Assembly: GCA_003598025.1 (NCBI GenBank)
Contig: QZKH01000002.1
Coordinates: 206,206 to 270,205, forward strand
Length of the DNA: 64,000 bases
Direction of reading: 5' to 3'
Origin: Candidatus Omnitrophota bacterium
GTDB taxonomy: Bacteria; Omnitrophota; Gorgyraeia; Gygaellales; Profunditerraquicolaceae
Made by a program: the position numbers and the translations under genes. The notes beneath the pieces were generated by a model that saw only the letters and a program-made list of their open reading frames with translations, did not search any database and was not told where the DNA came from. This document shows positions 1-64,000 of the stretch, piece after piece (position 1 is the stretch's first letter; the number at the start of each line of letters is the position of its first letter).

Positions 1-525
1 TATAAAGACGGTGCATATACATTTGAAAACGCAAAAAAGACTTCCCAAGATTTAATATCTATTTATAAAAAATGGATAGAGAAATACCCTGTTGTCTCCA
101 TTGAGGACGGCCTCTCTGAACATGATTGGTCTGGCTGGAAGAATATGACCCAGGCACTCGGAAACAGGCTCCAACTGGTTGGAGATGATATTTTTGTAAC
201 TAATCCGTCTATATTCAAAAAAGGTATTGATGAAAAGATCGGAAATGCTATACTAGTTAAAGTCAATCAGATCGGTTCGCTCTCCGAGACCCTTGAGACC
301 GTCAACATGGCTAAAGAAAACAAGTATAATTCCGTAATGTCGCATCGTTCAGGGGAGACAGAAGACGTTACTATCGCGCATCTGGCGGTTTCTACCGGAT
401 GTGGCCAGATAAAAACAGGGTCTTTGTCGCGTACCGACAGGATATGCAAATATAATGAGCTTCTCAGGATAGAGCAGGAATTAGGCAGTAATGCAGTATA
501 TTTTGGTACGCTCTGGAAGAAGTAA
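1..525 (+). CDS. eno: Enolase, C-terminal part (5' end of gene lies outside the window)
   Basis: The reading frame is open from base 1 in the same frame as the listed ORF at 145. The translation [30 protein letters not shown] matches conserved enolase C-terminal motifs. Confidence 0.85.
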
Positions 526-531
526 TAATGT

Positions 532-804
532 ATGTTAAAGAAAGCATTTTGGTTGTTCGGTATCGCGGTTTTGCTACTGATAATCTTTCTTCCGGGCTAC
601 ACCAAGCTTCAGGAATTAAGGGAGAGAAATAACGATCTCGAGAAAAAAATGCGGGATCTGAATATAAATAATTATTTACTTACGGAAGAACTGAAACGCG
701 TAAAAAGCGATACTCTTTATCAGGAAAATGTCGCAAGGCAAAAGATGGGGGTTGTCCGTAAGGGTGAAGTACCGATAAAAGTAATACCGGAAGAAAGTAG
801 ATAA
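532..804 (+). CDS. ftsB: Septum formation initiator (FtsB/DivIC family)
   Basis: A 90-aa protein with an N-terminal TM helix followed by a coiled-coil/leucine-zipper segment (LQELRERNNDLEKKMRDLN). It sits immediately after eno, as in many bacteria. Confidence 0.6.
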   Translation: MLKKAFWLFGIAVLLLIIFLPGYTKLQELRERNNDLEKKMRDLNINNYLLTEELKRVKSDTLYQENVARQKMGVVRKGEVPIKVIPEESR

Positions 805-810
805 AGTAAG

Positions 811-899
811 TTTGTGCATGGTTCATAGAGCGTAGTTCATGGATTTGATTAATTTATTCAGAACAGTGCTCTGTGCACGGTGAACCGTGAACTCTATAG
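811..899. repeat. Palindromic heptamer-repeat element (GTTCATR units forward, then reverse-complement units)
   Basis: Seen directly: gcatggttcatagagcgtagttcatgg ... ctctgtgcacggtgaaccgtgaactctatag. The two halves are inverted relative to each other and can form a long hairpin. Confidence 0.7.
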
Positions 900-902
900 A
901 TT

Positions 903-976
<74 letters not shown>

Positions 977-1166
977 TATTTTTAGAGTCCGTTCTCCCTC
1001 ATAGATAAAACCAACATCCGCCAGAATTATCCTTGATTTTCTTAATATATTTTTCCCTTGAATTATTGATTTGATGAAGTAAAATATAACCTGTAAGTAT
1101 TTGATCCCGGCAGTAGATAAATATTGCAGCAGGTTCATCCGGGATTCCATTCTTATGGAGGTGGGA

Positions 1167-1391
1167 ATGGAAAATATGAAATCGCCCCAGAACTGCTGGC
1201 AATATTGCTCTTGTGTTAAGGCTATTAGAGAGCGCTGTGCTGTTTATAAAGAAAAATATGGGCAGAGATGCTGGTTTCTCGCAGGATGCTCTCCTATGCA
1301 GCCTAGAGAATTCAAGAATTGCTGGGAATGCCCCTGGTATGCTGAAATATCAAAAAGAGAAAAAGTCCGAAACCGGGTCAAACAGGAATAA
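1167..1391 (+). CDS. Small Cys/Trp-rich hypothetical protein (8 Cys in 74 aa)
   Basis: There is a GGAGGTG RBS 4 nt upstream of the ATG at 1167, in frame with the listed ORF 1101..1391. Motifs CWQYCSC and CWECPWY suggest metal binding. No recognisable family. Confidence 0.35.
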   Translation: MENMKSPQNCWQYCSCVKAIRERCAVYKEKYGQRCWFLAGCSPMQPREFKNCWECPWYAEISKREKVRNRVKQE

Positions 1392-1404
1392 TATTTTTGA
1401 ATAT

Positions 1405-2130
1405 ATGACTCCTCGCGATAAATTTAATACGGGAACTGTCTTAAAGCAGCCCCCGTATTTTTTTTATCGGCAGGCCGCAATATTTTTCTTGCTGGTTTTT
1501 ATATCAGCAAATACCTGCACATATTCTTACGCCGAAACCGTGATTCTTAAATCCGGAAAACAGGTCAACGGAGACATCATTGAGAGGACAGATAAGCATA
1601 TAAAAATTGATTTTGAGGGCGTGCCGTTGGTGTATTTTGTTGATGAAATTGACAGGATCGTCCCTGAACCTTCTCCGGAGCTTTTAAAGATAGAAGGCAG
1701 CCTTGACCGTAATGCAGACATAATCCGGCCGGAAGCACAGAGCCCTGAGGAGGAAGTTCCCGCTCAGGAATACGAGAATGAGGTTAACGCAATAGTACAG
1801 GATTCAATGTCATCTATAATGAGCGAATCAAACAGTATTATGCAGGGCTCAGGCAACAAGGCCTCACTGGAAGGGGTAAAGAAAAAATCCGAGGAAGCTT
1901 ATAAAAAACTTCAGAACATGAAAGCGCCGGAAGGGGCCAGCCAGCAGCATCAGCTTTTGGCTGATACTTTCAAGCTTTCCTCTGAACTTATGAAAGCTGC
2001 AATGGATGGCGATCAGGCAAAGATAGCCGAAATAAACAGTAAATTGATGCAGCTTAGGCAAGAGATTACGTCACAGGCCGCGACAAGTAATGTACCGGAT
2101 AGAAACAGTAACACCGGAAATAAAAAATAA
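1405..2130 (+). CDS. Secreted hypothetical protein (signal peptide, C-terminal Q/K-rich coiled-coil)
   Basis: An internal Met at 1405 precedes a hydrophobic signal-like segment (AAIFFLLVFISANTCTYSYA). The listed ORF starts further upstream at 1213. Confidence 0.45.
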   Translation: MTPRDKFNTGTVLKQPPYFFYRQAAIFFLLVFISANTCTYSYAETVILKSGKQVNGDIIERTDKHIKIDFEGVPLVYFVDEIDRIVPEPSPELLKIEGSLDRNADIIRPEAQSPEEEVPAQEYENEVNAIVQDSMSSIMSESNSIMQGSGNKASLEGVKKKSEEAYKKLQNMKAPEGASQQHQLLADTFKLSSELMKAAMDGDQAKIAEINSKLMQLRQEITSQAATSNVPDRNSNTGNKK

Positions 2131-2169
2131 TTTTTTAATTCTATTGTGGAGAGATATTCTTTGGAGATA

Positions 2170-2580
2170 ATGGAAAGTAAACAGATAAGGATTTCTTTGA
2201 TATCACTGCTTTCGTTGATATTTTTTGGCTATAGTTTCTTGTTTTTTACTTTCTTTTTCCCTTTGAGAAGCTACCCCTGGTTTATCACTCTTAAATATTT
2301 GTTTTGTACTATTGTCAGCCTGCTAGGATTGATCGCTTCGATCTTTGTGTTTGACAATAAGAAATGGGCGCTGAAAATGATACTTGGCTCCTGTCTGGTT
2401 TTTCTCGGGTTTTGGCTTATCACGGATATCGGCCAGTTTATTGCCCTGGAGTCTTTGTTAAAGAGCCCGATAGCCAGGCTTTCGATAGTCCTGAATGAAA
2501 GAAAAGTAATCGTATATATATTTTGGTTACTACTTGCCTGGTTCTTATCTCTGCCTAAAATACGGGATGAATTCAAATAG
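2170..2580 (+). CDS. Hypothetical integral membrane protein (about 4 TM)
   Basis: The sequence is hydrophobic throughout. A GGAG RBS precedes the ATG at 2170, and the listed ORF starts at 2146. Confidence 0.4.
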   Translation: MESKQIRISLISLLSLIFFGYSFLFFTFFFPLRSYPWFITLKYLFCTIVSLLGLIASIFVFDNKKWALKMILGSCLVFLGFWLITDIGQFIALESLLKSPIARLSIVLNERKVIVYIFWLLLAWFLSLPKIRDEFK

Positions 2581-2582
2581 TG

Positions 2583-2661
2583 CATAGAGATGAGTTCATG
2601 GTTGATGGTTCGTGGACATATGAATATTTCTATGAACCATGAACTATGAACAATGAACTAA
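2583..2661. repeat. Palindromic heptamer-repeat element
   Basis: Forward units gagttcatggttgatggttcgtgg are followed by reverse units ctatgaaccatgaactatgaacaatgaactaat. One more ggttcatgg copy lies at about 2684. Confidence 0.7.
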
Positions 2662-2833
2662 TATAATCCCCTTGACAATTTCTGGTTCATGGATAATATA
2701 TAAATGATTGGTAAGGTAGAAAAAATTTATAGCAGCAAAACGTCTTCATAACATTTTATTTACAAACCTGCCTTATCAAGCCACCATAATTAACAAATAA
2801 TTACAGCAAAAATATTTCTTTAGGAGAATTTCT

Positions 2834-3088
2834 ATGGATGCGATTCTTTTCCTCAGGCTTCTGGATGACGAACGTGTTGCCCGGGAGATTGACAGGTACA
2901 AATGGATAGAGAGTGAAAGGCTAAAAAAGGATATAGGCAGGGAAAGGGCAGCTATGGAATGGATCAAGGCCTACGGCATGATTTGGCTTAAAATACACAA
3001 GCCAAATGACTATAGCTTTCTTATAGGCCGGGGAAAAACCGGTTATTTAGATAGCAGTCAAGCTAAACCTTTGACTGCGAAGATATAA
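2834..3088 (+). CDS. Small hypothetical protein (84 aa)
   Basis: The ORF is preceded by an AT-rich region containing TTGACA at about 2672. The sequence is charged and not hydrophobic. Family not recognised. Confidence 0.35.
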   Translation: MDAILFLRLLDDERVAREIDRYKWIESERLKKDIGRERAAMEWIKAYGMIWLKIHKPNDYSFLIGRGKTGYLDSSQAKPLTAKI

Positions 3089-3211
3089 TAAGATTGCTTG
3101 CAGCATTATTGAAGGTCACCCGGGTTAAAATTAGCGTTTTTTGGCTGGCTGACAAGTTTATATACCTCTTTTAGTTAGGCAAAATCAGCATTTATAGCTA
3201 TAGAAATTGAT

Positions 3212-3239
3212 TTGCCAAAGATTTAAATTCTGATATAAT
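3212..3239 (+). promoter_or_regulatory. Sigma70-like promoter of the pur operon (TTGCCA-N16-TATAAT)
   Basis: TTGCCA at 3212-3217 and TATAAT at 3234-3239 are separated by a 16-nt spacer. A GGAGGA RBS follows at 3250-3255. Confidence 0.35.
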
Positions 3240-3260
3240 AATTGCCTGCGGAGGATGCCT

Positions 3261-4553
3261 ATGATTGAGCGTTATTGTCTGCCCCAAATGGGAAAAATAT
3301 GGCAGGAGGATTTTAAGTTCAGGACGATGCTTGCCATAGAAATATTTGCCTTAGAATACCTTGCCTCTAAAAAAGCGGTCCCGCTTGACTCTCTAAAAAG
3401 AATAAAGAAAAAAGCAAAATTTGATATTAAACAGATAAAGAAAATAGAAGAAAAAACCCAGCACGATGTCGTTGCTTTTGTCAATTGCGTCGGAAGTTAT
3501 ATCGGGAAAGACGCAAAATACCTGCATATGGGGCTTACGTCTTCAGATGTGCTTGATACTACTTTAGGGGTACAACTTAAGAGTGCTTCTGATATTATAG
3601 TCGGCGGACTTAACAGGGTGCTTTTTGTGCTTTCCAGAAAAGCCTTGAAATATAAAGATATGGTTTGCATAGGCAGGACCCACGGTATACATGCTGAACC
3701 GACGACATTCGGCCTTAAGCTGGCGCTATGGTATGACGAAACCAAGCGTAATATAGAAAGAATGCGTTCCGCAAAAGAAGCAGTATCAACCGGAAAGATA
3801 TCCGGAGCTGTGGGTACATATGCCAATATAGACCCGCAGGCAGAAGCTTATATCTGCAGGAAGCTCGGGCTCAGGCCGGCTAAGATTTCTACACAGATAA
3901 TCCAGAGGGATATTTATGCCGAGTATATGTGCACATTGGCTATAATCGGAGCTTCTTTAGAAAAATTCGCCACTGAGATAAGGCATCTTCAGCGTACGGA
4001 AGTCCTGGAAGCAGAAGAGCCTTTTGGAAAAGGCCAGAAGGGGTCTTCTGCTATGCCGCATAAGAGAAACCCTGTTATTTGTGAACGTATATGCGGTCTC
4101 AGCCGTTTATTGAGAGGTAATGCGTTAGTTGCGCTTGAGAATGTGTCATTGTGGCATGAGCGCGATATCAGCCATTCTTCGGCAGAAAGGGTTATATTTG
4201 CCGATTCTACCCTGGCGTTGGATTACATGCTCCATAAATTCATAGAAGTAATCGATGGGCTCGTTGTGCATCCTGATAATATGCTGGCGAATATGGCTAA
4301 GACCAAGGGCCTGATATTTTCTCAAAGGGTGCTTTTAGCGCTTATGGCTAAGGGTCTTGCGCGCAGCCAGGCTTATGATATAGTGCAGAGGTGCGCGATG
4401 AAGACCTGGAAGGGCCAAAAGAGTTTCAGGGATAACTTACTTCAAGACAGCCAGCTCCTGAAACATCTCAACCCCAAAGAATTAGATAAGATATTTGACT
4501 TGGATTATTACCTCCGGCATGTTGATAAGATCTTCCATAATGTCGGGCTGTAA
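3261..4553 (+). CDS. purB: Adenylosuccinate lyase
   Basis: The fumarate-lyase signature GSSAMPHKRNP is present and overall PurB similarity is clear. ATG 3261 has better RBS spacing than the listed 3255. Confidence 0.9.
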   Translation: MIERYCLPQMGKIWQEDFKFRTMLAIEIFALEYLASKKAVPLDSLKRIKKKAKFDIKQIKKIEEKTQHDVVAFVNCVGSYIGKDAKYLHMGLTSSDVLDTTLGVQLKSASDIIVGGLNRVLFVLSRKALKYKDMVCIGRTHGIHAEPTTFGLKLALWYDETKRNIERMRSAKEAVSTGKISGAVGTYANIDPQAEAYICRKLGLRPAKISTQIIQRDIYAEYMCTLAIIGASLEKFATEIRHLQRTEVLEAEEPFGKGQKGSSAMPHKRNPVICERICGLSRLLRGNALVALENVSLWHERDISHSSAERVIFADSTLALDYMLHKFIEVIDGLVVHPDNMLANMAKTKGLIFSQRVLLALMAKGLARSQAYDIVQRCAMKTWKGQKSFRDNLLQDSQLLKHLNPKELDKIFDLDYYLRHVDKIFHNVGL

Positions 4554-4747
4554 TAATATATACAATATTGTTAATGCTTTACCCTGCCAGAAATAATAAG
4601 CGGTACCATTGAGCAGAAATTAAAAGCAGAGCAGGAAGTTGAGAGGGTGTCGTTTGTCCTTAGAATAAACCACTCTTTGGGAAATAAATAATACATTATT
4701 TTGCCTTTTAAAACTAATTTTTTCCTGCCTAATTTTACGGAGTTTTC

Positions 4748-7651
4748 ATGTCTTGGAAAATTGAAATAAAAGATAAAGCCGAGGTATTTGATGCAATCGG
4801 AGAGGGTATTAAGCGGGATATCTTTGACCTGGGTATTTACGACGTTGAAGATGTAAAGTTTATACAGATATATATAATAAAGGACAGCATTACCCCTGAT
4901 GATGTAAAGAAAATATGCGAGGAAGTCCTTTTAGACAGCGTTTCACAAGAGTACTCTTTTTCAAAAACCAGCCAAATAAACAATAGTTTCGGCAATAATA
5001 CCCACGTAGTCGAAGTAGCCTATAATCCGGGAGTTATGGACCCGGTTGAAGAGTCCAGCCTTAAAGCAATCAGGGACATAGGAATATCCGCGGTAACTTC
5101 CATAAAAACAGCTAAAAAATATATCATCAAAGGCAGGCTTAATAACCATCAGCTGAAAATAATCTGTGATAAATTATTATACAATAAGCTTATACAGCAT
5201 ATAGTCCCGCGCATGGCAGAAGACAAAATCCCGGCGGAAGTAAAATATCAATTCAGATTAGTTACTGTCGGGTTGCTAAAAGCCGGTGATAAGAAATTAA
5301 TGCAGCTTAGTAAAAGCGGGCAATTGTTTCTTAATATAAATGAGATGCGCGCAATTAAGGATTACTTCAGGAAGCTTAAACGCGATCCTACGGATTGTGA
5401 GCTGGAGACCATAGCCCAGACCTGGTCAGAGCATTGCTGGCATAAAACGTTCAGGGGTAAGATAGATTATAAACAGTCAACTGTGAACGGTGCACTGTGC
5501 ACTAAAAAGATTGATAATCTCCTTAAATCAACGATAATGAAGGTCACCAAAGAGCTTAATAAGCCCTGGTGCGTATCGGTATTCAAGGATAACTCAGGTG
5601 TCATAAAGTTTGATGACGATTACAACATTTGTTTTAAAGTAGAGACCCATAACCATCCTTCAGCACTTGAGCCTTTCGGAGGGGCAAATACCGGTGTGGG
5701 CGGGGTAATCCGTGACCCGTTAGGCACCGGTATGGGCGCAAAACCTATCCTTAATACCGACGTTTTTTGTTTTGCCAGCCCGGATTATCCTTTCAGTAAA
5801 TTACCGGCAGGTACGTTGCATCCGAAAAGAGTGATGAAGGGGGTTGTTTCAGGAGTCAGGGATTATGGTAACAAAATGGGGATCCCCACTGTTAACGGCG
5901 CCATCCTTTTTCATGACAGATTTGTGGGCAATCCATTAGTTTATTGCGGCACCGTCGGAATAATGCCTAAAGACAAAGCATTTAAAAACCCGAGGAAGGG
6001 GGATTTAATCGTTGTAGTCGGCGGCAGGACGGGAAGAGACGGCATACACGGTGCGACATTCTCTTCCGGCGAGCTTACCCATGAGTCTGAAACAATATCA
6101 AGCGGGGCAGTCCAGATCGGTAATCCCATACAGGAAAAAAAGATGGTTGATACTATCCTTAAAGCAAGGGATAGGGGTTTGTATAGCGCGATAACTGATT
6201 GCGGAGCTGGCGGGCTATCCAGTGCGGTCGGGGAAATGGGCCAAGACCTGGGAGCGGTTGTATATTTGGATAAAGTCCCGCTTAAATATAGCGGCCTCTC
6301 TTATATGGAGATATGGATCTCGGAGTCGCAGGAAAGAATGGTCCTTTCGGTGCCGAAAGAGAATATAGCAGAATTGATAGATGTTTTTACTAAGGAGAAT
6401 GTGGAAGCAGCAGTTATCGGAGAGTTCCCGGGTGATGATAAATTAAGGCTTTATTATAACGATAAGAAAGTCTGTGAATTGGAAATGGGTTTTCTGCATG
6501 AAGGGCTGCCTAAAATAGAAAAGAAAGCCGTATTTAAACAGCATATTTACAGGGAACCGAAGCTTCGCTGTCCAAAGGATGTGACTAAAACTTTAAAACA
6601 GCTTCTTTCTCATTATGATATCTGTTCCAAGGAGTGGGTTATAAGGCAATATGACCATGAAGTCCAGGGGGGGTCTGTTGTTAAGCCTCTTATAGGCAAG
6701 TTTAACGACGGCCCGGCTGATGCTTCAGTAAACAGGCCTTTATTAAATTCAAACAGGGGCATTATTTTATCTAACGGGATCAATTTCAGGTTCGGCCTAA
6801 TCGACCCTTACTGGATGGCTGCTTCATGCATTGACGAGGCATTAAGGCAGATAATCGCAGTCGGCGGATCACTTGGGAGGGTCGCATTATTAGATAATTT
6901 TTGCTGGGGCAATCCTGATAAGCCTGATAGGCTTGGAGGTTTAGTGCGCGCTGCTTTAGGATGTTATGATATTGCAAAAGGTTTTGGCCTGCCTTTTATA
7001 TCGGGTAAAGACAGCCTGTATAACGAATTCACGGTCAATAAAAGATCCATCTCTATCCCGGGTACTTTACTGATTTCTGCCATTGCAGTCATGCAGGATG
7101 TATCAAAAGCCGTTTCGATGTACCTTAAGAAGCCGGGCAACCTCGTGTATATCGTAGGAGAAACTTTTAATGAGTTGGGAGGGTCACATTACTATGATAT
7201 TCTTGGTTATGTAGGCAATACCGTACCGAAGGTAGATGTTATTAAGGCAAAGAAAACATTTGTCGCTTTAAGTAAAGCTGCCTCTAGCGGCCTGGTAGAA
7301 TCTATCCATGATTGTTCTGACGGAGGCTTAGCCGTGAGTTGCGCCGAGATGTCTTTTGCTGGGAACCTTGGCATGAGAGTTTTCTTATCCGAGGCGCCGT
7401 TTAATAACAGCAAGGCAAGGCTTAGTAATGATTGTGTGCTTTTTTCCGAATCTAATTCCAGATTTATAGTAGAAGTGAGCCGCGAAAACCAAAAAGCTTT
7501 TGAAAAAACGCTTAAAGGCATTGTTTACGGCTTAATCGGATGCGTAACTAAAGAGGGTATATTGGAAGTCCATGGTTTAGACGGTAAAACATGTATCAGG
7601 GCATCTGTAGATGAGCTTAAGACGGCCTGGAAGGAGCCTTTGCAATGGTGA
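4748..7651 (+). CDS. purL: Phosphoribosylformylglycinamidine synthase, PurS-PurL fusion
   Basis: An N-terminal PurS-like segment of about 80 aa is followed by the PurL motif HNHPSALEPFGGANTGVGGVIRD and duplicated AIRS domains, for 967 aa in total. A separate purQ lies downstream. Confidence 0.9.
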   Translation: MSWKIEIKDKAEVFDAIGEGIKRDIFDLGIYDVEDVKFIQIYIIKDSITPDDVKKICEEVLLDSVSQEYSFSKTSQINNSFGNNTHVVEVAYNPGVMDPVEESSLKAIRDIGISAVTSIKTAKKYIIKGRLNNHQLKIICDKLLYNKLIQHIVPRMAEDKIPAEVKYQFRLVTVGLLKAGDKKLMQLSKSGQLFLNINEMRAIKDYFRKLKRDPTDCELETIAQTWSEHCWHKTFRGKIDYKQSTVNGALCTKKIDNLLKSTIMKVTKELNKPWCVSVFKDNSGVIKFDDDYNICFKVETHNHPSALEPFGGANTGVGGVIRDPLGTGMGAKPILNTDVFCFASPDYPFSKLPAGTLHPKRVMKGVVSGVRDYGNKMGIPTVNGAILFHDRFVGNPLVYCGTVGIMPKDKAFKNPRKGDLIVVVGGRTGRDGIHGATFSSGELTHESETISSGAVQIGNPIQEKKMVDTILKARDRGLYSAITDCGAGGLSSAVGEMGQDLGAVVYLDKVPLKYSGLSYMEIWISESQERMVLSVPKENIAELIDVFTKENVEAAVIGEFPGDDKLRLYYNDKKVCELEMGFLHEGLPKIEKKAVFKQHIYREPKLRCPKDVTKTLKQLLSHYDICSKEWVIRQYDHEVQGGSVVKPLIGKFNDGPADASVNRPLLNSNRGIILSNGINFRFGLIDPYWMAASCIDEALRQIIAVGGSLGRVALLDNFCWGNPDKPDRLGGLVRAALGCYDIAKGFGLPFISGKDSLYNEFTVNKRSISIPGTLLISAIAVMQDVSKAVSMYLKKPGNLVYIVGETFNELGGSHYYDILGYVGNTVPKVDVIKAKKTFVALSKAASSGLVESIHDCSDGGLAVSCAEMSFAGNLGMRVFLSEAPFNNSKARLSNDCVLFSESNSRFIVEVSRENQKAFEKTLKGIVYGLIGCVTKEGILEVHGLDGKTCIRASVDELKTAWKEPLQW

Positions 7652-8325
7652 AAAATACTAAGCGCAAGAAAGACGAGCTATTGGATGATTCAGATGATTT
7701 TGTAAGGCAGGATACTTGGCGGGTGTTCCGTATAATGTCGGAATTCGTCGAAGGTTTTGAAGTATTATCCAAACTGGGAGAAGCTGTTTCGATATTCGGC
7801 TCAAGCAGGACAAAACCGGATAATAAACACTACAAATTGGCCGAGGAAGTCGCCTATCTTTTGGCAAAAGAAGGTTATGCTGTTATTACCGGCAGCGGCC
7901 CCGGGCTTATGGAAGCTGCCAACAAAGGGGCAAAGAGGGCATGCGGGTGTTCTGTGGGCTTAAATATTCAGATACCCAGCGAGCAAAAAGCAAATAAATA
8001 TGTAGATACGCTTCTTGATTTTCATTATTTTTTTGTCAGAAAAGTGATGTTTGTTAAATATGCCAAAGCTTTTGTAATACTCCCCGGAGGTTACGGGACG
8101 CTGGATGAGTTCACCGAGGCCATTAATCTTATTCAGACCAAGAGGATATCCAAATTCCCCGTAGTCTTATTCGGCTCGGAATATTGGAAGGGCCTTCTGG
8201 ATTGGCTTAAAAGCACTGTTTTAGCAAACGGTAACATAAGCAAAGAGGACCTGGATATTTTTGTTGTTGTGGATAAGCCCAAAGAAGTAGTCGATGCCAT
8301 AAGGAAGTTTTATGCAAAAGCCTAA
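7645..8325 (+). CDS. LOG family protein (cytokinin riboside 5'-monophosphate phosphoribohydrolase / lysine-decarboxylase-like)
   Basis: Motifs FGSSRT, TGSGPGLMEAANKGA and PGGYGTLDE are present. It overlaps the end of purL by 7 nt and the start of purQ by 14 nt. Confidence 0.8.
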   Translation: MVKNTKRKKDELLDDSDDFVRQDTWRVFRIMSEFVEGFEVLSKLGEAVSIFGSSRTKPDNKHYKLAEEVAYLLAKEGYAVITGSGPGLMEAANKGAKRACGCSVGLNIQIPSEQKANKYVDTLLDFHYFFVRKVMFVKYAKAFVILPGGYGTLDEFTEAINLIQTKRISKFPVVLFGSEYWKGLLDWLKSTVLANGNISKEDLDIFVVVDKPKEVVDAIRKFYAKA

Positions 8326-9136
8326 AGTCTGCGTATTAAGAAGCGCAGGTACCAACTGTGATTTAGAAACCGCTGCTGCTTTTGGAAAAGCAGGCGCTGT
8401 ATGTGAATTAGTGCATATAAACGAGCTTATAGCAGGCAGCAGGAGCCTGCATAGTTTTCAGATATTGGCTATACCCGGCGGATTTACTTACGGTGATGAC
8501 CTGGGCGCAGGCAGGGTTTTTGCCAATGAGCTGAGGTTTAAACTGCGCAAGGATATAGAGAATTTTATCTCAGAAGGAAAGGTCATAATAGGCATATGCA
8601 ATGGTTTCCAGATATTAGTAAAAAGCGGGTTATTGGCAGGCGCTAAAGACTTTAAACAGCAGGCAAGCCTGATAATTAACGATAGCGCAAAATTTGAGGA
8701 TAGGTGGGTTTATTTAAAGCCGTCAGCTATCAGCCGTCAGCTATCAGCTAAATGCGTGTGGACGCGTAATTTACCTGACAAGATTTATCTGCCGGTTGCC
8801 CACGGGGAAGGGAAATTCATAACCAGAGACAAAAATGTGCTTGATAACCTTTTTAAGAGCGGGCAGGTTGTTCTGCAATATTGCGATGAAGATACGCAGT
8901 TGGCAGACTATCCTTATAATCCGAACGGTTCAATAGAGAATATCGCCGGTATATGCGATGAAACGGGAAGGATCTTCGGGCTTATGCCGCATCCGGAGCG
9001 CCATATTGATCTATTGCAGCATCCAAGGTCATGGACTGAAAATGCAGCAGGAGTAAAAGAAGGCGATGGTTTGCAGATATTCAGAAACGGTGTTGAATAT
9101 ATAATAAATGAGCTTAGAAAGGGGAAATTTGAATGA
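8312..9136 (+). CDS. purQ: Phosphoribosylformylglycinamidine synthase, glutaminase subunit
   Basis: The type-1 GATase nucleophile elbow GICNGFQ and the C-terminal motif PVAHGEGKF are present. An in-frame tandem-repeat insertion is noted separately. Confidence 0.85.
   Translation: MQKPKVCVLRSAGTNCDLETAAAFGKAGAVCELVHINELIAGSRSLHSFQILAIPGGFTYGDDLGAGRVFANELRFKLRKDIENFISEGKVIIGICNGFQILVKSGLLAGAKDFKQQASLIINDSAKFEDRWVYLKPSAISRQLSAKCVWTRNLPDKIYLPVAHGEGKFITRDKNVLDNLFKSGQVVLQYCDEDTQLADYPYNPNGSIENIAGICDETGRIFGLMPHPERHIDLLQHPRSWTENAAGVKEGDGLQIFRNGVEYIINELRKGKFE
8720..8747 (+). repeat. Exact 14-bp tandem duplication (ccgtcagctatcag x2; four cagcYNN heptamers) inside purQ coding sequence
   Basis: Seen directly. 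It encodes PSAISRQLSA between conserved PurQ blocks, and the frame is preserved downstream. Confidence 0.7.
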
Positions 9137-10527
9137 GCGGTATATTCGGAGTAATCTCCAGGGACAGCTGTAGTGATGATTTGTTTTATGGCACTGATTA
9201 TCATTCTCACCTCGGCACGCAGTTTGCGGGGCTGGCAGTTTCAACCGGGGAAATTCAACGTAAAATACATGATATAAAAGGCAGCCAGTTTAAAGCTAAA
9301 TTCTTTACAGAATATAAAAATATGCAGGGGGCTATGGGCATAGGGGTGATCAGCTCTAAAGAAGAACAGCCCATATTGGTGCATTCCAGATTCGGTGCAT
9401 TTGCCATAGTGACTAATGGATTTATTGACAATGCGGTTCAGCTAGCCGAGGATCTTTATAAGAAAGGGCAGTCCTTCAGTGAAGTAACCGACGGCTCTGT
9501 CAATACCACGGAATTAATTGCCAAATTAATAATAAGAGGAGAAAATATAATTGATGGCATAGAAAAGATGTTTAAGGCGATAAGGGGTTCCTGTTCCTTG
9601 CTTTTGTTGACTAAGGATGGGATCTATGCGGCCAGGGACCGTCTGGGATATAGCGCTTTGACTGTCGGGATAAAATCGGGCTCTTTCGCGGTCACTACAG
9701 AAACAAGCGCTTTTCATAATCTTGGATATAAAATAGACAAGAGCCTTGAGCCCGGAGAGATAATATTTTTAAACAAGCGAGGTATCACAACCAGAAAAAA
9801 GTGTTCGGATAAAAAACAAATTTGTTCATTCTTATGGATATATACCGGGTTTCCTGCTTCTTCCTATGAAGGCCACAACGTAGAGGCGGCAAGAGAAAGG
9901 TGCGGTCGCTGCCTGGCTAAGAATGATATGGTTGATGCGGATATGGTTGCCGGGATACCGGATTCAGGCACCGCGCATGCAATAGGTTATGCGATGGAAT
10001 CAGGCATACCTTTACGCAGGCCACTGGTAAAATATACCCCTGGTTATGACCGTAGCTATACTCCGCCTTCCCAGCATATGCGTGATTTGGTCGCAAGGAT
10101 GAAGCTTATTCCTATTCCCGAGATCATAAAGGGCAAGCGCATAGTTTTTTGTGATGATTCAATCGTCAGGGGCACGCAACTCAAGAATTATACTATTCAG
10201 AAACTCATTAATTGCGGAGCAAAACAGATCCATTTGAGGATCGCCTGCCCGCCGCTTATGTTCCCGTGCAAATTCAATTATTCCACCCGTCAGATAAAAG
10301 AATTAGCTGCCCGTAAGGCGATCAGAGCGCTTGAAGGCAAAGATACCAAAAATATAAAACGGTATCTTGATGAAGGATCATACGAATATAAAAGAATGGT
10401 AAAGTGGATTGCCAGGGACTTAAAGGTTGATACTTTAAGATATCTGAAACTGCAGGACATGATCCAGGCTATCGGTTTACCTGAGCAAAAAATATGCCAG
10501 TATTGCTGGACCGGCAAAGAGGGTTAA
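9133..10527 (+). CDS. Amidophosphoribosyltransferase-like paralog with Ser instead of Cys at the N-terminal nucleophile position
   Basis: The N-terminus is MSGIFGV, whereas canonical PurF has MCGI. The PRTase motif VFCDDSIVRGTQ and the Fe-S Cys ligands (CQYCWTG) are retained. The glutaminase-domain motifs have diverged (HLGTQFAGLAV instead of RGQE.AGI). Confidence 0.7.
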   Translation: MSGIFGVISRDSCSDDLFYGTDYHSHLGTQFAGLAVSTGEIQRKIHDIKGSQFKAKFFTEYKNMQGAMGIGVISSKEEQPILVHSRFGAFAIVTNGFIDNAVQLAEDLYKKGQSFSEVTDGSVNTTELIAKLIIRGENIIDGIEKMFKAIRGSCSLLLLTKDGIYAARDRLGYSALTVGIKSGSFAVTTETSAFHNLGYKIDKSLEPGEIIFLNKRGITTRKKCSDKKQICSFLWIYTGFPASSYEGHNVEAARERCGRCLAKNDMVDADMVAGIPDSGTAHAIGYAMESGIPLRRPLVKYTPGYDRSYTPPSQHMRDLVARMKLIPIPEIIKGKRIVFCDDSIVRGTQLKNYTIQKLINCGAKQIHLRIACPPLMFPCKFNYSTRQIKELAARKAIRALEGKDTKNIKRYLDEGSYEYKRMVKWIARDLKVDTLRYLKLQDMIQAIGLPEQKICQYCWTGKEG

Positions 10528-10548
10528 CTTTTTTAAGCAGAGGAAAAT

Positions 10549-11994
10549 ATGGACGAATACGGTTTATTAAACGACCATCCAAAGGAATATTGCGGTTTGT
10601 TCGGAATAACCGGACATAAGCAGGCCAGCTGGCTTACATATCTTGGTTTGTATGCGTTGCAGCACAGGGGACAGGAGGCCTGCGGGATTGTATCGAACAA
10701 CAACGGTTCCCTGCACGTACATAAAGATATGGGTTTAGTCGCTGATGTTTTCGACGGCCGTACTTTAAACAGTCTTAAGGGCGATACTGCCTGCGGCCAT
10801 GTCAGGTATTCTACCACCGGTTCAAGTGTCTTGAAAAATTCCCAGCCGTTATTAATAGACTATGCCAAAGGTACAATGTGTATCGCGCATAACGGTAACC
10901 TAGTTAATTCCCTGGAATTAAGGTCATATCTGGAAAAGCGCGGTTCTATTTTTCAGACAACAACCGATTCAGAATTAATTATTCATCTTATGGCCAAGGC
11001 AAGATGCCGTGATTTGCAAGGAAGCCTTATGTATGCGCTAAAGCGGATAAGAGGGGCGTTTTCTTTGGTTATGATGAACAGAGATTCTCTTATTGGAGTA
11101 AGGGACCCATGGGGTTTCAGGCCGCTTTGTCTGGGCAAACTAAGAAATTCCTGGTGTCTGGCTTCTGAGACCTGCGCGCTTGACCTTATCGGAGCAAAAT
11201 TCGTACGCGATGTAGAGCCGGGAGAAATCATCTTTATTTCGGATAATAAACTCAAGTCAGTAAAATTCAGCCCGCAGAAGAATAAATTCGCAATGTGTAT
11301 CTTTGAACACGTTTATTTTTCCCGTCCTGATTCAATTGTTTTTGGCGAAACGGTGCATATGGTAAGGCGTAAGCTTGGCGAACAGCTGGCCAGGGAATAT
11401 CCGGTGGATGCGGATTTTGTTGTCCCTGTTCCTGATTCCGGTTTTTCAGCCGCGATGGGTTATTCTCATGAGTCGGGTATACCTCTTGAAATGGGCATAA
11501 TCAGGAACCATTATATAGGCAGGACATTCATACAGCCTGCCCAGGATATAAGGGAATTCGGGATAAGGGTAAAATTCAATCTGCTTAAAGATGTTTTAAG
11601 AGGCAAGAAGATTGTTATTGTTGATGATTCTATTGTCCGCGGAAATACTTCGAAGATCCGCGTCAGAAACTTAAGAAGGGCAGGCGTCAAAGAAGTGCAT
11701 TTAAGGATTTCCTGCCCGCCGCACAGGCACCCTTGTTTTTATGGTATTGATTTTCACCGTTCCAGCGAACTGATCGCAAATAAATACGGCTCACTTGAAC
11801 AGATAAGGAAATATTTAGGCGTAGACAGCCTGGGTTATCTCAGCCTTGAAGGGATGCACAAATGCCTTAAGAATCCCGAAAAATATTATTGTAATGCCTG
11901 CTGGACAGGCAGGTATCCGGTTAAAGCAGAGACAGGCCATAGCAAATTTTCTCTTGAGTCACGTTGCTGCGGCCAGGGAGAGATTAAATTATGA
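10549..11994 (+). CDS. purF: Amidophosphoribosyltransferase (canonical, with short propeptide before Cys)
   Basis: Motifs EYCGLFGI, LQHRGQEACGIV, VIVDDSIVRGNTS and CNACWTG are present. Confidence 0.9.
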   Translation: MDEYGLLNDHPKEYCGLFGITGHKQASWLTYLGLYALQHRGQEACGIVSNNNGSLHVHKDMGLVADVFDGRTLNSLKGDTACGHVRYSTTGSSVLKNSQPLLIDYAKGTMCIAHNGNLVNSLELRSYLEKRGSIFQTTTDSELIIHLMAKARCRDLQGSLMYALKRIRGAFSLVMMNRDSLIGVRDPWGFRPLCLGKLRNSWCLASETCALDLIGAKFVRDVEPGEIIFISDNKLKSVKFSPQKNKFAMCIFEHVYFSRPDSIVFGETVHMVRRKLGEQLAREYPVDADFVVPVPDSGFSAAMGYSHESGIPLEMGIIRNHYIGRTFIQPAQDIREFGIRVKFNLLKDVLRGKKIVIVDDSIVRGNTSKIRVRNLRRAGVKEVHLRISCPPHRHPCFYGIDFHRSSELIANKYGSLEQIRKYLGVDSLGYLSLEGMHKCLKNPEKYYCNACWTGRYPVKAETGHSKFSLESRCCGQGEIKL

Positions 11995-13013
11995 GACGAA
12001 CAAAGAGCATAAACTATAAGTCTGCTGGAGTTGATATACACAAAGCAGAGAGTTTTAAAGAAAAGATAAAACCTTTGGCGAGGAAATCTTTTACCGGCGA
12101 AGTGATTAAGGATATCGGCGGGTTCGGTGCATTTTTCAGGTTCCCCCAAAAGGCCTACAAGAACCCGGTGCTGGTTTCTTCCTCTGACGGCGTAGGCACT
12201 AAGCTTAAGATAGCTGCGCTTGTCAATAAGCATGATACCATCGGTATAGATGCTGTGGCCATGAACGTAAATGACATACTTTGCACCGGGGCAAGGCCGT
12301 TGTTTTTTCTTGATTATTTAGCTTATAGCGACCTCAAGGAAGAGACCCTGCTGGATATAATCAAAGGGATAAATAACGGTTGCATTGAATCGGGGTGTTC
12401 TTTAATCGGAGGAGAAACTGCCCAGATGCCTGGCATGTATGATAAAGGTGAATATGATGTGGCCGGATTTTGCGTAGGGGCGATCGAAGAGGCCAATATA
12501 ATCGATGGTTCAAGAATAGAAGAAGGGGATTTGGCTTTAGGCCTGGAATCAAGCGGACTGCATTCTAACGGTTTTTCATTGGTCAGAAAGGTTTTCTCCG
12601 AGGCAGAGCTTAAAAGGATGAGTAAAGAGCTGCTTGAACCCACGCGTATTTATGTAAAACCGGTGATTGCCTTGTTGGATAAATTCGGCTATGACTGTAA
12701 GGTAATCAGGGGCATATCCCATATTACAGGCGGTGCTTTTTATAACAAGATATCACGTATCCTACCGAGAAAATTTGATTTGAGGATTGACAAAAATTCC
12801 TGGGTTGTACCGAAAATCTTCAGGCTCGTTCAAAACAAGGGCAATGTCAGCGACAGAGACATGTACTCGACATTAAATATGGGTATTGGCATGGTATTAT
12901 TTATTCCTAAAGCTGCTTTAAGCCAGGTTAAGGGCGAGTTGGAAAAATTCAGCTTGAAATCCTGGGTTATCGGGAAAGTCACCCCGGGAGCCAGGCAAGT
13001 GCATATAAATTAA
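11991..13013 (+). CDS. purM: Phosphoribosylformylglycinamidine cyclo-ligase (AIR synthase)
   Basis: The DGVGTKL motif is present within an AIRS/AIRS_C architecture, and the length is typical. Confidence 0.9.
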   Translation: MRRTKSINYKSAGVDIHKAESFKEKIKPLARKSFTGEVIKDIGGFGAFFRFPQKAYKNPVLVSSSDGVGTKLKIAALVNKHDTIGIDAVAMNVNDILCTGARPLFFLDYLAYSDLKEETLLDIIKGINNGCIESGCSLIGGETAQMPGMYDKGEYDVAGFCVGAIEEANIIDGSRIEEGDLALGLESSGLHSNGFSLVRKVFSEAELKRMSKELLEPTRIYVKPVIALLDKFGYDCKVIRGISHITGGAFYNKISRILPRKFDLRIDKNSWVVPKIFRLVQNKGNVSDRDMYSTLNMGIGMVLFIPKAALSQVKGELEKFSLKSWVIGKVTPGARQVHIN

Positions 13014-13032
13014 TTTTAAAAAAGGAGGAAAA

Positions 13033-13905
13033 ATGGGCCCTTTGTTTACGATGACCATAGTATTCGCAGTTTTTATCTTTCTTTCCGGGATAAGGATAGT
13101 CCGTCCTACTCACCGCGGGCTGGTTGAGAGGCTGGGTAAATACAACCGTTTTGCCAACCCGGGTTTTAACTGGATAATACCGGTGATTGAGAGCCTTTAT
13201 ATGGTCAATATCACCGAGCAGATGGTTGATGCCGAGCCGCAGGAAATTATTACCAACGATAATTTAAATGCCCGTGTAGATGCACAGGTTTATTTTAAGG
13301 TCAAGCCTGATGAGGTAAGCGTAAAGAATTCCCTGTATAACGTTAATAATTATCAGTGGCAGATAGTCAATCTTGCCCGCACTACCTTAAGGAATATTAT
13401 CGGCACGCTTACGCTTAAATCCGCTAACAGCGAAAGGGGTAAGATAAACGAAGAGCTGCATAAGACCCTTTGCGAAGAGACACAGAGCTGGGGTATTGAG
13501 ATAGTGCGTACTGAGCTTAAGGAAATCGACCCTCCTAAAGATGTCCAGGAGACGATGAACAAGGTGGTAAAAGCTGAAAATGAAAAAATCGCCGCTATTG
13601 ATTATGCAACAGCCACAGAGACTGCAGCTGATGGCCAGAAGAGGGCTGAAATTAAGAAAGCCGAAGGCATCAAGCAGGCCAGGATCCTTCAGGCTGAAGG
13701 CGAGGCTGAGGCGATCAAGCTGGTCAACGAGGCAGCTGAGCATTATTTTGTCGGTAACGCGCAGGTGCTAAGGAAATTAGAGGCAGTTGAGAAGTCGCTT
13801 GAAAATAACGCAAAAATAGTAGTCCCTTCAAATACAGAACTGGTCAACGTTATCGGCGAGATGGCAGGTGTATTGCCGCTTAGAAAAGAACAAAAAGAGA
13901 AATGA
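13033..13905 (+). CDS. SPFH/band-7 (stomatin/prohibitin-like) membrane protein
   Basis: An N-terminal TM helix is followed by an SPFH core and a C-terminal Ala/Glu-rich coiled coil (AEIKKAEGIKQARILQAEGEAEAIK). Confidence 0.75.
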   Translation: MGPLFTMTIVFAVFIFLSGIRIVRPTHRGLVERLGKYNRFANPGFNWIIPVIESLYMVNITEQMVDAEPQEIITNDNLNARVDAQVYFKVKPDEVSVKNSLYNVNNYQWQIVNLARTTLRNIIGTLTLKSANSERGKINEELHKTLCEETQSWGIEIVRTELKEIDPPKDVQETMNKVVKAENEKIAAIDYATATETAADGQKRAEIKKAEGIKQARILQAEGEAEAIKLVNEAAEHYFVGNAQVLRKLEAVEKSLENNAKIVVPSNTELVNVIGEMAGVLPLRKEQKEK

Positions 13906-13965
13906 AGCTCATTAGGCTAAAGTCTGAGGTTTCTTGGAGCGAAATACTGAGCGTACACACTCCAT

Positions 13966-13991
13966 CCGCACCTTCGAAGGTGCGGTTTTGT
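13966..13991 (+). terminator. Rho-independent terminator (ccgcacc-ttcgaa-ggtgcgg + TTTTGTG)
   Basis: A perfect 7-bp GC-rich stem with a 6-nt loop is followed by a T-run, downstream of the SPFH gene and before purD. Confidence 0.5.
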
Positions 13992-14066
13992 GACCGCGAA
14001 CGTATAAATCACATTGCTGATTAACTATTAAACGATTAAGCTGTTCAACGCTTAAACAATAAAGTT

Positions 14067-15356
14067 ATGCGAATATTAGTTATAGGTTCGGGAGGCAGAG
14101 AGCACGCGCTTGTCTGGAAAATAGCGCAGTCTAAATCGGTAGATAAGATTTTCTGTGCTCCCGGTAATGCGGGGATCGCGCAACAGGCAGAGTGTATCGA
14201 TATTAAACCGGATGACATAACCGGGTTGTTGGATTTTGCCAGGAGGCAGAATGTTGACCTTACAGTAGTCGGGCCGGAAGTGCCTTTGTCGTTAGGTATA
14301 GCTGATGAGTTCAAAAAATATAAGTTAAATATTTTCGGGCCGAATAAAGCTGCTGCACAATTGGAATCAAGCAAGGTATTTTCCAAACAGATGATGGCCA
14401 GGTATCAGGTCCCGACTGCAGAGTTCAGGGTTTTTCAGGACTTAGATGAAGCAAAAAGGTTTATTTCTGTCAGGGGAGCGCCCTGCGTAATCAAGGCAGA
14501 CGGCCTTGCGCAAGGCAAGGGAGTATTTGTCGCAAAGACGGTGGAAGAAGCAAACCAGGCAGCTTCTTTAATACTCAGGGATAAAATTTTCGGTAATTCC
14601 GGTAAGAAGATTATAGTCGAAGATTGCCTGGAAGGTCCGGAAGCATCCATATTGGTATTTACTGATTCAGAATATGTTATACCCCTTGCTTCAAGCCAGG
14701 ACCATAAAAGGATATTTGATAATGACCAGGGGCCTAATACAGGGGGTATGGGCGCGTATTCTCCTGCGCCAGTGGTTGATAAGGCAATGTTCGATCTTAT
14801 AATGCAGAAAGTAATATACAAGATGGTTAAAGGCTTATTAAATGAAGGTATCGAATACCAGGGTGTTTTATATGCCGGGATAATGATTACTAAAGATGGT
14901 CCAAAGACCCTGGAGTTCAATGTCCGTTTCGGGGACCCGGAGACACAGGCGATCCTGCCAAGGTTAAAAACCGACATTGTCGAGGTTATGTTGGCTTGCG
15001 CAAAAAAACAGCTTTCAAAAGTCAAGACATTGGATTGGGATAACCGTAGTTGTGTATGCGTTGTGTGTTCCTCAAAAGGTTACCCGGGGGCTTATGATAA
15101 AGGCAAAGAGATAAAAGGCATAGAAGAAGCTGAGAAAATAGAAGGGGTGAAGGTTTTTCATGCGGGAACAAAGTTTTTGCCGTCCACAGTCCACAGTCCA
15201 CAGTCCACTTGCGTTACTGATGGAGGAAGGGTGCTGGGTGTCAGCGGCTTAGGAACCACGATTAAAGAAGCGATAAATAAAACTTATCAGGGAGTCTCAA
15301 AAATTCACTTTGATGGTATGCATTACCGTAAAGATATTGCCTCAAAGGCGCTATAA
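14067..15356 (+). CDS. purD: Phosphoribosylamine-glycine ligase
   Basis: The N-terminus MRILVIGSGGREHAL matches GARS, and the ATP-grasp core is recognisable. An in-frame heptamer-repeat insertion near the C-terminus is noted separately. Confidence 0.9.
   Translation: MRILVIGSGGREHALVWKIAQSKSVDKIFCAPGNAGIAQQAECIDIKPDDITGLLDFARRQNVDLTVVGPEVPLSLGIADEFKKYKLNIFGPNKAAAQLESSKVFSKQMMARYQVPTAEFRVFQDLDEAKRFISVRGAPCVIKADGLAQGKGVFVAKTVEEANQAASLILRDKIFGNSGKKIIVEDCLEGPEASILVFTDSEYVIPLASSQDHKRIFDNDQGPNTGGMGAYSPAPVVDKAMFDLIMQKVIYKMVKGLLNEGIEYQGVLYAGIMITKDGPKTLEFNVRFGDPETQAILPRLKTDIVEVMLACAKKQLSKVKTLDWDNRSCVCVVCSSKGYPGAYDKGKEIKGIEEAEKIEGVKVFHAGTKFLPSTVHSPQSTCVTDGGRVLGVSGLGTTIKEAINKTYQGVSKIHFDGMHYRKDIASKAL
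15182..15209 (+). repeat. Four tandem heptamers (gtccaca x3 + gtccact) in-frame inside purD
   Basis: Seen directly. It encodes STVHSPQST within the usually compact PurD C-terminal loop. The unit is one mismatch from the intergenic GTTCACA heptamer family. Confidence 0.7.
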
Positions 15357-15371
15357 CAGAGGAGGTATATT

Positions 15372-15854
15372 ATGGCTAAAATCAGTATTATAATGGGAAG
15401 CCAGTCAGATTTAGAGACTGTTCAGGAAACAGTAAATATTTTAAAGGAATTCAAGGCCTCTTTTGAGATAAAAGTATTGTCAGCCCATAGGACCCCGCGT
15501 GAACTTGCTGCTTACGTAGAGAGCGCGCAAAAAAGAGGAGTAAAAGTTTTTATCGCTGCTGCAGGAGGGGCTGCGGCCCTGGCAGGTGTGATCGCTGCCC
15601 ATACGATTTTACCGGTGATAGGCATACCCATAGAGACAAGCAGTCTAAAAGGCATGGATTCTTTGCTTTCTACCGTGCAGATGCCTGCGGGGGTGCCGGT
15701 TGCATCAATGGCTATAGGAAAGGCAGGTGCGCGTAATGCCGGCTTGTTTGCTTTGGAAATCGTTGCTTTGGAGGATAAGAATACCAGGGCAAGATTAGTT
15801 GCATATAAGAAGGAAATGAGGGATAAGATAAGGAACATAAAGATTAAGGTATGA
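15372..15854 (+). CDS. purE: N5-carboxyaminoimidazole ribonucleotide mutase
   Basis: The motif IMGSQSDL is present and the central loop is Ala/Gly-rich (AAGGAAALAGVIAAHT), at about 160 aa. Confidence 0.9.
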   Translation: MAKISIIMGSQSDLETVQETVNILKEFKASFEIKVLSAHRTPRELAAYVESAQKRGVKVFIAAAGGAAALAGVIAAHTILPVIGIPIETSSLKGMDSLLSTVQMPAGVPVASMAIGKAGARNAGLFALEIVALEDKNTRARLVAYKKEMRDKIRNIKIKV

Positions 15855-16915
15855 GTATTAAGACAAAAATAGCCAGACTCGACCTGAACAGGCCGGATGA
15901 TAATATATTAAAAGAAGCCGCTAATGTGATATTGCGCGGGGGCCTGGTAATAATACCTACCGAGACAGTCTATGGCATAGCCGCGAATATGTCTGATAAA
16001 AAGGCCTTATCCAGGCTGGCCCAGATAAAGAAACGCCCCGAAGAAAAACATTTTTCATTGCTGATAAACCATAAGGAAAGCGTCAACGATTTTGGCAGTA
16101 ATATATCCACTAAAGCATACAAGATCATAGACAAGTTGTGGCCGGGGCCCTTGACTGTGGTGTTAAATTCAAGGGATGGCAGGACAGTAGGCATGCGTAT
16201 GCCCGACCATGATGTCGCTTTAAGGATAGTAACCCTTGCCGGGATACCTTTGGCTTGCCCATCAGCCAACATTTCCGGCGCTCCTTCTCCCGTTGATTTC
16301 AATCAGGCAATAAAAGATATGGATGGGCATGTAGATTATGCCATAGATGCCGGGCCTACCAGGTTTCAGAGGGATTCTACCGTAGTTGACTTGACCGGTG
16401 AGGACGTACGGATATTAAGAGAGGGAGTAATCAGTAAGGACGTTATCGATAGAATAGCAAATAAGAAGACCGTATTATTTATATGCACGGGAAATTCATG
16501 CCGTTCGGTTATGGCTGAAGGATTATTAAAGCTTAAGCTGAAGGAAAAGAAGAGGGATGATGTTGAGGTGATTTCAGCCGGTATTATGATGCTCTCAGGT
16601 TTCGGGGCATCAGAAGAGACTATCCACCTGCTTAAGAGCCGGGGAATTGACGTCTCCAGGCATTTTTCCCAGCAGGTGACAAAAGCGATAATAAGGAAGT
16701 CGGATATAATCCTGGTCATGGAAAAGATCCATGAAGAAAAAATATTGCAGATGGTCCCGGAGGCAAGAAATAGGCTTTTCTTATTGAAAGAATTTGCTAA
16801 AATAAATGATAGTAACCTGGATATCCCTGACCCGATAGGAAAGGGAATGGAGTTTTACGAATCAACACTTGCGGTAATCAACGAAGCGGTAGAAAAGATA
16901 GCCGAGGTAATCTGA
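15851..16915 (+). CDS. Fusion: Sua5/YciO/YrdC/YwlC threonylcarbamoyl-AMP synthase domain + low-molecular-weight protein (Tyr/Arg) phosphatase domain
   Basis: The N-terminal half has YrdC-like motifs (IIPTETVYGI). The C-terminal half has the LMW-PTP P-loop CTGNSCRS (CX5R). The synteny with rpiB and glyA resembles B. subtilis ywlC-ywlE-ywlF-glyA. Confidence 0.75.
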   Translation: MSIKTKIARLDLNRPDDNILKEAANVILRGGLVIIPTETVYGIAANMSDKKALSRLAQIKKRPEEKHFSLLINHKESVNDFGSNISTKAYKIIDKLWPGPLTVVLNSRDGRTVGMRMPDHDVALRIVTLAGIPLACPSANISGAPSPVDFNQAIKDMDGHVDYAIDAGPTRFQRDSTVVDLTGEDVRILREGVISKDVIDRIANKKTVLFICTGNSCRSVMAEGLLKLKLKEKKRDDVEVISAGIMMLSGFGASEETIHLLKSRGIDVSRHFSQQVTKAIIRKSDIILVMEKIHEEKILQMVPEARNRLFLLKEFAKINDSNLDIPDPIGKGMEFYESTLAVINEAVEKIAEVI

Positions 16916-16916
16916 T

Positions 16917-17375
16917 ATGCTTAAAGAAAAAATAATAATAGGCTCTGACCACGCCGGGTTCCTGCTTAAAGAAAAAATAAAATCTTTTTTGCTGAGGAAA
17001 GGTTTTCAGGTAAATGACGTAGGTGCATTTTCAGAGGAGCGGTGCGATTACCCTGTTTTTGCACTTGCCGTAGCAAAAGCGGTATCTTGCGGGAAATACA
17101 AAAGAGGCATACTTATATGTAAATCCGGCATAGGCAATTCCATTGTGGCAAACAGATTGAGGGGCGTAAGGGCAGCCCTTTGCCATAATACGTTAGCCGC
17201 AAAATTGTCCCGCCGGCATAATGACAGCAATATCCTGGTAATGGGCTCAGCTTTCGTTAAGCCTGAGCTTGCTAAAAGAATGGTAGGCGCCTGGCTTAAA
17301 ACAGAATTTATGAAAGGGCGTCATTTAAAGAGGTTAAAACTTATCAATAATATAGGGAAAGAATGTTTATGTTAA
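16917..17375 (+). CDS. rpiB: Ribose-5-phosphate isomerase B
   Basis: RpiB/LacAB family hallmarks are present ([18 protein letters not shown]). Confidence 0.85.
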
Positions 17376-18616
17376 AAGGAAGATCATTAAAAAATACCGA
17401 CCCAGAGATATATGATGCAATATTTAAGGAAGAGAATAGGCAGAAGGACAACCTTGAGCTGATCGCCTCGGAGAATTTTACCTCTTGCGCTGTTTTAGAG
17501 GCGCAGGGTTCTGTTCTGACGAATAAGTATGCCGAAGGATACCCGGGGCGCAGGTGGTACGGCGGCTGCCAGCATGTTGACGAGGCTGAAAGGCTGGCGA
17601 TAGAAAGGGCAAAGAAATTATTTTCCTGCGAGCATGTAAATGTGCAGGCCCATTCAGGGACCCAGGCTAATATGGCAGTTTATTTTGCCGCCTTGAAGTT
17701 CGGCGATACTGTATTAGCCATGGATTTGTCCGCCGGCGGGCATTTAAGTCACGGGCATCCGCATAACTTTTCAGGCATGTTTTATAACGTAATAGGCTAT
17801 GGCGTAAGCAGGCAGACAGAATCGCTCGATTACGATAACATATTATCTTTAGCCAAAAAGCATAAACCGCGCATGATACTTGCCGGCGCATCTGCTTATC
17901 CGCGGCTAATAGATTTTGTAAAGTTCCGTTCTATCTGTGATGAAGTCGGTGCGTATCTTTTTGTGGATATGGCCCATATTGCCGGGCTTGTAGCCGCAGG
18001 GATACATCCATCGCCTGTGCCGTATGCGGATTTCGTTACCTCTACCACCCATAAAACGCTTAGGGGCCCTAGGGGAGGATTTGTAATGTGCCGTAAAGAA
18101 TTTTCCAAGAAAATGGATATGGAGATATTCCCCGGGATACAGGGAGGGCCGCTGATGCATGTTATCGCTGCAAAGGCTGTAGCCTTTAAGGAAGCCTCAA
18201 CTGCCGCATTTAAATCTTACCAGAAACATGTAGTTGATAATTCAAGGGAGTTGGCGCTGGCTCTGCAAAAAAACGGGTTTCGTATCGTATCCGGAGGCAC
18301 AGATACACACTTGTTATTAGTTGATCTTAGCAATAAAGGGGTAACCGGCAAAGATGCTTCTTACATATTAGAGGAAGCCGGTATCACCGTTAATAAGAAC
18401 CTGATACCTTTTGATACTAAGGGTGCGGCTGTGACCAGCGGCATAAGGATAGGTACGCCGGCAGTGACTACCCGCGGCATGAAAAAACCGCAGATGCGAA
18501 AAATCGCACAGTTTATCTACGAAGCCATAGAATCAAAAGGCGATAAGATTGTATTGAATAGAATCAAGAAAGAAGTCATTTCTTTAACCAAAAAGTTCCC
18601 GCTGTATTCTAAATAG
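17363..18616 (+). CDS. glyA: Serine hydroxymethyltransferase
   Basis: The PLP-lysine motif [12 protein letters not shown] is present and overall SHMT similarity is clear. Confidence 0.95.
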
Positions 18617-18618
18617 TT

Positions 18619-19101
18619 ATGAAGAAAACAAAAAGACTTATCCATTACAGGCCGACATGGGACGAATATTTTATGGAAGTCGCAAGCCTTGTCTCCAAGA
18701 GGGCGACTTGTTTAAGGAGGCGGGTTGGGGCAGTCCTGGTAAAAGGCAAGAGGATACTGGCTACCGGTTATAACGGCGCTCCTTCAGGCCTGAGTCATTG
18801 TCTGGATGTGGGTTGCTTGAGAGAAAAACTCGGCATACCCTCGGGCCAGCGCCATGAACTATGCCGCGGCCTGCATGCCGAACAGAACGTATTGGTCCAG
18901 GCAGCACTATATGGGATTAGCACTCAAAACAGCACCCTTTATGTGACCAATCAGCCTTGTATTATCTGCGCTAAAATGCTGATTAATGCCGGCATCAAAG
19001 AAATAGTTATCAGTGATGGTTATCCTGATGAGATGGCACAGGACTTCTTAAAGAAGGCCAAGGTGAAGGTAAGGAAGGTAAAGCCGGTTCATAGTTCATA
19101 G
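18619..19101 (+). CDS. dCMP/cytidine deaminase family (ComEB-like)
   Basis: The zinc motifs HAEQN and PCIICAKML are present. The last five codons and the stop are encoded by the heptamer repeat. Confidence 0.8.
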
Positions 19102-19152
19102 TTGATGGGAAAAACTGTGTCTATGAACCATGAACCATAAACTATGAACTAA
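19086..19152. repeat. Palindromic heptamer-repeat element
   Basis: Seen directly: ggttcatagttcatagttgatgg ... ctatgaaccatgaaccataaactatgaactaat. It overlaps the 3' end of the deaminase gene and abuts the nrdR start. Confidence 0.7.
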
Positions 19153-19155
19153 TTT

Positions 19156-19644
19156 ATGCGTTGTCCAAATTGCGGTTTTAAGGAAGATAAGGTTGTAGAT
19201 TCACGGGCGACTTTAGAAGAATCTTCGATAAGGCGCAGGAGGGAATGCCTAAAATGCGGCAAGCGCTTTACAACTTATGAATACGTAGAAGAAGTCTCCC
19301 TGATGGTGATAAAAAAGGATGACAGGCGCGAGCCGTTTGACAGAAAAAAAATACTCAATGGTGTCTTGAAGGCCTGCGAAAAAAGGCCGATCAGTATCGA
19401 GAAGATGGAAGATATAGTTACCGAGGTGGAGCGCTCGATACAGAAAAAATTTGACCGCGAGGTCCCTTCAGCCAGAATTGGAGAATTTGTAATTGAAAGG
19501 CTCAAAAAACTGGATGATGTAGCTTATGTAAGATTTGCTTCCGTATACAGGCAGTTTAAGGACGTGGGGCAATTCATGCAGGAGTTACAGGATATGCTGG
19601 GGACAGGCAAGAATAAAAAGAAATTATCGCAAAGGAAACGTTAA
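19156..19644 (+). CDS. nrdR: Transcriptional repressor NrdR
   Basis: An N-terminal zinc ribbon (MRCPNCG ... CLKCGKRF) is followed by an ATP-cone. Confidence 0.9.
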
Positions 19645-20057
19645 TGGTTGAGATGGAACTGAACAAGATTGTAATTGATGAAAAGCGGCATGACCAGCTT
19701 ATTGTCCTGAAAGAGAAAGCAGGCACCAGAGTCCTGCCCATAGTTATAGGGCTTAATGAAGCCTCTGCCATAAAACTTAAGATAAGCGGTTTTAATCCTC
19801 CCAGGCCGTTAACTCATGACCTGCTGCATTCTACTATCCAGAACCTTCATGCAACCATCGAGAGGATAATAATAGATAAGCTGGAAGAAAACACTTTCCA
19901 CGCTAAATTAGTCATTAAGGCTGAGTCCGGAGAGACTAAGACTATCGATTGCCGCCCGTCAGACAGTATCGCCCTTGCTGTAAGAGCCCATGCTCCGATT
20001 TTCGTCGAAGACGAAATAATCAATAAATCGGAGATCTTTAACAAAGACAATCAGTAA
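19644..20057 (+). CDS. Bifunctional nuclease (BFN/DUF151) family protein
   Basis: The motif RVLPIVIG..EA.AI precedes PRPLTHDL, as is typical of the BFN domain. Confidence 0.6.
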   Translation: MVEMELNKIVIDEKRHDQLIVLKEKAGTRVLPIVIGLNEASAIKLKISGFNPPRPLTHDLLHSTIQNLHATIERIIIDKLEENTFHAKLVIKAESGETKTIDCRPSDSIALAVRAHAPIFVEDEIINKSEIFNKDNQ

Positions 20058-20066
20058 TACAAACCG

Positions 20067-21509
20067 ATGCCGAACCCATTTTTACATAAAGAAGATGCCT
20101 TACTATTCAGGAAGGTACTCCGGGAATCGCAAAAGCGTAAAATTGATGTTTTCCTGGTAGGAGGCTATATCAGGGACCTGTTCCTTAAACGTAAAAAAGC
20201 GAACCCGGATATAGATTTTTGTCTTAAAAACGGTTCTATAAATTTTGCCAGCGGATTGGCAAAGGATATGAAAGCAGCTTTAGTCATCCTGGACAAAGAA
20301 CATGGTATATGCAGGATCGTAAAGAAACTGGCTAAGAGGGTATATACTTTAGATTTTTCTGATTTTCGCGCAGGCTCAATAGAAGAAGACCTCCTTCAGC
20401 GCGACCTTACTATAAACAGTATCGCACTAAACCTGAAGGATCTGTTTTCTTCCGGTTCTTTAGCCGATATGTTGATAGACCCAAGCGGTGGGTTGGGTGA
20501 TTTAAGAAAGAAAAAGATCCGCGTCTTAGACCCCGCCTCTCTTGACGACGACCCCTTAAGGATATTAAGGGTATTCAGTTTTGCATGCATCCTCGGTTTT
20601 AACATAGAGAAAGATACTATCAGCATGGTCAGGCTCAAGAAAGCAAAGCTTAACTTTTCTTCCCCTGAGCGCATAAGAGATGAGTTATTTAAAATACTGG
20701 AAAGTAATAATACGTTTGCATTTTTCACTGAATTGGATAAATTAAGGATTCTTTCTAAGGTTTTCCCTGAAATTGAGTTGATGCGTGGGGTAAGCCAGGG
20801 TCCTTACCATCATTTGGATGTGTTAAAACACAGTTTTGAGACTCTGCGCCAGTTTGAAGCGCTGGCCGGTAAGATTACCAGCAGGCAGGTAAAAGAATAT
20901 TTATTTCAGAATTTTAGTTCACAGAGGTCAAGATACGCCTTATTGAAACTCGCATCATTTCTCCATGACCTGGGCAAGCCTGAGGCAAAACGCAGGAAAG
21001 GCAATAGAATAAAGTTTTACGGCCATGAGCGTATCGGCAGGGATATGGCTGAAGCAATAGCCAGAAGAATAAGGCTTTCTAATGAGGAAACGGACATTTT
21101 AAAACGCATAATATTCTGGCATTTAAGGCCTGGATACCTGGCTGACCAGCAGGTTGTCACTGCGCGTGCGATTTTCCGTTATTTTAGGGATACCCAGAAC
21201 GAAGCAGCATCGGTATTATTGTTATCCATGGCTGACCAGAGGTCTACCCGTGGCAGGCTTACTTCGGAAGAGTCGCGCAGGAGGCACGAAGAAGTATGCC
21301 GCAAGCTGTTGAGAGAATTTTTTAACAGGCAAAAGCAGGAAAAGCCGGTAAGAATCTTAAACGGCGATGACCTGATAAGCGTTTTTAAGCTTGAGCCCTC
21401 TCCGCTTTTTGCAGATATCTTATCTCATATTGAAGAGCTCCAGGCAATCGGCAAAATAAAAACCAGGCAGCAGGCAATTGATGAGGTAAAAAAATTTTTG
21501 AGGAGATAA
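20067..21509 (+). CDS. tRNA nucleotidyltransferase/poly(A) polymerase family protein with HD domain
   Basis: A PolyA_pol head (VFLVGGYIRDLFL, DIDF) is followed by HD-domain residues (HHLDVLKHS, FLHDLGK). Confidence 0.75.
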   Translation: MPNPFLHKEDALLFRKVLRESQKRKIDVFLVGGYIRDLFLKRKKANPDIDFCLKNGSINFASGLAKDMKAALVILDKEHGICRIVKKLAKRVYTLDFSDFRAGSIEEDLLQRDLTINSIALNLKDLFSSGSLADMLIDPSGGLGDLRKKKIRVLDPASLDDDPLRILRVFSFACILGFNIEKDTISMVRLKKAKLNFSSPERIRDELFKILESNNTFAFFTELDKLRILSKVFPEIELMRGVSQGPYHHLDVLKHSFETLRQFEALAGKITSRQVKEYLFQNFSSQRSRYALLKLASFLHDLGKPEAKRRKGNRIKFYGHERIGRDMAEAIARRIRLSNEETDILKRIIFWHLRPGYLADQQVVTARAIFRYFRDTQNEAASVLLLSMADQRSTRGRLTSEESRRRHEEVCRKLLREFFNRQKQEKPVRILNGDDLISVFKLEPSPLFADILSHIEELQAIGKIKTRQQAIDEVKKFLRR

Positions 21510-21510
21510 T

Positions 21511-22221
21511 ATGGTATTGCTAAAGGGCAGGCTTATACAGCGTATCCAAAGGACCCCGTCAGTAGTATCCTTCAGGGTAAAGCCGGATACAGGCATAGAG
21601 TTTATCCCGGGCCAGTTTTTACGGGTTGTCTTTGACGAGTCAAACATTGAGAATAAAGATATGAATAAATATTTGTCTTTTTCTTCATCCCCATTAAGGC
21701 CGTATATTGAATTCACAAAAAGGATAACAGATAGTGCTTTCTCAAAAAAACTTTTTGGCCTTAAGATTAACGATCAGATAAATTTTAGCGGCCCTTTCGG
21801 CCAGTGTGTCCTTAAGGAGGATTACAAAAAAATTGCTTTTTTAACCGGCGGGATAGGCATAACTCCGGTAGTATCTATGATCGATTATATATGCGAGAAG
21901 AAGATGAGTATTGATACGGTGCTTTTTTATTCTAACCGTACCGAGGATGAGATCGCTTTTAAGCCGGAGCTTGATTCTTTCCAGAATAAAAATCATAATA
22001 TCAAGATATTTTACACTATAACCGATTGCTTCCCGAAAGATAATAAATGCTTATACGGCTTTATCAATAAAAATATGATCTATCAGAAGCTTACGGATTT
22101 CAGGGAAAGGAAGATATTTGTTTTTGGCCCGGGCGGCATGGTCACGGCGATGAAAAACCTTTGCCTGGAGATGGGTTGCGACAGCCGGAATTTAAAGACC
22201 GAAACTTTCATAGGTTATTAA
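21511..22221 (+). CDS. FAD/NAD(P)-binding oxidoreductase (ferredoxin-NADP reductase-like, PyrK-like)
   Basis: A PGQFL..V FAD-binding beta-barrel is followed by a GGIGITP NAD-binding motif. There is no Fe-S domain. Confidence 0.5.
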   Translation: MVLLKGRLIQRIQRTPSVVSFRVKPDTGIEFIPGQFLRVVFDESNIENKDMNKYLSFSSSPLRPYIEFTKRITDSAFSKKLFGLKINDQINFSGPFGQCVLKEDYKKIAFLTGGIGITPVVSMIDYICEKKMSIDTVLFYSNRTEDEIAFKPELDSFQNKNHNIKIFYTITDCFPKDNKCLYGFINKNMIYQKLTDFRERKIFVFGPGGMVTAMKNLCLEMGCDSRNLKTETFIGY

Positions 22222-22231
22222 AGGAAACAGC

Positions 22232-23173
22232 ATGATATTAATCAAGAATACGAAGGTTGAAGTTGTAAAGGCGGACATTACCCGGTTAAAAGTAGATGCA
22301 ATAGTAAACGCAGCAAATAATAAGCTGGTCATGGGAGGCGGAGTTGCTGCAGCTATAAAGAGGAGAGGCGGCGTAGATATTGAAAAAGAGGCAGTAAGCC
22401 TCGGTCCTATCGAAATAGGCCAGGCTATAGCTACTTCCGCAGGAGCTCTTGACGCTAAGTATGTTATTCACGCTGCTACTATGGGTCTGGATTTTAAAAC
22501 AAACGAACAGATAATCCGTTCCTCTTGCAGGAATTCCCTTAAACTTGCAGCTGAAATGAAAATTGAATCAATCGCTTTTCCCGCATTAGGCTGCGGGGTG
22601 GGGGGCTTTCCGCTGTTAGCTTGCGCCAAGATAATGGCCCAGGAAGCGCTTAAGCATATCAGGCAGGAGAATACCTCGCTGCGCCAGATAATTTTCTGCG
22701 CTTATAATGATGAGGACTATTCAGTATTTAATAAAGGCGTATCCGGCTACCTTGATTATGTTGTTAATAATTTAGGGCAGGGGCCATATATAACTGTTGA
22801 CGCGATAATAGAAATAGATGATTCTATCGTAATTATCCAGAGGAGCAACCCGCCGTTCGGCTGGGCGCTTCCCGGAGGTTTCGTTGATTATGGAGAGAGC
22901 CTTGAAGACGCGGTTATCAGGGAAGCAAAAGAAGAGACGAATATGGAGATTACCCAGCTGAAACAATTCAGGACTTATTCAGACCCTGACAGAGATCCGC
23001 GTTTTCATACCATAGGGACTGTTTTTATCGCTAAGGCTAAAGGAAACCCGCGCGCCGGTGATGATGCAAAGGGGCTCAAAGTCATTCCTTTAAAAGATAT
23101 AAAAAAGTTTGATTTTGCTTTTGACCACGGCAGGATAATCGAGGATTATATAAAAGCAAGGAGAGCAAAATAA
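22232..23173 (+). CDS. Fusion: Macro domain (ADP-ribose/O-acetyl-ADP-ribose binding) + NUDIX hydrolase
   Basis: The N-terminal half has macro motifs (VNAANNKL, GGGVAAAI). The C-terminal half has a Nudix box (GGFVDYGESLEDAVIREAKEETNMEI). Confidence 0.7.
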   Translation: MILIKNTKVEVVKADITRLKVDAIVNAANNKLVMGGGVAAAIKRRGGVDIEKEAVSLGPIEIGQAIATSAGALDAKYVIHAATMGLDFKTNEQIIRSSCRNSLKLAAEMKIESIAFPALGCGVGGFPLLACAKIMAQEALKHIRQENTSLRQIIFCAYNDEDYSVFNKGVSGYLDYVVNNLGQGPYITVDAIIEIDDSIVIIQRSNPPFGWALPGGFVDYGESLEDAVIREAKEETNMEITQLKQFRTYSDPDRDPRFHTIGTVFIAKAKGNPRAGDDAKGLKVIPLKDIKKFDFAFDHGRIIEDYIKARRAK

Positions 23174-23178
23174 GAAGC

Positions 23179-23601
23179 TTGTTTTTCAGCGGCATAATTT
23201 TCTTTTCAGCCTGTATGATTTCAAGTCTTGGCTGTGCTAAAAACACGCACAAGAAAGTCTGTATAAAGAATGCCTGTATATCGGCTGAAATTGCGGATAC
23301 AGAAGGCAAAAGAACCAGGGGTTTAATGTTCCGGAAGGGTTTAGGCGGGGATGCAGGCATGCTCTTTGTTTATGAAAAAAATGTGCGTCCGTCATTTTGG
23401 ATGAAAAACATGCGTTTTCCGTTAGATATAATCTGGATAGATAAGGACCATAGGATAGTTGATGTTGTTTCTGATGTTCAGCCCTGCACCGATGATTGCG
23501 CATTACTGGTTTCGGATAGAGAGGTGCAATTCATACTTGAGGTAGAGTCGGGATTTGTAAGAAGGCATAATATAAAGCTGGGAGAACTTGTTGAGTTTTA
23601 A
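23179..23601 (+). CDS. DUF192 family protein, secreted
   Basis: A signal peptide is followed by the motifs RTRGLMFR, GMLFVY and LDIIWID. Confidence 0.55.
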   Translation: MFFSGIIFFSACMISSLGCAKNTHKKVCIKNACISAEIADTEGKRTRGLMFRKGLGGDAGMLFVYEKNVRPSFWMKNMRFPLDIIWIDKDHRIVDVVSDVQPCTDDCALLVSDREVQFILEVESGFVRRHNIKLGELVEF

Positions 23602-25472
23602 CCTTCCCGCAGTTGTTTTTCCGCATCCACAATATCACGGTTGATCACGCGTATTGTTTCATGGATTTTTTCTTTTAAGACATGTGAAATAGGGCAGGTG
23701 GCTATTTCTCTCAACACCTGTACGCTCATCCTGAAATAGCGTATAACTTCTCCTTCGTCGGTATCGGTCATCTGGAGGGTTTTGTTAAAGTTAGTTCCTC
23801 TTAACCAGGCTTCCATGCAGGCGCTTAAGTGAAAGAATGGCTGTTTGCTTACGGGATAGATTCTATAACGGCGTTCTTTTTCTTTTATCTTCTCAAAGAT
23901 ATCTTCGCATATATGCCTTATCCTTTTAGTGTTTTTTGATAAAGTAAGGATATGCTGGTTTTTCCTCGGCTCAAATACAACTCCCGCGGCAATGATCCCT
24001 AAGCCAAATTCATCCAGTTGCTCAAGGACCTGCTCCTCAAATAATTCAGAAAGCACCAATTCATACCCGTATACAGACTTAGCAAATTTCCCTTTTTCCG
24101 TGAGATGGCCGTCGTAGATATAGCCCATATCCTTAAGCAATTTTATCTTTGCGTCTATCAGCCTTAACGCCTCTCTTTGGTCATGGCTTTTGGATTGAAA
24201 ATAATGGAATGAAAGCGGGTATACCCTGTGGACTTCGTCTTTATATCTTTCGTAAAGGTTTAATATGGTAGCGTAGGAATTATTCAGCTGGCTCCTTACT
24301 TCTTCAGGCCTGCCGTAAATGATGCGCTTCGTATCTTCGGGTGATATCCTGTTAGGATTTACGCGGCAGTAGACAAAACCCTCTTTATCTATTCCTCTTC
24401 TTCCTGCGCGGCCCGCCATCTGGTAAAAATCCCTGGTTTTTAAGTTCCTGAAGAACCTGCCGTAGTATTTGCGCAGGTCGTCGAACATAACGCTGCGGCT
24501 GGGCATATTTATCCCCAGGGCAAAGGTCTCGGTGGTAAATATTATTTTTAAAAGCCTGCTGGTAAAAAGCCTTTCAATCACTTCTTTTAAGGTTGGCAGC
24601 ATGCCAGCATGATGGTAGGCGATACCTTTTTGTACAAGGGTAAATATTGCCTGGGCGGATTTTTCGTGTGTCAGGCTGAATTTTTCACAGAGCAAATTAA
24701 AAAGAGCAATGATTTTTTCTTTCTCCTGCGAGCTCAGGAAATTGTACCCTGATAATTCAAAGGCAAGCTCTTCGGCCCTGCGCCTGCCGAATACAAAATA
24801 AATTCCGGGCAGGCCGTCTTTTTGCTTTACGTAATTTATCAAAGCATTAAATTTGTTTGGGCGCGGATTCTTCGTCCTCCTGATCTTATTGATGTTGTCC
24901 AGTATCTCATTATTCGATTGGAAGAAAAAATGCAGGGGGACGGGGCGTTTTTCCTCAATGACCATCTTGGTCGGTTTTTTGCGTATTGTTTCTATCCATT
25001 GGGCAAAGAATTTTATATTTGGTATAGTGGCTGATAGGCCCAGGAGATTTAAATGTTCGGGCATAAAAATCAACGATTCTTCCCAGACTGTGCCGCGTTC
25101 AGGGTTATCAATGTAGTGTATCTCATCAAAGATCACCCAGGAATATTTTTTCAGGCTTAGCGGCTCCTCAAGTATCTTATTGCGCAGGATCTCCGTGGTC
25201 ATTATAAGCACAGGGGCATCCGGGTTAATGGATACATCGCCGGTAAGTATCCCTATTTTTTCTGAAAAGTTATCGTAGAAATCGCGGAATTTCTGGTTAG
25301 AGAGCGCTTTTATCGGTGCGGTATAAATTACGCCGGTATTTAATTTTATGGACTCGCTTATTACATGCTCTGCTATTGCTGTTTTGCCTGCGCCTGTTGG
25401 AGCCGAGACTATTACAGAATAGCCCTGATTTATGTAATTTATAGCTTCTTCTTGAAACCGGTCATATATCAT
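23598..25472 (-). CDS. Ski2-like DEAD/DEAH-box superfamily-2 helicase
   Basis: Walker A APTGAGKT, motif II DEIHY and the Ski2-type motif AYHHAGMLP are present, with arginine-finger QxxGRAGR. Confidence 0.8.
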   Translation of the reverse strand: MIYDRFQEEAINYINQGYSVIVSAPTGAGKTAIAEHVISESIKLNTGVIYTAPIKALSNQKFRDFYDNFSEKIGILTGDVSINPDAPVLIMTTEILRNKILEEPLSLKKYSWVIFDEIHYIDNPERGTVWEESLIFMPEHLNLLGLSATIPNIKFFAQWIETIRKKPTKMVIEEKRPVPLHFFFQSNNEILDNINKIRRTKNPRPNKFNALINYVKQKDGLPGIYFVFGRRRAEELAFELSGYNFLSSQEKEKIIALFNLLCEKFSLTHEKSAQAIFTLVQKGIAYHHAGMLPTLKEVIERLFTSRLLKIIFTTETFALGINMPSRSVMFDDLRKYYGRFFRNLKTRDFYQMAGRAGRRGIDKEGFVYCRVNPNRISPEDTKRIIYGRPEEVRSQLNNSYATILNLYERYKDEVHRVYPLSFHYFQSKSHDQREALRLIDAKIKLLKDMGYIYDGHLTEKGKFAKSVYGYELVLSELFEEQVLEQLDEFGLGIIAAGVVFEPRKNQHILTLSKNTKRIRHICEDIFEKIKEKERRYRIYPVSKQPFFHLSACMEAWLRGTNFNKTLQMTDTDEGEVIRYFRMSVQVLREIATCPISHVLKEKIHETIRVINRDIVDAEKQLREG

Positions 25473-25475
25473 AGT

Positions 25476-25567
25476 ATTAGTTCATGGTTCATAGTTCATA
25501 GATTAGTTCACAGTGCACAGTTCGCAGAGCACAGATTAGTTCATGGTTCACGGTTCATGGAGTACAG
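25476..25567. repeat. Heptamer-repeat array, forward orientation (about 13 units; attagttcaYRG sub-repeats)
   Basis: Seen directly between the helicase start and the downstream minus-strand ORF. Confidence 0.7.
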
Positions 25568-26380
25568 TTATTGAATTTGTTTTATAAATTTAATAAATCT
25601 TCTTGTATAGAGCGTGTAAAAGAATGAAGTGTCATTAACATATTGACCCTCGGAGATACGGCTTGAAGACTTATTCCAATATAGAACATTTGAAAACAAG
25701 CCTATATTTCTAAGTTCCCTTACCGCTGAATCAGTTAATTCAGGGGAGTATTGGAATTTCTGATGTGTTTCTGTTACGACATCTCTTATTATAATCTGCG
25801 GTAATGAAATTGTACTCTCTAATTGTTTATCATACTTTTCATAAATAGCATATAGTACATTTAATGCCACCTTGCTTAAATGCCTAATTAAATCAATAAA
25901 TCGTAATTTTTCATCTTCTGAAACATTCCTATCGGAAGCATTAAATAGGGCATTAACAAATATTTCTTGCTTGTCCATATATTCTGCGTTTAATGCTGTC
26001 TCCATTATTTTAATACAAAACAACTGTCCTTCTTGTGTATTAAAATATTCCTGCAGTTTATTTTTGAATTCGTCATTAAGGTTATTAATTCTATTTTCAA
26101 GATGCCCCAACATTTGAATTCGAGTTTGTTCTTTTATGGAATCTTGACATTTTTCTAATCCTTCTACCAAATCCCCCCATAGCGGGACCCTTTTTGCGAA
26201 GCTTTTTACAGCTCCCCAAAGTCCTGATTTTACGGCTAAGAGCCGGTTTGTTCTAATGTTTTCTTTATTCATCAGTTCGTTTACAAAGTTATTTGTAGAG
26301 ACTATGGCGTGAAGGAACAATAAATTTGGACCCCCCACCATTCTTTCTTTAGTTACTTTTAACCATGAACTATGAACCAT
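25568..26380 (-). CDS. Hypothetical protein, AT-rich, no recognised domain
   Basis: A 270-aa ORF on the minus strand lies in a visibly AT-rich segment bracketed by heptamer arrays of opposite orientation. The start codon lies inside the right-hand array. Confidence 0.5.
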   Translation of the reverse strand: MVHSSWLKVTKERMVGGPNLLFLHAIVSTNNFVNELMNKENIRTNRLLAVKSGLWGAVKSFAKRVPLWGDLVEGLEKCQDSIKEQTRIQMLGHLENRINNLNDEFKNKLQEYFNTQEGQLFCIKIMETALNAEYMDKQEIFVNALFNASDRNVSEDEKLRFIDLIRHLSKVALNVLYAIYEKYDKQLESTISLPQIIIRDVVTETHQKFQYSPELTDSAVRELRNIGLFSNVLYWNKSSSRISEGQYVNDTSFFYTLYTRRFIKFIKQIQ

Positions 26381-26393
26381 CAACTATGAACTA
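26361..26393. repeat. Heptamer-repeat array, reverse orientation (aaccatgaactatgaaccatcaactatgaactaa)
   Basis: Seen directly. It is the inverted partner of the 25476..25567 array. Confidence 0.7.
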
Positions 26394-26397
26394 ACCT

Positions 26398-26570
26398 ATC
26401 CCACAGCTATAATCCCGGGATAAGTTCGGTCCTATAACTTACGTTCTACGCCTACGGCGTATCCGTAAGTTATGACCTCACAAATCCCACAGCTATAATC
26501 CCGGGATAAGTTCGCGCATACAATTTACGTTCGCCGCCTTTGGCGCCTCCGTAAATTGTGCGCTCACTTA
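26398..26570 (+). ncRNA. Two tandem 86-bp structured units (candidate small RNA genes or recombination sites). Each has a conserved 31-nt leader containing TATAAT and the palindrome ATCCCGGGAT, followed by a hairpin whose stems co-vary.
   Basis: The leader atcccacagctataatcccgggataagttcg is identical in both units. The unit A stem pairs ATAACTTACG with CGTAAGTTAT, and the unit B stem pairs ACAATTTACG with CGTAAATTGT. These differ by two compensated base pairs (T-A to C-G and C-G to T-A). The strand is not determined. Confidence 0.4.
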
Positions 26571-26585
26571 TTATATTCTAAAAAC

Positions 26586-26614
26586 ATTGATTTATCTATT
26601 ATTAAATAGTAGAA
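26586..26614 (+). promoter_or_regulatory. Sigma70-like promoter (TTGATT-N17-TAGAAT) for the downstream gene
   Basis: The spacing and hexamers are seen directly. An AAGGGG RBS follows, about 4 nt before the ATG at 26623. Confidence 0.35.
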
Positions 26615-26622
26615 TAAGGGGC

Positions 26623-27174
26623 ATGAGTTATGAGGTGGCGCTGAATAAGGCATGGCTAGATATTGCTAACCTTAATGTTACCAAGAATTTATCGGTAAAA
26701 TTTCTTGGTGATGAGTATTCGGTTGATACAGAAAACAGGGTAATCCTGTCTTTGGCTTGTAACGTAAAAACGAAAGACTATAGGACAATACTTATCCTGC
26801 ATTATTTGAAGAAAAAAATATCAGGTTTGCCTTTATTAAGCGGTAACTGGAAGAATTTCAGAGAGATAGCCTTGATCGAAGGCTATCACGATACATTCAG
26901 GAACAGGGTGCTTAAGCCGTTAATAAGGAAATACGGCAGGAACCCGGAAGGAATTTCTGATTCGATTAAGCGCTTCAAAGCCAGAATGGTTAATAAGGCA
27001 GATGTGGCTTTTGAGGTTGAGGTTTTTGAGGGTGTTCCTGTCTTGATAGAGTTATGGCGCCAGGACGAAGAGTTTGAGGCAGAGGCAAATCTCCTTTTTG
27101 ACGCGAGTATTACCGATATTTTCTGCATAGAAGACATTGTGGTATTGGCTGAGACAGTAGCAGCAGCACTTTAG
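26623..27174 (+). CDS. Hypothetical protein (possibly DUF3786-like)
   Basis: A 183-aa ORF begins MSYEVALNKAW. The family assignment is from memory only. Confidence 0.4.
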   Translation: MSYEVALNKAWLDIANLNVTKNLSVKFLGDEYSVDTENRVILSLACNVKTKDYRTILILHYLKKKISGLPLLSGNWKNFREIALIEGYHDTFRNRVLKPLIRKYGRNPEGISDSIKRFKARMVNKADVAFEVEVFEGVPVLIELWRQDEEFEAEANLLFDASITDIFCIEDIVVLAETVAAAL

Positions 27175-27177
27175 CGG

Positions 27178-27744
27178 GTGAAAATGCGTATCTATAAAAT
27201 AACTTTAATAGTTCTGACGTTGGTTGCCGGAGCTATTTGTGTTTTTCTAGAGAGCAGTATTTCTTATGCCGAAGAAGCAAAGATTTCTTTTCCCGTCGGC
27301 AAAGGTTATGATTATAACAACATACTCGTAAAAAGAGTTATTGACGGAGATACCTTGCTGCTTGAGGACGGCCAAAGGGTACGTATGATAGGCATTGATA
27401 CTCCGGAAATACACGAATCAAGAAAACTTTATCGTGACAGCAAGAAAAATAGCCAGGATGTAGAAGCAATAAAAAACATGGGAAGAAAGTCGTACGAATT
27501 TACAAAGAAACTTATTGAAGGCAAAATGGCCAGGCTTGAGTTTGATGTTGAGAGAAAAGACAGGTACGGCCGGCTGCTTGCTTATGTTTACCTGCATGAT
27601 GGCACATTTGTAAATGCCGAGATAGTCAGGCAGGGCTACGCCTCTTTATTAACAATACCGCCTAATGTAAAATTTGCTGATATGTTCCTGCAGCTGTATC
27701 GTCAAGCCCGCGAAAAGCAAGTAGGCCTCTGGAGGGAAGAATGA
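27178..27744 (+). CDS. Secreted thermonuclease (staphylococcal-nuclease-like, SNase fold)
   Basis: A signal peptide is followed by the motifs DGDTLLL..G..VRMIGIDTPE and RYGRLLAYVY. Confidence 0.8.
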   Translation: MKMRIYKITLIVLTLVAGAICVFLESSISYAEEAKISFPVGKGYDYNNILVKRVIDGDTLLLEDGQRVRMIGIDTPEIHESRKLYRDSKKNSQDVEAIKNMGRKSYEFTKKLIEGKMARLEFDVERKDRYGRLLAYVYLHDGTFVNAEIVRQGYASLLTIPPNVKFADMFLQLYRQAREKQVGLWREE

Positions 27745-28661
27745 GCCCGATAAGAGTAATAAGCAAAAAAATGGGTGAGCTTTTAATTGAAAGGGGCATC
27801 ATCAGCCAGGAAAACCTGCAGGTAGCGCTTAGGGTGCAAAAGGAAAAAGGCGGCTACATAAGCCAGCACCTGATCGGACTTGGATATGTAACTGAATTTG
27901 ACGTCGCAAATTGCCTGGCAAGCCAATACGGTTTTGCCTATCTGCCTCTTGAAAATTACAGCATCCCGGATAAGGTCTTAAATATACTGCCTCTTAAGAT
28001 CATACGCATATATTGCCTTATGCCGATAGACAAAATCGGCAATGCCCTCACTGTGACGATGGCTGATCCTTTGAATGACGGGGTTATAGAGATGCTTAAA
28101 CATATTACCAACTGTGAAATAAAAGTATTTATAAGCACATACAGCGAGCTATATAAGGCTATAGATAAATATTACGGCAAAAATATGAATGAATCCGAAG
28201 AGGCAAGCATGGAGAGAAAAGACCTTCTCCGCGAGAATATCGTTCATTCTTTTATACAGACAAAAAGCTATGCCGGGGTGGAAAGGCGCAGGGATATAAG
28301 GATAGATGTAGATGGATTAAGCCTGTTGTATTTTCTTGAGGGCAAAGAATACAAAGCCGTGGTGCGCAATATTAGTTATTATGGGGTATATTTTACATGC
28401 GATTCATTTCTGCCCATAGATACGAATCTTTATACCAATATTGTTTGTAAGATACAAATGCAGGATGAAGTGCTTCATTCTGTCGTCCAGGTTGTCAGGG
28501 TGGAGAGGAAGAAAGGCGATGATAACCCCGATAACGTTTCGCCTTCCTGGCACTACGGTATCGCGGGTTTTTATAATTTTATGACCAAGGATGACAGGCA
28601 TAAGCTCGCTGTGTTTTTAAGCGAGCTTCTGAAAAAACGCGATGCCGGAAGCAAAGATTAA
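27741..28661 (+). CDS. c-di-GMP effector: MshEN/T2SSE_N domain + PilZ domain
   Basis: The N-terminal half matches the GspE-N/MshEN fold (LIERGIISQENLQVAL...). The C-terminal half has the PilZ motifs RRRDIRIDV and N.S..G. Confidence 0.6.
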   Translation: MSPIRVISKKMGELLIERGIISQENLQVALRVQKEKGGYISQHLIGLGYVTEFDVANCLASQYGFAYLPLENYSIPDKVLNILPLKIIRIYCLMPIDKIGNALTVTMADPLNDGVIEMLKHITNCEIKVFISTYSELYKAIDKYYGKNMNESEEASMERKDLLRENIVHSFIQTKSYAGVERRRDIRIDVDGLSLLYFLEGKEYKAVVRNISYYGVYFTCDSFLPIDTNLYTNIVCKIQMQDEVLHSVVQVVRVERKKGDDNPDNVSPSWHYGIAGFYNFMTKDDRHKLAVFLSELLKKRDAGSKD

Positions 28662-28708
28662 TCAAAGACCCGCCGCAGGTTATTGGCGGCCTGATAGAGG
28701 AGGATAAA

Positions 28709-29749
28709 ATGCTCAGATATTTAACTGCCGGAGAATCTCATGGCAAGGCAATAACCGCTGTTCTGGAAGGGATGCCCGCAGGCTTAAAGATAAATACTGC
28801 TTTTTTAAACTCGGAACTGAAAAGGCGCCAGTCCGGTTTTGGCAGAGGAAAACGCATGAAGATAGAATGCGACCGTGCGGATATCCTCTCCGGGATAAAG
28901 AATAACGTTACACTTGGCAGCCCGATAACCCTGGCAATAAAGAACAGGGATGACAGTATCGAGCGCCTGCATAAAGTGCTTGCGCCGCGTCCGGGGCATG
29001 CCGACTTAGCCGGTTTCCTTAAATACGGCTTTAGCGATATACGCCAGGTGCTTGAGCGCGCTTCAGCAAGGAGCACGGTTTCGGTCGTTGCAATCGGCGC
29101 GATCTCTAAATTGCTGCTAAATGAATTCCGTATAAAGATTTCAAGCCGGGTACTTTCTGTGGCCGGCTCAACTTCCGCAGCAAAAATAAAAGGGAAAATC
29201 ATCGAGGCCATGAAAGAGAAGGATACTGTCGGAGGTATTTTTGAAGTCAGGGCAGAGTCGGTGCCTGTGGGTTTAGGCAGCTATGCCCATGCTGACAGAA
29301 GGCTTGATAGCCGCCTGGCAAAAGAAGTCATGGCTATACCGGGCATAAAAGGAGTTGAGATAGGTTTAGGGTTTGGCTATGCGCAGAAAAAAGGCTCAGA
29401 AGTCCATGACGCAATTTACTTCAGCAGGCAAAAAGGTTACGTGAGGAAGACCAATAATGCCGGCGGCATTGAAGGCGGGATATCTAATGGCGAGGACATA
29501 ATTATGCGCGCCTGCATGAAACCCATATCTACATTAATGCGGCCGCTTGATTCCGTTAACATTATGACTAGCAAGGCATCCAAAGCCAGCGTCGAACGGA
29601 CTGATACCTGTGTTGTTCAGGCTGCGGGCGTAGTGGCTGAATCAGCGTGCGCTTTTGTCCTGGCGGATGCTTTATTAGAGAAGTTTGGCAATGATAACCT
29701 TGGCGACATCAAACTGGCCTTTAAGAATTATTTGAAAAGAATATCTTAA
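28709..29749 (+). CDS. aroC: Chorismate synthase
   Basis: The N-terminal LTAGESHG motif and the FGRGKRM motif are present, at 346 aa. Confidence 0.9.
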   Translation: MLRYLTAGESHGKAITAVLEGMPAGLKINTAFLNSELKRRQSGFGRGKRMKIECDRADILSGIKNNVTLGSPITLAIKNRDDSIERLHKVLAPRPGHADLAGFLKYGFSDIRQVLERASARSTVSVVAIGAISKLLLNEFRIKISSRVLSVAGSTSAAKIKGKIIEAMKEKDTVGGIFEVRAESVPVGLGSYAHADRRLDSRLAKEVMAIPGIKGVEIGLGFGYAQKKGSEVHDAIYFSRQKGYVRKTNNAGGIEGGISNGEDIIMRACMKPISTLMRPLDSVNIMTSKASKASVERTDTCVVQAAGVVAESACAFVLADALLEKFGNDNLGDIKLAFKNYLKRIS

Positions 29750-29788
29750 ACAAGGTTAGAAAGTATCACCTTCCTTCGTCTATTAATA

Positions 29789-30061
29789 TTGAAGGGGGTG
29801 ATACCTATGGATACGAAAGACCTTAAAGTTGAAAAGATCAGGAAGGTGCAGGGCCAGAGCAAACTTCGGGCTTTTGTGGATGTTTGCTTTGGAGAAATAA
29901 CAATCAAAGGCCTGCGGGTGGTTGAAGGGGCAAACGGTTTTTTTGTCAGTATGCCGAAATACCAGGGTAAGGATGGCCGCTGGTACAGCAATATATGCCC
30001 TAAGACAAAAGAGGCGCAAAAACAAATTAATGACCTGATATTGCAGGCATATTTGGAATAA
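29789..30061 (+). CDS. spoVG: SpoVG family protein
   Basis: The motifs GEITIKGLRVVEGANGFFVSMP and DGRWY are clearly SpoVG-like. Confidence 0.8.
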   Translation: MKGVIPMDTKDLKVEKIRKVQGQSKLRAFVDVCFGEITIKGLRVVEGANGFFVSMPKYQGKDGRWYSNICPKTKEAQKQINDLILQAYLE

Positions 30062-30068
30062 GTAAAAT

Positions 30069-30110
30069 GGCTAAGGTTATGCTTGCGTAATAACCCTAGC
30101 CGGTTTTATA
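30069..30110 (+). terminator. Hairpin (12-bp stem with one mismatch, 9-nt loop) followed by GGTTTTATAT, a likely intrinsic terminator after spoVG
   Basis: The 5' arm ggctaaggttat and the 3' arm ataaccctagcc are seen directly. Confidence 0.4.
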
Positions 30111-30118
30111 TAAAAATT

Positions 30119-30628
30119 ATGAAAAACCTATATTTAGTCGGTTTTATGGGCACGGGTAAATCAAGCGTGGGCAAGCTGATCGCTAAAAAGAGAAAATGCA
30201 GGTTTGCAGACCTGGATGAATTAATAGAATTAAAAGAAAAGAAAAGTATCCCTGATATCTTCGCTAAATACGGCGAGGCGCATTTTAGAAGGTTAGAGAA
30301 AAAGGCGCTTAAGGAAATATCGCGTGAAAGTAATTTCGTGGTTGCCTGCGGAGGCGGGATAGTATTAGATAAAGAGAATATCCAGATAATGAACGAATCC
30401 GGGTTGGTCGTCTGCCTTAAAGCAAGCCCTGAAGTCATCCTGAAGCGTACAGCCGCCTCAGTTAACCGGCCATTGCTGAATGTAGAAGAACGTAAGGAGA
30501 AGATCAATATGCTTCTGAAGATACGCGCCCCTTTTTACGCGCAGATAGCCAGGCAGGTAGATACATCAACCCTGTCTATCGAAGAGGTGGCTGATAAGGT
30601 GGCCGGATGGATGAAAGAGAAGCCTTAA
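30119..30628 (+). CDS. aroK: Shikimate kinase
   Basis: The ATG at 30119 gives MKNLYLVGFMGTGKS with a Walker A motif. The listed ORF uses an upstream TTG inside the hairpin. Confidence 0.85.
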   Translation: MKNLYLVGFMGTGKSSVGKLIAKKRKCRFADLDELIELKEKKSIPDIFAKYGEAHFRRLEKKALKEISRESNFVVACGGGIVLDKENIQIMNESGLVVCLKASPEVILKRTAASVNRPLLNVEERKEKINMLLKIRAPFYAQIARQVDTSTLSIEEVADKVAGWMKEKP

Positions 30629-31701
30629 TTGCGCTGAATTTCGTTAGCGGTATCGGCGGTGTTAAATTAAAGAGGCTGCTGGATTATTTTTTCAAGCCTC
30701 AGGATATATTCCGGGCATCATCCGGAGAGCTGAGCCAGGTATCAGGGATAAACCCTGAGATTTGCAGGAAAATAAAGGATTTAAACCCGTATAACCTGGA
30801 TAAAGAATTGGCAACGGCCGCAAGGCTCGGCCTTAAGATAATCACTTTGGCAGATGCAGATTACCCAAAAGCTCTGCTGAACATAGACTCATGCCCGATC
30901 GTGCTTTATTGCAAGGGCGCCCTGAAAGAAGAAGATGCATCTGGTATCGCCGTTGTGGGGAGCCGTAAGGCAAGCTTGTACGGCTTATCATGTTCGGAGA
31001 AGTTCGCGTTTGATCTTGCCTGTTGCGGGTTGACTATAATCTCCGGTATGGCATCAGGTATAGATACTACAGCGCATAAGGCGGCGTTAAAAGCAGGCGG
31101 CCGTACCGTTGCAGTCATGGGCAGCGGGTTTAACCAGATCTATCCCAAAGAAAATAAAGAACTGGTTGATAAGATATCTGCAAGCGGCTCTGTTATTTCA
31201 GAATTCCCGATAGATACGCTGCCGCTGAAATATAATTTTCCCAGGAGAAACCGCATAATCAGCGGATTATCCCGGGGCGTATTAGTGGTAGAGGCTTCTT
31301 TGAAAAGCGGTGCGCTGATAACCGCTGATTTTGCGCTGGAGCAGGGCAAGGATGTATTTGTTATTCCGGGCAAGATAGATTCGTTTAATTCTTGCGGAAG
31401 CAATGGCCTGATAAAGCAGGGCGCAAAGCTGGTTTCAGATATAAATGATATATTACAGGAGTTTGGCCTGGAATTTTCTTGCGGCAATATTGATAGTTCT
31501 GACCCGGCGAAAAACCGCATGGATAAAGAAGAAAATGTTCTATATGATGCTATAGATGAAAAAGGCATATTTATAGACGATTTGGTATCAAAGACAGATT
31601 TTAAAATAAACAAAGTGTTCGGTTTGCTTTTTAAACTGCAGCTTAAAAAGCTTATAAAACAACTTCCGGGCAGGATATTTGCCAGGAGCAACCAAGAGTA
31701 G
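30607..31701 (+). CDS. dprA: DNA processing protein DprA (Smf)
   Basis: A Rossmann-like DprA core is present (AVVGSRKAS.YG, GIDTTAHKAAL), with a C-terminal winged-helix-like extension. Confidence 0.85.
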   Translation: MDEREALIALNFVSGIGGVKLKRLLDYFFKPQDIFRASSGELSQVSGINPEICRKIKDLNPYNLDKELATAARLGLKIITLADADYPKALLNIDSCPIVLYCKGALKEEDASGIAVVGSRKASLYGLSCSEKFAFDLACCGLTIISGMASGIDTTAHKAALKAGGRTVAVMGSGFNQIYPKENKELVDKISASGSVISEFPIDTLPLKYNFPRRNRIISGLSRGVLVVEASLKSGALITADFALEQGKDVFVIPGKIDSFNSCGSNGLIKQGAKLVSDINDILQEFGLEFSCGNIDSSDPAKNRMDKEENVLYDAIDEKGIFIDDLVSKTDFKINKVFGLLFKLQLKKLIKQLPGRIFARSNQE

Positions 31702-31704
31702 ACT

Positions 31705-33693
31705 ATGAGTAAGAAAGACCTGATAATAGTTGAATCCCCCACTAAGGCCAAGACAATAGGCAAGATCCTTGGCGATAAATTTACAGTTGTATCCTCGATG
31801 GGGCATGTAATTGACCTCCCGCAGAAGAAGCTTGGGGTCGATATTGAGAATGGTTTCCTTCCGGAATACACGGTTTTAAGCGGAAGAAACAAGGTTTTAA
31901 CCAGCCTGAAGAAGGACGCTAAGGAAAAATCCAATATTTATGTTGCGACTGACCCTGACCGCGAAGGGGAGGCTATCGGTTGGCACCTTAAGGAAAGGGT
32001 ATTTAAGAACAAGAAGGTTTTCCGCCTGGTGTTCCATGAGATAACTCCGTCTGCGATAAAAGAGGCATTTAGTAAATCGCGGGATTTTGACATGAATATG
32101 ATCGAAGCCCAGGCAAGCAGGAGGATATTGGACCGCCTGGTCGGTTATTTCCTGAGCCCGTTATTGTGGAAAAAAATAGTCAGGGGCTTAAGCGCAGGCC
32201 GGGTGCAATCTGTGGCTTTAAGGATATTGATCGAGCGTGAACGCCAGATTAATAATTTCGTTCCCAAAGAATATTGGGAGATAGAGGCGGAGCTAGAAAA
32301 AGCCGACGGTCAACGGTCCACAGACCACGGTATATTTACGGCTAAACTGGATAAAATCGATGACAGGAAGGCGGAGATAGCAAATAAGAAGCAGGCAGAC
32401 GATATTGTCGCCTACCTCTCCGGAAGGGATTTTATCGTCAGCGATATAAAGAAGACCGAGAAGAAAAAGAACCCCCTTGCCCCTTTTATCACCAGCACAC
32501 TTCAGCAGGAGGCCTTCAATAAATTCAGGTTCAATGCTACGCGCACCATGATGCTGGCCCAGCAGCTTTATGAAGGTATAGATATAGGCAGGGATTCACC
32601 CGTTGGCCTTATCACATACATGCGTACTGATTCTCCGCGTGTTGCTCCCGAAGCGATCAGGGAAGTCAGGGGAATGATCCAAAAGAAGTTCGGCGCCGAA
32701 TACCTTCCCAAAGAACCTAATGCCTACAAAGTAAAGAAACTCGCCCAGGAGGCGCATGAAGCAATAAGGCCGACTATGATAGATAGCGCGCCGGATGCAT
32801 TCAAGGATTTCCTGACCCCCGACCAATACAAGCTATACGAGCTTATCTATAACCGTTTTGTATCCAGCCAGATGACTCCGGCAAAATACCTGACGACTAC
32901 GGCAGCCATTGAATGCGAAAAGTATTTGTTCAGTGCTTCAGGAAGCGTATTGACATTTGACGGTTTCCTTAAATTATATGCCAATAACGAAGAGGAAGAA
33001 GATAACAGCGAAAGCCAGAAGAATAAAATACCGGAATTAAAAAATGGCGAGGTGCTAAAACCGCAGAAATTAATCCCTTCCCAGCATTTTACTAAGCCCC
33101 CGGCAAGGTTTTCTGACAGTTCCTTGGTAAAGGCGCTTGAAGAAGACGGGATAGGCCGCCCCTCTACTTATGCCCCGATTATCCAGACCCTGATACTCAG
33201 GGATTATGTGCGCAGGATTAAAGGCTATTTCCACCCTACGGAACTCGGGACAAAAGTAGTTGAACTCTTGATCGAGTATTTTCCCAAGGTCATGGACCTT
33301 AAATTTACCGCGCTCATGGAAGAAGAGCTGGATGAGATTGAAGAGGGAAAATTAAAGAGAGCTGATGTCTTAAATCAATTTTATTCCAGCTTTAAGGCAA
33401 ATTTAGATTTTGCACAAAAGAACATAAAGAAAGAAGTCATAGAGACGGACCAGGTATGCGAGTCTTGCGGGAAACCCATGATAGTAAAATGGGGCAGACG
33501 GGGCAAATTTTTAAGCTGTTCCGATTTTCCCAAGTGCAAGAGTTCAAAATCGATAACCAGCGGAGTCAAATGCCCTGAAGCTGGATGCGGCGGCGAGCTT
33601 ATTGAGCGCCGTTCCAGGCGCGGATTTTTTTACGGCTGTTCCAATTTTCCTAAATGCAGGTTTACCTCGAGGACTTTACCCGAGGAAAAATAA
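31705..33693 (+). CDS. topA: DNA topoisomerase I (type IA) with C-terminal zinc ribbons
   Basis: The Toprim N-terminus LIIVESPTKAKTI and the active-site region are present, with three CxxC-type ribbons at the C-terminus. Confidence 0.9.
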   Translation: MSKKDLIIVESPTKAKTIGKILGDKFTVVSSMGHVIDLPQKKLGVDIENGFLPEYTVLSGRNKVLTSLKKDAKEKSNIYVATDPDREGEAIGWHLKERVFKNKKVFRLVFHEITPSAIKEAFSKSRDFDMNMIEAQASRRILDRLVGYFLSPLLWKKIVRGLSAGRVQSVALRILIERERQINNFVPKEYWEIEAELEKADGQRSTDHGIFTAKLDKIDDRKAEIANKKQADDIVAYLSGRDFIVSDIKKTEKKKNPLAPFITSTLQQEAFNKFRFNATRTMMLAQQLYEGIDIGRDSPVGLITYMRTDSPRVAPEAIREVRGMIQKKFGAEYLPKEPNAYKVKKLAQEAHEAIRPTMIDSAPDAFKDFLTPDQYKLYELIYNRFVSSQMTPAKYLTTTAAIECEKYLFSASGSVLTFDGFLKLYANNEEEEDNSESQKNKIPELKNGEVLKPQKLIPSQHFTKPPARFSDSSLVKALEEDGIGRPSTYAPIIQTLILRDYVRRIKGYFHPTELGTKVVELLIEYFPKVMDLKFTALMEEELDEIEEGKLKRADVLNQFYSSFKANLDFAQKNIKKEVIETDQVCESCGKPMIVKWGRRGKFLSCSDFPKCKSSKSITSGVKCPEAGCGGELIERRSRRGFFYGCSNFPKCRFTSRTLPEEK

Positions 33694-33699
33694 CCGAGA

Positions 33700-34560
33700 A
33701 TGCAAAGGTATATCGAGAAATTCATCAGGTATCTGGAGATCGAAAAGAACTATTCTGCGCATACGCTCTTGAATTATAAGCTCGACCTGGAGCATTTCTT
33801 CAGTTTCCTGGGGTCATCTCCGGTTGAAGGCGTGGATTATATAACTCTGAGGAAATACCTTGCAACACTCAAAGATGCAAGCCTCGGCAACAGGTCCATA
33901 GGCAGGCATTTATCTACCCTGAGGACTTTCTTTAAATTTCTTACCCGCGACGGATTCATAAAAACTAACCCGATGCTCAGTCTTTCCAGCCCTAAAATAG
34001 AAAAGCACCTTCCCCAGTTCCTTACCGAAGAGGAGGCCAGCCGGCTTATAGAGGCGACTGTCGCAAAGGATGAATCAGGCTTAAGGGACAGGGCCATACT
34101 TGAGACTTTCTATAGCACAGGCATAAGGATCAGCGAGCTTGTTTCGCTTGATACCGATGATATTGATTTTATAAGCGGAGTGGTAAAAGTCGAAGGTAAA
34201 GGCAAAAAAGAGAGGATCGTGCCTATTGGTGATAAGGCGTTGTCTGCGATAAGGCAGTATATAGATAAAAGAAAAAAAGAATTTGATGCCGTATTCTTGA
34301 ATAAAAACGGCAAGCGTATCAGTACGCGGGGAGTAAGGAGTATAGTTGCAAAATACATCAAGGCATCGGGTTTAAAACACGGGGTCTCGCCGCATACTAT
34401 CCGGCATTCTTTCGCCACGCACCTTTTAAACCGCGGGGCAGATTTAAGAAGCGTGCAGGAACTCCTGGGGCATGTAAACCTTGCCACAACCCAAATCTAT
34501 ACCCATCTTACTACCGACAGGCTGAAAAATATTTATGACAAGGCGCATCCGCGGGCTTAA
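33700..34560 (+). CDS. Tyrosine recombinase XerC/XerD family
   Basis: The motifs HTIRHSFATHLL and LLGH..L.TTQIYTH are present. The gene is adjacent to topA and dprA, so it looks housekeeping. Confidence 0.85.
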   Translation: MQRYIEKFIRYLEIEKNYSAHTLLNYKLDLEHFFSFLGSSPVEGVDYITLRKYLATLKDASLGNRSIGRHLSTLRTFFKFLTRDGFIKTNPMLSLSSPKIEKHLPQFLTEEEASRLIEATVAKDESGLRDRAILETFYSTGIRISELVSLDTDDIDFISGVVKVEGKGKKERIVPIGDKALSAIRQYIDKRKKEFDAVFLNKNGKRISTRGVRSIVAKYIKASGLKHGVSPHTIRHSFATHLLNRGADLRSVQELLGHVNLATTQIYTHLTTDRLKNIYDKAHPRA

Positions 34561-34565
34561 CTATT

Positions 34566-35828
34566 ATGACCATACTGATTGATTTATTGTACTTTATCGG
34601 CTTTATATTTTATCTGCCTCTGCTTGTCTTTAAGGGAAAACTGCATAGAGAGTTTTTCTTCAGGCTTGGGTTTATACCTAAAGTATATATGGAGAACCCT
34701 ATCTGGATACACGCCGTAAGCGTCGGCGAAGTCATGGCCATTAAGAAGCTGGTTTATGAATTAAAAGCCGCGTTTCCAAGAAAAAGGTTTGTTATCTCGA
34801 CAGTCACCGCTACCGGAAATAAGGTCGCCAAGACCTTAGCCGGCGGCAGGGATTACGTGACCTATCTTCCTTTTGATTTCAGTTTTATTGTCAGCAAGGT
34901 CATGCGCAGGATAAAGCCTTCTTTATTCATCGTAGCAGAAACAGAGATCTGGCCTAACCTGATAAACTATCTGCACCATAACAATATTCCTTTAATAACA
35001 ATTAACGGCAGGATATCCGATAAATCCTTCATAGGATACAAGAGGATCAAGTTTATCCTGAGACACATCCTGAATAAGGTAAGCTTGTTTTGCGTGCAGA
35101 CAGAAGAAGATGCCAAAAGGCTGATGGCTCTTGGGGTGGGCCTTGATAAGATGGATATTACAGGCAACCTTAAATTTGATTTAAACTATGGTAACGAGGT
35201 AAACCCTGAGAATTACAGGTCGCGGCTGGGCATAGTTTATAATGAAAAGCTTTTTGTCGCAGGCTCTACCCATAAGGGCGAAGACGAGATAATCTTCAGC
35301 GTATATAAGCGGATGCGCCAGTCATCAATAAATATAAAATTATTGATCGCTCCCAGGCACCCGGAAAGGGCCAGGGATGTCGCCAGCCTCGCTAAGAAAT
35401 TCGGATTCAACCCCCAGTTGATATCTGCCATCCCTTTTATCTGCGAGACGTGTATTACGCAGCCGGTATTTATTCTGGATACCATAGGCGAACTCCCTGG
35501 TTTTTATAGCGCAGCCGATATAGTTTTTATCGGGGGCAGCCTTACGAAGAACGGCGGGCATAATATAATTGAGCCGGCAAGTCATGCCAAGCCTGTGCTT
35601 TTCGGGCCGTGGATGTTTAACTTCCGCGAGATAGCCAGGATGTTTCTGGATAAATCAGCAGCAATAATGGTCAGGGATGAAGACGAGCTTTTTAACAAAG
35701 CAGTCGCCCTTCTCAGGAATGAATCTGAAGCCAGCTTATATTCGGAAAGGGCAAAAGAACTGGTTTTAAAACATAGAGGGGCAACAGCAAGGACATTAAA
35801 ACATATAATGAAGTTCATAACTAAATAA
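34566..35828 (+). CDS. waaA: 3-deoxy-D-manno-octulosonic acid (Kdo) transferase
   Basis: The motif IWIHAVSVGEV is present in a GT30 architecture. Confidence 0.85.
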   Translation: MTILIDLLYFIGFIFYLPLLVFKGKLHREFFFRLGFIPKVYMENPIWIHAVSVGEVMAIKKLVYELKAAFPRKRFVISTVTATGNKVAKTLAGGRDYVTYLPFDFSFIVSKVMRRIKPSLFIVAETEIWPNLINYLHHNNIPLITINGRISDKSFIGYKRIKFILRHILNKVSLFCVQTEEDAKRLMALGVGLDKMDITGNLKFDLNYGNEVNPENYRSRLGIVYNEKLFVAGSTHKGEDEIIFSVYKRMRQSSINIKLLIAPRHPERARDVASLAKKFGFNPQLISAIPFICETCITQPVFILDTIGELPGFYSAADIVFIGGSLTKNGGHNIIEPASHAKPVLFGPWMFNFREIARMFLDKSAAIMVRDEDELFNKAVALLRNESEASLYSERAKELVLKHRGATARTLKHIMKFITK

Positions 35829-35834
35829 CCGTTT

Positions 35835-38800
35835 ATGTCAGGATATTTCTTAATTTTTATTTTTATCAGTGTTGTTTTTATTGCTTATTCCTTTTACGGG
35901 ATGCTCCCGGCGGATTCAAGAAGCCGGAAGAAAAAAGGAAGAAGCAAATTTCCCGCCGGTAACGCAGACCAGGAGTTATTCAATAAAGAGCAGAAGATAA
36001 TAAACCTGGAAAACAGCCTTAACGAACTGCAGTTTGACCTGGAGAAAGCCCAGGCAGAGCGCGCCGGACTTGAGAAGCAGATTGAGGAGTTAAAAAGGTC
36101 CAAGTCGGAAGCCGAAGATAAATTAGAAAAGAGGCAGTCATGGGTTGATAAGGATAGCCAGGAGTTCGGGAAAGTCAAAGAGCAGAGCGCAAAATTGCAG
36201 AAAGAATTCCTGGAAAAAGAAAAGCAGCTTCAGGAAGAGTTTGCAAAGAATGTAAATCTAAACAGGGATGTAAATAATCTGAACATCAAGATACAAGGGC
36301 TGGAGAATGATATAAAAAATAAGGATGAACAGATCGAGCTGTCAAGGCACAGGATAGACAAGCTCACTAATGACCTTGAAGGGCTCAAAGCTCTCAGTAA
36401 TAAATTACAGAAGGAAAAAGAAATAAGCGAATGGGTGCCTAAAAGTGAATTCAGTAAATTAAACGAAGAGTATACTCAGCTTGAGAACGAACTTTTTGAA
36501 AAAGACGAGAAGATAAAGCGTTTCAGTGATGAGATAGTGCACTTAAATGATGAGCTTAAAAAAGTAAAGCTGCACCCTAAGGAAGAGCCTGCAGCAGAAG
36601 ATAAGCCCGCTGATTTAGTTAGCCAGGAAACAGAAGCAAAACCTGCTGAAGAAAAAGCGCCGTTGCCTGAAGCTAAGGAAGAGAATGCAGGGGCCGCTAA
36701 CGAAGAAGTAAAAGCAGCAGAGGAAAGCCAGGAGAAGACAGCCGCAGAAGAGCCGGTTACTGAAGAAGCAGAAAAAGCGGCGCAGGAGCCTGAAGCCCAA
36801 GAGGCAAAAGCTGCAGAGACAGAAGAAAAGACCGCAAAAGACAAATCTTCCAAAGAGCAAGTAGCAGCCCTTCCTAAGACCGAGCTGCATAAAATAAGGA
36901 ATATAGGCATAATGGCGCATATTGATGCCGGTAAGACTACCGTCAGCGAAAGGATACTTTTTTATACCGGACGTTCGCATAAAATCGGTGAAGTCCATGA
37001 AGGCAAGGCCCAGATGGACTGGATGAAACAGGAACAGGAAAGAGGGATTACAATAACTGCTGCGGCAACTACCTGTTTCTGGAAAGACCACCGTATAAGC
37101 CTGATAGACACTCCTGGCCACGTTGATTTTACGGTAGAGGTTGAAAGAAGCCTGCGTGTTTTAGACGGAGCCGTAGCTGTATTCTGCGCAGTAGGAGGGG
37201 TGGAACCGCAGTCAGAGACAGTTTGGCACCAGTCTGATAAATACAGCGTGCCAAAGATCGCTTTTGTAAATAAAATGGACAGGGTCGGCGCGGATTTCTT
37301 TTTTGTCTTGAGGGATATGGCGGATAAGCTCGGGGCTAATGCGGTAGCAATACAGATACCTGTGGGCCAGGAAGATAAATTCAGGGGGGTAATCGACCTT
37401 CTGGAAATGAAGGCATATATATATCACGACGATACGATGGGCAAGGATTACAGCGTAGAAGATATACCGCAGGAATTTATGGATGCGGCTAAGGAGTACC
37501 GCCATATAATGATTGAAAAGGCGGTTGCCTTTGATGAAGCCCTGATGAAAAAATATCTTGAGGCAGAAGATTCCATTACAATAGAGGAGCTTATATCTGT
37601 GATCAGGTCTGCGACGATTACCAATAAACTTGTCCCGGTCCTCTGCGGTTCAGCTTTTAAAAATAAAGGAGTGCAGAAACTCCTGGATGCGGTTAATATG
37701 TATTTACCGTCTCCCGCTGACCTTGCCGAGGTAGCCGGACACGACCCGAAAGATAAATCTATCGAGATAAAAAGAAAAAATAACTATCAGGAGCCTCTTT
37801 CTGCCCTGGCTTTTAAAGTACAGTCAGACCACCATGTAGGAAAGATCGTTTATGTGCGGGTTTATTCAGGCGTGCTTTCATCAGGGACTTATATCCTGAA
37901 TTCCGTGAAAAATAAAAAGGAGAGGGTGGGCAGGATCGTCCTGATGCATGCCAATCAAAGAGAGAATATAGATAATGCATTTGCCGGGGATATCATCGGC
38001 GTCGTTGGTTTGAACAATACCGTGACCGGGGATACATTATGCTCTGTGGAAAACCCGATACTTCTTGAAGCTATGGAATTTCCTGTCCCGGTTGTTTCTT
38101 TAAGCGTTACACCTAAGAGCAGGCAGGACCAGGATAAATTAGGCAGGGCGCTTGCCCGGCTGCTTGAAGAGGACCCAACTTTTATGGTAAGTTCCGACCA
38201 GGAGACAAAGGAGACGCTGCTTACCGGTATGGGCGAGCTGCATCTTGAAATTATAGTAGACAGGCTCAAAGAGGAATTCCAGGTGGAGGCCATAGTCGGC
38301 CAGCCTAAAGTCGCCTATAAAGAGACCATCCTGAATTCAGCTACGGCAGAAGGTAAATATATAAAACAGTCGGGTGGTCGCGGCCAGTACGGCCATGTAG
38401 TCATGGAGGTTTTGCCTAATGAGCAGGGCAAGGGGTTTGATTTTATCGACAGTATTAAGGGCGGCGCAATACCCAGGTCATTCATACCGGCAGTTGAGAA
38501 AGGCGTTGTTGAAGCTATGCAAAACGGGGTATATGCCGGATACCCCGTGGTTGATGTCAAAGTGAACCTTCTAGACGGTTCTTATCACGAAGTAGATTCG
38601 TCGGAACTGGCATTTAAGTTCGCCGCAATATTCGGGTTTAAGGAAGCGTTTTTAAAGGCGACACCTGTATTGCTTGAGCCATATATGGCGCTTGAGGTAA
38701 GCACGCCTGATGAATTCGCCAATAGTATCGTAGGTTATATCTGTTCGCGCAGGGGTAAGATCCTGAACATGGAAACAAAAGCAAAACAGAAACTGGTTTT

Positions 38801-38975
38801 TGCGGAAGTCCCGCTTGCCGAGATGTTCGGATATGCTACTGCATTCCGTTCTTTGAGCAGCGGCAGGGCCAATGCCCAGATGCATTTCTCCAAATATTTA
38901 CAGGTGCCGAATGAAATAGCGCAGAAGATAATAGAAGAAAATAAAGACAAGAAAGAAGGCAGGGCAAATGGGTGA
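35835..38975 (+). CDS. Elongation factor G paralog with about 340-aa N-terminal extension (TM helix, coiled coil, Ala/Glu/Lys-rich acidic linker)
   Basis: From about aa 345 the full EF-G domain set is present ([21 protein letters not shown], then domains II to V). The N-terminus has a hydrophobic helix, heptad-repeat coiled coil and low-complexity AEEK repeats. Confidence 0.8.
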
Positions 38976-39621
38976 CCTAAAATCCAGGGGAATGGAAAAA
39001 CTGGAAAAGAAGATGCAGTCTATTGATGCTGATTCCATGCGTTACAGGATACTTGAAAGTGCAAAGATGTTTAAGTCTTCATGGATAGACTTAGGACAGG
39101 CGCTATATTCGGCCTGGAAAGACAAGCTTTATAAGAACTGGGGCTATCAGCAGTTTGAGACATACAGCGTAAAAGAGCTTGGTATCCGCAAGCAGACAGC
39201 CTTAAAATTATTGAGGTCTTATTTTTTCCTTGAAAAAGAGGAGCCCGCCTTTCTTAAAAGAGAGGCGCTTGAATCACTTGAGCCTTCTCATGTGCCTAAC
39301 TATGAGTCAGTTGATATGCTGCGTTCGGCAAAAAGCAGGAAGATATTAGATGAACAGGATTATTCAGAGCTTAAGAAAGATATTCTGGAAAAGGGCAAAG
39401 ATTACCGTGACGTAAAAAAGGGCCTGACAGAGCTTATAAGGCAGCGTAATGAGCTTGAGCCTGATGAGGCAAGGCAGCAAAAAAGGCAGGCTTCTTTAAA
39501 GAGGCTGCTGGGCTTGCTGCGTTCAGTAAAGAAGGAAGCTGAAGTTTCTAAATTCCTTCCCGAACCCGTACTGAAGGATGCGGAGAGCCTGATAAAAAAG
39601 ATAGAATCGCTTCTGGAATGA
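38968..39621 (+). CDS. Hypothetical charged/coiled-coil protein
   Basis: The ORF overlaps the EF-G stop by 8 nt. No recognised domain. Confidence 0.4.
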
Positions 39622-39639
39622 TTTTATTGGAGGGGATAA

Positions 39640-40503
39640 ATGCAGACGAATAAAATATTCTTAAGCTTAGTATTGTTTATTTCTGGTGTTTTCTTAAGTG
39701 CTGTTTACGCGGAGCAGGCTTTTGAAGACAGGCCTTTTTCAATTGACGCTTATAGCAGGTATATACCGGAGAGTTCCGTCGAATCAATGCCGGGTAAAAT
39801 AGAGGTCTCTGATTCTGAATTTGAAATAAGCAGGGAATTTAAACTATATGATAAGCTTCCGGTAAAACTGTCGTTCAATAATCGTTTCATCGATTTAAAG
39901 GATTCTGTCCCGGTCAGGCTGCCGCCTAAATTAGTCGGCCTTTCCTTTGACGTAGAAACGACTGTGTATTTCTTTAATCTAAAAAATACATATTTGCGTT
40001 TGGGCATAACCCCGTCGTCATTCAGGGACGACTGGGACCTTGAATCTTCCAGTTTCCGCATTCCTTCCAGGGCATTAGTAATATACCAGCCCCAGAGCCG
40101 ATTGACATTTATCGCGGGGTTAGCCTGGTATCCTGATTTTGAAATTGAATTACTTCCGGTGATCGGTTTTATCTATAAGCCGAATGATAAACTCACATTC
40201 AGGATGGTGCCGGACAGGCCCGCTGTAAATTTCCGCTTGAATGATAAGATTACTTTATTTGCGGAGGGCAGCGCTAACTTAAATGAATTCGAAGTGACAA
40301 GAGGTAATGAGGAGAATGTTATCTTACAATACAGGCAGGCGGCTTTAGCTACAGGCCTAAGGTTTATGCTTAATGAATATACCCAGTTATCTTTATCGGT
40401 GGGCCAGGCATTTAACCGTCAGCTTAAGTACCGTGACGATAGCGCAAAAGTCAATATTGACAGTAGCGTTTTCGGCGAATTAAGGCTTGAGATAAGGATA
40501 TAA
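39640..40503 (+). CDS. Hypothetical secreted protein (signal peptide; beta-rich, possibly outer-membrane)
   Basis: A signal peptide MQTNKIFLSLVLFISGVFLSAVYA is followed by alternating hydrophobic patterns and a C-terminal aromatic residue. Confidence 0.4.
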   Translation: MQTNKIFLSLVLFISGVFLSAVYAEQAFEDRPFSIDAYSRYIPESSVESMPGKIEVSDSEFEISREFKLYDKLPVKLSFNNRFIDLKDSVPVRLPPKLVGLSFDVETTVYFFNLKNTYLRLGITPSSFRDDWDLESSSFRIPSRALVIYQPQSRLTFIAGLAWYPDFEIELLPVIGFIYKPNDKLTFRMVPDRPAVNFRLNDKITLFAEGSANLNEFEVTRGNEENVILQYRQAALATGLRFMLNEYTQLSLSVGQAFNRQLKYRDDSAKVNIDSSVFGELRLEIRI

Positions 40504-40506
40504 TCA

Positions 40507-41250
40507 ATGAAAAAGAAAAACATAATCATAATATCGAGCGTGGTTGTTATCCTGGGATTATTATTATTATCGGTAAAGCTTATGCCCGGCAGTATGAAAT
40601 GGGCAAAACAAGAAAAAGATAAAAGCCTGGATTTTCCGTATTTAGGCGAAAAGATAATCTATGAGGTGAAATTCGGGAAAATCCCTTTAGGCAGCGCAGT
40701 TTTTACTTATTTACCGCCTGAAACTGCGGGAGAAGGTATGATGTTGAGCCACATGAGGTTTGAAACAAGTGTTGCGCGCCTTAAGGACACGGAAGATATT
40801 TACTGTGACCCTAAAACAATGCTGCCCATAAAGATAAAGAGAGAAATCGTAAAGTGGATAAAAAAGGAGAATATCGTTGAGGAATATGACCAGAAGAATT
40901 TTTCGTTAAAGATAACAAAAAACGGTAATTCTGAGGAGAGCGTTTTTATTAAAAAAGATTCACCTATCCACAATGCTGTTTTGCTTCCGTTCTATGTCCG
41001 CGGGATCGCGGACCTGAAAAAGGGCTGGCAGCTTAAGGTCGCCCTTCCTCAAAAAAATTTTATTGTGACGCTTGATTCGGTAGAAAAGGTCAAGGTGCCT
41101 GCCGGGGAATTTCTTGCTTACCATTTTGTAAGCGAGCCGGCAGCAGTCGAAATATGGATAACCGTCGAGAAACGCATACCGGTTAAAATCGAAGGGCTGG
41201 GTGCGTTTGGGTATTCTCTTCAGATGAAGGAACTGCTTAAGGATGGCTAA
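40507..41250 (+). CDS. Hypothetical secreted/lipid-anchored protein
   Basis: There is an N-terminal signal/anchor. No recognised domain. Confidence 0.4.
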   Translation: MKKKNIIIISSVVVILGLLLLSVKLMPGSMKWAKQEKDKSLDFPYLGEKIIYEVKFGKIPLGSAVFTYLPPETAGEGMMLSHMRFETSVARLKDTEDIYCDPKTMLPIKIKREIVKWIKKENIVEEYDQKNFSLKITKNGNSEESVFIKKDSPIHNAVLLPFYVRGIADLKKGWQLKVALPQKNFIVTLDSVEKVKVPAGEFLAYHFVSEPAAVEIWITVEKRIPVKIEGLGAFGYSLQMKELLKDG

Positions 41251-42286
41251 GGCAAAAATAATCTGTACTATCGGCCCTGCAAGCGACAATTATAGCGTCT
41301 TAAGAAAAATGATGCTTGCGGGAATGGATGTTGCCAGGCTTAATTTCTCCCACGGTAACCACCTTTCTCACCAGAAAAGAATAGCGCTTATAAGAAAGCT
41401 TAATGCCAAATACAGAAGGCATATACGGATACTGCAGGACTTAGAAGGCTACCGTATAAGGATCGGAAAACTTAAGCACGGACCGGTAGTTTTAAAGAAA
41501 AAACAGGTATTATACCTGGCAAAAGAAAACTCTTTGCCTGATAAGCCGCACATCCCTTTCGACTACCCTGATAAACTTTCTTTTATAAGGAAAGGAGCAT
41601 TAATATTCATAGACGACGGGAATATCTGCCTGCAGGTAAAAAGAAGCGCGGATTATTATTTACAGGCCGAGGTTGTAATTGGCGGTTTGCTTAAGGAATC
41701 AAAGGGGGTAAATATCCCCGGAGTTAACTTGCGTTTCCGCGGCATAACGGATAAGGACCGCAGGGATGTTGAGTTCGGGATATGCAATAAAGTGGATTTC
41801 ATAGCCCAGTCTTTTGTAAGGGATGCGCTTGATGTGCAGAAAATCAGAGACATGATTCTAGACAGGCTTCCTTCATGCAAGATAATCGCTAAGATAGAAA
41901 ACAGGGCAGGGCTAAAAAATATAGACAGTATAATTGAAGCGAGCGACGGGATAATGATAGCAAGAGGGGATATGGGTGTATCTATACCCTTAGAAGAGGT
42001 TCCGGTCATGCAGAAATACATTATAAAAAGGTGCAGAAGAGCAGGCAAATTTGTCATAACCGCCACACAGATGCTTGAAAGCATGGTTGAAAATATCAGG
42101 CCTACGCGGGCGGAGGCTTCCGACGTGGCGAATGCGGTGTTCGACGGCTCTGGCTACCTTATGCTTTCTGCTGAAAGCGCTGCGGGCAAATACCCCGTGC
42201 AGGCGACAAGATTCATGAACCAGGTAATAGGATTTACTGAACGCTACATTGATTCCGGTTATAAACTGGGTGAAAATTTAAAATAA
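41243..42286 (+). CDS. pyk: Pyruvate kinase (short form lacking C-terminal regulatory domain)
   Basis: The motifs MAKAKIICTIGPAS and NFSHG are present, and the barrel domain is recognisable. At 347 aa it is truncated relative to typical PK. Confidence 0.75.
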   Translation: MAKAKIICTIGPASDNYSVLRKMMLAGMDVARLNFSHGNHLSHQKRIALIRKLNAKYRRHIRILQDLEGYRIRIGKLKHGPVVLKKKQVLYLAKENSLPDKPHIPFDYPDKLSFIRKGALIFIDDGNICLQVKRSADYYLQAEVVIGGLLKESKGVNIPGVNLRFRGITDKDRRDVEFGICNKVDFIAQSFVRDALDVQKIRDMILDRLPSCKIIAKIENRAGLKNIDSIIEASDGIMIARGDMGVSIPLEEVPVMQKYIIKRCRRAGKFVITATQMLESMVENIRPTRAEASDVANAVFDGSGYLMLSAESAAGKYPVQATRFMNQVIGFTERYIDSGYKLGENLK

Positions 42287-42306
42287 ATATGATAAAATAA
42301 TTATCT

Positions 42307-43026
42307 ATGGAAATAAGGATAAGCGTAAAACGCAACATAATAATCATGGAGTTGATCGGTAAGCTTGATGCCGATTCGGCCAACCTCATAGAGGCTATCG
42401 GCCAGTGCCTTCATGACGGCTATGGTGAGTTTTTATTGAATCTTGAGGCAATAGAGTTTATTGATTATCTCGGCATGTCAGCCCTTGTCCTTGCTTATAA
42501 AGAGATAATTAACAGTAAGGCCAGGATAAAAGTGGCAAATATCCCTGCGCACCTCAAGAATTTTTTCGTTGTCACCGGCATGGACAAAGTGGTTGATACA
42601 TATGCAAGCGTTGACCTGGCATTAGAGAGTTTTAAAGAAGACCAGGCCATAGAGAATATAAAAAAGATGCAGTTACGGCGCAGGTTTAAGAGGCTGGCTA
42701 TCGATATAAAAATCGACATGAAGCCTAAAATGAGCGCTAGCCCTGCCTGTTACCAGGCCGATATCCTTAATTTAAGCGCTATAGGTGCATATGTTTATGG
42801 TTGTGACCAATTCCAGCTTGGCGATGAGCTTACCTTGACGCTGAAGCTCGGCGTTGACCCCAAAGAGATGCACTTAAAGGCTAAAGTTGTCTGGATGTCG
42901 GATAAACAGGTGCAGAATCAGCTGCATCCCGGTATGGGGATAGAATTCCTTGACATTTCCAAGCAAGATCAGGATAAACTCCTGGCATTCATTGATAAGA
43001 ATTTATCGTTAACACCGAGTGAATAA
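42307..43026 (+). CDS. STAS (anti-sigma-factor antagonist) domain + PilZ domain protein
   Basis: An N-terminal STAS fold is followed by the PilZ motifs RRRFKRL and D.S.GG. Confidence 0.55.
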   Translation: MEIRISVKRNIIIMELIGKLDADSANLIEAIGQCLHDGYGEFLLNLEAIEFIDYLGMSALVLAYKEIINSKARIKVANIPAHLKNFFVVTGMDKVVDTYASVDLALESFKEDQAIENIKKMQLRRRFKRLAIDIKIDMKPKMSASPACYQADILNLSAIGAYVYGCDQFQLGDELTLTLKLGVDPKEMHLKAKVVWMSDKQVQNQLHPGMGIEFLDISKQDQDKLLAFIDKNLSLTPSE

Positions 43027-43067
43027 TAAAACAGACAGGCAAACCCGGGTTTCGGATAGGCATAAGA

Positions 43068-43454
43068 ATGTCAATTGCATATAAGGTAGAGATAAGCTCG
43101 GAAAAAGATTATTTCAGGGCAAAGTCAAAAGATTATGAATTTGAGATAGGCACAAAGGGCAGAGGGATGAGCCCGCCGGATGTGCTTTTGGCAAGCGTTG
43201 CCAGCTGTGTAGGCGTATATATAAGGAAATATTTTGAGAGCGCAAAAGCCGGAGAGTGCAATTTTCTGGTCAGGGCCGAAGCAGATTTTGCCAAAGAGCC
43301 GCCTTTCCGTTTTGATGAAATAAAAATAGACATTGAGCTTAAAGGCCTTAAACTTGATGACAGGAGAAAATCAGCCCTCCTTGAGTTTGTAAAGAATTGC
43401 CCCGTGCATAATACATTGAAATGTAACCCTAAAGTCAATATCAATATTAACTAA
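43068..43454 (+). CDS. OsmC/Ohr family peroxiredoxin-like protein
   Basis: Size and motifs (LLASVASC, CPVHNTL) fit the family. Confidence 0.75.
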   Translation: MSIAYKVEISSEKDYFRAKSKDYEFEIGTKGRGMSPPDVLLASVASCVGVYIRKYFESAKAGECNFLVRAEADFAKEPPFRFDEIKIDIELKGLKLDDRRKSALLEFVKNCPVHNTLKCNPKVNININ

Positions 43455-43467
43455 GAAAAGCCAAGGC

Positions 43468-46077
43468 ATGAACTATAAATTTATAGACGATAAAGGTACT
43501 TTTGTAACTGATTCAGCGCAAAGCTTAAATACATATTTTCCGCTGGTTGATGCTAAAGGAAGCATTTTAAGCGCGATCTCGGCAAACTTATCCGGTGATA
43601 TTAAAACAGATAACGAGCATTTCTTAACGCCTCCTGCCAGTATAGAAGACTTAAGAAGCAATTACCTTTCCAGGCGGGAGTTTTTTATCAGGCTCAATAA
43701 GCGCGTAATCAGGCTTTCGGATTTAAAGGCTAAACTTACCGCAGGTTTTCTTTATCATAAACTTTCAAAAGATATATCCGGGCTGAATATTGAAGTGACC
43801 AATTTTGTGCCTCATGATACCGGAGTTGAGGTGATGTGGGTAAAGATCAGGAATAATTCCGCAAAGCCCGTTACGATTGAGGCTACGTCATTCCAGCCGA
43901 TATATGCCAGGTCGGAGAAGAATATGCGCGACCATCGGCACGTAAGCTCGCTTTTAAACCGCATCCAGCTGCATAAATACGGAACCATGGTTAAGCCGAC
44001 GATGGTTTTTGACGAGAGCGGGCACAAAATAAATAAGAGCATATATTTTGTTTTAGGTTTTCAGGATGACGCTATTTTACCGCTCGGGCAATTCCCGACA
44101 TTGGATTATTTCTACGGCAACTCCGATATTAACCGGCCGGATGCTGTTTACGGGCTGGTTAAACCTGCGCTTAAATATGAGCCTGCATTTGACGGCAAAG
44201 AAGCCTGCGGGGCTTTCAGGTTCAGGAGGAAAACTTTGGGCAGGCATGGTGAAGTAAATTATTTCATAATTATGGGCATAAGTTCTGATAAACAGAAGAT
44301 TATGAATATTTTTAAGAGGCTTTCCAGCCGCAAAAAGGTAAATTTAAGCCTTGAGGCGGCAAAAAAATATTGGCTTGGTCTTTTAGGCGCAACGGAGATT
44401 GATTTTAATGGCAGGGATTACAATAACTGGCTGCTGTGGGTGAAATTACAGCCGACTCTGCGCAGGTTGTTTGGCTGCTCATTCCTCCCGCATTTTGATT
44501 ACGGCAAGGGCGGGCGCGGCTGGAGGGATTTATGGCAGGATGCTTTGGCTTTGCTGTTGACAGAGCCTGCCGCAGCCAAAGAAGTGATGCTTAAAAGCTT
44601 TGCCGGCATCAGGGCCGACGGCTCAAATGCCACAATCATAACCAAAAAAGGTGACTTTATATCGGACAGAAACCGCATAAACAGGGTCTGGATGGACCAT
44701 GGCGTCTGGCCCTATCTTACCTGCAGGCTTTACATCAATAAAACGAACGACCTTAATATGCTCCTTAAAGAAGTCGCTTATTTTAAGGACCATCAGATAA
44801 AGAGGGCAAGGGAAATTGATAAAGGGTTTACTCAAAAGGACAATATCCTGCGCGATGTAAAAGGCCGGGTTTATTATGGCTCAGTGCTTGAGCATATTTT
44901 ATTGCAGACCTTGGTGCAATTCTTTAATGTAGGCAGGCACAACATTATCCGGCTTGAGAATGCCGACTGGAATGACGGCCTGGATATGGCGCCGAACAAC
45001 GGAGAGAGCGTTACTTTCAGTTTTATGTATGCGCATAACCTTAAAGATATCTGTGTTTTCTTGAACAAGTTAAATAAAAAGAGCAGGAGCATCAGGGTGT
45101 TTAAGGAATTGAAGATCCTTTTAGACAGGATAGCCGGGCCTATAGATTACAATGATTACAGGCTTAAGCAGAGGCTCCTTAATAAGTATCTGGATGCCTC
45201 TGCCAATATCAGCGGCCAGAAGACAGATATCCTTATTGACGACTTAATCAATGATTTAGAATATAAGGCCGGGCACCTTGGTAATTGGCTGCGTAAAAAT
45301 GAATGGCTTAAAGAAGGTTTCTTTAACGGTTATTACGACGAGGATTCAAAAAGGGTTGAGGGAGGCCGGGGTTCTAACGTAAGGATGATGCTGGCGCCCC
45401 AGGTCTTTGCAATTATGAGCGGGGTTGCAGATGAAGCACAAATAAAAAAGATTTGGGTATCATTAAATAAATATTTACGCAGCAAAGATTGCCGCGGTTT
45501 CAGGTTAAACACTGATTTCGGTAAGGTGTATACCAAGTTAGGCAGGGCTTTCGGTTTTTCTTACGGAGATAAGGAAAACGGCGCATATTTCAGCCACATG
45601 GCAATTATGCTTGCCAATGCTTTTTATAAGAGAGGCTATGTAAAGGAAGGTTTTGAGGTAATGGATTCTTTATACAGGATGGCCTCTAACGACAAGGCAA
45701 AAATATACCCTGTGCTTCCTGAATATTTCAATTCAGAAGGCCGCGGCCTGTATCTTTATCTGACCGGCTCAGCCAGCTGGTACATTTATACTATAATCGA
45801 GCAGGTCCTAGGGGTAAATTTCAGCTTTGGCGATATCGTTCTTAGGCCGATGCTGCTTGCGCAGAATTTTATTAAAGGTAAAAAAATCAAACTCGGGTTA
45901 TCATTATATAATAAAAAAGTCAATATTGAATATACCGCAATTAGCCGTAAAGCTGCCCTTAAAATAAGAAAAGTCATTGTAAACGGGGAAAAATTAACCA
46001 GCCGCGGTGCCTCGTTTATTATAAGCAGGGATAAACTCGTAAAAGATAACAATCTGATAAAAGTATATTTATCCTGA
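43468..46077 (+). CDS. Large (alpha/alpha)6-barrel glycoside hydrolase/phosphorylase, GH94-like (tentative)
   Basis: At 869 aa, it carries the motif ENADWNDGLD, which resembles the catalytic-acid region of cellobiose/chitobiose phosphorylases. The family call is uncertain. Confidence 0.4.
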   Translation: MNYKFIDDKGTFVTDSAQSLNTYFPLVDAKGSILSAISANLSGDIKTDNEHFLTPPASIEDLRSNYLSRREFFIRLNKRVIRLSDLKAKLTAGFLYHKLSKDISGLNIEVTNFVPHDTGVEVMWVKIRNNSAKPVTIEATSFQPIYARSEKNMRDHRHVSSLLNRIQLHKYGTMVKPTMVFDESGHKINKSIYFVLGFQDDAILPLGQFPTLDYFYGNSDINRPDAVYGLVKPALKYEPAFDGKEACGAFRFRRKTLGRHGEVNYFIIMGISSDKQKIMNIFKRLSSRKKVNLSLEAAKKYWLGLLGATEIDFNGRDYNNWLLWVKLQPTLRRLFGCSFLPHFDYGKGGRGWRDLWQDALALLLTEPAAAKEVMLKSFAGIRADGSNATIITKKGDFISDRNRINRVWMDHGVWPYLTCRLYINKTNDLNMLLKEVAYFKDHQIKRAREIDKGFTQKDNILRDVKGRVYYGSVLEHILLQTLVQFFNVGRHNIIRLENADWNDGLDMAPNNGESVTFSFMYAHNLKDICVFLNKLNKKSRSIRVFKELKILLDRIAGPIDYNDYRLKQRLLNKYLDASANISGQKTDILIDDLINDLEYKAGHLGNWLRKNEWLKEGFFNGYYDEDSKRVEGGRGSNVRMMLAPQVFAIMSGVADEAQIKKIWVSLNKYLRSKDCRGFRLNTDFGKVYTKLGRAFGFSYGDKENGAYFSHMAIMLANAFYKRGYVKEGFEVMDSLYRMASNDKAKIYPVLPEYFNSEGRGLYLYLTGSASWYIYTIIEQVLGVNFSFGDIVLRPMLLAQNFIKGKKIKLGLSLYNKKVNIEYTAISRKAALKIRKVIVNGEKLTSRGASFIISRDKLVKDNNLIKVYLS

Positions 46078-46080
46078 TTA

Positions 46081-46761
46081 ATGTCAAAGCCATTCTTGCG
46101 CAAGATGCGTAAATATCCAAGAGTGACGGTTGTATTAAAGGCCCTTAAGCTTATAGAAAATCAGGCGGCAAGTTTTGTTCTCCCTTCAGTTACGGTGATC
46201 TCTGATAGGAAAAAGGACCCTTATCTTGTGCTTATCTCCTGTATTCTTAGCTTGCGCACTAAAGATAAAACGACTATGGAGGCAAGCAGCAGGCTTTTTG
46301 AAGCGGCAGATAATCCTGTTGCTATGTTGAAACTTAACCCCAGGCGTATTGAAAAATTGATTTATCCGGTTGGTTTCTACAGGAATAAGGCTGCCGTCAT
46401 TCTTGATATAAGCAGGCGGATAATTACAGAGTTCTGCGGTAAGGTGCCCGGCACTTTAGAGGAGCTTTTAAGTTTTAAAGGTGTGGGGAGGAAAACAGCT
46501 AACCTTGTCTTGGGCCTGGGGTTCGGGGTACCCGCAATATGCGTGGATACCCATGTAAACCGTATACCCAACAGGATAGGCTGGATAAAGACTGAGTCCC
46601 CTGAAGAAACAGAAGAAGAGCTTAAAAAGATAATCCCTAAGAGCCGTTGGATACAGCTTAATACACTGCTGGTTGCTTTTGGCCAGAATATATGCAAGCC
46701 GGTAAAGCCGCTTTGCGGCTTATGTCATATTGAGAAAATGTGCGAAAAGAGGATAAAATGA
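46081..46761 (+). CDS. nth: Endonuclease III
   Basis: The HhH-GPD motif LLSFKGVGRKTANLVL is present, with a C-terminal 4Fe-4S Cys cluster (C..C..C). Confidence 0.9.
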   Translation: MSKPFLRKMRKYPRVTVVLKALKLIENQAASFVLPSVTVISDRKKDPYLVLISCILSLRTKDKTTMEASSRLFEAADNPVAMLKLNPRRIEKLIYPVGFYRNKAAVILDISRRIITEFCGKVPGTLEELLSFKGVGRKTANLVLGLGFGVPAICVDTHVNRIPNRIGWIKTESPEETEEELKKIIPKSRWIQLNTLLVAFGQNICKPVKPLCGLCHIEKMCEKRIK

Positions 46762-47138
46762 AAGAAAAAATACACTATCATCATACTGATTGCGGCGGAG
46801 TGGTCTATTATGCGAATTACCTGGATTTCTTTGAAGAGGCACGCACTGAATTCTTCGCAGATAAGGGTTTTTCTGTAGGCGAAATGGCAAAACAGGGGAT
46901 ACTTTTTGTCGTCGCCCGTCAGGAGATAGACTATAAGGCGCCTGCATTCTATGGCGATACCCTTGAAGTAACAGCAACCATGCTTAGCGCCTCAGGGGTG
47001 AAGTTTGAATTCGGCCAGGAAGTAAAGAATCAAGACAATAAGCTTATCTGCCTTGGCAGGACAATCTTAGTCTGTGTAGATAAGAATTTCCGGCCCCAGG
47101 CAATACCCGACAACATCCGCACAGCCCTCTTAAAATAA
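46740..47138 (+). CDS. Acyl-CoA thioesterase, 4HBT/YbgC family
   Basis: A hot-dog fold N-terminus (HYHHTDCGGVVYYANYLDFFEEART) is present. Confidence 0.75.
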   Translation: MRKEDKMKEKIHYHHTDCGGVVYYANYLDFFEEARTEFFADKGFSVGEMAKQGILFVVARQEIDYKAPAFYGDTLEVTATMLSASGVKFEFGQEVKNQDNKLICLGRTILVCVDKNFRPQAIPDNIRTALLK

Positions 47139-47180
47139 GGGCCGTTTCTCCAGCTCCTCATAGAACTGCCCCCGCTGGTT

Positions 47181-47270
47181 TTAGTTGACAGTTCACAGAG
47201 CACAGATTAGTTCACAGTTCACTGTTCACGGATCACAGAACATGGCTGTGAACTAATCTATGAACTAAAA
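47181..47270. repeat. Palindromic heptamer-repeat element (GTTCACR units)
   Basis: Forward units gttcacagagcacagattagttcacagttcactgttcacgg are followed by reverse units ctgtgaactaatctatgaactaa. Confidence 0.7.
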
Positions 47271-47362
47271 GCTCTATTTTCGGCTGTTTACCCTCTTAAA
47301 ATCATTTGCTTGGCCCCAGCCTTTATGCTATCATATTTAAATCAATTTTAGCCAAATGAGCC

Positions 47363-47782
47363 ATGAAAATAGTTAATGAAACGCTGAGTTTCAAAACCCG
47401 GGGAAACCCCGATTTAATTAACATAACTGCTGATGTTGCAAAGTGTTTAGGCTCAAAGAAATTCATAAATGGCAGCATTATTTTGTTTGTCATCGGCTCA
47501 ACAGCAGCTCTGACTACATTTGAGTATGAACCGGGCATGATAAAAGATATACAGGAGATATTTGAGAAATTGGTCCCCAGCGCTAAAGGCTATCATCACG
47601 ACCAAACCTGGGGTGATGCCAATGGCTTCAGCCATATAAGGTCTGCTTTGGTAGGCCCATCCCTGACCATACCTTTTAAAGACGCTGAGTTATTGCTTGG
47701 CACCTGGCAGCAGATAGTCCTTCTTGAGTTTGACAACCGGCCGCGCCAGAGAAAAATCGCCGTCCAAATAATCGGAGAATAA
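47363..47782 (+). CDS. YjbQ/UPF0047 family protein (secondary thiamine-phosphate synthase-like)
   Basis: Family hallmarks are present (INITADV, GSIILFVIGSTAAL.T.EYEPG). Confidence 0.75.
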   Translation: MKIVNETLSFKTRGNPDLINITADVAKCLGSKKFINGSIILFVIGSTAALTTFEYEPGMIKDIQEIFEKLVPSAKGYHHDQTWGDANGFSHIRSALVGPSLTIPFKDAELLLGTWQQIVLLEFDNRPRQRKIAVQIIGE

Positions 47783-47784
47783 GA

Positions 47785-48882
47785 TTGAAGAAATCCATAT
47801 TGCATGACCCTAAATTTTTCTTATATTCCCTGGCTACTGACAAGAAAAATGGTTTCATTGCCGGTGTAATTAAATTATTCCTGCTGATTTTATCTTTATT
47901 ATATGGTATAGCCGTTAATTTACTTATACTTTCATCAAGCTCAAGGAAGGCTGTCCTAAAATGCAAGGTCATAAGTATAGGCAATATCACTTTAGGCGGA
48001 ACAGGCAAGACTATGCTTGTGGAATATGTCTCAAGCTTCCTTAAGGAAAGCGGCATAAAATTTGCGATTATCAGCAGGGGTTATAAGAGAACCCTCTCTG
48101 CGGTTGCCAAAAACCAATTCTCAATCGCTCAAATGGGCGATGAGCCATATATGCTCTGGAAAAAACTCAAAGATGTCCCGGTCATCGTAGACAGCGACAG
48201 GATAAATGCCGCTGATAAAGCAATAAATGAATATAAGGTTAATGGCGTACTTCTTGATGATGCATTCCAGCAGTGGGCCATTAAAAAAGACCTGGAGGTC
48301 TGCGTAATCGATTCCTTGAATCCTTTTGGGAACGGGCATCTTATCCCGAGGGGGATTTTACGCGAGCCGCTCTCTTCATTAAAACGGGCGGATGTCTTTG
48401 TCTTAAGCAAGACAAATTTCTGCGAAAACCTTCCTGCGCTTGAACAGAGATTAAGCAGGATTAATTCTAAGGCGCTCATCGTAAAAAGCACCCATGAGTA
48501 CTGCGGGTTTTATAAAATCAACCAGCATCAGCTTGATTTTGAAATGGAATTTTTAAGGGATAAGAAAGTGGCCCTCATCTCCGGCATAGGAGACCCGCAT
48601 TCTTTTGAAAAAACAGTCAATTCTCTCGGCATAGATTATGAACTTTCTTTCAGGTTCATGGATCACCATAATTACACAAGCGACGAATTAAGGCATATCG
48701 TGAATAAGAGCGAAGAAAAAGGCATAACTTATATTATTACCACCGAGAAGGACGCAGTAAGGATCAGCGACCTCAACGAACCGGTTCTTACAGAGAATTT
48801 TCTGGTCTTAAAAGTAAAATTAAAGATAACCGATAATGAAGAAAAATTCCATAGTAGATTACTCAGGGTATTTTCTGCTTAA
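47785..48882 (+). CDS. lpxK: Tetraacyldisaccharide 4'-kinase
   Basis: An N-terminal TM helix is followed by the P-loop GNITLGGTGKT. Confidence 0.85.
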   Translation: MKKSILHDPKFFLYSLATDKKNGFIAGVIKLFLLILSLLYGIAVNLLILSSSSRKAVLKCKVISIGNITLGGTGKTMLVEYVSSFLKESGIKFAIISRGYKRTLSAVAKNQFSIAQMGDEPYMLWKKLKDVPVIVDSDRINAADKAINEYKVNGVLLDDAFQQWAIKKDLEVCVIDSLNPFGNGHLIPRGILREPLSSLKRADVFVLSKTNFCENLPALEQRLSRINSKALIVKSTHEYCGFYKINQHQLDFEMEFLRDKKVALISGIGDPHSFEKTVNSLGIDYELSFRFMDHHNYTSDELRHIVNKSEEKGITYIITTEKDAVRISDLNEPVLTENFLVLKVKLKITDNEEKFHSRLLRVFSA

Positions 48883-50788
48883 ATACCTCGGCCCGCTTAT
48901 AAGGTGTCTGCCTGTAAAGGCAGTTTACTTTTTGGGAAGGCGCTTAGGGGAGGCGATATACCTACTTGATTTTAAGCACCGCGCGATAGCGTATTCCAAC
49001 ATGAAGAGGGTCTTAGGCAGTGCTCAGCCTGCCTGGAGGCTGAAGAAGACGTTAAAAGGTTTTTACAGGTCGTTCGGCCAGAGCATTATGGACCTTTTTT
49101 TGATCCCGTCCATAAATGAAAAGTATATCAATAAATATATAAGTATAGACGGCAGGCAAAATTTGGATGAGGCATTTAAAAAAGGAAAGGGAGTCATATT
49201 CTGCGGGGTGCATGAAGGAAGCTGGGAGATCTATAATATCGTCTGTGCAAATTTAGGCCTTCCTTTTGTGCTTTTTGTCCGCCAGCAGTCGCTTAAACGC
49301 ATGGATGCTTTACTAAATTCTTACCGCAGGCATAATCAGTCCAAGGTGATACAGAGGGAAGCAAGTATGCGGCAGCTTGTTGAAGTTTTAGAGAGCAACG
49401 AATCCATAGGGATGACAGTAGATCAGGGAGGCGCAAAAGGCGAGCGGGTGAAATTCTTTGGCAAGAACGCCTCTATGGCAACAGGCGCAATACGCCTTGC
49501 GATAAAGCGCGATGTGACACTTGTGCCTGCTTTTTATCACCGGCTAAAGGGCCAATACGCAAAAATAATAATTGATAAGCCTTTCAAGATAGAGAAAACA
49601 GGGAATATTGAAGAAGACGTAAGGCTTAATTTAGAAAGGCTGATTCAAATATTTGAAGGGTATATTAAAAAATACCCCACTGAATTCTACTGGCCTTACA
49701 GGATATGGAAATACTCCGATGAGCGCAGTGTGCTTGTTTTAAGCGACGGGAAAGCAGGCCACATCAGGCAGTCAGATGCGCTTTTAAAGTTGATCAAAGA
49801 GCATTATGCGCAAGCCGGAATCAAGGCCGATGTCCAATATATAGACGTCAAATTCAAAAATAAATTTTCCAAGTTTTTATTGCAGTTATCGGCCTGTTTT
49901 AGCGGCAGGTACAGCTGCCAGGGCTGCTTCTGGTGCTTAAGGAGGTTTATTGAGCCAAATGTTTTAGGCGCGCTCACTAAAGCAAACCCGGACCTTGTTG
50001 TTTCCTGCGGCTCATCATTAGCTGCAATAAACTTCCTGGTATCAAGGGAGAGCTTAGCAAAATCCATAGTGATCATGAAGCCGTCGGTTTTTAGCGTAAG
50101 GAGGTTTGACCTCGTTATCATGCCCAGGCACGATGCGCCTCCCAGGAGAAAGAATGTTGTTATGATAGACGGTGTGCTCACCGGCGTAAATAAAGATTAT
50201 CTTAAAGAAAAAATGCGGCTGCTTGATGATTCCGGGCTTTACAGGAAAGGCGCCTCTTTCAATAACTATATAGGCTTATTTATCGGCGGAAAAAGCAAGA
50301 AATTCGGCTTAAGCAAGGACACTGCCTTGGCAGTTATAAGGCAGTTAAAAGATGTTTGCAGCAGCGCTGATTTCGGCTTGCTGGCTACTACCTCGCGCAG
50401 GACAACAGATGAGGTCGCCCGCGCAGTAAAAGACGAGCTGCATGATGAGAAATGCTGCTCGCTGCTGGTGATATACAATGAAAAGAATTATCCTTTTATA
50501 TCCGGAGGGATACTGGCAAAGAGCGATATTGTTGTTGTATCTGCTGACAGCATATCCATGGTATGCGAGGCAATAGATAGCTTAAAGCACGTAATCGTAT
50601 TTAAAGACGCAGGCTTATCAGGCAGGCACAAGGCGCTGCTTAATAATTTCGCAAGGAAAGGCCTTATCCATCTTATAGAGCCGGTAAGGCTTAAGGCTGA
50701 GATAGAAGAAATAATCATCCAGAAACCGGTGATAAAAACTAGCTCCAAAGAATCATTGATAAGAGAGGCATTAAAGAAAGTATTATGA
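48836..50788 (+). CDS. Fusion: lipid A biosynthesis lauroyl/myristoyl acyltransferase (LpxL/HtrB family) + ELM1/DUF1022 (mitochondrial-fission-ELM1-like) domain
   Basis: The N-terminal 290 aa or so has an LpxL-like layout with an H(X)4E-type region (GVHEGSWE). The C-terminal 350 aa or so has ELM1-like blocks (VLVLSDGKAGH). The two are often neighbours in LPS loci. Confidence 0.55.
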   Translation: MKKNSIVDYSGYFLLKYLGPLIRCLPVKAVYFLGRRLGEAIYLLDFKHRAIAYSNMKRVLGSAQPAWRLKKTLKGFYRSFGQSIMDLFLIPSINEKYINKYISIDGRQNLDEAFKKGKGVIFCGVHEGSWEIYNIVCANLGLPFVLFVRQQSLKRMDALLNSYRRHNQSKVIQREASMRQLVEVLESNESIGMTVDQGGAKGERVKFFGKNASMATGAIRLAIKRDVTLVPAFYHRLKGQYAKIIIDKPFKIEKTGNIEEDVRLNLERLIQIFEGYIKKYPTEFYWPYRIWKYSDERSVLVLSDGKAGHIRQSDALLKLIKEHYAQAGIKADVQYIDVKFKNKFSKFLLQLSACFSGRYSCQGCFWCLRRFIEPNVLGALTKANPDLVVSCGSSLAAINFLVSRESLAKSIVIMKPSVFSVRRFDLVIMPRHDAPPRRKNVVMIDGVLTGVNKDYLKEKMRLLDDSGLYRKGASFNNYIGLFIGGKSKKFGLSKDTALAVIRQLKDVCSSADFGLLATTSRRTTDEVARAVKDELHDEKCCSLLVIYNEKNYPFISGGILAKSDIVVVSADSISMVCEAIDSLKHVIVFKDAGLSGRHKALLNNFARKGLIHLIEPVRLKAEIEEIIIQKPVIKTSSKESLIREALKKVL

Positions 50789-52881
50789 ATATCCTGCAGG
50801 TACTTCCTGAATTAAATGTCGGCGGCGTAGAAACAGGCACGCTTGATCTTGCCAAGCATCTTGTCAAGCTCGGGCATAATGCAGTGGTTGTATCCTGCGG
50901 CGGGGCGCTGGTCAAGGAGCTTGAGAGCTACGGCATAAAACATTATCAGCTTGCGGTAAATAAAAAATCCATTCCCACGATGATAAAGATGGTCCCTAAA
51001 TTAGCCGAGATAATAACCAGGGAAAACATCGATATAGTGCATGCGCGCTCGCGCGTGCCGGCATGGATAGCCTATTTTGCCGCAAGACGGACCAGGCGCG
51101 TATTTATAACTACCTGCCACGGTTATTACACCAGGCATCCGTTTAGTTTTGTCATGGGCTGGGCAAAGAAGGTCATCGTATTGAGCAATGTGATAGGCAG
51201 GCATATGATCGAGGATTTTGGCGTGCCGGTTGAGCGGGTAAGGATGATACCGCGCAGCGTTGACATCGAGAAATTCAAATTTATCGACCCGCAGGAAAAA
51301 AAGTTTGATTATTTTAACGTCGGCATAATCGGCAGGATCACCCCTTTAAAGGGGCACCTTGATTTTATAAAAGCTATGGCTAAAGTCGCGCGGGTCATCC
51401 CGCGGCTTAAGATTTGGATAGTCGGAGATGCGCCGGAATCAAAAGAGGCGTATAAAGAGCAGGTGCAGGTTTTAGTCAGGAGGCTGGGCTTAAGCCACTG
51501 CACCCAGTTTCTGGGCACGCAAAGGAACATACCGGAGATATTATCCAATTTTAACCTGCTTGTTTTAGCAACGACAACCCAGGAGGCATTCGGCAGGGTA
51601 ATAATAGAGGCGCAGGCAAGCGGCGTTCCGGTAGTCGCGACAAAAGTCGGAGGCGTAATTGATATAATTGAGAATGGTAAAAACGGGATTTTAGTTGCGC
51701 CTGCCGATCCTCTGGCGATGTCCGAAGCAATAATCAAGATAGCAAAGGACCCCGCTCTTGCCGGGAAAATGGCCCATGCCGCATACAAAAAAGTGGTTGA
51801 GAAATATAATATCGAGCTGATGGTAAAAAATACCATGAAAGTCTACGATGAGGCGCTCCAGGATAAGAGCATTCTGATAATCAAGCTCAGCTCGCTCGGA
51901 GATATCATACTTTCTACCGCGGCAATACGCGCCATAAGAGAAAAATTCAGCAGGAATTATAAGATTACGCTTTTGGTGGATGAAAAATTCAAAGAGCCGG
52001 TACTGACTTGCCCCTATATCGACGAATTGCTGGTATGCGATTTTAAATTCCGCGATTCCGGGATAAAGGGGCTGCTTAAGCTGGCTAAGATACTAAGGAA
52101 AAAGAATTTTGATATAGCCATCGACCTGCAGAATAACCACCGCAGCCATCTTTTGTCTTTTTTAAGCCTTGCTGTAGACCGGTATGGTTACAAAAATAAT
52201 AAATTCGGGTTTTTGCTTAACAAGGGTGTCAGACTTGATAAGGCTCCGGCGCCTCCGGTAGAGCACCAGTTCCGGATATTAAAACCTTTAGGTATTGAGT
52301 TGAATGACCCCAGGCTAGAAATGTGGCCGGCAAAGAAGGACCATGATTATGTAGATGAGTTTCTCGGCTCTGAATGGCTGAATTCGAAGCAGAGGTTGAT
52401 CGGGATAAATATAAGCGCAAGCAAAAGATGGCTCACCAAAGGCTGGCCGATAGAGCATATGGTAAAGTTATGCGAGGAGCTTGCGCGCAAAGAATTCAGG
52501 ATGGTCATAACCGGCTTAGAACATGATTCAAAACTGGCAACGGAATTGATAAAAAGACTTAAAAACACAAAAGCGATTAATGCCTGCGGAAAGACTTCCA
52601 TAAATCAGCTTGCCTGCCTGATTGCAAGGTGCAGCGTTTTTATTTCGGGAGATTCTGCGCCGCTGCATATTGCATCCAGCCAGAATATCCCGGTGGTTGC
52701 GCTTTTCGGGCCGACTGATCCCCTGCGGCATATCCCGCCGCATGATAAAATAATCGTAATAAGGAAAGAACTATCCTGTTCGCCGTGCTATAAACCCAAC
52801 TGCAGGAATATAAGGTGCATGAACCAGATTAAACCCGAAGAAGTGATTGACGCGGTTATGCAGCTACTGGAAGGCAAATGA
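50785..52881 (+). CDS. Fusion: GT4 glycosyltransferase (N) + GT9 ADP-heptose:LPS heptosyltransferase (C)
   Basis: The N-terminal half has GT4 EX7E-type motifs (EAQASGVPVVATKVGG). The C-terminal half has GT9 motifs (ILIIKLSSLGD, GDSAPLHIASS). Confidence 0.7.
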   Translation: MNILQVLPELNVGGVETGTLDLAKHLVKLGHNAVVVSCGGALVKELESYGIKHYQLAVNKKSIPTMIKMVPKLAEIITRENIDIVHARSRVPAWIAYFAARRTRRVFITTCHGYYTRHPFSFVMGWAKKVIVLSNVIGRHMIEDFGVPVERVRMIPRSVDIEKFKFIDPQEKKFDYFNVGIIGRITPLKGHLDFIKAMAKVARVIPRLKIWIVGDAPESKEAYKEQVQVLVRRLGLSHCTQFLGTQRNIPEILSNFNLLVLATTTQEAFGRVIIEAQASGVPVVATKVGGVIDIIENGKNGILVAPADPLAMSEAIIKIAKDPALAGKMAHAAYKKVVEKYNIELMVKNTMKVYDEALQDKSILIIKLSSLGDIILSTAAIRAIREKFSRNYKITLLVDEKFKEPVLTCPYIDELLVCDFKFRDSGIKGLLKLAKILRKKNFDIAIDLQNNHRSHLLSFLSLAVDRYGYKNNKFGFLLNKGVRLDKAPAPPVEHQFRILKPLGIELNDPRLEMWPAKKDHDYVDEFLGSEWLNSKQRLIGINISASKRWLTKGWPIEHMVKLCEELARKEFRMVITGLEHDSKLATELIKRLKNTKAINACGKTSINQLACLIARCSVFISGDSAPLHIASSQNIPVVALFGPTDPLRHIPPHDKIIVIRKELSCSPCYKPNCRNIRCMNQIKPEEVIDAVMQLLEGK

Positions 52882-53981
52882 ACATACTTTTTATAACTAA
52901 CCATATAAATATCGGGGGTATTACAAGCTATGTGGTTAATTTAGGCTCAGGCTTCAGGGAACTGGGCCATGAGGTATACATAGCTTCTTCCGGCGGAGAA
53001 TGCCTGTCCAGGATGGAGGATAAGCGCATATATTTTTATCCCATACCCATCAGGACAAAATCAGTGCTCAGCCCGAAAATTTTGATCAGTTTCTTAAAAT
53101 TAAAGGGGCTGGTAAATAGCAAGAACATAGATATAATCCATGCTAATTCCAGGACCACGCAGGCCTTAGCATGCCTGTTAAGCCGGGCCACAAAAGTCCC
53201 GTATGTTTCAACCTGCCATGGTTTTTTCAGGCCCAGGATGCAAAGGAGGATGTTTTCCTGCTGGGGTAAGAGAGTTATCGCAGTGAGCGATTCGGTAAAG
53301 GAACATTTGATTAATGATTTTAATGTCAGCTTCGATAAAATAAGCCTTGTTTATAGCGGTATAGATATAGACAGGTTCAGTGTCCCCACCCCCAAGGAGA
53401 GGGTTGAGGCAAAGCAGTATTTCGGTTTAGGCAGGGGCAAAACTATCGGGATAATCGCCCGGCTCTCCGATGTAAAGGGCCATATATACCTGATTGAGGC
53501 GTTAAGGTATATCCTTGCGATGATGCCTGAGGTGCAGTTATTGATAGTCGGCGACGGAAACATGAAAAATGAACTGGTTACCCGCGTCAATAATTACGGG
53601 ATTGCAAAGAACGTATTTTTTGTAACACAGACGCTTGATACGAGGGATGTCTTAGCGGCGATAGATATCTTTGTCATGCCTTCCATTAAAGAGGGTCTAG
53701 GTTTAGCGCTCATGGAGGCGATGGCATGCGGCCTTCCGGTTATCGGCAGCGATATTGGCGGCATAAAGAACCTTATAACCAATGATGTAAACGGGTTGCT
53801 TTTTCCGGTCGCAGACAGTAACGCATTGGCTAAAGCGATAGTTGAGCTCATTAAGGATGATAAACGCGCAGCTAAGCTCGGAGAGAGAGCAAGAGAGTTT
53901 ATCTGCGCAAATTTTTCCAAAGATAGAATGGCAAGAGAAACCTTAGAGGTTTATAAAAAATGCTTAAATCAAAAAAGCTAA
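52878..53981 (+). CDS. GT4 family glycosyltransferase
   Basis: GT4 motifs are present (EGLGLALMEAMACGLPVIGSDIGG). Confidence 0.8.
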   Translation: MNILFITNHINIGGITSYVVNLGSGFRELGHEVYIASSGGECLSRMEDKRIYFYPIPIRTKSVLSPKILISFLKLKGLVNSKNIDIIHANSRTTQALACLLSRATKVPYVSTCHGFFRPRMQRRMFSCWGKRVIAVSDSVKEHLINDFNVSFDKISLVYSGIDIDRFSVPTPKERVEAKQYFGLGRGKTIGIIARLSDVKGHIYLIEALRYILAMMPEVQLLIVGDGNMKNELVTRVNNYGIAKNVFFVTQTLDTRDVLAAIDIFVMPSIKEGLGLALMEAMACGLPVIGSDIGGIKNLITNDVNGLLFPVADSNALAKAIVELIKDDKRAAKLGERAREFICANFSKDRMARETLEVYKKCLNQKS

Positions 53982-54751
53982 AAATAATAATTATATTGGC
54001 TGCGTTATTAGGTATCGTTTCTATGGGCCTGGTATCTTTTATCCGCCGGAACTATGTTCCGCCGATACTTATGTACCACTTTATAAGGCCGGGTGAGCCT
54101 CCTTCAATGAGGTTAACGGTTTCACCTGCTACTTTTGAGAGGCAGATGCGGGTTTTAAAAATACTAAGATATAAAGTGCGGCCGTTAAGCGACCTGGTTA
54201 AGATGATGGAGAGTAGCGAGAAGATCCCCTACGGCACGGTTTTTATTACTTTTGACGACGGGAGCAAGGACAATTATATCAATGCATACCCCGTACTTAA
54301 AAAATACAGCCTGCCGGCAACGATGTTTATAATCACGCAGGAGGTGGGCAGGGATGACAGGTTAAACTGGAATGAAATACTCAAGATGCGCGATTCAGGC
54401 CTGATTGATTTCGGCAGCCACTGCATCGGCCCGGAGCCTTTAGTTAATCTTAAATCAGAAGAAAAAATTAAAGACGAGATATTCAGGTCAAAGGCGGTAT
54501 TAGAAGATAAGCTCAATGAACCGATAGAGTTATTTGCTTATCCCGAGGGTCTTTTTAACGAAAGGATCCGCCAGCTTGTAATAGATGCAGGCTATAAACT
54601 TGCCTTTACTACTTCAAAGAAAGGCTATCCCGATAACGACCGCTTTGCGATGAAGCGCTTGAGGATCTCCGAGACTTCGGCAAATCCGATTGTATTCTGT
54701 ATCCAGGTTTCAGGGGTGTATAATTTCATTAAGGAGCACCGTGATGACTAA
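53960..54751 (+). CDS. Polysaccharide deacetylase (NodB/CE4 family), membrane-anchored
   Basis: An N-terminal TM helix is followed by the CE4 motif FITFDDGSKDNY. Confidence 0.75.
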   Translation: MLKSKKLKIIIILAALLGIVSMGLVSFIRRNYVPPILMYHFIRPGEPPSMRLTVSPATFERQMRVLKILRYKVRPLSDLVKMMESSEKIPYGTVFITFDDGSKDNYINAYPVLKKYSLPATMFIITQEVGRDDRLNWNEILKMRDSGLIDFGSHCIGPEPLVNLKSEEKIKDEIFRSKAVLEDKLNEPIELFAYPEGLFNERIRQLVIDAGYKLAFTTSKKGYPDNDRFAMKRLRISETSANPIVFCIQVSGVYNFIKEHRDD

Positions 54752-55769
54752 AAGGATACTGATTTTTAACGTTAATTGGCTGGGAGATGTATTATTTTCT
54801 ACCGCGGTTATCAGGAATTTAAAACGCAATTACCCGGATAGCTATATTGCCTGTTGTGTGCCGGGAAGGTGCCTGCAGATTATCAAGGGCAACCCGCACC
54901 TGGATGAGATCATTATTTACGACGAGCGCGGCAAGGCAAAGGGCCTTATGCCGCGGCTTAAATTCATCAACATGCTTAAAACAAAGAAATTTGATACGGT
55001 TTATCTTTTACACCGGTCGTTCAGCCGCGCGCTTATGTGCAGGCTGGCAGGCATACCTGAGAGGATAGGCTATCATACTAAAAAGAGGGCGTTTCTTCTT
55101 ACTAAAGCCATAAAACAGCCTAAAAAAGACAGCATGCACCGTATAGATTATTACCTTAATATCTTAAAAGAAAGCGGGCTTGCCTGTCATGACCGGCACA
55201 CTGAGTTTACATTTGACGACATGGATATGCTTGCCGTTGGCAATTTTTTCAAGGAAAATGATTTGGATGATAAAGGCCTGCTTATTGCTATTAACCCGGG
55301 CGGGAATTGGCTTCCCAAACGCTGGCCCAAAGAAAATTGGGCAAAACTGGCTGACCTGATAATCAGTGAATTAAAGGCAAAAGTTATTATTACCGGCGGC
55401 TCCCAGGATTTAAAATTAAGCAAAGAAATAGAAGGCTTGATGAAAAATAAGCCGGTCATCTCTGTAGATATCTTTAATTTAAAACAGCTGGGCGCATTGT
55501 TAAGCAGGATACCGCTTTTTATTACTGCTGATTCCGGGCCTTTGCATATCGCAAGCTCGGTAGGCTGCAGGAACATTATCGCTATCTTCGGCCCGACTTC
55601 GGCCAGCGTAACCGGGCCTGTGCCGGGAGATAATACGCTGATTATCCAAAAAGACGTAGGATGCAAAATCCCATGCTACGAGGTGAAATGCCCGGATAAC
55701 CGCTGCATGAAGGCGATTACCCCGGAAGAGGTTTTAAAAGAAATCAAAAAGATTTATGCCAAAAGATAA
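54744..55769 (+). CDS. GT9 LPS heptosyltransferase
   Basis: An AAGGAG RBS precedes the ATG at 54744. The motifs ILIFNVNWLGD and ADSGPLHIASS are present. Confidence 0.8.
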   Translation: MTKRILIFNVNWLGDVLFSTAVIRNLKRNYPDSYIACCVPGRCLQIIKGNPHLDEIIIYDERGKAKGLMPRLKFINMLKTKKFDTVYLLHRSFSRALMCRLAGIPERIGYHTKKRAFLLTKAIKQPKKDSMHRIDYYLNILKESGLACHDRHTEFTFDDMDMLAVGNFFKENDLDDKGLLIAINPGGNWLPKRWPKENWAKLADLIISELKAKVIITGGSQDLKLSKEIEGLMKNKPVISVDIFNLKQLGALLSRIPLFITADSGPLHIASSVGCRNIIAIFGPTSASVTGPVPGDNTLIIQKDVGCKIPCYEVKCPDNRCMKAITPEEVLKEIKKIYAKR

Positions 55770-57819
55770 ACAAGTCAAAAAAATACTATTCATCACCCTA
55801 AGCAATATCGGTGATAATTTTCTATCCCTTCCGGTATTAGATACCTTAAAAGAATGTTTCCCCCTTGCCCAGATACACGTAATGGCAGCGCTCCGGCCTA
55901 AAGAGATATTTGAGAATAACCCCCTGATAAGTAAAGTCATCGCGTACGATAAGCACTCCCGCTTAAGCGAGAAGATGAAATTGTTCGGCCAGCTCCAGAG
56001 AGAAAGATACGATATCGTCATTGATTTGCGCAACAGCCTCTTTGGCGCGCTCCTTCCTGCGCGCTACAGGATTTCGCCGTTTCTTATCGTGCCTAAAGAC
56101 ATAAAGCATATGAATTCCAGGCATCTTTATAAAGTAAAAAAGATCCTGCTTAAGATAAAGAAAGATTTATCCGTAAGCATGAAGGAGACAGTGTTTTTCT
56201 TGAACCCCGAGGATAAGGCGCGCATAAAGAAGATCCTTTTAGACCACGGACTTTTTTTCCGTAACGACGTAGTCGTGGTCTCAGCCGGCGCGCGCAGTTA
56301 TATCAAGCGCTGGCCCAAGGAAAAATTCACCGAGCTCATTACTTTAATGATAAAAGAATTCGGCGTAAAGGTGGTCTTAGTCGGAGATAAGGACGATGAG
56401 CCGGTCTCTGAATATATAGCCAGCAACTGCCCGTATCCTGTGTTGAATTTAACGGGCCAAACCAATATCGCCCAGCTTGCGTACCTTTTAAAGCGGGCAA
56501 GGTTTTTAATAACTAATGACAGCGCGCCTCTTCATATCGTAAGTTACCTGAACGTGCCGGTAGTGGCAATATTCGGGCCGACCAACGAAGAAAAATACGG
56601 TCCCTGGTCGGATAACTATTCGCTGGCAAAAAAAGATATCTCCTGCCGGCCGTGCGAGAAAGCAGATTGTTCCCTCGGCTCGATAAACTGCATGAACATG
56701 ATAAGGGCTGACGAGGTATTACGCCTTGCGCGCAAGATGATAGTTGACAAGTTTGAGCCGCAAGATAAAAAGATAGACCATGATTTTAAGCGCATCCTCA
56801 TTGTGCGCACTGACAGGATCGGCGATGTGGTCTTATCTACCCCGGTGATTAAGAACCTGCGCAATAGATTCCCTTCAGCATATATTGCCATGGTGGTTTC
56901 TCCGCAGGCAAAGGAGATAATTGACAATAACCCCTATCTTGATGAAGTGATACTCTATGATAAGGACAAAGAGCATAAAGGATGGCAGCAGAGCATGGAA
57001 TTTGCCGGGCTTCTTGCCAAGAAAAAGTTTGATATAGCAATAATACTGCATCCGACCAACCGCATGCACTTATTGACATTCCTGGCAAAGATACCGGTCA
57101 GGGTAGGCTATGACAAGAAAATGGGATTTTTGTTGAGTAAAAAGATAAAGCATACAAAACAATTAGGGCAAAAACACGAGCTTGAGTATAATCTGGATTT
57201 ATTAAAGGCAATCGGCATAAATGCCGAAGATAAAGAATTAATTTTTAATATCCGCCCGGAAGTTGAGATATGGGCGCGCCATAAATTAATGAATTTGGGC
57301 GTAAAAGACAACGAGAAGGTAATAGCAATACATCCCTCAGCAAGTTGCCCTTCTAAGATCTGGCCGCATGAGAGATTTGCACAACTTGCAGATAAGCTTA
57401 TCGAGAAATACAGCTTTAAAGTGCTCATTGTGGCTGCTGCAAAGGATAATTATCTGGCTGAAAAAGTGATGAAAGAGATGTATAATGAAGCCATAAACTT
57501 AAGCGGAGAGACTTCCGTCAGCCAATTAGCCGCAATATTAAAGAGAAGCGTTTTATTCATATCCAATGATTCCGGGCCCGTGCATGTTGCTAGCGCGGTA
57601 AACACTCCGGTTATCTCCATTTTTGGCAGGAACCAGGCAGGGCTTAGCCCCAAGCGCTGGGCGCCGGTAGGCAAAAAAGATAAGGTCCTGCATAAAGAAG
57701 TCGGCTGCATCCAATGCCTTGCGCATAACTGTAAAAAGAATTTTGCCTGTTTAAGGGCGATAGGTGTGGAGGATGTGATTAGAGCGGTGGAAGAGGTATT
57801 AGCGAAGCAGCTGTTATAA
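55756..57819 (+). CDS. Tandem double GT9 heptosyltransferase (two complete GT9 modules in one polypeptide)
   Basis: The two halves carry the motifs NDSAPLHIVS and NDSGPVHVASA, each with its own N-terminal ILxxxxxxIGD block. Confidence 0.75.
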   Translation: MPKDKQVKKILFITLSNIGDNFLSLPVLDTLKECFPLAQIHVMAALRPKEIFENNPLISKVIAYDKHSRLSEKMKLFGQLQRERYDIVIDLRNSLFGALLPARYRISPFLIVPKDIKHMNSRHLYKVKKILLKIKKDLSVSMKETVFFLNPEDKARIKKILLDHGLFFRNDVVVVSAGARSYIKRWPKEKFTELITLMIKEFGVKVVLVGDKDDEPVSEYIASNCPYPVLNLTGQTNIAQLAYLLKRARFLITNDSAPLHIVSYLNVPVVAIFGPTNEEKYGPWSDNYSLAKKDISCRPCEKADCSLGSINCMNMIRADEVLRLARKMIVDKFEPQDKKIDHDFKRILIVRTDRIGDVVLSTPVIKNLRNRFPSAYIAMVVSPQAKEIIDNNPYLDEVILYDKDKEHKGWQQSMEFAGLLAKKKFDIAIILHPTNRMHLLTFLAKIPVRVGYDKKMGFLLSKKIKHTKQLGQKHELEYNLDLLKAIGINAEDKELIFNIRPEVEIWARHKLMNLGVKDNEKVIAIHPSASCPSKIWPHERFAQLADKLIEKYSFKVLIVAAAKDNYLAEKVMKEMYNEAINLSGETSVSQLAAILKRSVLFISNDSGPVHVASAVNTPVISIFGRNQAGLSPKRWAPVGKKDKVLHKEVGCIQCLAHNCKKNFACLRAIGVEDVIRAVEEVLAKQLL

Positions 57820-57892
57820 TTAGTTCATAGTTCATAGTTAATGGTTCATAGTTCATAGATTAGTTCACGGTTCACAGAGCATAGTTCATAGA
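57819..57892. repeat. Heptamer-repeat array, forward orientation (about 10 GTTCATA units)
   Basis: Seen directly after the GT9 stop. Confidence 0.7.
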
Positions 57893-57953
57893 AATATCAA
57901 GAAGAGGTTAGAGGGGCCTGGTCCTTAAAATTAGTTCCTATAAGAAATGGGCT

Positions 57954-58271
57954 TTGGAGGAAATTATGGATAATAAAAAGATATATAATAATGACTTGAT
58001 AGTGTTTTCGATTTTGGGGAGCTTATGCCTTTTGCCGTCTTTATTAATGCTATACTATTTTTTTGTTTCAGAATCCAGCCAACCGCCGTATCTATTAAGA
58101 ATGCTTTTTGAGATTATGCTTTCATCAAAAACCTATGCCCCTATGTGGTCAGAGGTTGATAAAGATCTTTTACTATACCGAGCTATTATTTGGATGGCTT
58201 TAGGTATCGGATTGATAGGTTTTGGAATTTATAAATATAAAAAGGAATCGGTTATTAAGACTAGTTTATAG
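57954..58271 (+). CDS. Small AT-rich hypothetical membrane protein (2 TM)
   Basis: A 105-aa ORF lies between two forward heptamer arrays. Its stop codon is supplied by the next repeat. Confidence 0.4.
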   Translation: MEEIMDNKKIYNNDLIVFSILGSLCLLPSLLMLYYFFVSESSQPPYLLRMLFEIMLSSKTYAPMWSEVDKDLLLYRAIIWMALGIGLIGFGIYKYKKESVIKTSL

Positions 58272-58383
58272 TTGATGGTTCATAGATCATAGAAATAGAT
58301 AAAGTAGGTAGTCACAAAGACACACGACACAAGGACACAAAAATTAGTTCACGGTTCACAGTACACGGAGCACAGTTAATGCA
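58263..58383. repeat. Left terminal inverted repeat of cassette (heptamer units + about 75-nt core aaagtaggtagtcacaaagacacacgacacaaggacacaaaaa)
   Basis: By-eye alignment with the reverse complement of 60092..60248 shows the about 75-nt core differing at only 3 positions. The flanks are more diverged. Confidence 0.75.
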
Positions 58384-58423
58384 CTAGATTCGTTTGAGAA
58401 CTGTTCAGTTGGAGGAATTTAAC

Positions 58424-59104
58424 ATGTATACGATTATAAAAAAAATACTAGCGAAGATAGTTAATAATAAAGATCTAATTGTAACTATTGTAGCTGTTGT
58501 TGCACTTGTAGTTTCCGTTAGGGGATGTTGCGTATCTACGGATGCTTATAGACTATCTAAAGAATCTAAAAATATAGCAAAGGATGCTTTAGATACGGGA
58601 AAATATCAGTTTATCCAAATTAATCGCCCTTATGTATTGATCTCTCCAAAGAAATTCAATGATGGCTCATTTTGGAAAATTCAGCAAAAAAGCAATCACG
58701 TCGAAATTATAGTTAAATACGAAATAAAGAACGTGGGTAACGTTGCGGCAAAAAATATTGAATTACCTGATAATTTAATAATTGGACAAGAGACAAAACT
58801 CAAGAGAGATGCACCTGTTTCTTATAAGAAAATGAGCGAGGTGACATTAGGACCCGGAGATTTTTATGAACTTGTGTGTAGTTTTGTGTTAGATTATTCA
58901 GACGAAGAGGCAGCCAAAAATAATTATGAGTATATTGTTTCGGATTCAAGTGAAGGCCTAACTTTGTTGTTAGCGGTAACTTATACAAACGAGATAGATG
59001 GATTTATGGAATATAGGACAATAGTTGAAAACAGAATTCATAATGATAATGCTTTAATTATCAAATCTGAGATGCTTAATCTCAATACTAAAGCTAAGAA
59101 TTGA
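58424..59104 (+). CDS. Cassette gene A: single-pass membrane protein with unknown extracytoplasmic domain
   Basis: A GGAGG RBS lies 9 nt before the ATG at 58424, and the listed ORF starts at 58394. The TM helix is LIVTIVAVVALVVSV. The region is visibly AT-rich. Confidence 0.5.
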   Translation: MYTIIKKILAKIVNNKDLIVTIVAVVALVVSVRGCCVSTDAYRLSKESKNIAKDALDTGKYQFIQINRPYVLISPKKFNDGSFWKIQQKSNHVEIIVKYEIKNVGNVAAKNIELPDNLIIGQETKLKRDAPVSYKKMSEVTLGPGDFYELVCSFVLDYSDEEAAKNNYEYIVSDSSEGLTLLLAVTYTNEIDGFMEYRTIVENRIHNDNALIIKSEMLNLNTKAKN

Positions 59105-59182
59105 ATTGCAAATAATATAGTTAGAGAGTCGTCTTTAAATAGAAAACACTGTTTTGTATTTAAGAAGCTCAAAAGAAGATCT

Positions 59183-59992
59183 ATGAAAAATTTAGACTTG
59201 GAGAAAAATGCAATAAAAGGGATTCGAGAAGCGATAGCTTGGCATACTATAATAGTGGATGTTTCCCTCGCCAATACTTCTCTTGGGTGGGGGACGGGAA
59301 CATTATTAGAGATAAATAGCAGAAAGTTTATATTAACATGCGCACATGTAGTTAAAAAAGAATATAAAAATAAAGATTTGAGGTTTATTTATCGCTCAGG
59401 AAATTCTTTAAGAGATGCTGATAAAGATATTATTAAAGAAGCTCCGCTTAATGATCTAGTTGAAGCAGATGATAAAGCGTATTCTTTAGAAATTCCAACA
59501 ATTAATAGGTTTTATTCTGATTTTACTGATGATTTAGTCATGCTGGAATTAGAGCCAACAGCAAAAACAATAAGTAATTTTGTTTTTTTTGATGCCTCTA
59601 TAGGGAGAATCATATCTCCTGAAATTGGCATGGCGACTTATATGCTTGGTTTTTCTGTTGAACTAACAAGAGAAATTAATAAATATGGTGTTGGAAATTT
59701 CCATTATTTCTTGGGATCAAAAATCATAGATTTTGCTGCTTCTGACCGAAGCATTGATTATAATAGGCAATTTTTTATCGATTATAGTATTGATGATCAC
59801 TCAGTTGACCTGCATGGTTTGAGCGGCTGTGGAGTATGGACGCGCAAGCCATCTGGAAAGAATAATTTATGGTCTCCAAATCTTTATCTTGTTGGAGTCC
59901 AGGATGCTTTTATCACAGTAACTAGAAAATTTCAGCCTATCCGAGCGACTAGGGGAGAAAGAATAACAGATTTAATTAACAAAACAATATAA
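59183..59992 (+). CDS. Cassette gene B: trypsin-fold (chymotrypsin-like) serine protease candidate
   Basis: The catalytic-triad contexts appear in canonical order: His in LTCAHVV, Asp in DDLVMLELE (compare trypsin DIMLIKL) and Ser in HGLSGCGVW (compare GDSGGP). The region is AT-rich. Confidence 0.5.
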   Translation: MKNLDLEKNAIKGIREAIAWHTIIVDVSLANTSLGWGTGTLLEINSRKFILTCAHVVKKEYKNKDLRFIYRSGNSLRDADKDIIKEAPLNDLVEADDKAYSLEIPTINRFYSDFTDDLVMLELEPTAKTISNFVFFDASIGRIISPEIGMATYMLGFSVELTREINKYGVGNFHYFLGSKIIDFAASDRSIDYNRQFFIDYSIDDHSVDLHGLSGCGVWTRKPSGKNNLWSPNLYLVGVQDAFITVTRKFQPIRATRGERITDLINKTI

Positions 59993-60091
59993 ATAATAAA
60001 CACTTTATGATATGTGTGTAAAGTGGATTTTGGTTTTCTCAATAAGCTATCAGCTCCAGGCTATATTTATCGTGATATACATATAGTTTTT

Positions 60092-60248
60092 CTGTGACCT
60101 TGTGTCTTTGTGACCAACTACTCTAGTTATTACTGTGCTCCGTGAACCGTGATCTGTGAACTCAAGCTTTTTGTGTCCTTGTGTCGTGTGACTTTGTGAC
60201 TACCTACTTTAGCTATTTCTATGAACTATGAACCATCAACCATGAACC
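60092..60248. repeat. Right terminal inverted repeat of cassette (reverse-complement heptamer units + core + an extra partial copy of the gtgtc/gtgac motif)
   Basis: See the left TIR. Its outer end is ctatgaactatgaaccatcaaccatgaacc. Confidence 0.75.
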
Positions 60249-60296
60249 TTTTTTCCCTTTGCTTTCCCTCATTTTTGTGCTAAAATTAACAGTTCA

Positions 60297-61226
60297 ATGA
60301 GCAATATAAAGAAGGTTAAAACATACTCCATAAAGAAGCGTTTCAGCAAGGTAAAGGCAGGGGATTTTGCCAAGGCTCCGGCAAAAAACAAGTCCTTTGC
60401 CCGCTTCTATGAGTCTATGCCGGATATCCTTAAGGCCAAGGATTTAAGGGCGGTTGTAGATGCGGTAGTGGCAGCCCGGCGCAAGAAAAAAAGCGTAATA
60501 TTAATGGCCGGCGCGCACGTTATTAAATGCGGGCTTAACCCGGTTATCGTCGAGCTTCTTAAGAAGAAGGCCGTATCTTGCGTATGTTTAAACGGCGCAG
60601 GGATAATCCATGATTTTGAGCTGGCTTACCAGGCTAAAACCTCCGAAGATGTAGGCGAAGCCTTAAGAACGGGTAGTTTTGGCATGGGCAGAGAGACTGC
60701 TGAGTTCATCAATCAGGCAGTTTTAGATGGAGTTTGCGCAGGCAAAGGCCTGGGTAATTCTGTGGGCATGGCAATAACCAAAGCCAAGCTACCGCATAGG
60801 GATTTGAGCCTGTTATACAATGCCTATAAATCCAATATTCCGGTTTGCGTATTCGTTGCAATCGGAACTGACATAATACACCAGCACCCTTCGTTTAACC
60901 CGGCTTTAACCGGTGAGGCAAGCTATCGGGATTTTGCCACTTTAGTATATGAGATCAAATCCCTAAATAACGGAGGTGTATTGCTGAATTTCGGCTCGGC
61001 AGTTATCATGCCTGAGGTGTTTTTAAAAGCGCTTAACCTGACCCGCAACTTAGGGCATAAGGCGCAGAATTTTACAACCGCAAATTTTGATATGATACAC
61101 CATTACCGGCCGCATCAGAATATCGTTACGCGCCCGGTTGAGGCAGGCGGCAAAGGCTACTATATTATCGGCCACCATGAAATAATGCTTCCGCTCTTTG
61201 CCCAGGCCGTCTTAGAAAAGATATGA
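60297..61226 (+). CDS. Hypothetical protein, possibly deoxyhypusine-synthase-like (DS family) fold
   Basis: A by-eye alignment of VILMAGAHVIKCG...NGAGIIHDFE to the DHS block VFLGYTSNLISSG...TTAGGVEEDL is plausible. This is low-confidence recall. Confidence 0.35.
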   Translation: MSNIKKVKTYSIKKRFSKVKAGDFAKAPAKNKSFARFYESMPDILKAKDLRAVVDAVVAARRKKKSVILMAGAHVIKCGLNPVIVELLKKKAVSCVCLNGAGIIHDFELAYQAKTSEDVGEALRTGSFGMGRETAEFINQAVLDGVCAGKGLGNSVGMAITKAKLPHRDLSLLYNAYKSNIPVCVFVAIGTDIIHQHPSFNPALTGEASYRDFATLVYEIKSLNNGGVLLNFGSAVIMPEVFLKALNLTRNLGHKAQNFTTANFDMIHHYRPHQNIVTRPVEAGGKGYYIIGHHEIMLPLFAQAVLEKI

Positions 61227-62242
61227 AAGAATTTGATAAGTTAATAAAAGATTTCAGAAAGGCGCGCATCCTTGTAATCGGCGATTTGATACTTGATGAA
61301 TACATCTGGGGAGATGTAAGCCGGATATCCCCGGAAGCGCCGGTACCGGTAGTGTGGGCAAAGAAGAGGAATTTTATGCCCGGGGGAGCGGCAAATGTCG
61401 CATCCAACATCGTTTCCCTTGGCGCAAAAGTATGCCTCTTAGGCGTAATCGGCGATTATGCAAGCGCAGACACCATGCTTACGGAGTTAAAAAAGAGAAA
61501 GATACCCACAGGCACTGTCTTTATTGACAGGCACAGGCACACGACATTAAAGACCCGGATTATCGCCGGCCACCAGCAGATAGTGCGCGTTGACTGGGAG
61601 GATACGCACCCGGTGCCAAAGAAGATAAACGATAAGATAATAAATTTTGTCACAAAGAACATAGATAAATTTGACGCAGTCATCATTGAAGATTACGGTA
61701 AGGGCGTAATAAACATCGAGCTCCTTGAAAAGGTAGTCAAGCTTGGCGCAAAAAAGAAGAAGGTGATCACTGTTGATCCTAAGGAAGAGCATTTCCAGTA
61801 TTACCGCGGGGTTACTTCAATCACACCCAACAGGCGCGAGCTTGAGAACGCAGTAAGGAACTTAAAGATCAAAGATACTTCCAACAAGTTTAAGATCTGC
61901 GACGATAAATTATTCAGCGATAAAGAGATTGAGAATGCCGCCCGCCAGATACTAAAATACCTCGGCTTAGATTCCATACTGGTCACTCTGGGCGAGAACG
62001 GGATGTGGCTTTTTGAGAATAACGGCCATGATGTAAAGATACCGACTGTGGCGCAGGAGGTATTTGATGTATCGGGCGCAGGCGATGCGGTTATCGCCTG
62101 TTTTACGCTTGCCTTAGCAAGCGGGGCGCAAAAGAAAAAAGCAGCGGCTTTAGCAAACATCGCCGCAGGCATTGTAGTCGGAAAACTGGGCACAGTCCCG
62201 GTGACTAAAGAAGAACTTTTACAGAAAATACATAAGCTTTGA
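61223..62242 (+). CDS. D-glycero-beta-D-manno-heptose-7-phosphate kinase (PfkB family; HldA/HldE domain I-like, kinase only)
   Basis: The PfkB signature DVSGAGDAV is present. It sits in the ADP-heptose/Kdo context, and 339 aa means there is no adenylyltransferase domain. Confidence 0.7.
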   Translation: MKEFDKLIKDFRKARILVIGDLILDEYIWGDVSRISPEAPVPVVWAKKRNFMPGGAANVASNIVSLGAKVCLLGVIGDYASADTMLTELKKRKIPTGTVFIDRHRHTTLKTRIIAGHQQIVRVDWEDTHPVPKKINDKIINFVTKNIDKFDAVIIEDYGKGVINIELLEKVVKLGAKKKKVITVDPKEEHFQYYRGVTSITPNRRELENAVRNLKIKDTSNKFKICDDKLFSDKEIENAARQILKYLGLDSILVTLGENGMWLFENNGHDVKIPTVAQEVFDVSGAGDAVIACFTLALASGAQKKKAAALANIAAGIVVGKLGTVPVTKEELLQKIHKL

Positions 62243-62267
62243 GAATAGAAAGGCAGAAGGTGCTTAA

Positions 62268-63008
62268 ATGGATGTAGTCGGCGTAATCCCGGCAAGGTTT
62301 TCATCAACGCGCTTTGAAGGAAAAGTTTTGGCAGATATTGCAGGAAAGCCCATGATACAGCATGTCTGGGAGCGCGCAAAGCAAGCGCTTATCCTTGATG
62401 AACTGATTATTGCCTGTGACGATGAGAGGATACAGGAAGCGGTAAAGGAATTCGGCGCTAAGGCGGTTATGACATCAAAGAGCCATTCCTGCGGCACAGA
62501 CAGGATAATCGAGGTGATAAACCCGCTTGATGTAAAAGTGGTGATCAATATCCAAGCAGATGAGCCGCTTATCAATCCTATGATGATTGATATGGCAGCC
62601 CGGGCGATATTGGATGACGAAAATGTCCATATGTCGACGATCTGCAAAAAAATAGAGGACCCGGAGCTGATAAATGACCCGAATGTGGTAAAGGTGGTAA
62701 TGGATAAAAACGGCTTTGCCCTGTATTTCTCAAGGGCGGCTATCCCGCATTGCGGCCATGATAATGAAGGCGTCTGCATTGATTACTACAAGCATATAGG
62801 CTTATACGGATATACAAAAGACTTTTTATTCACTTATAAAAATTTACCGCAGTCCTGCCTTGAGAAGTGCGAGCGCTTAGAGCAGCTGCGCGTGTTAGAG
62901 CACGGCTTCCGCATCAAGGTAGTTGAGACTAAATTTGATACTTTAGGGGTAGATACCCCCGAAGATTTACAGAGGGTGAGAGATTACCTGAAAAACCAGG
63001 AGAACTGA
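62268..63008 (+). CDS. kdsB: 3-deoxy-manno-octulosonate cytidylyltransferase (CMP-Kdo synthetase)
   Basis: The N-terminus VIPARFSSTRFEGKVLADI is typical of KdsB. Confidence 0.9.
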   Translation: MDVVGVIPARFSSTRFEGKVLADIAGKPMIQHVWERAKQALILDELIIACDDERIQEAVKEFGAKAVMTSKSHSCGTDRIIEVINPLDVKVVINIQADEPLINPMMIDMAARAILDDENVHMSTICKKIEDPELINDPNVVKVVMDKNGFALYFSRAAIPHCGHDNEGVCIDYYKHIGLYGYTKDFLFTYKNLPQSCLEKCERLEQLRVLEHGFRIKVVETKFDTLGVDTPEDLQRVRDYLKNQEN

Positions 63009-63820
63009 TGCCGCAAGTAGAGGTTAATAAAATAAAGATAGGCCATGGCAACCCTTTAGTTTTAATCGCCGGCCCATGCGTCATTGAAAATGCCAAAGAC
63101 TGCATGGACGCGGCAAAGAGATTAAAGGAGATAGCCAAAAAGCATAAGCTCGGGTTGATTTTTAAATCCAGCTTTGATAAAGCTAACCGTCTTTCCGGGG
63201 ATTCTTTCCGCGGTCCGGGTCTTGTTAAAGGCTTAGAGATCTTAAGCCGGATAAAGAAAGAGGTAAATGTCCCGATACTGACTGATGTGCATTGCGCCCA
63301 CGATGTAGACAGGGTCGCAGAGGTCGCTGATGTGATACAGATCCCCGCGTTTTTATGCCGCCAGACAAATATTGTCGTTAAGGCAGCAAAGAGCGGCAGG
63401 GTTGTAAACATCAAAAAAGGCCAGTTTCTTGCCCCTTGGGATATGGCCCCGATAATAAAAAAGATAGAGGAAGCCGGCAGCAAAAAGATTTTGATTACCG
63501 AAAGAGGGGTTTCTTTCGGGTATAATAATTTAGTCACGGATTTCCGCGCGCTTGCGATAATGCGCGCTTTCGGTTACCCGGTCATCTTTGATGCCACCCA
63601 CAGCATACAGATACCCGGAGGGAAAGGGAGCTGTTCAGGTGGCCAGAGCGAATTTGTTGACGGATTGTCACGCGCGGCAGTTGCTTTTGGCTGTGACGGG
63701 ATATTCTTAGAGGTGCATCAGAACCCGAAAGCCGCACTCTGTGACGGGCTAAACATGATAGATTTTAAACAGCTGGATAAATTGCTTGCCCAATTAAAGA
63801 AAATAGAGGAAGTATTATGA
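63008..63820 (+). CDS. kdsA: 2-dehydro-3-deoxyphosphooctonate aldolase (Kdo8P synthase)
   Basis: A DAHP-synthase-I-family TIM barrel is present (LIAGPCVIE, FKSSFDKANR). Confidence 0.9.
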   Translation: MPQVEVNKIKIGHGNPLVLIAGPCVIENAKDCMDAAKRLKEIAKKHKLGLIFKSSFDKANRLSGDSFRGPGLVKGLEILSRIKKEVNVPILTDVHCAHDVDRVAEVADVIQIPAFLCRQTNIVVKAAKSGRVVNIKKGQFLAPWDMAPIIKKIEEAGSKKILITERGVSFGYNNLVTDFRALAIMRAFGYPVIFDATHSIQIPGGKGSCSGGQSEFVDGLSRAAVAFGCDGIFLEVHQNPKAALCDGLNMIDFKQLDKLLAQLKKIEEVL

Positions 63821-64000
63821 AGAGGCATTCGGTAGAAAAAATAGCAAAGGATGTTTTGACTATAGAGGCGCAGGCAGTAAGCGCTTTAAAGAGCAGGATA
63901 GGCGCGGATTTTAAGAAGGCGTTTAATATTTTGTTTAAGACAAAAGGAAGGGTGGTAGTAAGCGGTATAGGAAAAACCGGAATTATCGGGCAAAAATTTT
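63817..64000 (+). CDS. kdsD: Arabinose-5-phosphate isomerase KdsD/KpsF, N-terminal fragment (gene continues beyond the window)
   Basis: The SIS-domain start VVVSGIGKTGIIGQKF is present. The start overlaps the kdsA stop (ATGA). Confidence 0.65.
   Translation, partial: MKRHSVEKIAKDVLTIEAQAVSALKSRIGADFKKAFNILFKTKGRVVVSGIGKTGIIGQKF

What the first reader, a model, noticed from the sequence alone, without database searches (positions are those of the whole stretch)
9133..11994. Tandem PurF paralogs, the first with Ser replacing the Ntn cysteine nucleophile
Two full-length amidophosphoribosyltransferase homologs sit back to back inside the pur operon. The downstream copy is canonical (propeptide then CGLFGI, and RGQEACGIV). 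The upstream copy begins MSGIFGV and has diverged glutaminase-domain motifs, yet it keeps the PRPP-binding loop and all Fe-S ligands. A class-II amidotransferase without its Cys1 cannot make the thioester intermediate. The copy may be an ammonia-dependent PRA synthase, a regulatory subunit, or it may have a different acceptor specificity.
Basis: partly seen in the sequence, partly recalled or inferred. Interest (0 to 1): 0.5.

Follow-up and report, generated by a model that had tools for sequence, protein, structure and literature searches.

The report
Cysteine-less PurF paralog beside PurF
Next to the normal first enzyme of purine synthesis, this Omnitrophota genome encodes a conserved copy that has lost its glutamine-splitting machinery but kept its sugar-phosphate chemistry, and related operons suggest that it makes the same product directly from ammonia.

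Summary
ORF A (9133-10527, MSGIFGV...) and ORF B (10549-11994, propeptide then CGLFGI) are 31%-identical PurF homologs in a pur operon. B is a canonical PurF. A fails the PurF model cut-off. It has Ser for Cys1 and Leu for Arg26, and it lacks eight residues of the glutamine loop (Arg73/Tyr74). It keeps the PRPP loop, the flexible-loop residues and all four Fe-S cysteines, and its model has a full PurF fold.

A is not an error or a pseudogene. All 86 close relatives have Ser, encoded by AGC or AGT. Its family (signature GTDYHSHLGT) occurs in at least 600 species across many anaerobic phyla. Ser is not family-wide, because Gly replaces it in many lineages, so it is unlikely to be a nucleophile.

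In Omnitrophota the same operon slot holds purQ-A-B, purQ-A, A alone or purQ-B. B never occurs without purQ. Wherever purQ is missing, the PurS adaptor domain of PurL is missing too. A-only operons therefore carry no glutaminase.

Best reading (about 0.6): A is an ammonia-dependent phosphoribosylamine synthase, and this genome keeps both nitrogen routes. No enzyme assay exists. The closest precedent is the untested archaeal PurF'.

The parts
3255..4553 (+). purB (adenylosuccinate lyase), first pur gene of the cluster
   Evidence: TIGR00928 520.9 bits. A promoter-like site lies at 3212-3239.
4748..7651 (+). PurS-PurS-PurL fusion (FGAM synthetase subunit with two N-terminal PurS-like repeats, aa 4-73 and 88-150)
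   Evidence: TIGR01736 625 bits, plus PurS models on aa 4-73 and 88-150. In related operons the PurS part is present only where purQ is present.
7645..8325 (+). LOG/TIGR00730-family gene, conserved in every variant of this operon
   Evidence: TIGR00730 149 bits. Present in all loci.
8312..9136 (+). purQ (glutaminase subunit of FGAM synthetase); its stop overlaps the start of A
   Evidence: TIGR01737 208 bits. ATGA overlap.
9133..10527 (+). ORF A: Cys-less PurF paralog (GTDYHSHLGT family), predicted ammonia-dependent PRPP aminotransferase
   Evidence: AF2 model pLDDT 88.7; TM 0.84/0.86 to B. subtilis PurF 1ao0.
9136..9138 (+). Codon 2 of A, AGC = Ser, at the position of the Ntn Cys nucleophile
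   Evidence: Relatives use AGC (95), AGT (28) or GGN (40), never TGY.
9196..9210 (+). Family-specific motif D22-Y23-H24-S25-H26, replacing the canonical LQHRG region (Arg26 to Leu27)
   Evidence: At least 98% conserved in 120 orthologs. Y23 and H26 are invariant across phyla.
9346..9357 (+). Site of the eight-residue deletion of the glutamine loop (canonical HVRY...; Arg73/Tyr74 absent)
   Evidence: Pairwise and HMM alignments. The columns are gaps in all non-canonical clades.
9823..9825 (+). Cys231, first [4Fe-4S] ligand (B. subtilis Cys236 equivalent)
10030..10104 (+). PRTase flexible loop (K300...R307-S308...Q314...R317...K324)
   Evidence: Residues invariant across the family.
10153..10179 (+). 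PRPP-binding loop D341-D342-S343-I-V-R346-G-T348-Q349
10267..10269 (+). Cys379, second Fe-S ligand
10495..10506 (+). Cys455-x-x-Cys458, third and fourth Fe-S ligands
10549..11994 (+). ORF B: canonical glutamine-PRPP amidotransferase PurF with a 14-residue propeptide; Cys15 (10591-10593, TGC) becomes Cys1
   Evidence: TIGR01134 523.9 bits. C1, R26, R73, Y74, N101, G102, D127, four Cys and DD are all present..
11991..13013 (+). purM; its start overlaps the stop of B
   Evidence: TIGR00878 407 bits.
13033..13905 (+). SPFH/Band-7 gene inside the operon
   Evidence: HflK-like, 107 bits, below cut-off. Band_7 in relatives.
13966..13985 (+). Terminator-like hairpin after the SPFH gene
   Evidence: Eight pairs, six of them GC, followed by a T run. 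This is a consensus match only.
14067..15356 (+). purD (uses the PRA made by PurF)
   Evidence: TIGR00877 532 bits.
15372..15854 (+). purE
   Evidence: TIGR01162 190 bits.

Best explanation
ORF A is a catalytically competent, glutaminase-dead paralog of PurF. It most likely makes 5-phosphoribosylamine (PRA) from PRPP and free ammonia.

Shown by computation:
- A has the complete two-domain PurF fold.
- A has an intact type-I phosphoribosyltransferase site and four [4Fe-4S] cysteine ligands.
- A lacks the Cys1 nucleophile, Arg26 and the glutamine loop (Arg73/Tyr74).
- Among relatives, A can be the only PurF-like gene in the pur operon.

Inferred:
- PRPP-Mg binds as in PurF and the flexible loop closes.
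- NH3 from solution, rather than from glutamine hydrolysis, attacks C1. It may enter through the space opened by the deleted glutamine loop.
- PRA then passes to PurD.
- The former glutaminase domain is retained as a scaffold for the active site and the oligomer. Its residue 2 only needs to be small (Ser, Gly, Thr or Ala, all permissive for removal of Met1).
- In this genome, A and the canonical PurF (B) are co-transcribed and give two nitrogen routes. B uses glutamine when ammonium is scarce. A uses ammonia when it is plentiful, which saves the ATP that glutamine synthesis costs.
For: (1) The catalytic PRTase residues and Fe-S ligands are invariant across phyla, while the glutaminase residues are not.

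(2) The AF2 model has pLDDT 88.7, and its best PDB match is B. subtilis PurF at TM 0.84-0.86.

(3) The family is under long-term purifying selection. There are at least 120 orthologs at 70-74% identity, 1104 representatives at E<1e-30, and at least 600 species genomes.

(4) The operon census in close relatives counted purQ-A-B 18 times, purQ-A 19 times, A alone 34 times and B without purQ 0 times (Fisher p 6e-7, not corrected for phylogeny).

(5) Seven sampled B orthologs all lie in the same slot, and four of them have no A. A and B are therefore alternative occupants of one slot.

(6) Every purQ-containing operon with an informative purL 5' end has the PurS domain fused to PurL (26). Every purQ-less one lacks it (24). 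There are no exceptions, and a PurS profile finds nothing within about 9 kb either side of A in the purQ-less loci. A-only operons have therefore lost the glutaminase apparatus of both amidotransfer steps but keep purL, purM, purD, purE and purB.

(7) These states are interspersed on the tree of A proteins, with at least 13 changes for purQ and at least 11 for B.

(8) Precedent: E. coli PurF with Cys1 changed to Ser or Ala loses glutamine-dependent activity but still uses ammonia (Mei and Zalkin 1989, as cited in PMC3261824). The same paper proposed an ammonia-dependent role for the Cys-less archaeal PurF'.
Against: - There are no biochemical or genetic data for any member of this family.
- The A-only operons come from metagenome contigs, of which only about 9-10 kb on each side of A was read. 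A canonical purF, purQ or purS elsewhere in those genomes cannot be excluded. The sampling of B contexts was also biased towards orthologs of the in-operon B.
- The N-terminal domain is more conserved than a mere scaffold would need. Its family-specific motifs (DYHSH, QFKxKF, GIGVIS) may mean that it binds something.
- Within Omnitrophota, Ser2 and the Asn95-Gly96 pair are invariant, so a residual Ntn-type activity cannot be ruled out for this subfamily.
- Ammonia access to the PRPP site was not modelled.
Confidence: 0.6

Rival explanations
1. A catalyses a different PRPP-dependent reaction. It might use another nitrogen or other nucleophile, or supply PRA or a related amine to a separate pathway such as thiamine pyrimidine synthesis. 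The remodelled N-domain would bind the alternative substrate.
For: The N-domain has family-specific invariant motifs (Y23, H26, F53, F57, N124, E127). A and B are kept together in about a quarter of the operons. Outside Omnitrophota and Planctomycetota the gene is mostly not next to pur genes. Second purF genes linked to thiC exist in Clostridium (PMC6505512), though their type was not checked.
Against: In 53 of 71 informative related operons, A is the only PurF-like gene in the PurF slot of an otherwise complete pur operon. No thiC or other conserved non-purine neighbour was found in 80 species-level loci. All the PRTase and flexible-loop residues used for PRA synthesis are retained.
Confidence: 0.13
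2. A is a non-catalytic or regulatory partner that forms mixed tetramers with canonical PurF (B). It would tune feedback inhibition or stability.
For: A and B are adjacent and co-transcribed here. They are also adjacent in other orders in other phyla: B-A in L009 and L058, and B-purM-A in L006, L011 and L012. PurF enzymes are homotetramers (established knowledge). The canonical SRPDS segment is changed to GFPAS in A.
Against: A occurs without B in most related operons, and B occurs without A. About 70 of 80 species-level loci have no B within 6 kb. A pseudoenzyme would not be expected to keep every PRTase catalytic residue across phyla.
Confidence: 0.08
3. In the Ser-type subfamily, the N-terminal Ser (after Met removal) acts as an Ntn nucleophile on an amide donor other than glutamine. 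The ammonia released would be channelled to PRPP.
For: Ser, Thr and Cys all serve as Ntn nucleophiles in the superfamily (established knowledge). Ser2 is found in 119 of the 120 orthologs listed; the remaining one (P0040) has a long N-terminal extension, so its start was not visible. The Asn95-Gly96 oxyanion-hole pair is invariant within Omnitrophota.
Against: The wider family freely replaces Ser with Gly (40 of 165 loci), Thr or Ala, and does not conserve Asn95. The substrate-binding residues Arg73 and Asp127 are lost. E. coli PurF C1S has no detectable amidotransferase activity (PMC3261824).
Confidence: 0.07
4. A is a sequencing artefact or a decaying pseudogene.
For: Only that one base separates AGC from TGC.
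Against: Ser (AGC or AGT) is present in all 86 close relatives, and no TGY codon occurs in 165 loci. The ORF is intact and translationally coupled. The family is conserved across phyla.
Confidence: 0.01

Closest known systems
Canonical [4Fe-4S] glutamine-PRPP amidotransferase PurF (B. subtilis type; TIGR01134; PDB 1ao0/1gph)
   Same: Same two-domain fold (TM 0.84-0.86), PRPP loop, flexible loop, four Fe-S cysteines and pur-operon position.
   Different: No Cys1, no Arg26 and no Arg73/Tyr74 loop (eight-residue deletion). The Asp127 position is not conserved. There is a five-residue insertion near residue 120 and an insertion of about 25 residues at 395-422. A scores 212 bits against a cut-off of 350.
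PurF' of Crenarchaeota (Brown, Hoopes, White, Sarisky 2011, PMC3261824)
   Same: It is a PurF-like protein without the N-terminal Cys, encoded near purF and other pur genes. An ammonia-dependent PRPP aminotransferase role was proposed but not tested.
   Different: PurF' has Ala or Val at the position and is archaeal. Whether it belongs to the GTDYHSHLGT family could not be tested, because no sequences were available. In that survey every Crenarchaeon had PurF' together with purF, whereas here A often stands alone in the operon.
E. coli PurF Cys1-to-Ser/Ala mutants (Mei and Zalkin 1989, as cited in PMC3261824)
   Same: The nucleophile is replaced, glutamine-dependent activity is lost and ammonia-dependent PRA synthesis is retained.
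   Different: These are laboratory point mutants of a Fe-S-free enzyme with an otherwise intact glutamine site. A is a natural, ancient lineage with a remodelled site.
Mlab_0150 of Methanocorpusculum labreanum (PMC3261824)
   Same: [quoted passage not shown]
   Different: It was described as a recent duplicate of that organism's own purF, not as a member of an old, separate clade. Its sequence was not compared here.
Small PurL acting without PurQ/PurS, and other ammonia- versus glutamine-dependent enzyme pairs (AsnA/AsnB, the two NAD synthetase types)
   Same: The logic matches: the synthase part can use free ammonia, and the glutaminase part is an optional module (own knowledge of the B. subtilis PurLQS work; the PurS adaptor role is described in PMC3261824).
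   Different: This is an analogy only.

Membership tests
PurF, glutamine-PRPP amidotransferase (EC 2.4.2.14; TIGR01134 equivalog) | N-terminal Cys nucleophile exposed by Met or propeptide removal | tested here: not met
   A starts Met-Ser (AGC) with a stop codon directly upstream. B meets the feature (Cys15 after the propeptide).
PurF, glutamine-PRPP amidotransferase (EC 2.4.2.14; TIGR01134 equivalog) | Glutamine-site residues: Arg26, Arg73/Tyr74 loop, Asn101-Gly102, Asp127 (E. coli numbering) | tested here: not met
   Arg26 is Leu, the Arg73/Tyr74 loop is deleted, and the Asp127 position is variable. Only Asn-Gly is kept in this copy.
PurF, glutamine-PRPP amidotransferase (EC 2.4.2.14; TIGR01134 equivalog) | Score at or above the curated cut-off of the equivalog model | tested here: not met
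   A scores 212.5 bits against a cut-off of 350. B scores 523.9.
PurF, glutamine-PRPP amidotransferase (EC 2.4.2.14; TIGR01134 equivalog) | Type-I PRTase domain with PRPP loop and flexible loop | tested here: met
   DDSIVRGTQ, PDSG, K300, R307, R317 and K324 are invariant.
PurF, glutamine-PRPP amidotransferase (EC 2.4.2.14; TIGR01134 equivalog) | Four Cys ligands of the [4Fe-4S] cluster (B. subtilis class) | tested here: met
   C231, C379, C455 and C458 align with the B. subtilis ligands and are conserved.
PurF, glutamine-PRPP amidotransferase (EC 2.4.2.14; TIGR01134 equivalog) | Two-domain Ntn plus PRTase fold | tested here: met
   AF2 pLDDT 88.7. Foldseek top hit 1ao0_A, TM 0.84/0.86.
PurF, glutamine-PRPP amidotransferase (EC 2.4.2.14; TIGR01134 equivalog) | Makes PRA from PRPP | not testable with these tools
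   Supported only by operon context.
Archaeal PurF' (Brown et al. 2011) | PurF-like, no N-terminal Cys, encoded with pur genes | tested here: met
Archaeal PurF' (Brown et al. 2011) | Same orthologous clade as the crenarchaeal proteins | not tested
   No crenarchaeal sequences could be retrieved. The archaeal members found were from Altiarchaeota, Thermoplasmatota, Methanobacteriota and Asgard MAGs.
Ser-type Ntn hydrolase | N-terminal Ser conserved as nucleophile across the family | tested here: not met
   Ser in 123, Gly in 40, and Thr or Val in 2 of 165 loci. Ala and Asp also occur among the representatives.
Pseudoenzyme / non-catalytic PurF partner | Loss of catalytic residues in all active sites and obligate co-occurrence with the active paralog | tested here: not met
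   The PRTase site is intact. A occurs without B in 53 of 71 informative operons.

The most novel reading that the evidence does not exclude
Many Omnitrophota run both amidotransfer steps of de novo purine synthesis, PRA formation and FGAM formation, directly on ammonia. They would use A plus a PurL stripped of PurS and PurQ. More generally, the GTDYHSHLGT family would be the working, glutamine-independent PurF of many anaerobes, including abundant gut Bacteroidales and Oscillospiraceae, all currently annotated simply as amidophosphoribosyltransferase. A more speculative extension is that the vestigial glutaminase pocket, with its invariant His-x-His, has become an ammonium capture and deprotonation site.
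Probability: 0.35. Interest if true: 0.7.

Novelty: new variant of a known kind. Interest (0 to 1): 0.55.

Why it matters
If A is an ammonia-dependent PRA synthase, three things follow.

- The committed step of purine synthesis has a widespread, natural, glutamine-independent form. Databases currently merge it with PurF.
- Metabolic reconstructions of anaerobes would need to separate the two forms. This includes major gut lineages and candidate phyla. The two forms imply different nitrogen and ATP economies and possibly different feedback control.
- The four operon states in Omnitrophota offer a natural series for studying how glutaminase modules are gained and lost. They also give a directly testable prediction for the long-standing PurF' question raised for archaea in 2011.

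Tried and rejected
- **Alternative upstream start with a Cys:** rejected, because an in-frame TGA lies at 9130-9132.
- **Sequencing error or pseudogene:** rejected.
- **Ser as a conserved substitute nucleophile:** rejected for the family as a whole.
- **Conserved neighbours outside Omnitrophota and Planctomycetota:** clustering of the flanking ORFs of 80 species-level loci gave only scattered housekeeping genes. carB was upstream in a few loci, along with ispG, proS and an aminotransferase. No thiC was found.
- **Stand-alone purS in purQ-less loci:** a PurS profile HMM found nothing at E up to 10, while the positive controls hit strongly.
- **Literature:** nine searches found no paper that characterises a bacterial Cys-less PurF (one search was rejected as malformed). 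Only the archaeal PurF' discussion and a thiC-purF operon report are relevant.
- **Search with the gut MGGFFG member:** it added taxonomy only (Oscillospiraceae).
- **Cluster look-up of the other Cys-less clades:** it gave almost no names (one Patescibacteria member), so their relation to PurF' stays open.
- **Rfam:** no riboswitch was found in the operon; a single tRNA, near position 903, was the only match in the window.


Full report
**What is in the window**

Two intact ORFs lie head to tail on the + strand. A is at 9133-10527 (464 aa, MSGIFGV...). B is at 10549-11994 (481 aa, with a 14-residue leader and then CGLFGI...QHRGQEACGIV). They align over their full length at 31% identity, E 1e-64.

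B passes the curated PurF equivalog model (TIGR01134, 523.9 bits against a cut-off of 350). A does not (212.5 bits).

The gene order is purB, a PurS-PurS-PurL fusion, a LOG/TIGR00730 gene, purQ, A, B, purM, an SPFH gene, purD and purE. The start of A overlaps the purQ stop (ATGA). An in-frame TGA sits immediately upstream, so there is no hidden N-terminal extension. A and B are 21 nt apart, B overlaps purM, and the first good terminator-like hairpin follows the SPFH gene. The organism is a Candidatus Omnitrophota bacterium, judged by the names on identical database entries.

**Anatomy of A**

Against B. subtilis PurF (1ao0) and against B, the differences are as follows:
- Cys1 is Ser (AGC).
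- Arg26 is Leu, so HRGQE becomes HLGTQ.
- An eight-residue deletion removes the glutamine loop that carries Arg73 and Tyr74.
- A five-residue insertion lies next to the Asp127 position, which is not conserved.

The Asn-Gly oxyanion pair is present in this copy (N95-G96).

The phosphoribosyltransferase half is intact. This includes PDSG, the flexible-loop residues K300, R307, R317 and K324, and the PRPP loop D341-Q349. All four [4Fe-4S] cysteines (C231, C379, C455, C458) are also present.

An AlphaFold model built on 44 sequences has pLDDT 88.7 and pTM 0.86. Its best PDB matches are B. subtilis PurF at TM 0.84/0.86 and then the Arabidopsis and E. coli enzymes. B has every canonical residue.

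**Not an error, not a pseudogene**

The 120 best database relatives of A are 70-74% identical. At least 119 of them begin MSG; the remaining one has a long N-terminal extension and its start could not be read.

Conservation in the N-domain is as high as elsewhere in the protein. It has family-specific invariant motifs: MSG.F, GTDYHSH.G, QFK.KF, GIGV.S..EQP, SFSE and GSC.

At the DNA level, 86 close relatives use AGC (67) or AGT (19). Among 165 loci the codon is AGY (123), GGN (40), ACT (1) or GTT (1), and never TGY.

**The family is large, and Ser is not its hallmark**

A search of 1.84 billion cluster representatives gave 1104 hits at E<1e-30. Those closest to A share the signature [FY]YGTDYHSHLGT, but they carry Ser, Gly (MGGFFG), Thr, Ala or Asp after the initiator Met.

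The best 80 come from many phyla: Omnitrophota, Planctomycetota, Desulfobacterota and related groups, Elusimicrobiota, Clostridia, Bacteroidales, Verrucomicrobiota, Gemmatimonadota, Acidobacteriota and Spirochaetes. Archaeal members include Altiarchaeota, Thermoplasmatota and Asgard lineages.

Gut Muribaculaceae and Oscillospiraceae carry the Gly form in very large numbers, and one 90% cluster has 3295 members. All are annotated simply as amidophosphoribosyltransferase.

Across phyla the invariant residues are the PRTase residues, the Fe-S cysteines and a few N-domain positions (G3, G6, Y23, H26, F53, F57, N100). The canonical glutaminase residues are not invariant.

A distance tree places A in a monophyletic clade. 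That clade sits inside a wider set of non-canonical PurF-like clades that all share the glutamine-loop deletion.

The residues found at position 2 are almost all small and compatible with removal of Met1 (established knowledge). This fits a packing constraint on a buried N-terminus better than it fits a nucleophile.

**Operon comparison, the main new evidence**

Outside Omnitrophota and Planctomycetota the gene mostly stands among unrelated housekeeping genes. In a few lineages it is next to B in other orders, either B-A or B-purM-A.

In 80 metagenome loci of close relatives the whole operon is syntenic, and A is the constant element. The counts are purQ-A-B 18, purQ-A 19, A alone 34 and B without purQ 0 (Fisher p 6e-7, not corrected for phylogeny).

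I then sampled seven B orthologs on long contigs. All lie in the same slot after purQ. Three have A and four do not. The slot between purL-LOG and purM therefore holds QAB, QA, A or QB.

A second correlation is perfect:
- In all 26 operons with purQ and an informative purL 5' end, PurL carries the N-terminal PurS repeats.
- In all 24 without purQ, PurL starts at the linker and core.
- A PurS profile HMM finds nothing in the roughly 9 kb read on each side of A in those 24 loci.

PurS is the adaptor that lets PurQ work with small PurL (PMC3261824). Its deletion therefore argues that purQ was really lost rather than relocated.

On a tree of the A proteins these states are interspersed, with at least 13 changes of purQ state and at least 11 of B state. 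The NJ tree at about 70% identity is only a rough guide.

**Interpretation**

A-only operons keep purB, purL, purM, purD and purE but carry no glutaminase for either amidotransfer step. The simplest reading is that A supplies PRA from PRPP and ammonia, and that PurL likewise uses ammonia.

This agrees with the classical result that E. coli PurF C1S and C1A mutants lose glutamine-dependent activity but keep ammonia-dependent activity. It also agrees with the untested proposal made for the Cys-less archaeal PurF' (PMC3261824).

The window organism has the full set (PurS-PurL, PurQ, A and B). It would then be able to use either nitrogen donor. The family's restriction to anaerobic lineages fits both the retained oxygen-labile Fe-S cluster and ammonium-rich habitats, although this last point is inference.

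I put this explanation at about 0.6. The catalytic steps, ammonia entry through the gap left by the deleted loop, and the division of labour with B are all inferred, not shown.

**Rivals**

- **A different PRPP-dependent reaction, or a dedicated supply for another pathway (0.13).** The strongly conserved, remodelled N-domain keeps this alive. So does the report of thiC-linked second purF genes in Clostridium, whose type was not checked. No such neighbour was found here.
- **A regulatory partner of B (0.08).** This is disfavoured because A and B each occur alone and the catalytic site of A is intact.
- **A Ser-Ntn hydrolase on another amide (0.07).** This is possible only for the Ser subfamily, where Ser2 and Asn95-Gly96 are invariant. 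Gly-type relatives and the loss of the substrate-binding residues argue against it.
- **Artefact or pseudogene (0.01).** Refuted.

**Limits**

- There is no enzyme or genetic evidence for any member of the family.
- Only about 9-10 kb on each side of A was read in the related contigs, so genes elsewhere in those genomes remain possible.
- The B-context sample is small and biased towards in-operon orthologs.
- Orthology with crenarchaeal PurF' and with Mlab_0150 could not be tested.

**Novelty and score**

Nine literature searches found no description of this bacterial family or of glutaminase-free pur operons. Cys-less PurF homologs and the ammonia hypothesis were already published for archaea. 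I therefore rate this a new variant of a known kind, with interest 0.55. It is not startling to a specialist. It is widespread and mis-annotated, and the operon series now backs it with a sharp, testable prediction.

Noticed in passing
window 7645-8325; also L081-L171: A LOG/TIGR00730-family gene (PpnN/cytokinin-riboside-phosphate hydrolase relatives) sits between purL and purQ/A in every variant of this Omnitrophota pur operon. This suggests a nucleotide-salvage or regulatory role tied to purine synthesis.
   Followed up: partly
window 4748-7651; L001, L082, L101 and others: PurL carries two fused PurS-like repeats (aa 4-73 and 88-150). In relatives, exactly this N-terminal part is absent whenever purQ is absent (26 versus 24 loci, no exceptions).
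   Followed up: yes
window 13033-13905 and 13966-13985: An SPFH/Band-7 membrane-scaffold gene is embedded in the pur operon here and in many relatives. The strongest terminator-like hairpin of the region follows it.
   Followed up: no
proteins P0233, P0205, P0163, P0191, P0246, P0182, P0249: A clade of PurF-like proteins keeps Cys1 and Arg26 but shares the glutamine-loop deletion (no Arg73/Tyr74). Further Cys-less clades with an FYxQHLGEE-type motif also exist, and one of their members is from Patescibacteria. Their functions are unknown.
   Followed up: partly
165 loci, codon 2 of A-type genes: Ser is always encoded by AGY and never by TCN. Gly is encoded by GGN. Both are one step from the Cys codon TGY and from each other, which is consistent with repeated single-base switches at this codon.
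   Followed up: yes
L004, L005 and a few other species-level loci: carB (the large subunit of carbamoyl-phosphate synthetase) lies next to the A-type gene in about six loci from different lineages, most often directly upstream. This may be chance among housekeeping genes.
   Followed up: no
window about 57950-60000: A low-GC island (33% against about 43-44%) holds three ORFs of 105, 236 and 269 aa, the last resembling a trypsin-like protease. It is inserted among LPS heptosyltransferase and heptose-synthesis-like genes.
   Followed up: no
literature, PMC6505512: A thiC-purF operon, carrying a second purF, is reported in Clostridium ragsdalei and confers thiamine prototrophy. Whether that purF is Cys-less was not checked.
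   Followed up: no

What the first reader, a model, noticed from the sequence alone, without database searches (positions are those of the whole stretch)
15182..15209. Heptamer-repeat family expanded in-frame inside purD (and a 14-bp tandem duplication inside purQ at 8720-8747)
purD contains gtccaca gtccaca gtccaca gtccact, encoding STVHSPQST in a C-terminal region that is normally a short loop before the conserved GGRVL block. The unit is one mismatch from the intergenic GTTCACA heptamers. purQ contains an exact 14-bp tandem duplication (ccgtcagctatcag twice, four cagcYNN heptamers) encoding PSAISRQLSA, yet both ORFs remain intact through their conserved C-terminal motifs. Simple-sequence repeats of non-triplet unit length inside essential enzymes are unusual. 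They indicate an active slippage or insertion mechanism for this repeat family that is tolerated in surface loops, and they are potential phase-variation or contingency sites.
Basis: seen in the sequence. Interest (0 to 1): 0.55.

Follow-up and report, generated by a model that had tools for sequence, protein, structure and literature searches.

The report
In-frame heptamer repeats in enzyme loops
Two purine-synthesis genes of an uncultured Omnitrophota bacterium each carry four tandem copies of a 7-base unit (three extra copies, 21 bases, 7 extra amino acids) in a loop, and relatives carry such repeats at the same loops with different units, so this is a lineage-wide repeat process filtered by the reading frame and not a genetic on/off switch.

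Summary
purD has GTCCACA×3 + GTCCACT at 15182-15209. purQ has an exact 14-bp duplication at 8720-8747, better read as four heptamers (TCAGCTA TCAGCCG TCAGCTA TCAGCTA, 8723-8750). Both add 5-7 residues relative to solved orthologs; for PurD the site is a β-hairpin loop in the model.

The window is from a Candidatus Omnitrophota MAG with about 9-fold more period-7 arrays than other phyla. Two more decayed coding arrays exist, in purL (5474-5503) and topA (32302-32331).

These sites are not private expansions. Most Omnitrophota PurD and PurQ orthologs, and five PurM orthologs examined, carry a ~4.3-copy heptamer (sometimes octamer) array at the same loop, with lineage-specific units. One PurD pair differs by exactly one versus four units (21 nt).

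Best explanation: local 7-nt slippage-type amplification. Inside genes selection keeps only net three-unit changes, stop-free orientations and permissive loops. Collapse and re-expansion keeps copies identical while the unit drifts.

Phase variation is not supported: copy number is fixed near four, the hosts are housekeeping enzymes, and two 99.3%-identical strains show no array-length differences.

Unexplained: the same units (GTCCACA, GTCAGCT) recur in different genes and clades.

The parts
14067..15356 (+). purD (phosphoribosylamine-glycine ligase), 429 aa, host gene
   Evidence: PDB PurD hits, E about 1e-133; 100% identical to an NCBI/JGI Candidatus Omnitrophota MAG protein
15182..15209 (+). 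Coding heptamer array GTCCACA x3 + GTCCACT; encodes STVHSPQST within PurD residues 372-381; about 7 residues longer than solved orthologs
   Evidence: AF2 model: the insert lies between strands E368-371 and E381-384, with pLDDT about 65 there
8312..9136 (+). purQ (FGAM synthase glutaminase subunit), 274 aa, host gene
8718..8750 (+). Coding heptamer array (AGCCG) TCAGCTA TCAGCCG TCAGCTA TCAGCTA with exact 14-nt periodicity over 8718-8748; encodes PSAISRQLSA (residues 137-146)
5474..5503 (-). Decayed heptamer array inside purL (4748..7651+). The minus strand reads TGCACAG TGCACCG TTCACAG TTGACTG, the same GTKCACA family, here antisense to the gene; peptide QSTVNGALCT
32302..32331 (+). Decayed GTCCACA array inside topA (31705..33693+): GCCGACG GTCAACG GTCCACA GACCACG GT. 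It is positionally homologous to a near-perfect GTCCACA array in relative L167 and 7 residues longer than solved TopA 6ozw
12678..12704 (+). purM loop (DKFGYDCKV). In relatives this is the site of a 4.4-copy heptamer array; in this genome periodicity is lost and the loop is one codon shorter
2594..2660 (.). Intergenic inverted pair of GTTCAYR arrays (GTTCATG GTTGATG GTTCGTG ... TATGAAC CATGAAC TATGAAC AATGAAC); strong hairpin
   Evidence: MFE -32.4 kcal/mol, z -8.8
19087..19151 (.). Inverted pair of GTTCATA arrays straddling the stop codon of ORF 18619..19101; hairpin
   Evidence: MFE -22.4 kcal/mol, z -4.2
25480..25560 (+). Intergenic composite array: modules of 3-4 GTTCAYR/GTGCACA/GAGCACA units separated by 'gatta'
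26361..26393 (-). GTTCATR array at the 5' end of, or just upstream of, minus-strand ORF 25568..26383
47183..47260 (.). Intergenic composite GTTCACR array followed by two inverted units
57821..57891 (+). Intergenic composite GTTCAYR array, about 10 units
58262..58376 (+). Two intergenic GTTCAYR-family arrays upstream of ORF 58394..59104
60140..60248 (-). Two intergenic GTTCAYR-family arrays in reverse orientation, upstream of ORF 60297..61226
866..892 (-). GTTCACG GTTCACC GTGCACA GAGCAC array just upstream of tRNA-Met (902-977)

Best explanation
The purD and purQ repeats are coding-region members of a heptanucleotide tandem-repeat system that is unusually productive in a sub-lineage of Candidatus Omnitrophota.

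Proposed mechanism:
(1) A local 7-nt unit, usually followed by 2-4 nt that repeat its start (a '1.3-copy' seed), is amplified head-to-tail by slipped-strand or similar local template-reuse synthesis. This step is inferred.
(2) In intergenic DNA any copy number and any unit survive, including stop-containing units such as GTTCATA. This is shown.
(3) Inside genes selection passes only three things: net changes of three units (21 nt, 7 codons; or 24 nt for octamers); the orientation that is stop-free in all three frames; and positions where 7 extra hydrophilic residues are harmless, i.e. loops. The pattern is shown; selection as its cause is inferred. The result is the stereotyped arrays of about 4.3 copies (25-32 nt).
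(4) At a few permissive loops (the PurD C-domain hairpin, one loop each in PurQ, PurM and TopA) the array site is old and shared across the clade. The site alternates between collapsed (about 1.3 copies) and expanded (about 4.3 copies) states. Each re-expansion makes the copies identical again, while mutations fixed in the surviving unit change the unit. Position, register and length therefore stay constant while the unit differs between lineages. The states are shown; the cycle is inferred. Where homogenisation stops, the array decays, as in this genome's purM, purL and topA sites.

The inserts have no demonstrated function. They are tolerated by-products and not switches.
For: Lineage trait: period-7 arrays run at 14.9 per 100 kb in Omnitrophota loci (18.8 in the window) against 1.66 per 100 kb in 1.14 Mb from other phyla, while period 6 is equal at 3.3 and 3.4. 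In the window, period 7 gives 12 arrays against 0 in shuffles.

In-frame filter: perfect GTCCACA arrays inside long sense ORFs of metagenome contigs have 3.3-4.9 copies, with a few near 7. Those without a spanning ORF reach 6-19 copies. The octamer array in L087 purD also has 4 copies. Ortholog loop lengths are bimodal, 7-8 against 11-16 residues in PurD and 5-8 against 11-14 in PurQ.

Stop filter: GTTCATA and every reverse orientation of GTTCAYR contain a stop in one frame. GTCCACA, GTTCACA and TCAGCTA in the forward orientation are stop-free.

Loops: PurD has a 6-7 residue gap in three PDB orthologs and the insert lies in an AF2 hairpin loop. PurQ shows a 5-residue gap, PurM 5 and TopA 7.

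Shared sites with different units, from DNA: purD carries GTCCACA (window, L082, L084), GTCAGCT (L081, L210), CCCAATA (L085), CAGGCGA (L086), GAACTCAA (L087) and AAGCTCC (L088). purM carries TT[ACGCACG]x4ACG, [ACGCAAT/ACTCAAT]x4ACG, [ACGAGGG]x4ACG and [TCAGGCT]x4TCG in identical register. Residue self-matches at offset 7 are 18% in 105 distinct PurD loops and 33% in 116 distinct PurQ loops, against 4-10% at control offsets.

Collapsed and expanded states: L209 has CT-GTCAGCT-AAA and L210 has the same flanks plus exactly 21 nt of three more units; their PurD proteins are 81% identical.

Local origin: there are no conserved flanks, and perfect lengths of 25-32 nt (mode 30-32) fit four local units plus microhomology. 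Other arrays in the same contigs use unrelated units. GTCCACAx3 is no commoner than a composition-matched control in viral contigs, 12 against 11.

Decay versus homogeneity: the topA array is decayed in the window and near-perfect in syntenic L167.

Not an artefact: the same arrays appear in independent JGI, ENA, Logan and NCBI assemblies.
Against: Simple one-unit slippage cannot pass through viable intermediates in essential genes, because +7 and +14 nt shift the frame. A multi-unit step or length-neutral conversion must be assumed, and neither was observed.

The same units recur more than random local seeds predict. GTCCACA occurs in purD (window, L082, L084, P0103), purQ (P0123, P0129, P0138, P0150), topA (window, L167) and a gene-end composite array in L167. 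Both GTCCACA and GTCAGCT occur in each of two PurD clades.

The window's purD array sits two codons 3' of the arrays in L082 and L084, and replaces the conserved KY. It may therefore not be strictly homologous to them.

Perfect identity of about 27 nt between genomes at 70% protein identity needs either frequent re-homogenisation or some constraint.

No copy-number polymorphism was seen between close strains, so current activity is not demonstrated.

The NJ tree is too poorly resolved to count events.
Confidence: 0.62

Rival explanations
1. Templated or copy-paste origin. Arrays are not grown from local sequence. They are written or converted from other arrays of the same genome (ectopic conversion or template switching during repair), or by a dedicated heptamer-array-generating or array-mobilising activity. 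This gives each clade a preferred unit vocabulary that appears in many unrelated sites.
For: Units recur across genes and clades: GTCCACA in purD, purQ, topA and composite gene-end arrays; TTNDQRP in PurD and PurQ; RNTQY.I in PurM and PurQ. In the window, three of four coding arrays and all the intergenic arrays seen belong to one family, GTNCAYR. L085 has CAATACG/T in purM and CAATACC in purD; L088 has CAGGCTT and CAAGCTC. The closest relative L081 has in purD the unit that the window has in purQ, with similar edges (AAGC.GTCAGCTATCAGC...TCAGCTAAAT). The window's purD array is shifted by two codons relative to L082 and L084. A GC-rich palindrome is found specifically nested inside arrays, which shows that something targets arrays.
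Against: No conserved flanks or ends were found. Additional arrays in GTCCACA-bearing contigs use essentially random units. GTCCACA is not enriched over a matched control in viral contigs. Array lengths fit local four-unit amplification. The purM units share their first three bases across genomes, as expected from descent in place. No candidate enzyme was identified.
Confidence: 0.2
2. Contingency locus. The non-triplet repeats switch purD and purQ on and off by slippage-induced frameshifts.
For: Non-triplet SSRs in ORFs are the classical substrate of phase variation in Haemophilus and Neisseria (established knowledge). Heptanucleotide SSRs are known there (listing).
Against: Tracts are short, at four units. 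The genes are core purine-biosynthesis enzymes and not surface or restriction genes. The tracts lie mid-gene or towards the 3' end. The same copy number is seen in every genome examined. There is no length change between 99.3%-identical strains. All 240 listed homologs are full-length in-frame proteins.
Confidence: 0.04
3. Functional cis-element. The heptamer arrays, coding ones included, are binding sites for a single-strand nucleic-acid-binding regulator (for example a CSP, S1 or Csr-like protein, as proposed for TAACTGA repeats) and are maintained by selection at the DNA or RNA level.
For: Arrays stay perfect at 70% protein identity. In this window and in relatives the coding arrays are concentrated in pur genes: purL, purQ, purD and purM. 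The intergenic family is structured into modules. A syntenic intergenic array downstream of the dCMP deaminase gene is conserved unit by unit between L085 and L088. MacGregor 2015 (PMC4679880) proposed this for TAACTGA.
Against: Units differ between genes of one genome and between genomes at one site, so no single recognition sequence exists. Many orthologs lack the array altogether. Arrays decay without loss of the gene, as in the window's purM, purL and topA. The coding arrays have no RNA structure (z +0.3 to +0.5). Hosts elsewhere include LeuRS, MoeA, Fmt, FabD, TopA and PyrD, so there is no pathway logic.
Confidence: 0.07
4. Ancient peptide insertion kept by protein-level selection. The DNA periodicity is a relic or coincidence.
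For: The insert position and length are conserved across the clade. In a homogeneous array every base is read at all three codon positions, so every mutation is non-synonymous somewhere. That alone slows divergence.
Against: Peptide sequences differ completely between lineages while DNA periodicity is retained or renewed. Perfect nucleotide repeats cannot be relics at this divergence. About a quarter of PurD orthologs (31 of 120 listed) and a sixth of PurQ orthologs (22 of 120 listed) do without the insert.
Confidence: 0.04
5. Assembly or sequencing artefact.
For: The source is a MAG, and repeats can be mis-assembled.
Against: The arrays are 28 nt, shorter than any read. They are in frame. The identical protein is recorded on 3 contigs from NCBI and JGI. 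Equivalent arrays occur in independent assemblies from four sources.
Confidence: 0.01

Closest known systems
Long simple sequence repeats with 5-11 nt units in prokaryotes, heptanucleotides being the commonest class (Mrazek et al. 2007, as summarised in PMC4679880); cyanobacterial STRR heptamers (my own knowledge: Mazel et al. 1990)
   Same: Head-to-tail 7-nt units; strong lineage-specific over-representation; mostly intergenic; slippage proposed as the origin, with 7 nt suggested to reflect a polymerase footprint.
   Different: Those surveys reported that non-triplet units avoid coding regions. Here arrays sit inside core enzymes, at the same loops across a clade, with copy number fixed near four and units that differ by lineage. 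Omnitrophota have not been described as a repeat-rich group: a search of the held library for 'Omnitrophota' with 'tandem repeat' returned one irrelevant paper.
TAACTGA direct repeats of marine Beggiatoaceae, some Cyanobacteria and Bacteroidetes (MacGregor 2015, PMC4679880)
   Same: A dispersed heptamer family, mostly intergenic, with 2-6 copies. The forward orientation has stops in all frames, so only the reverse orientation (TCAGTTA, encoding LSVISYQ) occurs inside ORFs. The purQ unit TCAGCTA (SAISYQL) is one base away from TCAGTTA.
   Different: In BOGUAY the in-ORF copies lie mostly in hypothetical proteins or at protein termini, and a single unit dominates the genome. Here the arrays lie in internal loops of essential enzymes, several units coexist, and orthologous sites show unit turnover. 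No association with start codons was seen for the coding arrays.
GGGAATC / GGGGAYT heptamer repeats of Xanthomonas and Nostoc (PMC4692102)
   Same: [quoted passage not shown]
   Different: There the four-unit preference was attributed to G-quadruplex formation. The units here are not G-rich, and the coding arrays show no structure. Here the four-unit preference follows from the reading frame (1 + 3 units).
Phase-variable contingency loci (Haemophilus, Neisseria, Moraxella)
   Same: A non-triplet SSR located inside an ORF.
   Different: Those tracts are long and hypervariable, lie in surface or modification genes, and vary in copy number between sibling strains. None of that is seen here.
Small dispersed repeats (SDR) of Nostoc (Elhai et al. 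2008, Genome Res 18:1484; reference taken from PMC3116915; the paper is not held, so the content is from memory)
   Same: Elements of 21-27 nt with inverted-repeat ends that, as I recall, insert into heptamer arrays and sometimes into genes. This resembles the 21-nt GC-rich palindrome nested in arrays of L088, L167 and L168.
   Different: This comparison applies to the nested palindrome in relatives and not to the window's repeats. It was not tested against the SDR sequences.

Membership tests
Heptanucleotide simple sequence repeats (LSSR / STRR-like) | Uninterrupted head-to-tail copies of a 7-nt unit | tested here: met
   TRF: 15182-15208 period 7, 3.9 copies, 100%; 8723-8750 period 7, 4.0 copies
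Heptanucleotide simple sequence repeats (LSSR / STRR-like) | Longer or more frequent than expected by chance in that genome | tested here: met
   12 arrays against 0 in shuffles; 6 in CDS against 1.1 in codon shuffles; 9-fold above other phyla
Heptanucleotide simple sequence repeats (LSSR / STRR-like) | Predominantly non-coding location | tested here: met
   About 8 of 12 window arrays are intergenic or at gene edges, although only about 5.6% of the window is non-coding
Heptanucleotide simple sequence repeats (LSSR / STRR-like) | Copy number changes by slippage between related genomes | tested here: inconclusive
   An exact 1-unit versus 4-unit difference between L209 and L210 and bimodal loop lengths show changes over evolutionary time. 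No change was seen between 99.3%-identical strains
TAACTGA repeat family (MacGregor 2015) | Unit TAACTGA / TCAGTTA | tested here: not met
   The purQ unit TCAGCTA/TCAGCCG is 1-3 mismatches away; the purD unit GTCCACA is unrelated
TAACTGA repeat family (MacGregor 2015) | Located within a few nucleotides upstream of start codons | tested here: not met
   The two arrays of the finding are internal to ORFs. Some intergenic GTTCAYR arrays lie upstream of genes, but in both orientations
Phase-variable contingency locus | Copy number differs by non-multiples of three units among close strains or reads, switching the frame | tested here: not met
   No array-length difference between L082 and L083. All 240 listed homologs are intact proteins. 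Read-level data were not available
Phase-variable contingency locus | Host gene encodes a surface, restriction-modification or other niche-variable function | tested here: not met
   Hosts are PurD, PurQ, PurL and TopA in the window; PurM, LeuRS, MoeA, Fmt, FabD, PurH and PyrD elsewhere
Miniature mobile element (REP/REPIN, SDR, MITE-like) | Defined conserved ends or inverted repeats, or a target-site duplication, shared by copies at different loci | tested here: not met
   Flanks of 22 in-ORF GTCCACA arrays show no conserved positions, and array ends vary
Miniature mobile element (REP/REPIN, SDR, MITE-like) | The same sequence dispersed at many unrelated loci of one genome | tested here: inconclusive
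   The GTNCAYR family is dispersed in the window, but other genomes mix unrelated units

The most novel reading that the evidence does not exclude
A sub-lineage of Omnitrophota has a process that writes or copies short (about 4-unit) heptamer arrays, and that goes beyond passive replication slippage. Candidates are processive multi-unit reiterative synthesis at repair sites, or conversion from other arrays. This would explain how essential genes jump directly between 1 and 4 units, why arrays stay perfect at 70% protein identity, why the same units (GTCCACA, GTCAGCT) reappear in different genes and clades, and why a palindromic mini-element specifically lodges inside arrays. Coding loops would then act as a natural record of that activity.
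Probability: 0.18. Interest if true: 0.85.

Novelty: new variant of a known kind. Interest (0 to 1): 0.55.

Why it matters
Non-triplet microsatellites are textbook examples of sequences excluded from essential genes, or used as frameshift switches. Here they are a regular, long-lived component of conserved enzymes in a poorly known phylum, in a form dictated by simple arithmetic: 3 x 7 nt = 7 codons.

The orthologous sites in PurD, PurQ, PurM and TopA have fixed position and length but lineage-specific units. They offer a rare natural system for measuring birth, homogenisation, collapse and decay of short tandem repeats under a hard reading-frame constraint, and for asking whether multi-unit steps or conversion occur in bacteria.

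Practically, these inserts create 7-residue indels in marker proteins. They can mislead alignments, phylogenies and structure predictions, and they could serve as fine-scale lineage markers for Omnitrophota MAGs.

If a dedicated mechanism exists, it would be a new kind of genome-editing activity.

Tried and rejected
Only L001, L002, L003 and L015 were Omnitrophota. The other loci were later reused as a control set.
2. The look-up of the window's own PurD (P0001) in the contig index found nothing on record, so I could not compare independent assemblies of this exact genome.
3. The AF2 model of PurQ was poor, with pLDDT below 50 over residues 123-167. I do not use it. The PurQ loop assignment rests on alignment gaps only.
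4. I tested the idea of one genome-specific unit or a trans-acting recognition sequence. It is rejected as a general rule, because the other arrays in GTCCACA-bearing contigs are unrelated and the purM and purD units differ within L082 and L086. It is partly true for the window and for L085, L088 and L167.
5. I tested whether GTCCACA is a universally favoured heptamer. Viral-contig counts are 12 against 11 and 67 for matched controls, so this is not supported. Only one metagenome scan was allowed, so no control unit could be run there.
6. I looked for conserved flanks of a mobile element and found none.
7. The NJ tree of 120 PurD proteins is too unresolved, with nearly all pairs near 70% identity, to count gains and losses. 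I use it only to show that the states are interleaved.
8. The Rfam scan of the window found only a tRNA. The coding arrays have no RNA structure.
9. Elhai et al. 2008 could not be read. The comparison with SDRs is from memory.
10. I considered a protein-level repeat function for peptides such as STVHSPQ. I rejected it because the peptides differ completely between lineages while the DNA periodicity persists.
Full report
**1. The observation**

The sequence is as described. In purD (ORF 14067..15356, +) the bases 15182-15209 read GTCCACA GTCCACA GTCCACA GTCCACT and encode PSTVHSPQST. In purQ (8312..9136, +) the 14-mer ccgtcagctatcag occurs twice in tandem at 8720-8747 and encodes PSAISRQLSA.

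Tandem Repeats Finder reports 15182-15208 as period 7, 3.9 copies, 100% matches. It reports the purQ site both as period 14 (8718-8748, 2.2 copies, 100%) and as period 7 (8723-8750, 4.0 copies). The purQ site is therefore best read as four heptamers, TCAGCTA TCAGCCG TCAGCTA TCAGCTA, preceded by a partial AGCCG. Both sites have the same anatomy: about four copies of a 7-nt unit.

Neither site is a chance event. The 14-mer GTCCACAGTCCACA with up to 2 mismatches occurs 7 times against 0.13 expected. Period-7 arrays number 12 in the window against none in shuffles and none for periods 5, 8, 10 or 11. Within coding sequence there are 6 against 1.1 in codon-shuffled genes.

**2. Where the inserts sit**

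The best PDB matches confirm the gene identities: PurD at E about 1e-133, and for PurQ the PurL glutaminase domain at about 1e-34. Three solved PurD orthologs lack 6-7 residues exactly at the repeat, just before GGRVL. In the best PDB match, Salmonella PurL lacks 5 residues at the PurQ repeat.

An AlphaFold2 model of the window's PurD (mean pLDDT 83.6) puts residues 372-380 in the connection between two strands (E368-371 and E381-384), with a local dip in confidence to about 65. This is a hairpin loop. The PurQ model was too poor around the site to use.

**3. Organism and genomic background**

The PurD and PurQ proteins are 100% identical to proteins of a Candidatus Omnitrophota MAG recorded by NCBI and JGI.

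The window is rich in heptamer arrays. Outside genes they form a family with consensus GTTCAYR. They are often built as modules of 3-4 units ending in GAGCACA-GATTA, occur in both orientations, and twice form inverted pairs that fold into strong hairpins (2594-2660, z -8.8; 19087-19151, z -4.2).

Two further coding arrays were found, both decayed.
- purL 5474-5503 belongs to the same family on the opposite strand.
- topA 32302-32331 reads GCCGACG GTCAACG GTCCACA GACCACG GT.

The commonest intergenic unit, GTTCATA, and all reverse orientations of the family contain a stop codon in one of the three frames. GTCCACA, GTTCACA and TCAGCTA read forwards are stop-free. This explains which variants can live inside genes.

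Period-7 arrays occur at 14.9 per 100 kb in the Omnitrophota loci I assembled (18.8 in the window alone), against 1.66 per 100 kb in 1.14 Mb of purD loci from other phyla. Period-6 arrays are equally common in both sets. Four Omnitrophota loci that were not chosen for their arrays (L001, L002, L003, L015) have none. The trait therefore belongs to a sub-lineage and not to the whole phylum.

**4. The comparative result that changes the interpretation**

I aligned the 120 best PurD homologs, nearly all unnamed metagenomic proteins; those with names are Omnitrophota. About three quarters carry an insert at this same loop. The inserts have different sequences, but each shows an internal 7-residue repeat: STVHSPQSTV, LSAVSSQLSA, PNTQYPIPNTQY, QATGDRRQAT, SSLVARRSSLV.

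The same holds for PurQ at its loop, between FEDRWVYLK and KCVWT. Across all distinct loops, residues match themselves at offset 7 in 18% (PurD) and 33% (PurQ) of positions, against 4-10% at control offsets. PurD also shows 14% at offset 8. Loop lengths are bimodal, with short loops and loops about 6-7 residues longer.

Fetching the DNA showed that these inserts are nucleotide arrays.

| Locus | PurD identity to window | Array at the PurD loop |
|---|---|---|
| L082 / L083 | 71% | GTCCACA x4.3, perfect |
| L084 | 70% | GTCCACA GTCCACA GTCCACG GTCCACG |
| L081 (closest relative) | 86% | GTCAGCT ATCAGCA ATCAGCC GTCAGCT (the unit of this window's purQ) |
| L085 | 70% | CCCAATA x5.1 |
| L086 | 70% | CAGGCGA x4.3 |
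| L087 | 69% | octamer GAACTCAA x4 |
| L088 | 68% | AAGCTCC array split by a 21-nt palindrome |
| L001, L002 | 63-64% | no array, short loop |

purM shows the phenomenon most cleanly. In L082, L085, L086 and L088 the same loop holds four units plus three bases, in exactly the same register between TT and ATA-AAA. The arrays are [ACGCACG]x4-ACG, [ACGCAAT/ACTCAAT]x4-ACG, [ACGAGGG]x4-ACG and [TCAGGCT]x4-TCG. L087 has an equivalent 4.6-copy array (CTATACG/CTAAACG) at the same loop, in a register shifted by one codon. The loop is about 5 residues longer than in solved PurM structures. In the window itself this purM site (12678-12704) has lost its periodicity.

In topA, the window's decayed array is positionally homologous to a near-perfect GTCCACA array in the syntenic relative L167. 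Both proteins are 7 residues longer than solved TopA at that point.

**5. How general it is**

- In long sense-strand ORFs the perfect array has 3.3-4.9 copies, occasionally about 7.
- Where no ORF spans it, the array reaches 6-19 copies.

Pfam confirmed the hosts as LeuRS (editing domain), MoeA, Fmt, FabD, a MiaB-like radical-SAM enzyme, PurH, TopA and PyrD.

The other heptamer arrays in those contigs use unrelated units. In viral contigs GTCCACA x3 is no more common than a composition-matched control: 12 against 11 stretches, with another control at 67 and TCAGCTA x3 at 45. The flanks of 22 in-ORF arrays share nothing. Perfect lengths are 25-32 nt with a mode of 30-32. That fits four copies of a local unit plus 2-4 nt of microhomology. 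It does not fit a foreign 21-nt block dropped into unrelated sequence.

**6. Mechanism**

The simplest account that fits all of this is a lineage-wide propensity for 7-nt (occasionally 8-nt) tandem amplification of local sequence, filtered by selection. In non-coding DNA anything survives. In genes, only net three-unit changes, stop-free orientations and loop positions survive. This gives the stereotyped arrays of about 4.3 copies.

Direct evidence for the three-unit step comes from the pair L209 and L210, whose PurD proteins are 81% identical.
- L209 has AAA-AAA-CT-GTCAGCT-AAA-TAT (KKLSAKY).
- L210 has the same flanks with exactly 21 more bases: GTCAGCT GTCAGCT CTCAGCT TTCAGCT.

If a site alternates between about 1.3 and about 4.3 copies, every re-expansion restores perfect copies. 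Any mutation fixed in the surviving unit is then propagated to all copies. This explains the constant position, register and length with lineage-specific units, and the retention of the first three bases (ACG) across the purM units. Where the cycle stops, arrays decay, as in the window's purM, purL and topA sites.

In a homogeneous array every base is read in all three codon positions, so there are no silent sites. This should also slow divergence.

What is shown: the states, the filter patterns, and the local character of the arrays. What is inferred: the slippage chemistry and the cycle.

**7. What this account does not explain well**

- A one-unit slip is a frameshift, so essential genes need a multi-unit step or a length-neutral conversion. 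Neither was observed.
- The same units recur too often. GTCCACA occurs in purD, purQ and topA, and in a composite array that forms the C-terminal extension of a shikimate-kinase-like ORF in L167.
- L082, L209 and L210 are 79-81% identical to one another yet carry GTCCACA x4, GTCAGCT x1 and GTCAGCT x4. The window/L081 clade has the same two units.
- The window's purD array lies two codons 3' of those in L082 and L084 and replaces the conserved Lys-Tyr.
- Some genomes use nearly the same unit at two loci: L085 has CAATACG/T and CAATACC; L088 has CAGGCTT and CAAGCTC.

These points keep a templated or copy-paste rival alive, at about 0.2.

**8. Phase variation**

I found nothing in its favour. The tracts are short and lie in housekeeping genes. 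The copy number is the same in every genome. L082 and L083, from two samples, differ by 157 substitutions (0.7%) and a few small indels over 21.3 kb, with no length change in any of five arrays. Read-level data could not be examined.

**9. Comparison with known systems**

The closest known kinds are:
- the heptanucleotide long SSRs surveyed by Mrazek and colleagues, and cyanobacterial STRRs;
- the TAACTGA repeats of Beggiatoaceae, whose reverse orientation TCAGTTA gives LSVISYQ inside a few ORFs (PMC4679880). The purQ unit here is one base away and gives SAISYQL;
- the GGGAATC repeats of Xanthomonas and Nostoc, which also prefer four units (PMC4692102).

The repeats here meet the defining features of heptanucleotide SSRs. 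They are not members of the TAACTGA family by sequence or position, not contingency loci, and not mobile elements with defined ends.

The differences from what has been described, as far as the held literature shows, are four: the phylum; the location in internal loops of core enzymes; the conservation of site, register and copy number across orthologs together with unit turnover; and the frame-arithmetic explanation of the four-copy preference.

**10. Verdict**

The phase-variation reading is not supported. The finding is the visible tip of a clade-wide phenomenon that is a new variant of a known kind. Interest is moderate to fairly high, at 0.55. It would be much higher if the unit recurrences turn out to reflect a dedicated array-copying mechanism.

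Noticed in passing
L088 5670-5700 (purD); L168 985-1015 (pyrD); L167 595-640: A GC-rich palindrome, CCTGCCTGCCGG-N-CAGGCAGG (about 21 nt, in frame, peptide PCLPDRQA or LPAGQAG), lies nested inside three different heptamer arrays (AAGCTCC, CTATCGA, GTTTGCC). Similar peptides (PCLPAGR, SLPAGRQG, VPAYRQAG) interrupt the arrays of PurQ P0166, P0128 and P0162 and of PurD P0023. It looks like a mini-element that targets heptamer arrays. It was not found in the window.
   Followed up: partly
L087 11100-11135: The PurD loop array in this relative has an 8-nt unit (GAACTCAA x4, peptide ELKNSRTQELK). Offset-8 periodicity is also visible in other PurD loops (RLNDSTTQRP, SPGHQVTRSP). Octamers therefore follow the same 1 + 3 rule.
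   Followed up: partly
L167 6437-6600 (minus strand): A shikimate-kinase-like ORF ends in a roughly 50-residue C-terminal extension made entirely of degenerate NNCACAG heptamers. The window ortholog (30083..30628) lacks it. Here an array has extended a protein tail.
   Followed up: partly
L085 7089-7142 and L088 9661-9719: An intergenic array downstream of the dCMP deaminase gene (AAAGCTT AAAGCTA AAAGCGT AAAGCGA ...) is conserved unit by unit, variants included, between two genomes. That is the opposite of homogenisation and hints at a conserved element.
   Followed up: no
window 26398-26557: An 86-nt unit is repeated 1.9 times (83% identical), directly next to a heptamer array (26361-26393), between minus-strand ORF 25568..26383 and plus-strand ORF 26587..27174. 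There is no Rfam match.
   Followed up: no
window 4748-7651: purL here is a 967-aa long form with a roughly 230-residue N-terminal extension and several internal inserts, compared with the 737-740-aa PurL of relatives L082 and L087 (about 35% identical). It is a different PurL type in an otherwise syntenic pur cluster.
   Followed up: partly
window 58001-60000: GC content drops to 0.33 from about 0.43 elsewhere, in a region dense with heptamer arrays and CACAAAGA-type 8-mers (58313-58341; mirrored at 60100-60215).
   Followed up: no
window 866-977: A GTTCACG-family array lies immediately upstream of the only tRNA gene in the window (tRNA-Met CAT, 902-977).
   Followed up: no
window 8720-8750 versus L081 1371-1401: The purQ array of the window and the purD array of its closest relative share unit and edge sequence: AAGC[CT]GTCAGCTATCAGC ... 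TCAGCTAAAT. This is either coincidence from Lys codons flanking both loops or a trace of array transfer between the two loops.
   Followed up: partly

What the first reader, a model, noticed from the sequence alone, without database searches (positions are those of the whole stretch)
25476..26393. Second repeat-bracketed AT-rich cassette: orphan minus-strand ORF between inverted heptamer arrays, next to the only other minus-strand gene (Ski2-like helicase)
All but two genes in the window are on the plus strand. The exceptions are a Ski2-like SF2 helicase (23598-25472) and an adjacent 270-aa ORF with no recognisable domain in a visibly AT-rich stretch. The orphan ORF is flanked on the left by a forward heptamer array and on the right by a reverse array, the same inverted bracketing seen around the protease cassette. 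A heptamer array also separates it from the helicase. This suggests insertion of a foreign gene into a palindromic heptamer element, that is, that these elements are insertion hotspots. Helicase plus unknown partner is also a common defence-system layout.
Basis: partly seen in the sequence, partly recalled or inferred. Interest (0 to 1): 0.55.

Follow-up and report, generated by a model that had tools for sequence, protein, structure and literature searches.

The report
Foreign Abi-like gene between heptamer arms
A small AT-rich gene, distantly related to a known phage abortive-infection protein, was inserted between a core helicase gene and its promoter in an Omnitrophota genome, and it sits between the two halves of one of the genome's palindromic 7-base repeat hairpins; it is an accessory-gene insertion at a hotspot, not a helicase-based defence system.

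Summary
Forward GTTCAYR heptamer arrays (25476-25567) and a reverse array (26357-26393) bracket an AT-rich minus-strand gene.

**The gene.** It is real and under purifying selection. Its likely start is ATG 26272, which gives 234 aa rather than 270. It belongs to a rare family (about 106 clusters) that is remotely homologous to Pfam Abi_alpha, a single-gene abortive-infection protein, and it has a C-terminal winged helix.

**The insertion.** About 1.09 kb lies exactly between the helicase's ancestral -10 box and its ATG. The gene is absent at this junction in all 80 related Omnitrophota species examined, where the gap is usually about 20-60 bp.

**The helicase.** It is a core, syntenic gene, so the "helicase plus partner defence system" reading is not supported.

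**The junction.** It is a phylum-wide insertion hotspot, holding IS200/IS605 elements, Y1 transposases, MITEs and REP-like hairpins in other species. Two relatives carry solo palindromic heptamer hairpins there.

**The heptamer elements.** The forward-then-reverse form is widespread (Omnitrophota, CPR, Bacteroidota, phages), outnumbers the opposite order 52:1, and was not found in the literature searched.

**Insertion mechanism.** The idea that the cargo entered the loop of such a hairpin is plausible. In the window, both AT-rich islands are flanked by half elements and all four other array sites are full palindromes. It remains unproven: no empty site was found in a close relative, and other genomes show no general cassette signal.

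The parts
23598..25472 (-). Core Ski2-like SF2 helicase (DEAD + Helicase_C + DSHCT). This is the resident gene whose leader received the insertion; it is not part of the cargo.
   Evidence: Pfam DEAD 2e-25 and DSHCT 3e-24. It has 70-74% identical orthologues in 80 Omnitrophota species with conserved neighbours AroC-SNase-DUF3786 <-> helicase-(DUF192)-Macro/NUDIX.
25476..25567 (+). Forward heptamer arm: three blocks (25476-25501, 25502-25534, 25535-25567), each ATTA + (GTTCAYR)n. It fills the whole space between the orphan's stop codon and the helicase ATG.
   Evidence: No reverse partner lies nearby, so this is a half element.
25568..26272 (-). Cargo gene: a 234-aa Abi_alpha-related protein made of a helical domain and a C-terminal winged helix.
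26273..26356 (-). AT-rich 5' region of the cargo gene. No convincing promoter of its own was found here.
   Evidence: The promoter scan found nothing on the minus strand in this stretch.
26357..26393 (-). Reverse heptamer arm: GTTCATA GTTGATG GTTCATA GTTCATG GTT when read on the minus strand.
   Evidence: In the predicted fold of a minus-strand transcript it pairs with the forward arm.
26398..26569 (-). Two tandem 86-nt REP-like hairpin elements. On the minus strand each reads GTGAG-hairpin-CGAACTTATCCCGGGATTATAGCTGTGGGAT.
   Evidence: TRF period 86, 1.9 copies, 83% matches. Stable hairpins, z about -5, in which the two copies differ on both strands of the stem yet both still fold. The same element family follows the helicase -10 box in L016, L017, L018, L021, L030 and L062, and is dispersed elsewhere in several of these loci.
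26570..26598 (-). Ancestral helicase promoter (TAGATA-17-TATAAT), now 1.1 kb from the helicase ATG.
   Evidence: Promoter scan 10 of 12. It aligns with the conserved junction ...ATAAATCAAnnnnTTTTAGAnTATAATAAG... of relatives, where the ATG follows 5-6 nt later.
26587..26615 (+). DUF3786 promoter half of the ancestral bidirectional promoter (TTGATT-17-TAGAAT). It is intact.
26623..27174 (+). DUF3786 gene, the resident core gene on the other side of the insertion.
   Evidence: Pfam DUF3786 1e-36. It is the conserved divergent neighbour of the helicase.

Best explanation
**What it is.** The flagged segment is the core of a lineage-specific insertion of about 1.09 kb (25473 to about 26569). It lies in what is ancestrally a roughly 60-bp bidirectional promoter between two core genes, the Ski2-like helicase and DUF3786. 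The break is between the helicase's -10 box and its ATG.

**Order of parts, from the DUF3786 side.**
- two REP-like hairpin elements of a family common in Omnitrophota;
- a reverse heptamer arm;
- an AT-rich, horizontally acquired gene;
- a forward heptamer arm that abuts the helicase ATG.

**The arms.** They are the two halves of the genome's own palindromic heptamer-repeat hairpin, a forward GTTCAYR array followed by a reverse array. The cargo sits where the loop would be.

**Most likely history (inferred).** A hairpin element already occupied this hotspot, as it does in relatives L077 and L054. The foreign gene entered its loop, either through breakage and repair at the hairpin tip or through recombination between homologous arms.

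**Expression (inferred).** The gene lies in the same direction as the helicase and has no evident promoter or terminator of its own. It is therefore probably co-transcribed with the helicase from the displaced ancestral promoter.

**The product.** It is a divergent relative of Abi-alpha, a helical domain plus a winged helix. Its most likely role is a stand-alone accessory or phage-defence-type protein that does not depend on the helicase. The homology is shown; the defence function is inferred.
For: **Insertion.**
- Of the 80 species, 66 had a scorable junction, most with a gap of about 20-60 bp; none of the 80 has the orphan.
- The alignment shows the window keeps ...ATAAATCAATGTTTTTAGAATATAATAAG and then diverges, where relatives reach the helicase ATG.
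- The ancestral promoter is still detectable at 26570-26598.

**Foreign origin.**
- GC and GC3 are 5-6 sd below core genes.
- The homologue in L001 is equally AT-rich (0.32 in a 0.42 contig) and sits at an unrelated locus.

**Hotspot.** The same junction holds Y1 transposases, IS605 TnpA+TnpB, an ORF6N gene, RadC and MITE-like hairpins in other species.

**Split palindrome.**
- All four non-cassette array sites (814-892, 2594-2658, 19087-19149, 47184-47268) are complete forward-reverse hairpins.
- All five arrays flanking the two AT-rich islands are half elements with forward...reverse polarity.
- The second island has arms of about 125 nt at about 90% identity.
- Solo heptamer hairpins occupy the same junction in L077 and L054.
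- The cargo's homologues elsewhere carry no inverted repeats of their own, so the arms come from the host.

**Protein.**

**Co-transcription.** No terminator and no promoter were detected between the right arm and the helicase ATG on the minus strand.
Against: - No close relative with an empty site or a solo GTTCAYR palindrome at this exact junction was found. L077 and L054 are different species with different heptamer units.
- Arrays occupy 8 of the 13 intergenic gaps of 60 nt or more, so arrays on both sides of a new gene are not very improbable in themselves. Only two cassettes support the pattern.
- In 203 other array-bearing contigs, forward...reverse pairs at 301-3000 nt are not enriched (3 of 27). 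All three have host-like GC between the arms, and in L201 the interior holds core genes (rpmE/prfA).
- The arms of this cassette are unequal (92 nt against 37 nt) and share only heptamer units.
- The window protein itself scores 16.5 bits against Abi_alpha, below the 29-bit cut-off. It has no PADLOC hit and no relatives in phage collections.
- No defence or prophage genes lie next to it.
Confidence: 0.55

Rival explanations
1. The forward arm, cargo and reverse arm form one non-autonomous mobile unit: a foldback- or MITE-like element whose terminal inverted repeats are made of tandem heptamers. A transposase encoded elsewhere moves it, and the solo palindromes are its cargo-less derivatives.
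For: - The architecture recurs twice in 64 kb with the same polarity.
- The second cassette has arms of about 125 nt at about 90% identity that include a unique non-heptamer module.
- Forward-reverse elements are widespread and strongly polar (52:1), which suggests a defined element rather than random slippage.
- Arrays occur even inside coding regions, in PurL in the window and PrmC in L201, as mobile mini-elements do.
Against: - No target-site duplication is visible at the outer edges.
- A tblastn search found no IS200-type Y1 transposase in the window; other transposase or integrase families were not searched for.
- The orphan's homologues in other genomes lack such arms.
- The arms of cassette 1 are unequal and generic.
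- No second copy of either cassette was seen.
Confidence: 0.2
2. There is no mechanistic link. The AT-rich gene arrived by ordinary illegitimate or homologous recombination at a hotspot. Heptamer arrays then seeded and expanded independently in the two new intergenic spaces, and their inverted orientation is coincidence.
For: - Arrays fill most long intergenic gaps, 8 of 13.
- Lone forward or reverse arrays are common in other genomes, and forward...reverse pairs there can enclose core genes.
- Heptameric repeats are known to be over-represented in bacterial intergenic DNA, possibly through polymerase slippage (PMC4692102).
Against: - In the window, half elements occur only at the two foreign islands, and both have the polarity of a split palindrome.
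- The 125-nt composite arms of the second island cannot arise independently.
Confidence: 0.2
3. The helicase and the orphan form a two-gene anti-phage system of the Hachiman type (HamB-like helicase plus effector).
For: - They are adjacent, co-directional and probably co-transcribed.
- The helicase matches PADLOC HamB models, E 2e-34.
Against: - The helicase is a core gene with fixed synteny in 80 species that lack the orphan.
- It carries a DSHCT domain typical of Ski2/HelY-type RNA helicases.
- The HamB hits cover only the generic SF2 core.
- The orphan hits no PADLOC model, and its homologues are never next to a helicase.
Confidence: 0.03

Closest known systems
Abi-alpha (Pfam PF14337, formerly DUF4393; EF2833 of Enterococcus faecalis V583 prophage 6)
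   Same: It is a single small protein (234 aa here, 272 aa for EF2833) with no enzymatic motif, encoded on horizontally moving DNA. The orphan family is remotely homologous: 13 of 67 members hit the model, one distant member (P0104) passes the curated cut-off, and hhalign gives 96.8%.
   Different: The window protein scores below the Pfam cut-off (16.5 against 29 bits). The host is Omnitrophota rather than Firmicutes. There is no prophage context and no relatives in phage collections. The abortive-infection phenotype (premature lysis, PMC6356687) is untested.
Intergenic heptameric tandem repeats (cyanobacterial STRR; Xanthomonas GGGAATC repeats, which include inverted pairs)
   Same: These are tandem 7-nt units, mostly intergenic, variable in copy number, sometimes arranged as inverted pairs able to form stem-loops, and of unknown function (PMC4692102).
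   Different: The unit is GTTCAYR. The dominant form is a defined forward-then-reverse hairpin (52:1 over the opposite order) with an ATTAG start. It was found in Omnitrophota, a CPR bacterium, a Bacteroidota genome and a phage. I found no description of it in the searched literature.
REP / BIME / REPIN elements and their use as insertion targets by IS elements
   Same: These are short palindromic intergenic repeats at the 3' ends of genes. They exist as doublets that form hairpins, and REP sites are known from the general literature to be targets for IS insertion. The junction studied here holds Y1 (IS200/RAYT-type) transposases in L013 and L033.
   Different: Here the stems are built from tandem heptamers. 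No RAYT is present in the window. The inserted DNA is a cargo gene rather than an IS.
Foldback transposons of eukaryotes (architectural analogy only, from my own knowledge)
   Same: They have long inverted terminal arms composed of short tandem sub-repeats, arms of variable and unequal length, and a central loop that may be empty or carry coding sequence.
   Different: They are eukaryotic. No transposase is known here, no target-site duplication was seen, and mobility is not demonstrated.

Membership tests
Pfam Abi_alpha (PF14337) | Score at or above the curated gathering cut-off (29 bits) against the family HMM | tested here: not met
   The window protein scores 16.5 bits, E 0.009, over residues 63-193 against profile positions 7-143 of 196.
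Pfam Abi_alpha (PF14337) | Homology to bona fide members by profile methods | tested here: met
   13 of 67 family members hit Abi_alpha, best E 7e-6. P0104, retrieved by the orphan-family profile at E 1e-4, scores 32.8 bits and so passes the cut-off. hhalign of the family against P0104 gives probability 96.8%, E 2e-10, over 160 columns.
Pfam Abi_alpha (PF14337) | Abortive-infection phenotype (premature lysis on phage infection) | not testable with these tools
   This is known only for EF2833 of E. faecalis (PMC6356687).
Pfam Abi_alpha (PF14337) | Prophage or defence-island context | tested here: not met
   The neighbours are core genes. There were no matches in INPHARED phages or IMG/VR. 18 of 67 family members do match phrog_11520, a phage protein family of unknown function.
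Hachiman-type helicase plus partner defence system | A HamA (DUF1837) partner next to a HamB helicase | tested here: not met
   The orphan hits no PADLOC model at E <= 0.1.
Hachiman-type helicase plus partner defence system | Accessory, patchily distributed locus | tested here: not met
   The helicase is present with the same neighbours in 80 species at 70-74% identity. It has a DSHCT domain.
Heptameric intergenic tandem repeats (STRR-like) | Tandem 7-nt units, several copies, far above chance | tested here: met
   (54 matches against 2.55 expected).
Heptameric intergenic tandem repeats (STRR-like) | Intergenic location | tested here: met
   9 of the 10 GTTCAYR-type array sites are intergenic. 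The exception (5468-5502) lies in frame in a PurS-PurL linker.
REP/REPIN elements | Association with a RAYT (Y1) transposase in the genome | tested here: inconclusive
   There is none in the 64-kb window. The rest of the genome could not be read. Y1 genes occur at this junction in L013 and L033, but with other repeats.
TIR transposon / MITE / foldback element | Terminal inverted repeats | tested here: met
   22-39 nt arms at 74-95% complementarity for this cassette, and about 125 nt at about 90% for the second cassette.
TIR transposon / MITE / foldback element | Target-site duplication and multiple copies with the same ends | tested here: not met
   No direct repeat is visible at the outer edges. 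Each cassette is seen once, and the unique spacer of cassette 2 occurs only in its own two arms.

The most novel reading that the evidence does not exclude
Palindromic heptamer-repeat hairpins (forward GTTCAYR array, short loop, reverse array, with species-specific unit variants) would be an undescribed and widespread class of prokaryotic foldback-like element, present in Omnitrophota, CPR, Bacteroidota and their phages. Their loops would act as capture sites for foreign genes, including defence-type genes such as the Abi-alpha-like gene here and a protease in the second island that matches a Lamassu LmuA model. They would then work as a recombinase-independent analogue of integron cassettes.
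Probability: 0.12. Interest if true: 0.8.

Novelty: new variant of a known kind. Interest (0 to 1): 0.4.

Why it matters
- **Effect on a core gene.** In a streamlined, almost uni-directional genome, an accessory gene was slipped between a core gene's promoter and its start codon without removing either. This probably turned a near-leaderless helicase mRNA into a two-gene transcript.
- **A new Abi_alpha branch.** The case identifies a small Omnitrophota-centred branch of the Abi_alpha superfamily.
- **A possible element class.** The palindromic heptamer hairpins that bracket both AT-rich islands appear not to have been described, and they occur across phyla with a strict polarity. If they really are preferred entry points for foreign genes, they would be a new way of building defence islets in small genomes.
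- **What the evidence allows.** The present data support the insertion and the homology. They do not establish the capture mechanism.

Tried and rejected
- **Helicase-partner defence system.** Rejected on synteny and PADLOC results.
- **Paralogy between the orphan and the 236-aa gene of the second cassette.** None found.
- **Known RNA families in the region.** Only a sub-threshold IMES-3 match turned up, so nothing usable.
- **Phage origin of the orphan.** No tblastn hit in INPHARED, no relatives in IMG/VR, and no significant BFVD fold match.
- **Foldseek against AFDB.** The library was not available.
- **Profile search of the word-indexed protein database with the wider alignment.** It added nothing.
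- **Same-strain or near-strain contigs for an empty-site test.** Only the same contig is on record. Look-ups with the helicase and four other window proteins failed, so the window could not be extended.
- **Inverted repeats around orphan homologues in L001, L003 and L296.** None flank the gene.
- **General enrichment of forward...reverse pairs at cassette distances in 203 array-bearing contigs.** Not found.
- **Literature search for the repeat sequences.** It returned only unrelated primer matches.

Full report
**Source and observation**

The window is part of contig JAGUZT010000009.1 of a Candidatus Omnitrophota MAG, GCA_020060685.1.

The flagged arrays are real.
- Positions 25476-25567 hold three forward blocks, each ATTA followed by 3-4 units of GTTCAYR type.
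- Positions 26357-26393 hold one reverse block.
- A two-unit pattern occurs 54 times in the window, against 2.55 +/- 1.65 in shuffles.
- The ORF between the arrays is strongly AT-rich: GC 0.321 and GC3 0.268, against 0.435 +/- 0.021 and 0.475 +/- 0.035 for 54 core ORFs.
- The helicase and this ORF are the only convincing minus-strand genes.

The 271-codon ORF begins at a TTG inside the repeat. Five homologues all start at the residue corresponding to ATG 26272, so the gene is most likely 25568-26272, 234 aa.

**The helicase is a core gene, not a defence partner**

The helicase has DEAD, Helicase_C and DSHCT domains. It has full-length orthologues at 70-74% identity in at least 80 Omnitrophota species.

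The neighbourhood is conserved: AroC-SNase-DUF3786 on one strand, then helicase-(DUF192)-Macro/NUDIX. None of these loci encodes the orphan.

The PADLOC HamB hits cover only the generic SF2 core. The orphan hits no PADLOC model.

**Where exactly the insertion lies**

In most relatives the helicase and DUF3786 start codons are about 20-60 bp apart. They share a conserved bidirectional promoter:

CAT...ttattttactatttttattagATAAATCAAnnnnTTTTAGAnTATAATAAGnnnATG.

The window keeps the DUF3786 half and the helicase -10 box next to DUF3786. A promoter-like site TAGATA-17-TATAAT lies at 26598-26570 on the minus strand, and TTGATT-17-TAGAAT at 26587-26615 on the plus strand.

The helicase ATG is now 1.1 kb away. 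The insertion therefore sits between the -10 box and the ATG. From the DUF3786 side it consists of:
- two tandem 86-nt hairpin elements (26398-26569);
- the reverse arm;
- the AT-rich gene with its 84-nt upstream region;
- the forward arm, which abuts the helicase ATG.

No promoter or terminator was detected on the minus strand between the right arm and the helicase. Read-through from the old promoter is therefore the simplest way to express both genes; this is an inference. In an in-silico fold of such a transcript the two arms pair and enclose the whole orphan mRNA.

**The junction is a hotspot**

In other species the same gap contains:
- Y1 (IS200/RAYT-type) transposases (L013, L033);
- a complete IS605-type TnpA+TnpB (L076);
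- an ORF6N gene (L070);
- RadC and an HTH-like ORF, the latter judged from its sequence only (L033);
- long MITE-like hairpins (L041, L045, L050, L057, L079).

The REP-like element GTGAG-hairpin-CGAACTTATCCC follows the -10 box at the same nucleotide in the window and in L016, L017, L018, L021, L030 and L062. It also occurs elsewhere in several of these loci.

Two relatives carry solo palindromic heptamer-repeat hairpins at this junction: L077 5876-5955 (units GYTCATA, -32 kcal/mol) and L054 1643-1753 (units CCAAWTY, -49 kcal/mol).

**The cargo protein**

Its closest homologues (52-69% identity) come from Omnitrophota and from metagenomes. They sit at unrelated loci: between QueA and a flavodoxin gene in L001, and next to Dus in L003. 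They have no heptamer arms and no inverted repeats of their own.

- dN/dS of 0.12-0.27 indicates a functional gene.
- A profile search of 1.84 billion representative proteins finds only 106 relatives.
- 13 of 67 members hit Pfam Abi_alpha, and 18 of 67 hit phrog_11520.
- One distant member, P0104, passes the Abi_alpha cut-off at 32.8 bits.
- P0104 aligns to the family profile with 96.8% probability, E 2e-10.

Abi-alpha is a single-gene abortive-infection protein of an E. faecalis prophage (PMC6356687). The window protein itself is below the curated cut-off (16.5 bits) and has no phage or defence context. I therefore call it an Abi_alpha-related protein of inferred function, not demonstrated function.

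**The heptamer elements**

The window has 10 GTTCAYR-type array sites, and 8 of the 13 intergenic gaps of 60 nt or more carry one.

- The four sites away from the AT-rich islands (814-892, 2594-2658, 19087-19149, 47184-47268) are complete forward-then-reverse hairpins. Three are much more stable than shuffles (z -4.6 to -7.7); the fourth is only moderately so (z -2.6).
- The five arrays flanking the two AT-rich islands are all half elements: forward on one side of the cargo and reverse on the other. The polarity relative to the cargo genes is the same in both islands.
- The second island (58394-59992) has composite arms of about 125 nt at about 90% identity. Its cargo is a membrane protein plus a trypsin-like protease that matches a PADLOC LmuA model at 6e-7.

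**Scans for the repeat in other sequence collections**

Scans of IMG/VR and of metagenome contigs found the same kind of element in many contigs with GC from 0.24 to 0.64.

The contigs come from:
- an Omnitrophota genome;
- a Daviesbacteria (CPR) genome;
- a contig whose TrpB clusters at 90% identity with Mucilaginibacter proteins;
- a bona fide phage.

For pairs within 150 nt, forward-reverse outnumbers reverse-forward 52 to 1.

Heptameric intergenic repeats as a class are known (PMC4692102). I found no description of this element.

**Limits of the capture idea**

In those other contigs, forward...reverse pairs 301-3000 nt apart are not enriched (3 of 27). All three have host-like GC between the arms, and in L201 the interior holds core genes, rpmE-prfA.

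No target-site duplication is visible, and no IS200-type Y1 transposase lies in the window.

No near-identical strain was available for an empty-site test.

**Verdict**

- Firmly supported: the observation, the foreign origin of the gene, and the precise insertion point.
- Supported: the remote homology to Abi_alpha.
- Rejected: the helicase-partner reading.
- Unproven: that the cargo entered, or was exchanged into, the loop of a resident palindromic heptamer element. This is the best available explanation of the bracketing.

Two alternatives remain open:
- a trans-mobilised foldback-like cassette;
- independent seeding of the arrays after the insertion.

Noticed in passing
window 26398-26569; also L016, L017, L018, L021, L030, L062 just upstream of the helicase, and other sites in L013, L018, L031, L034, L046, L062, L073, L082: A REP-like element family (GTGAG, a hairpin with a variable stem, then CGAACTTATCCC) is dispersed across several Omnitrophota species. 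In the two window copies the stems differ on both strands yet both still fold. In seven genomes the element sits at the same nucleotide after the helicase -10 box, so it could be a conserved structured leader or a site-specific insertion.
   Followed up: partly
window 57819-60250: A second AT-rich island (GC 0.31-0.34) has composite inverted arms of about 125 nt at about 90% identity: a heptamer array, a unique CACAARG-rich module, then another heptamer array. Its cargo is a 236-aa membrane-anchored protein and a 269-aa trypsin-like protease that matches the PADLOC LmuA model PDLC03855 at 6e-7. A 105-aa membrane ORF lies between two forward arrays.
   Followed up: partly
window 5468-5502; L201 189-216: Heptamer arrays lie in frame inside coding sequence. 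In the window one sits in the linker of a PurS-PurL fusion (residues about 240-251). In an Omnitrophota contig one sits just before the NPPY motif of PrmC, encoding YELRTMNYELI. This suggests the arrays can be inserted rather than only growing by slippage in place.
   Followed up: partly
L093-L295 (IMG/VR and metagenome contigs), e.g. L140 7949-8042, L164 4132-4287 and 5827-5927, L281, L288: Forward-then-reverse GTTCAYR hairpins occur in contigs with GC from 0.24 to 0.64. Sources include a CPR (Daviesbacteria) genome, a contig whose TrpB clusters at 90% identity with Mucilaginibacter proteins, and a tailed phage, where they sit between structural genes. Close forward-reverse pairs outnumber reverse-forward pairs 52 to 1, a polarity that hairpin stability alone does not explain.
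   Followed up: partly
L012-L091, helicase/DUF3786 junction: In most species both genes appear to be leaderless or nearly so, transcribed from a bidirectional promoter of about 60 bp. Species with insertions at the junction have a second helicase promoter version (TTGCGGTTGCGG...CTTATAATAGAAATC-ATG) right next to the ATG.
   Followed up: no
window 814-892 and 902-977: A complete palindromic heptamer element lies 10 nt upstream of the only tRNA gene in the window (tRNA-Met, CAT).
   Followed up: no
window 2581-3254: A 674-nt low-GC intergenic stretch (GC about 0.36) follows the solo palindrome at 2594-2658 and has no ORF of 110 aa or more. It might be a decayed cassette or a non-coding RNA region.
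   Followed up: no
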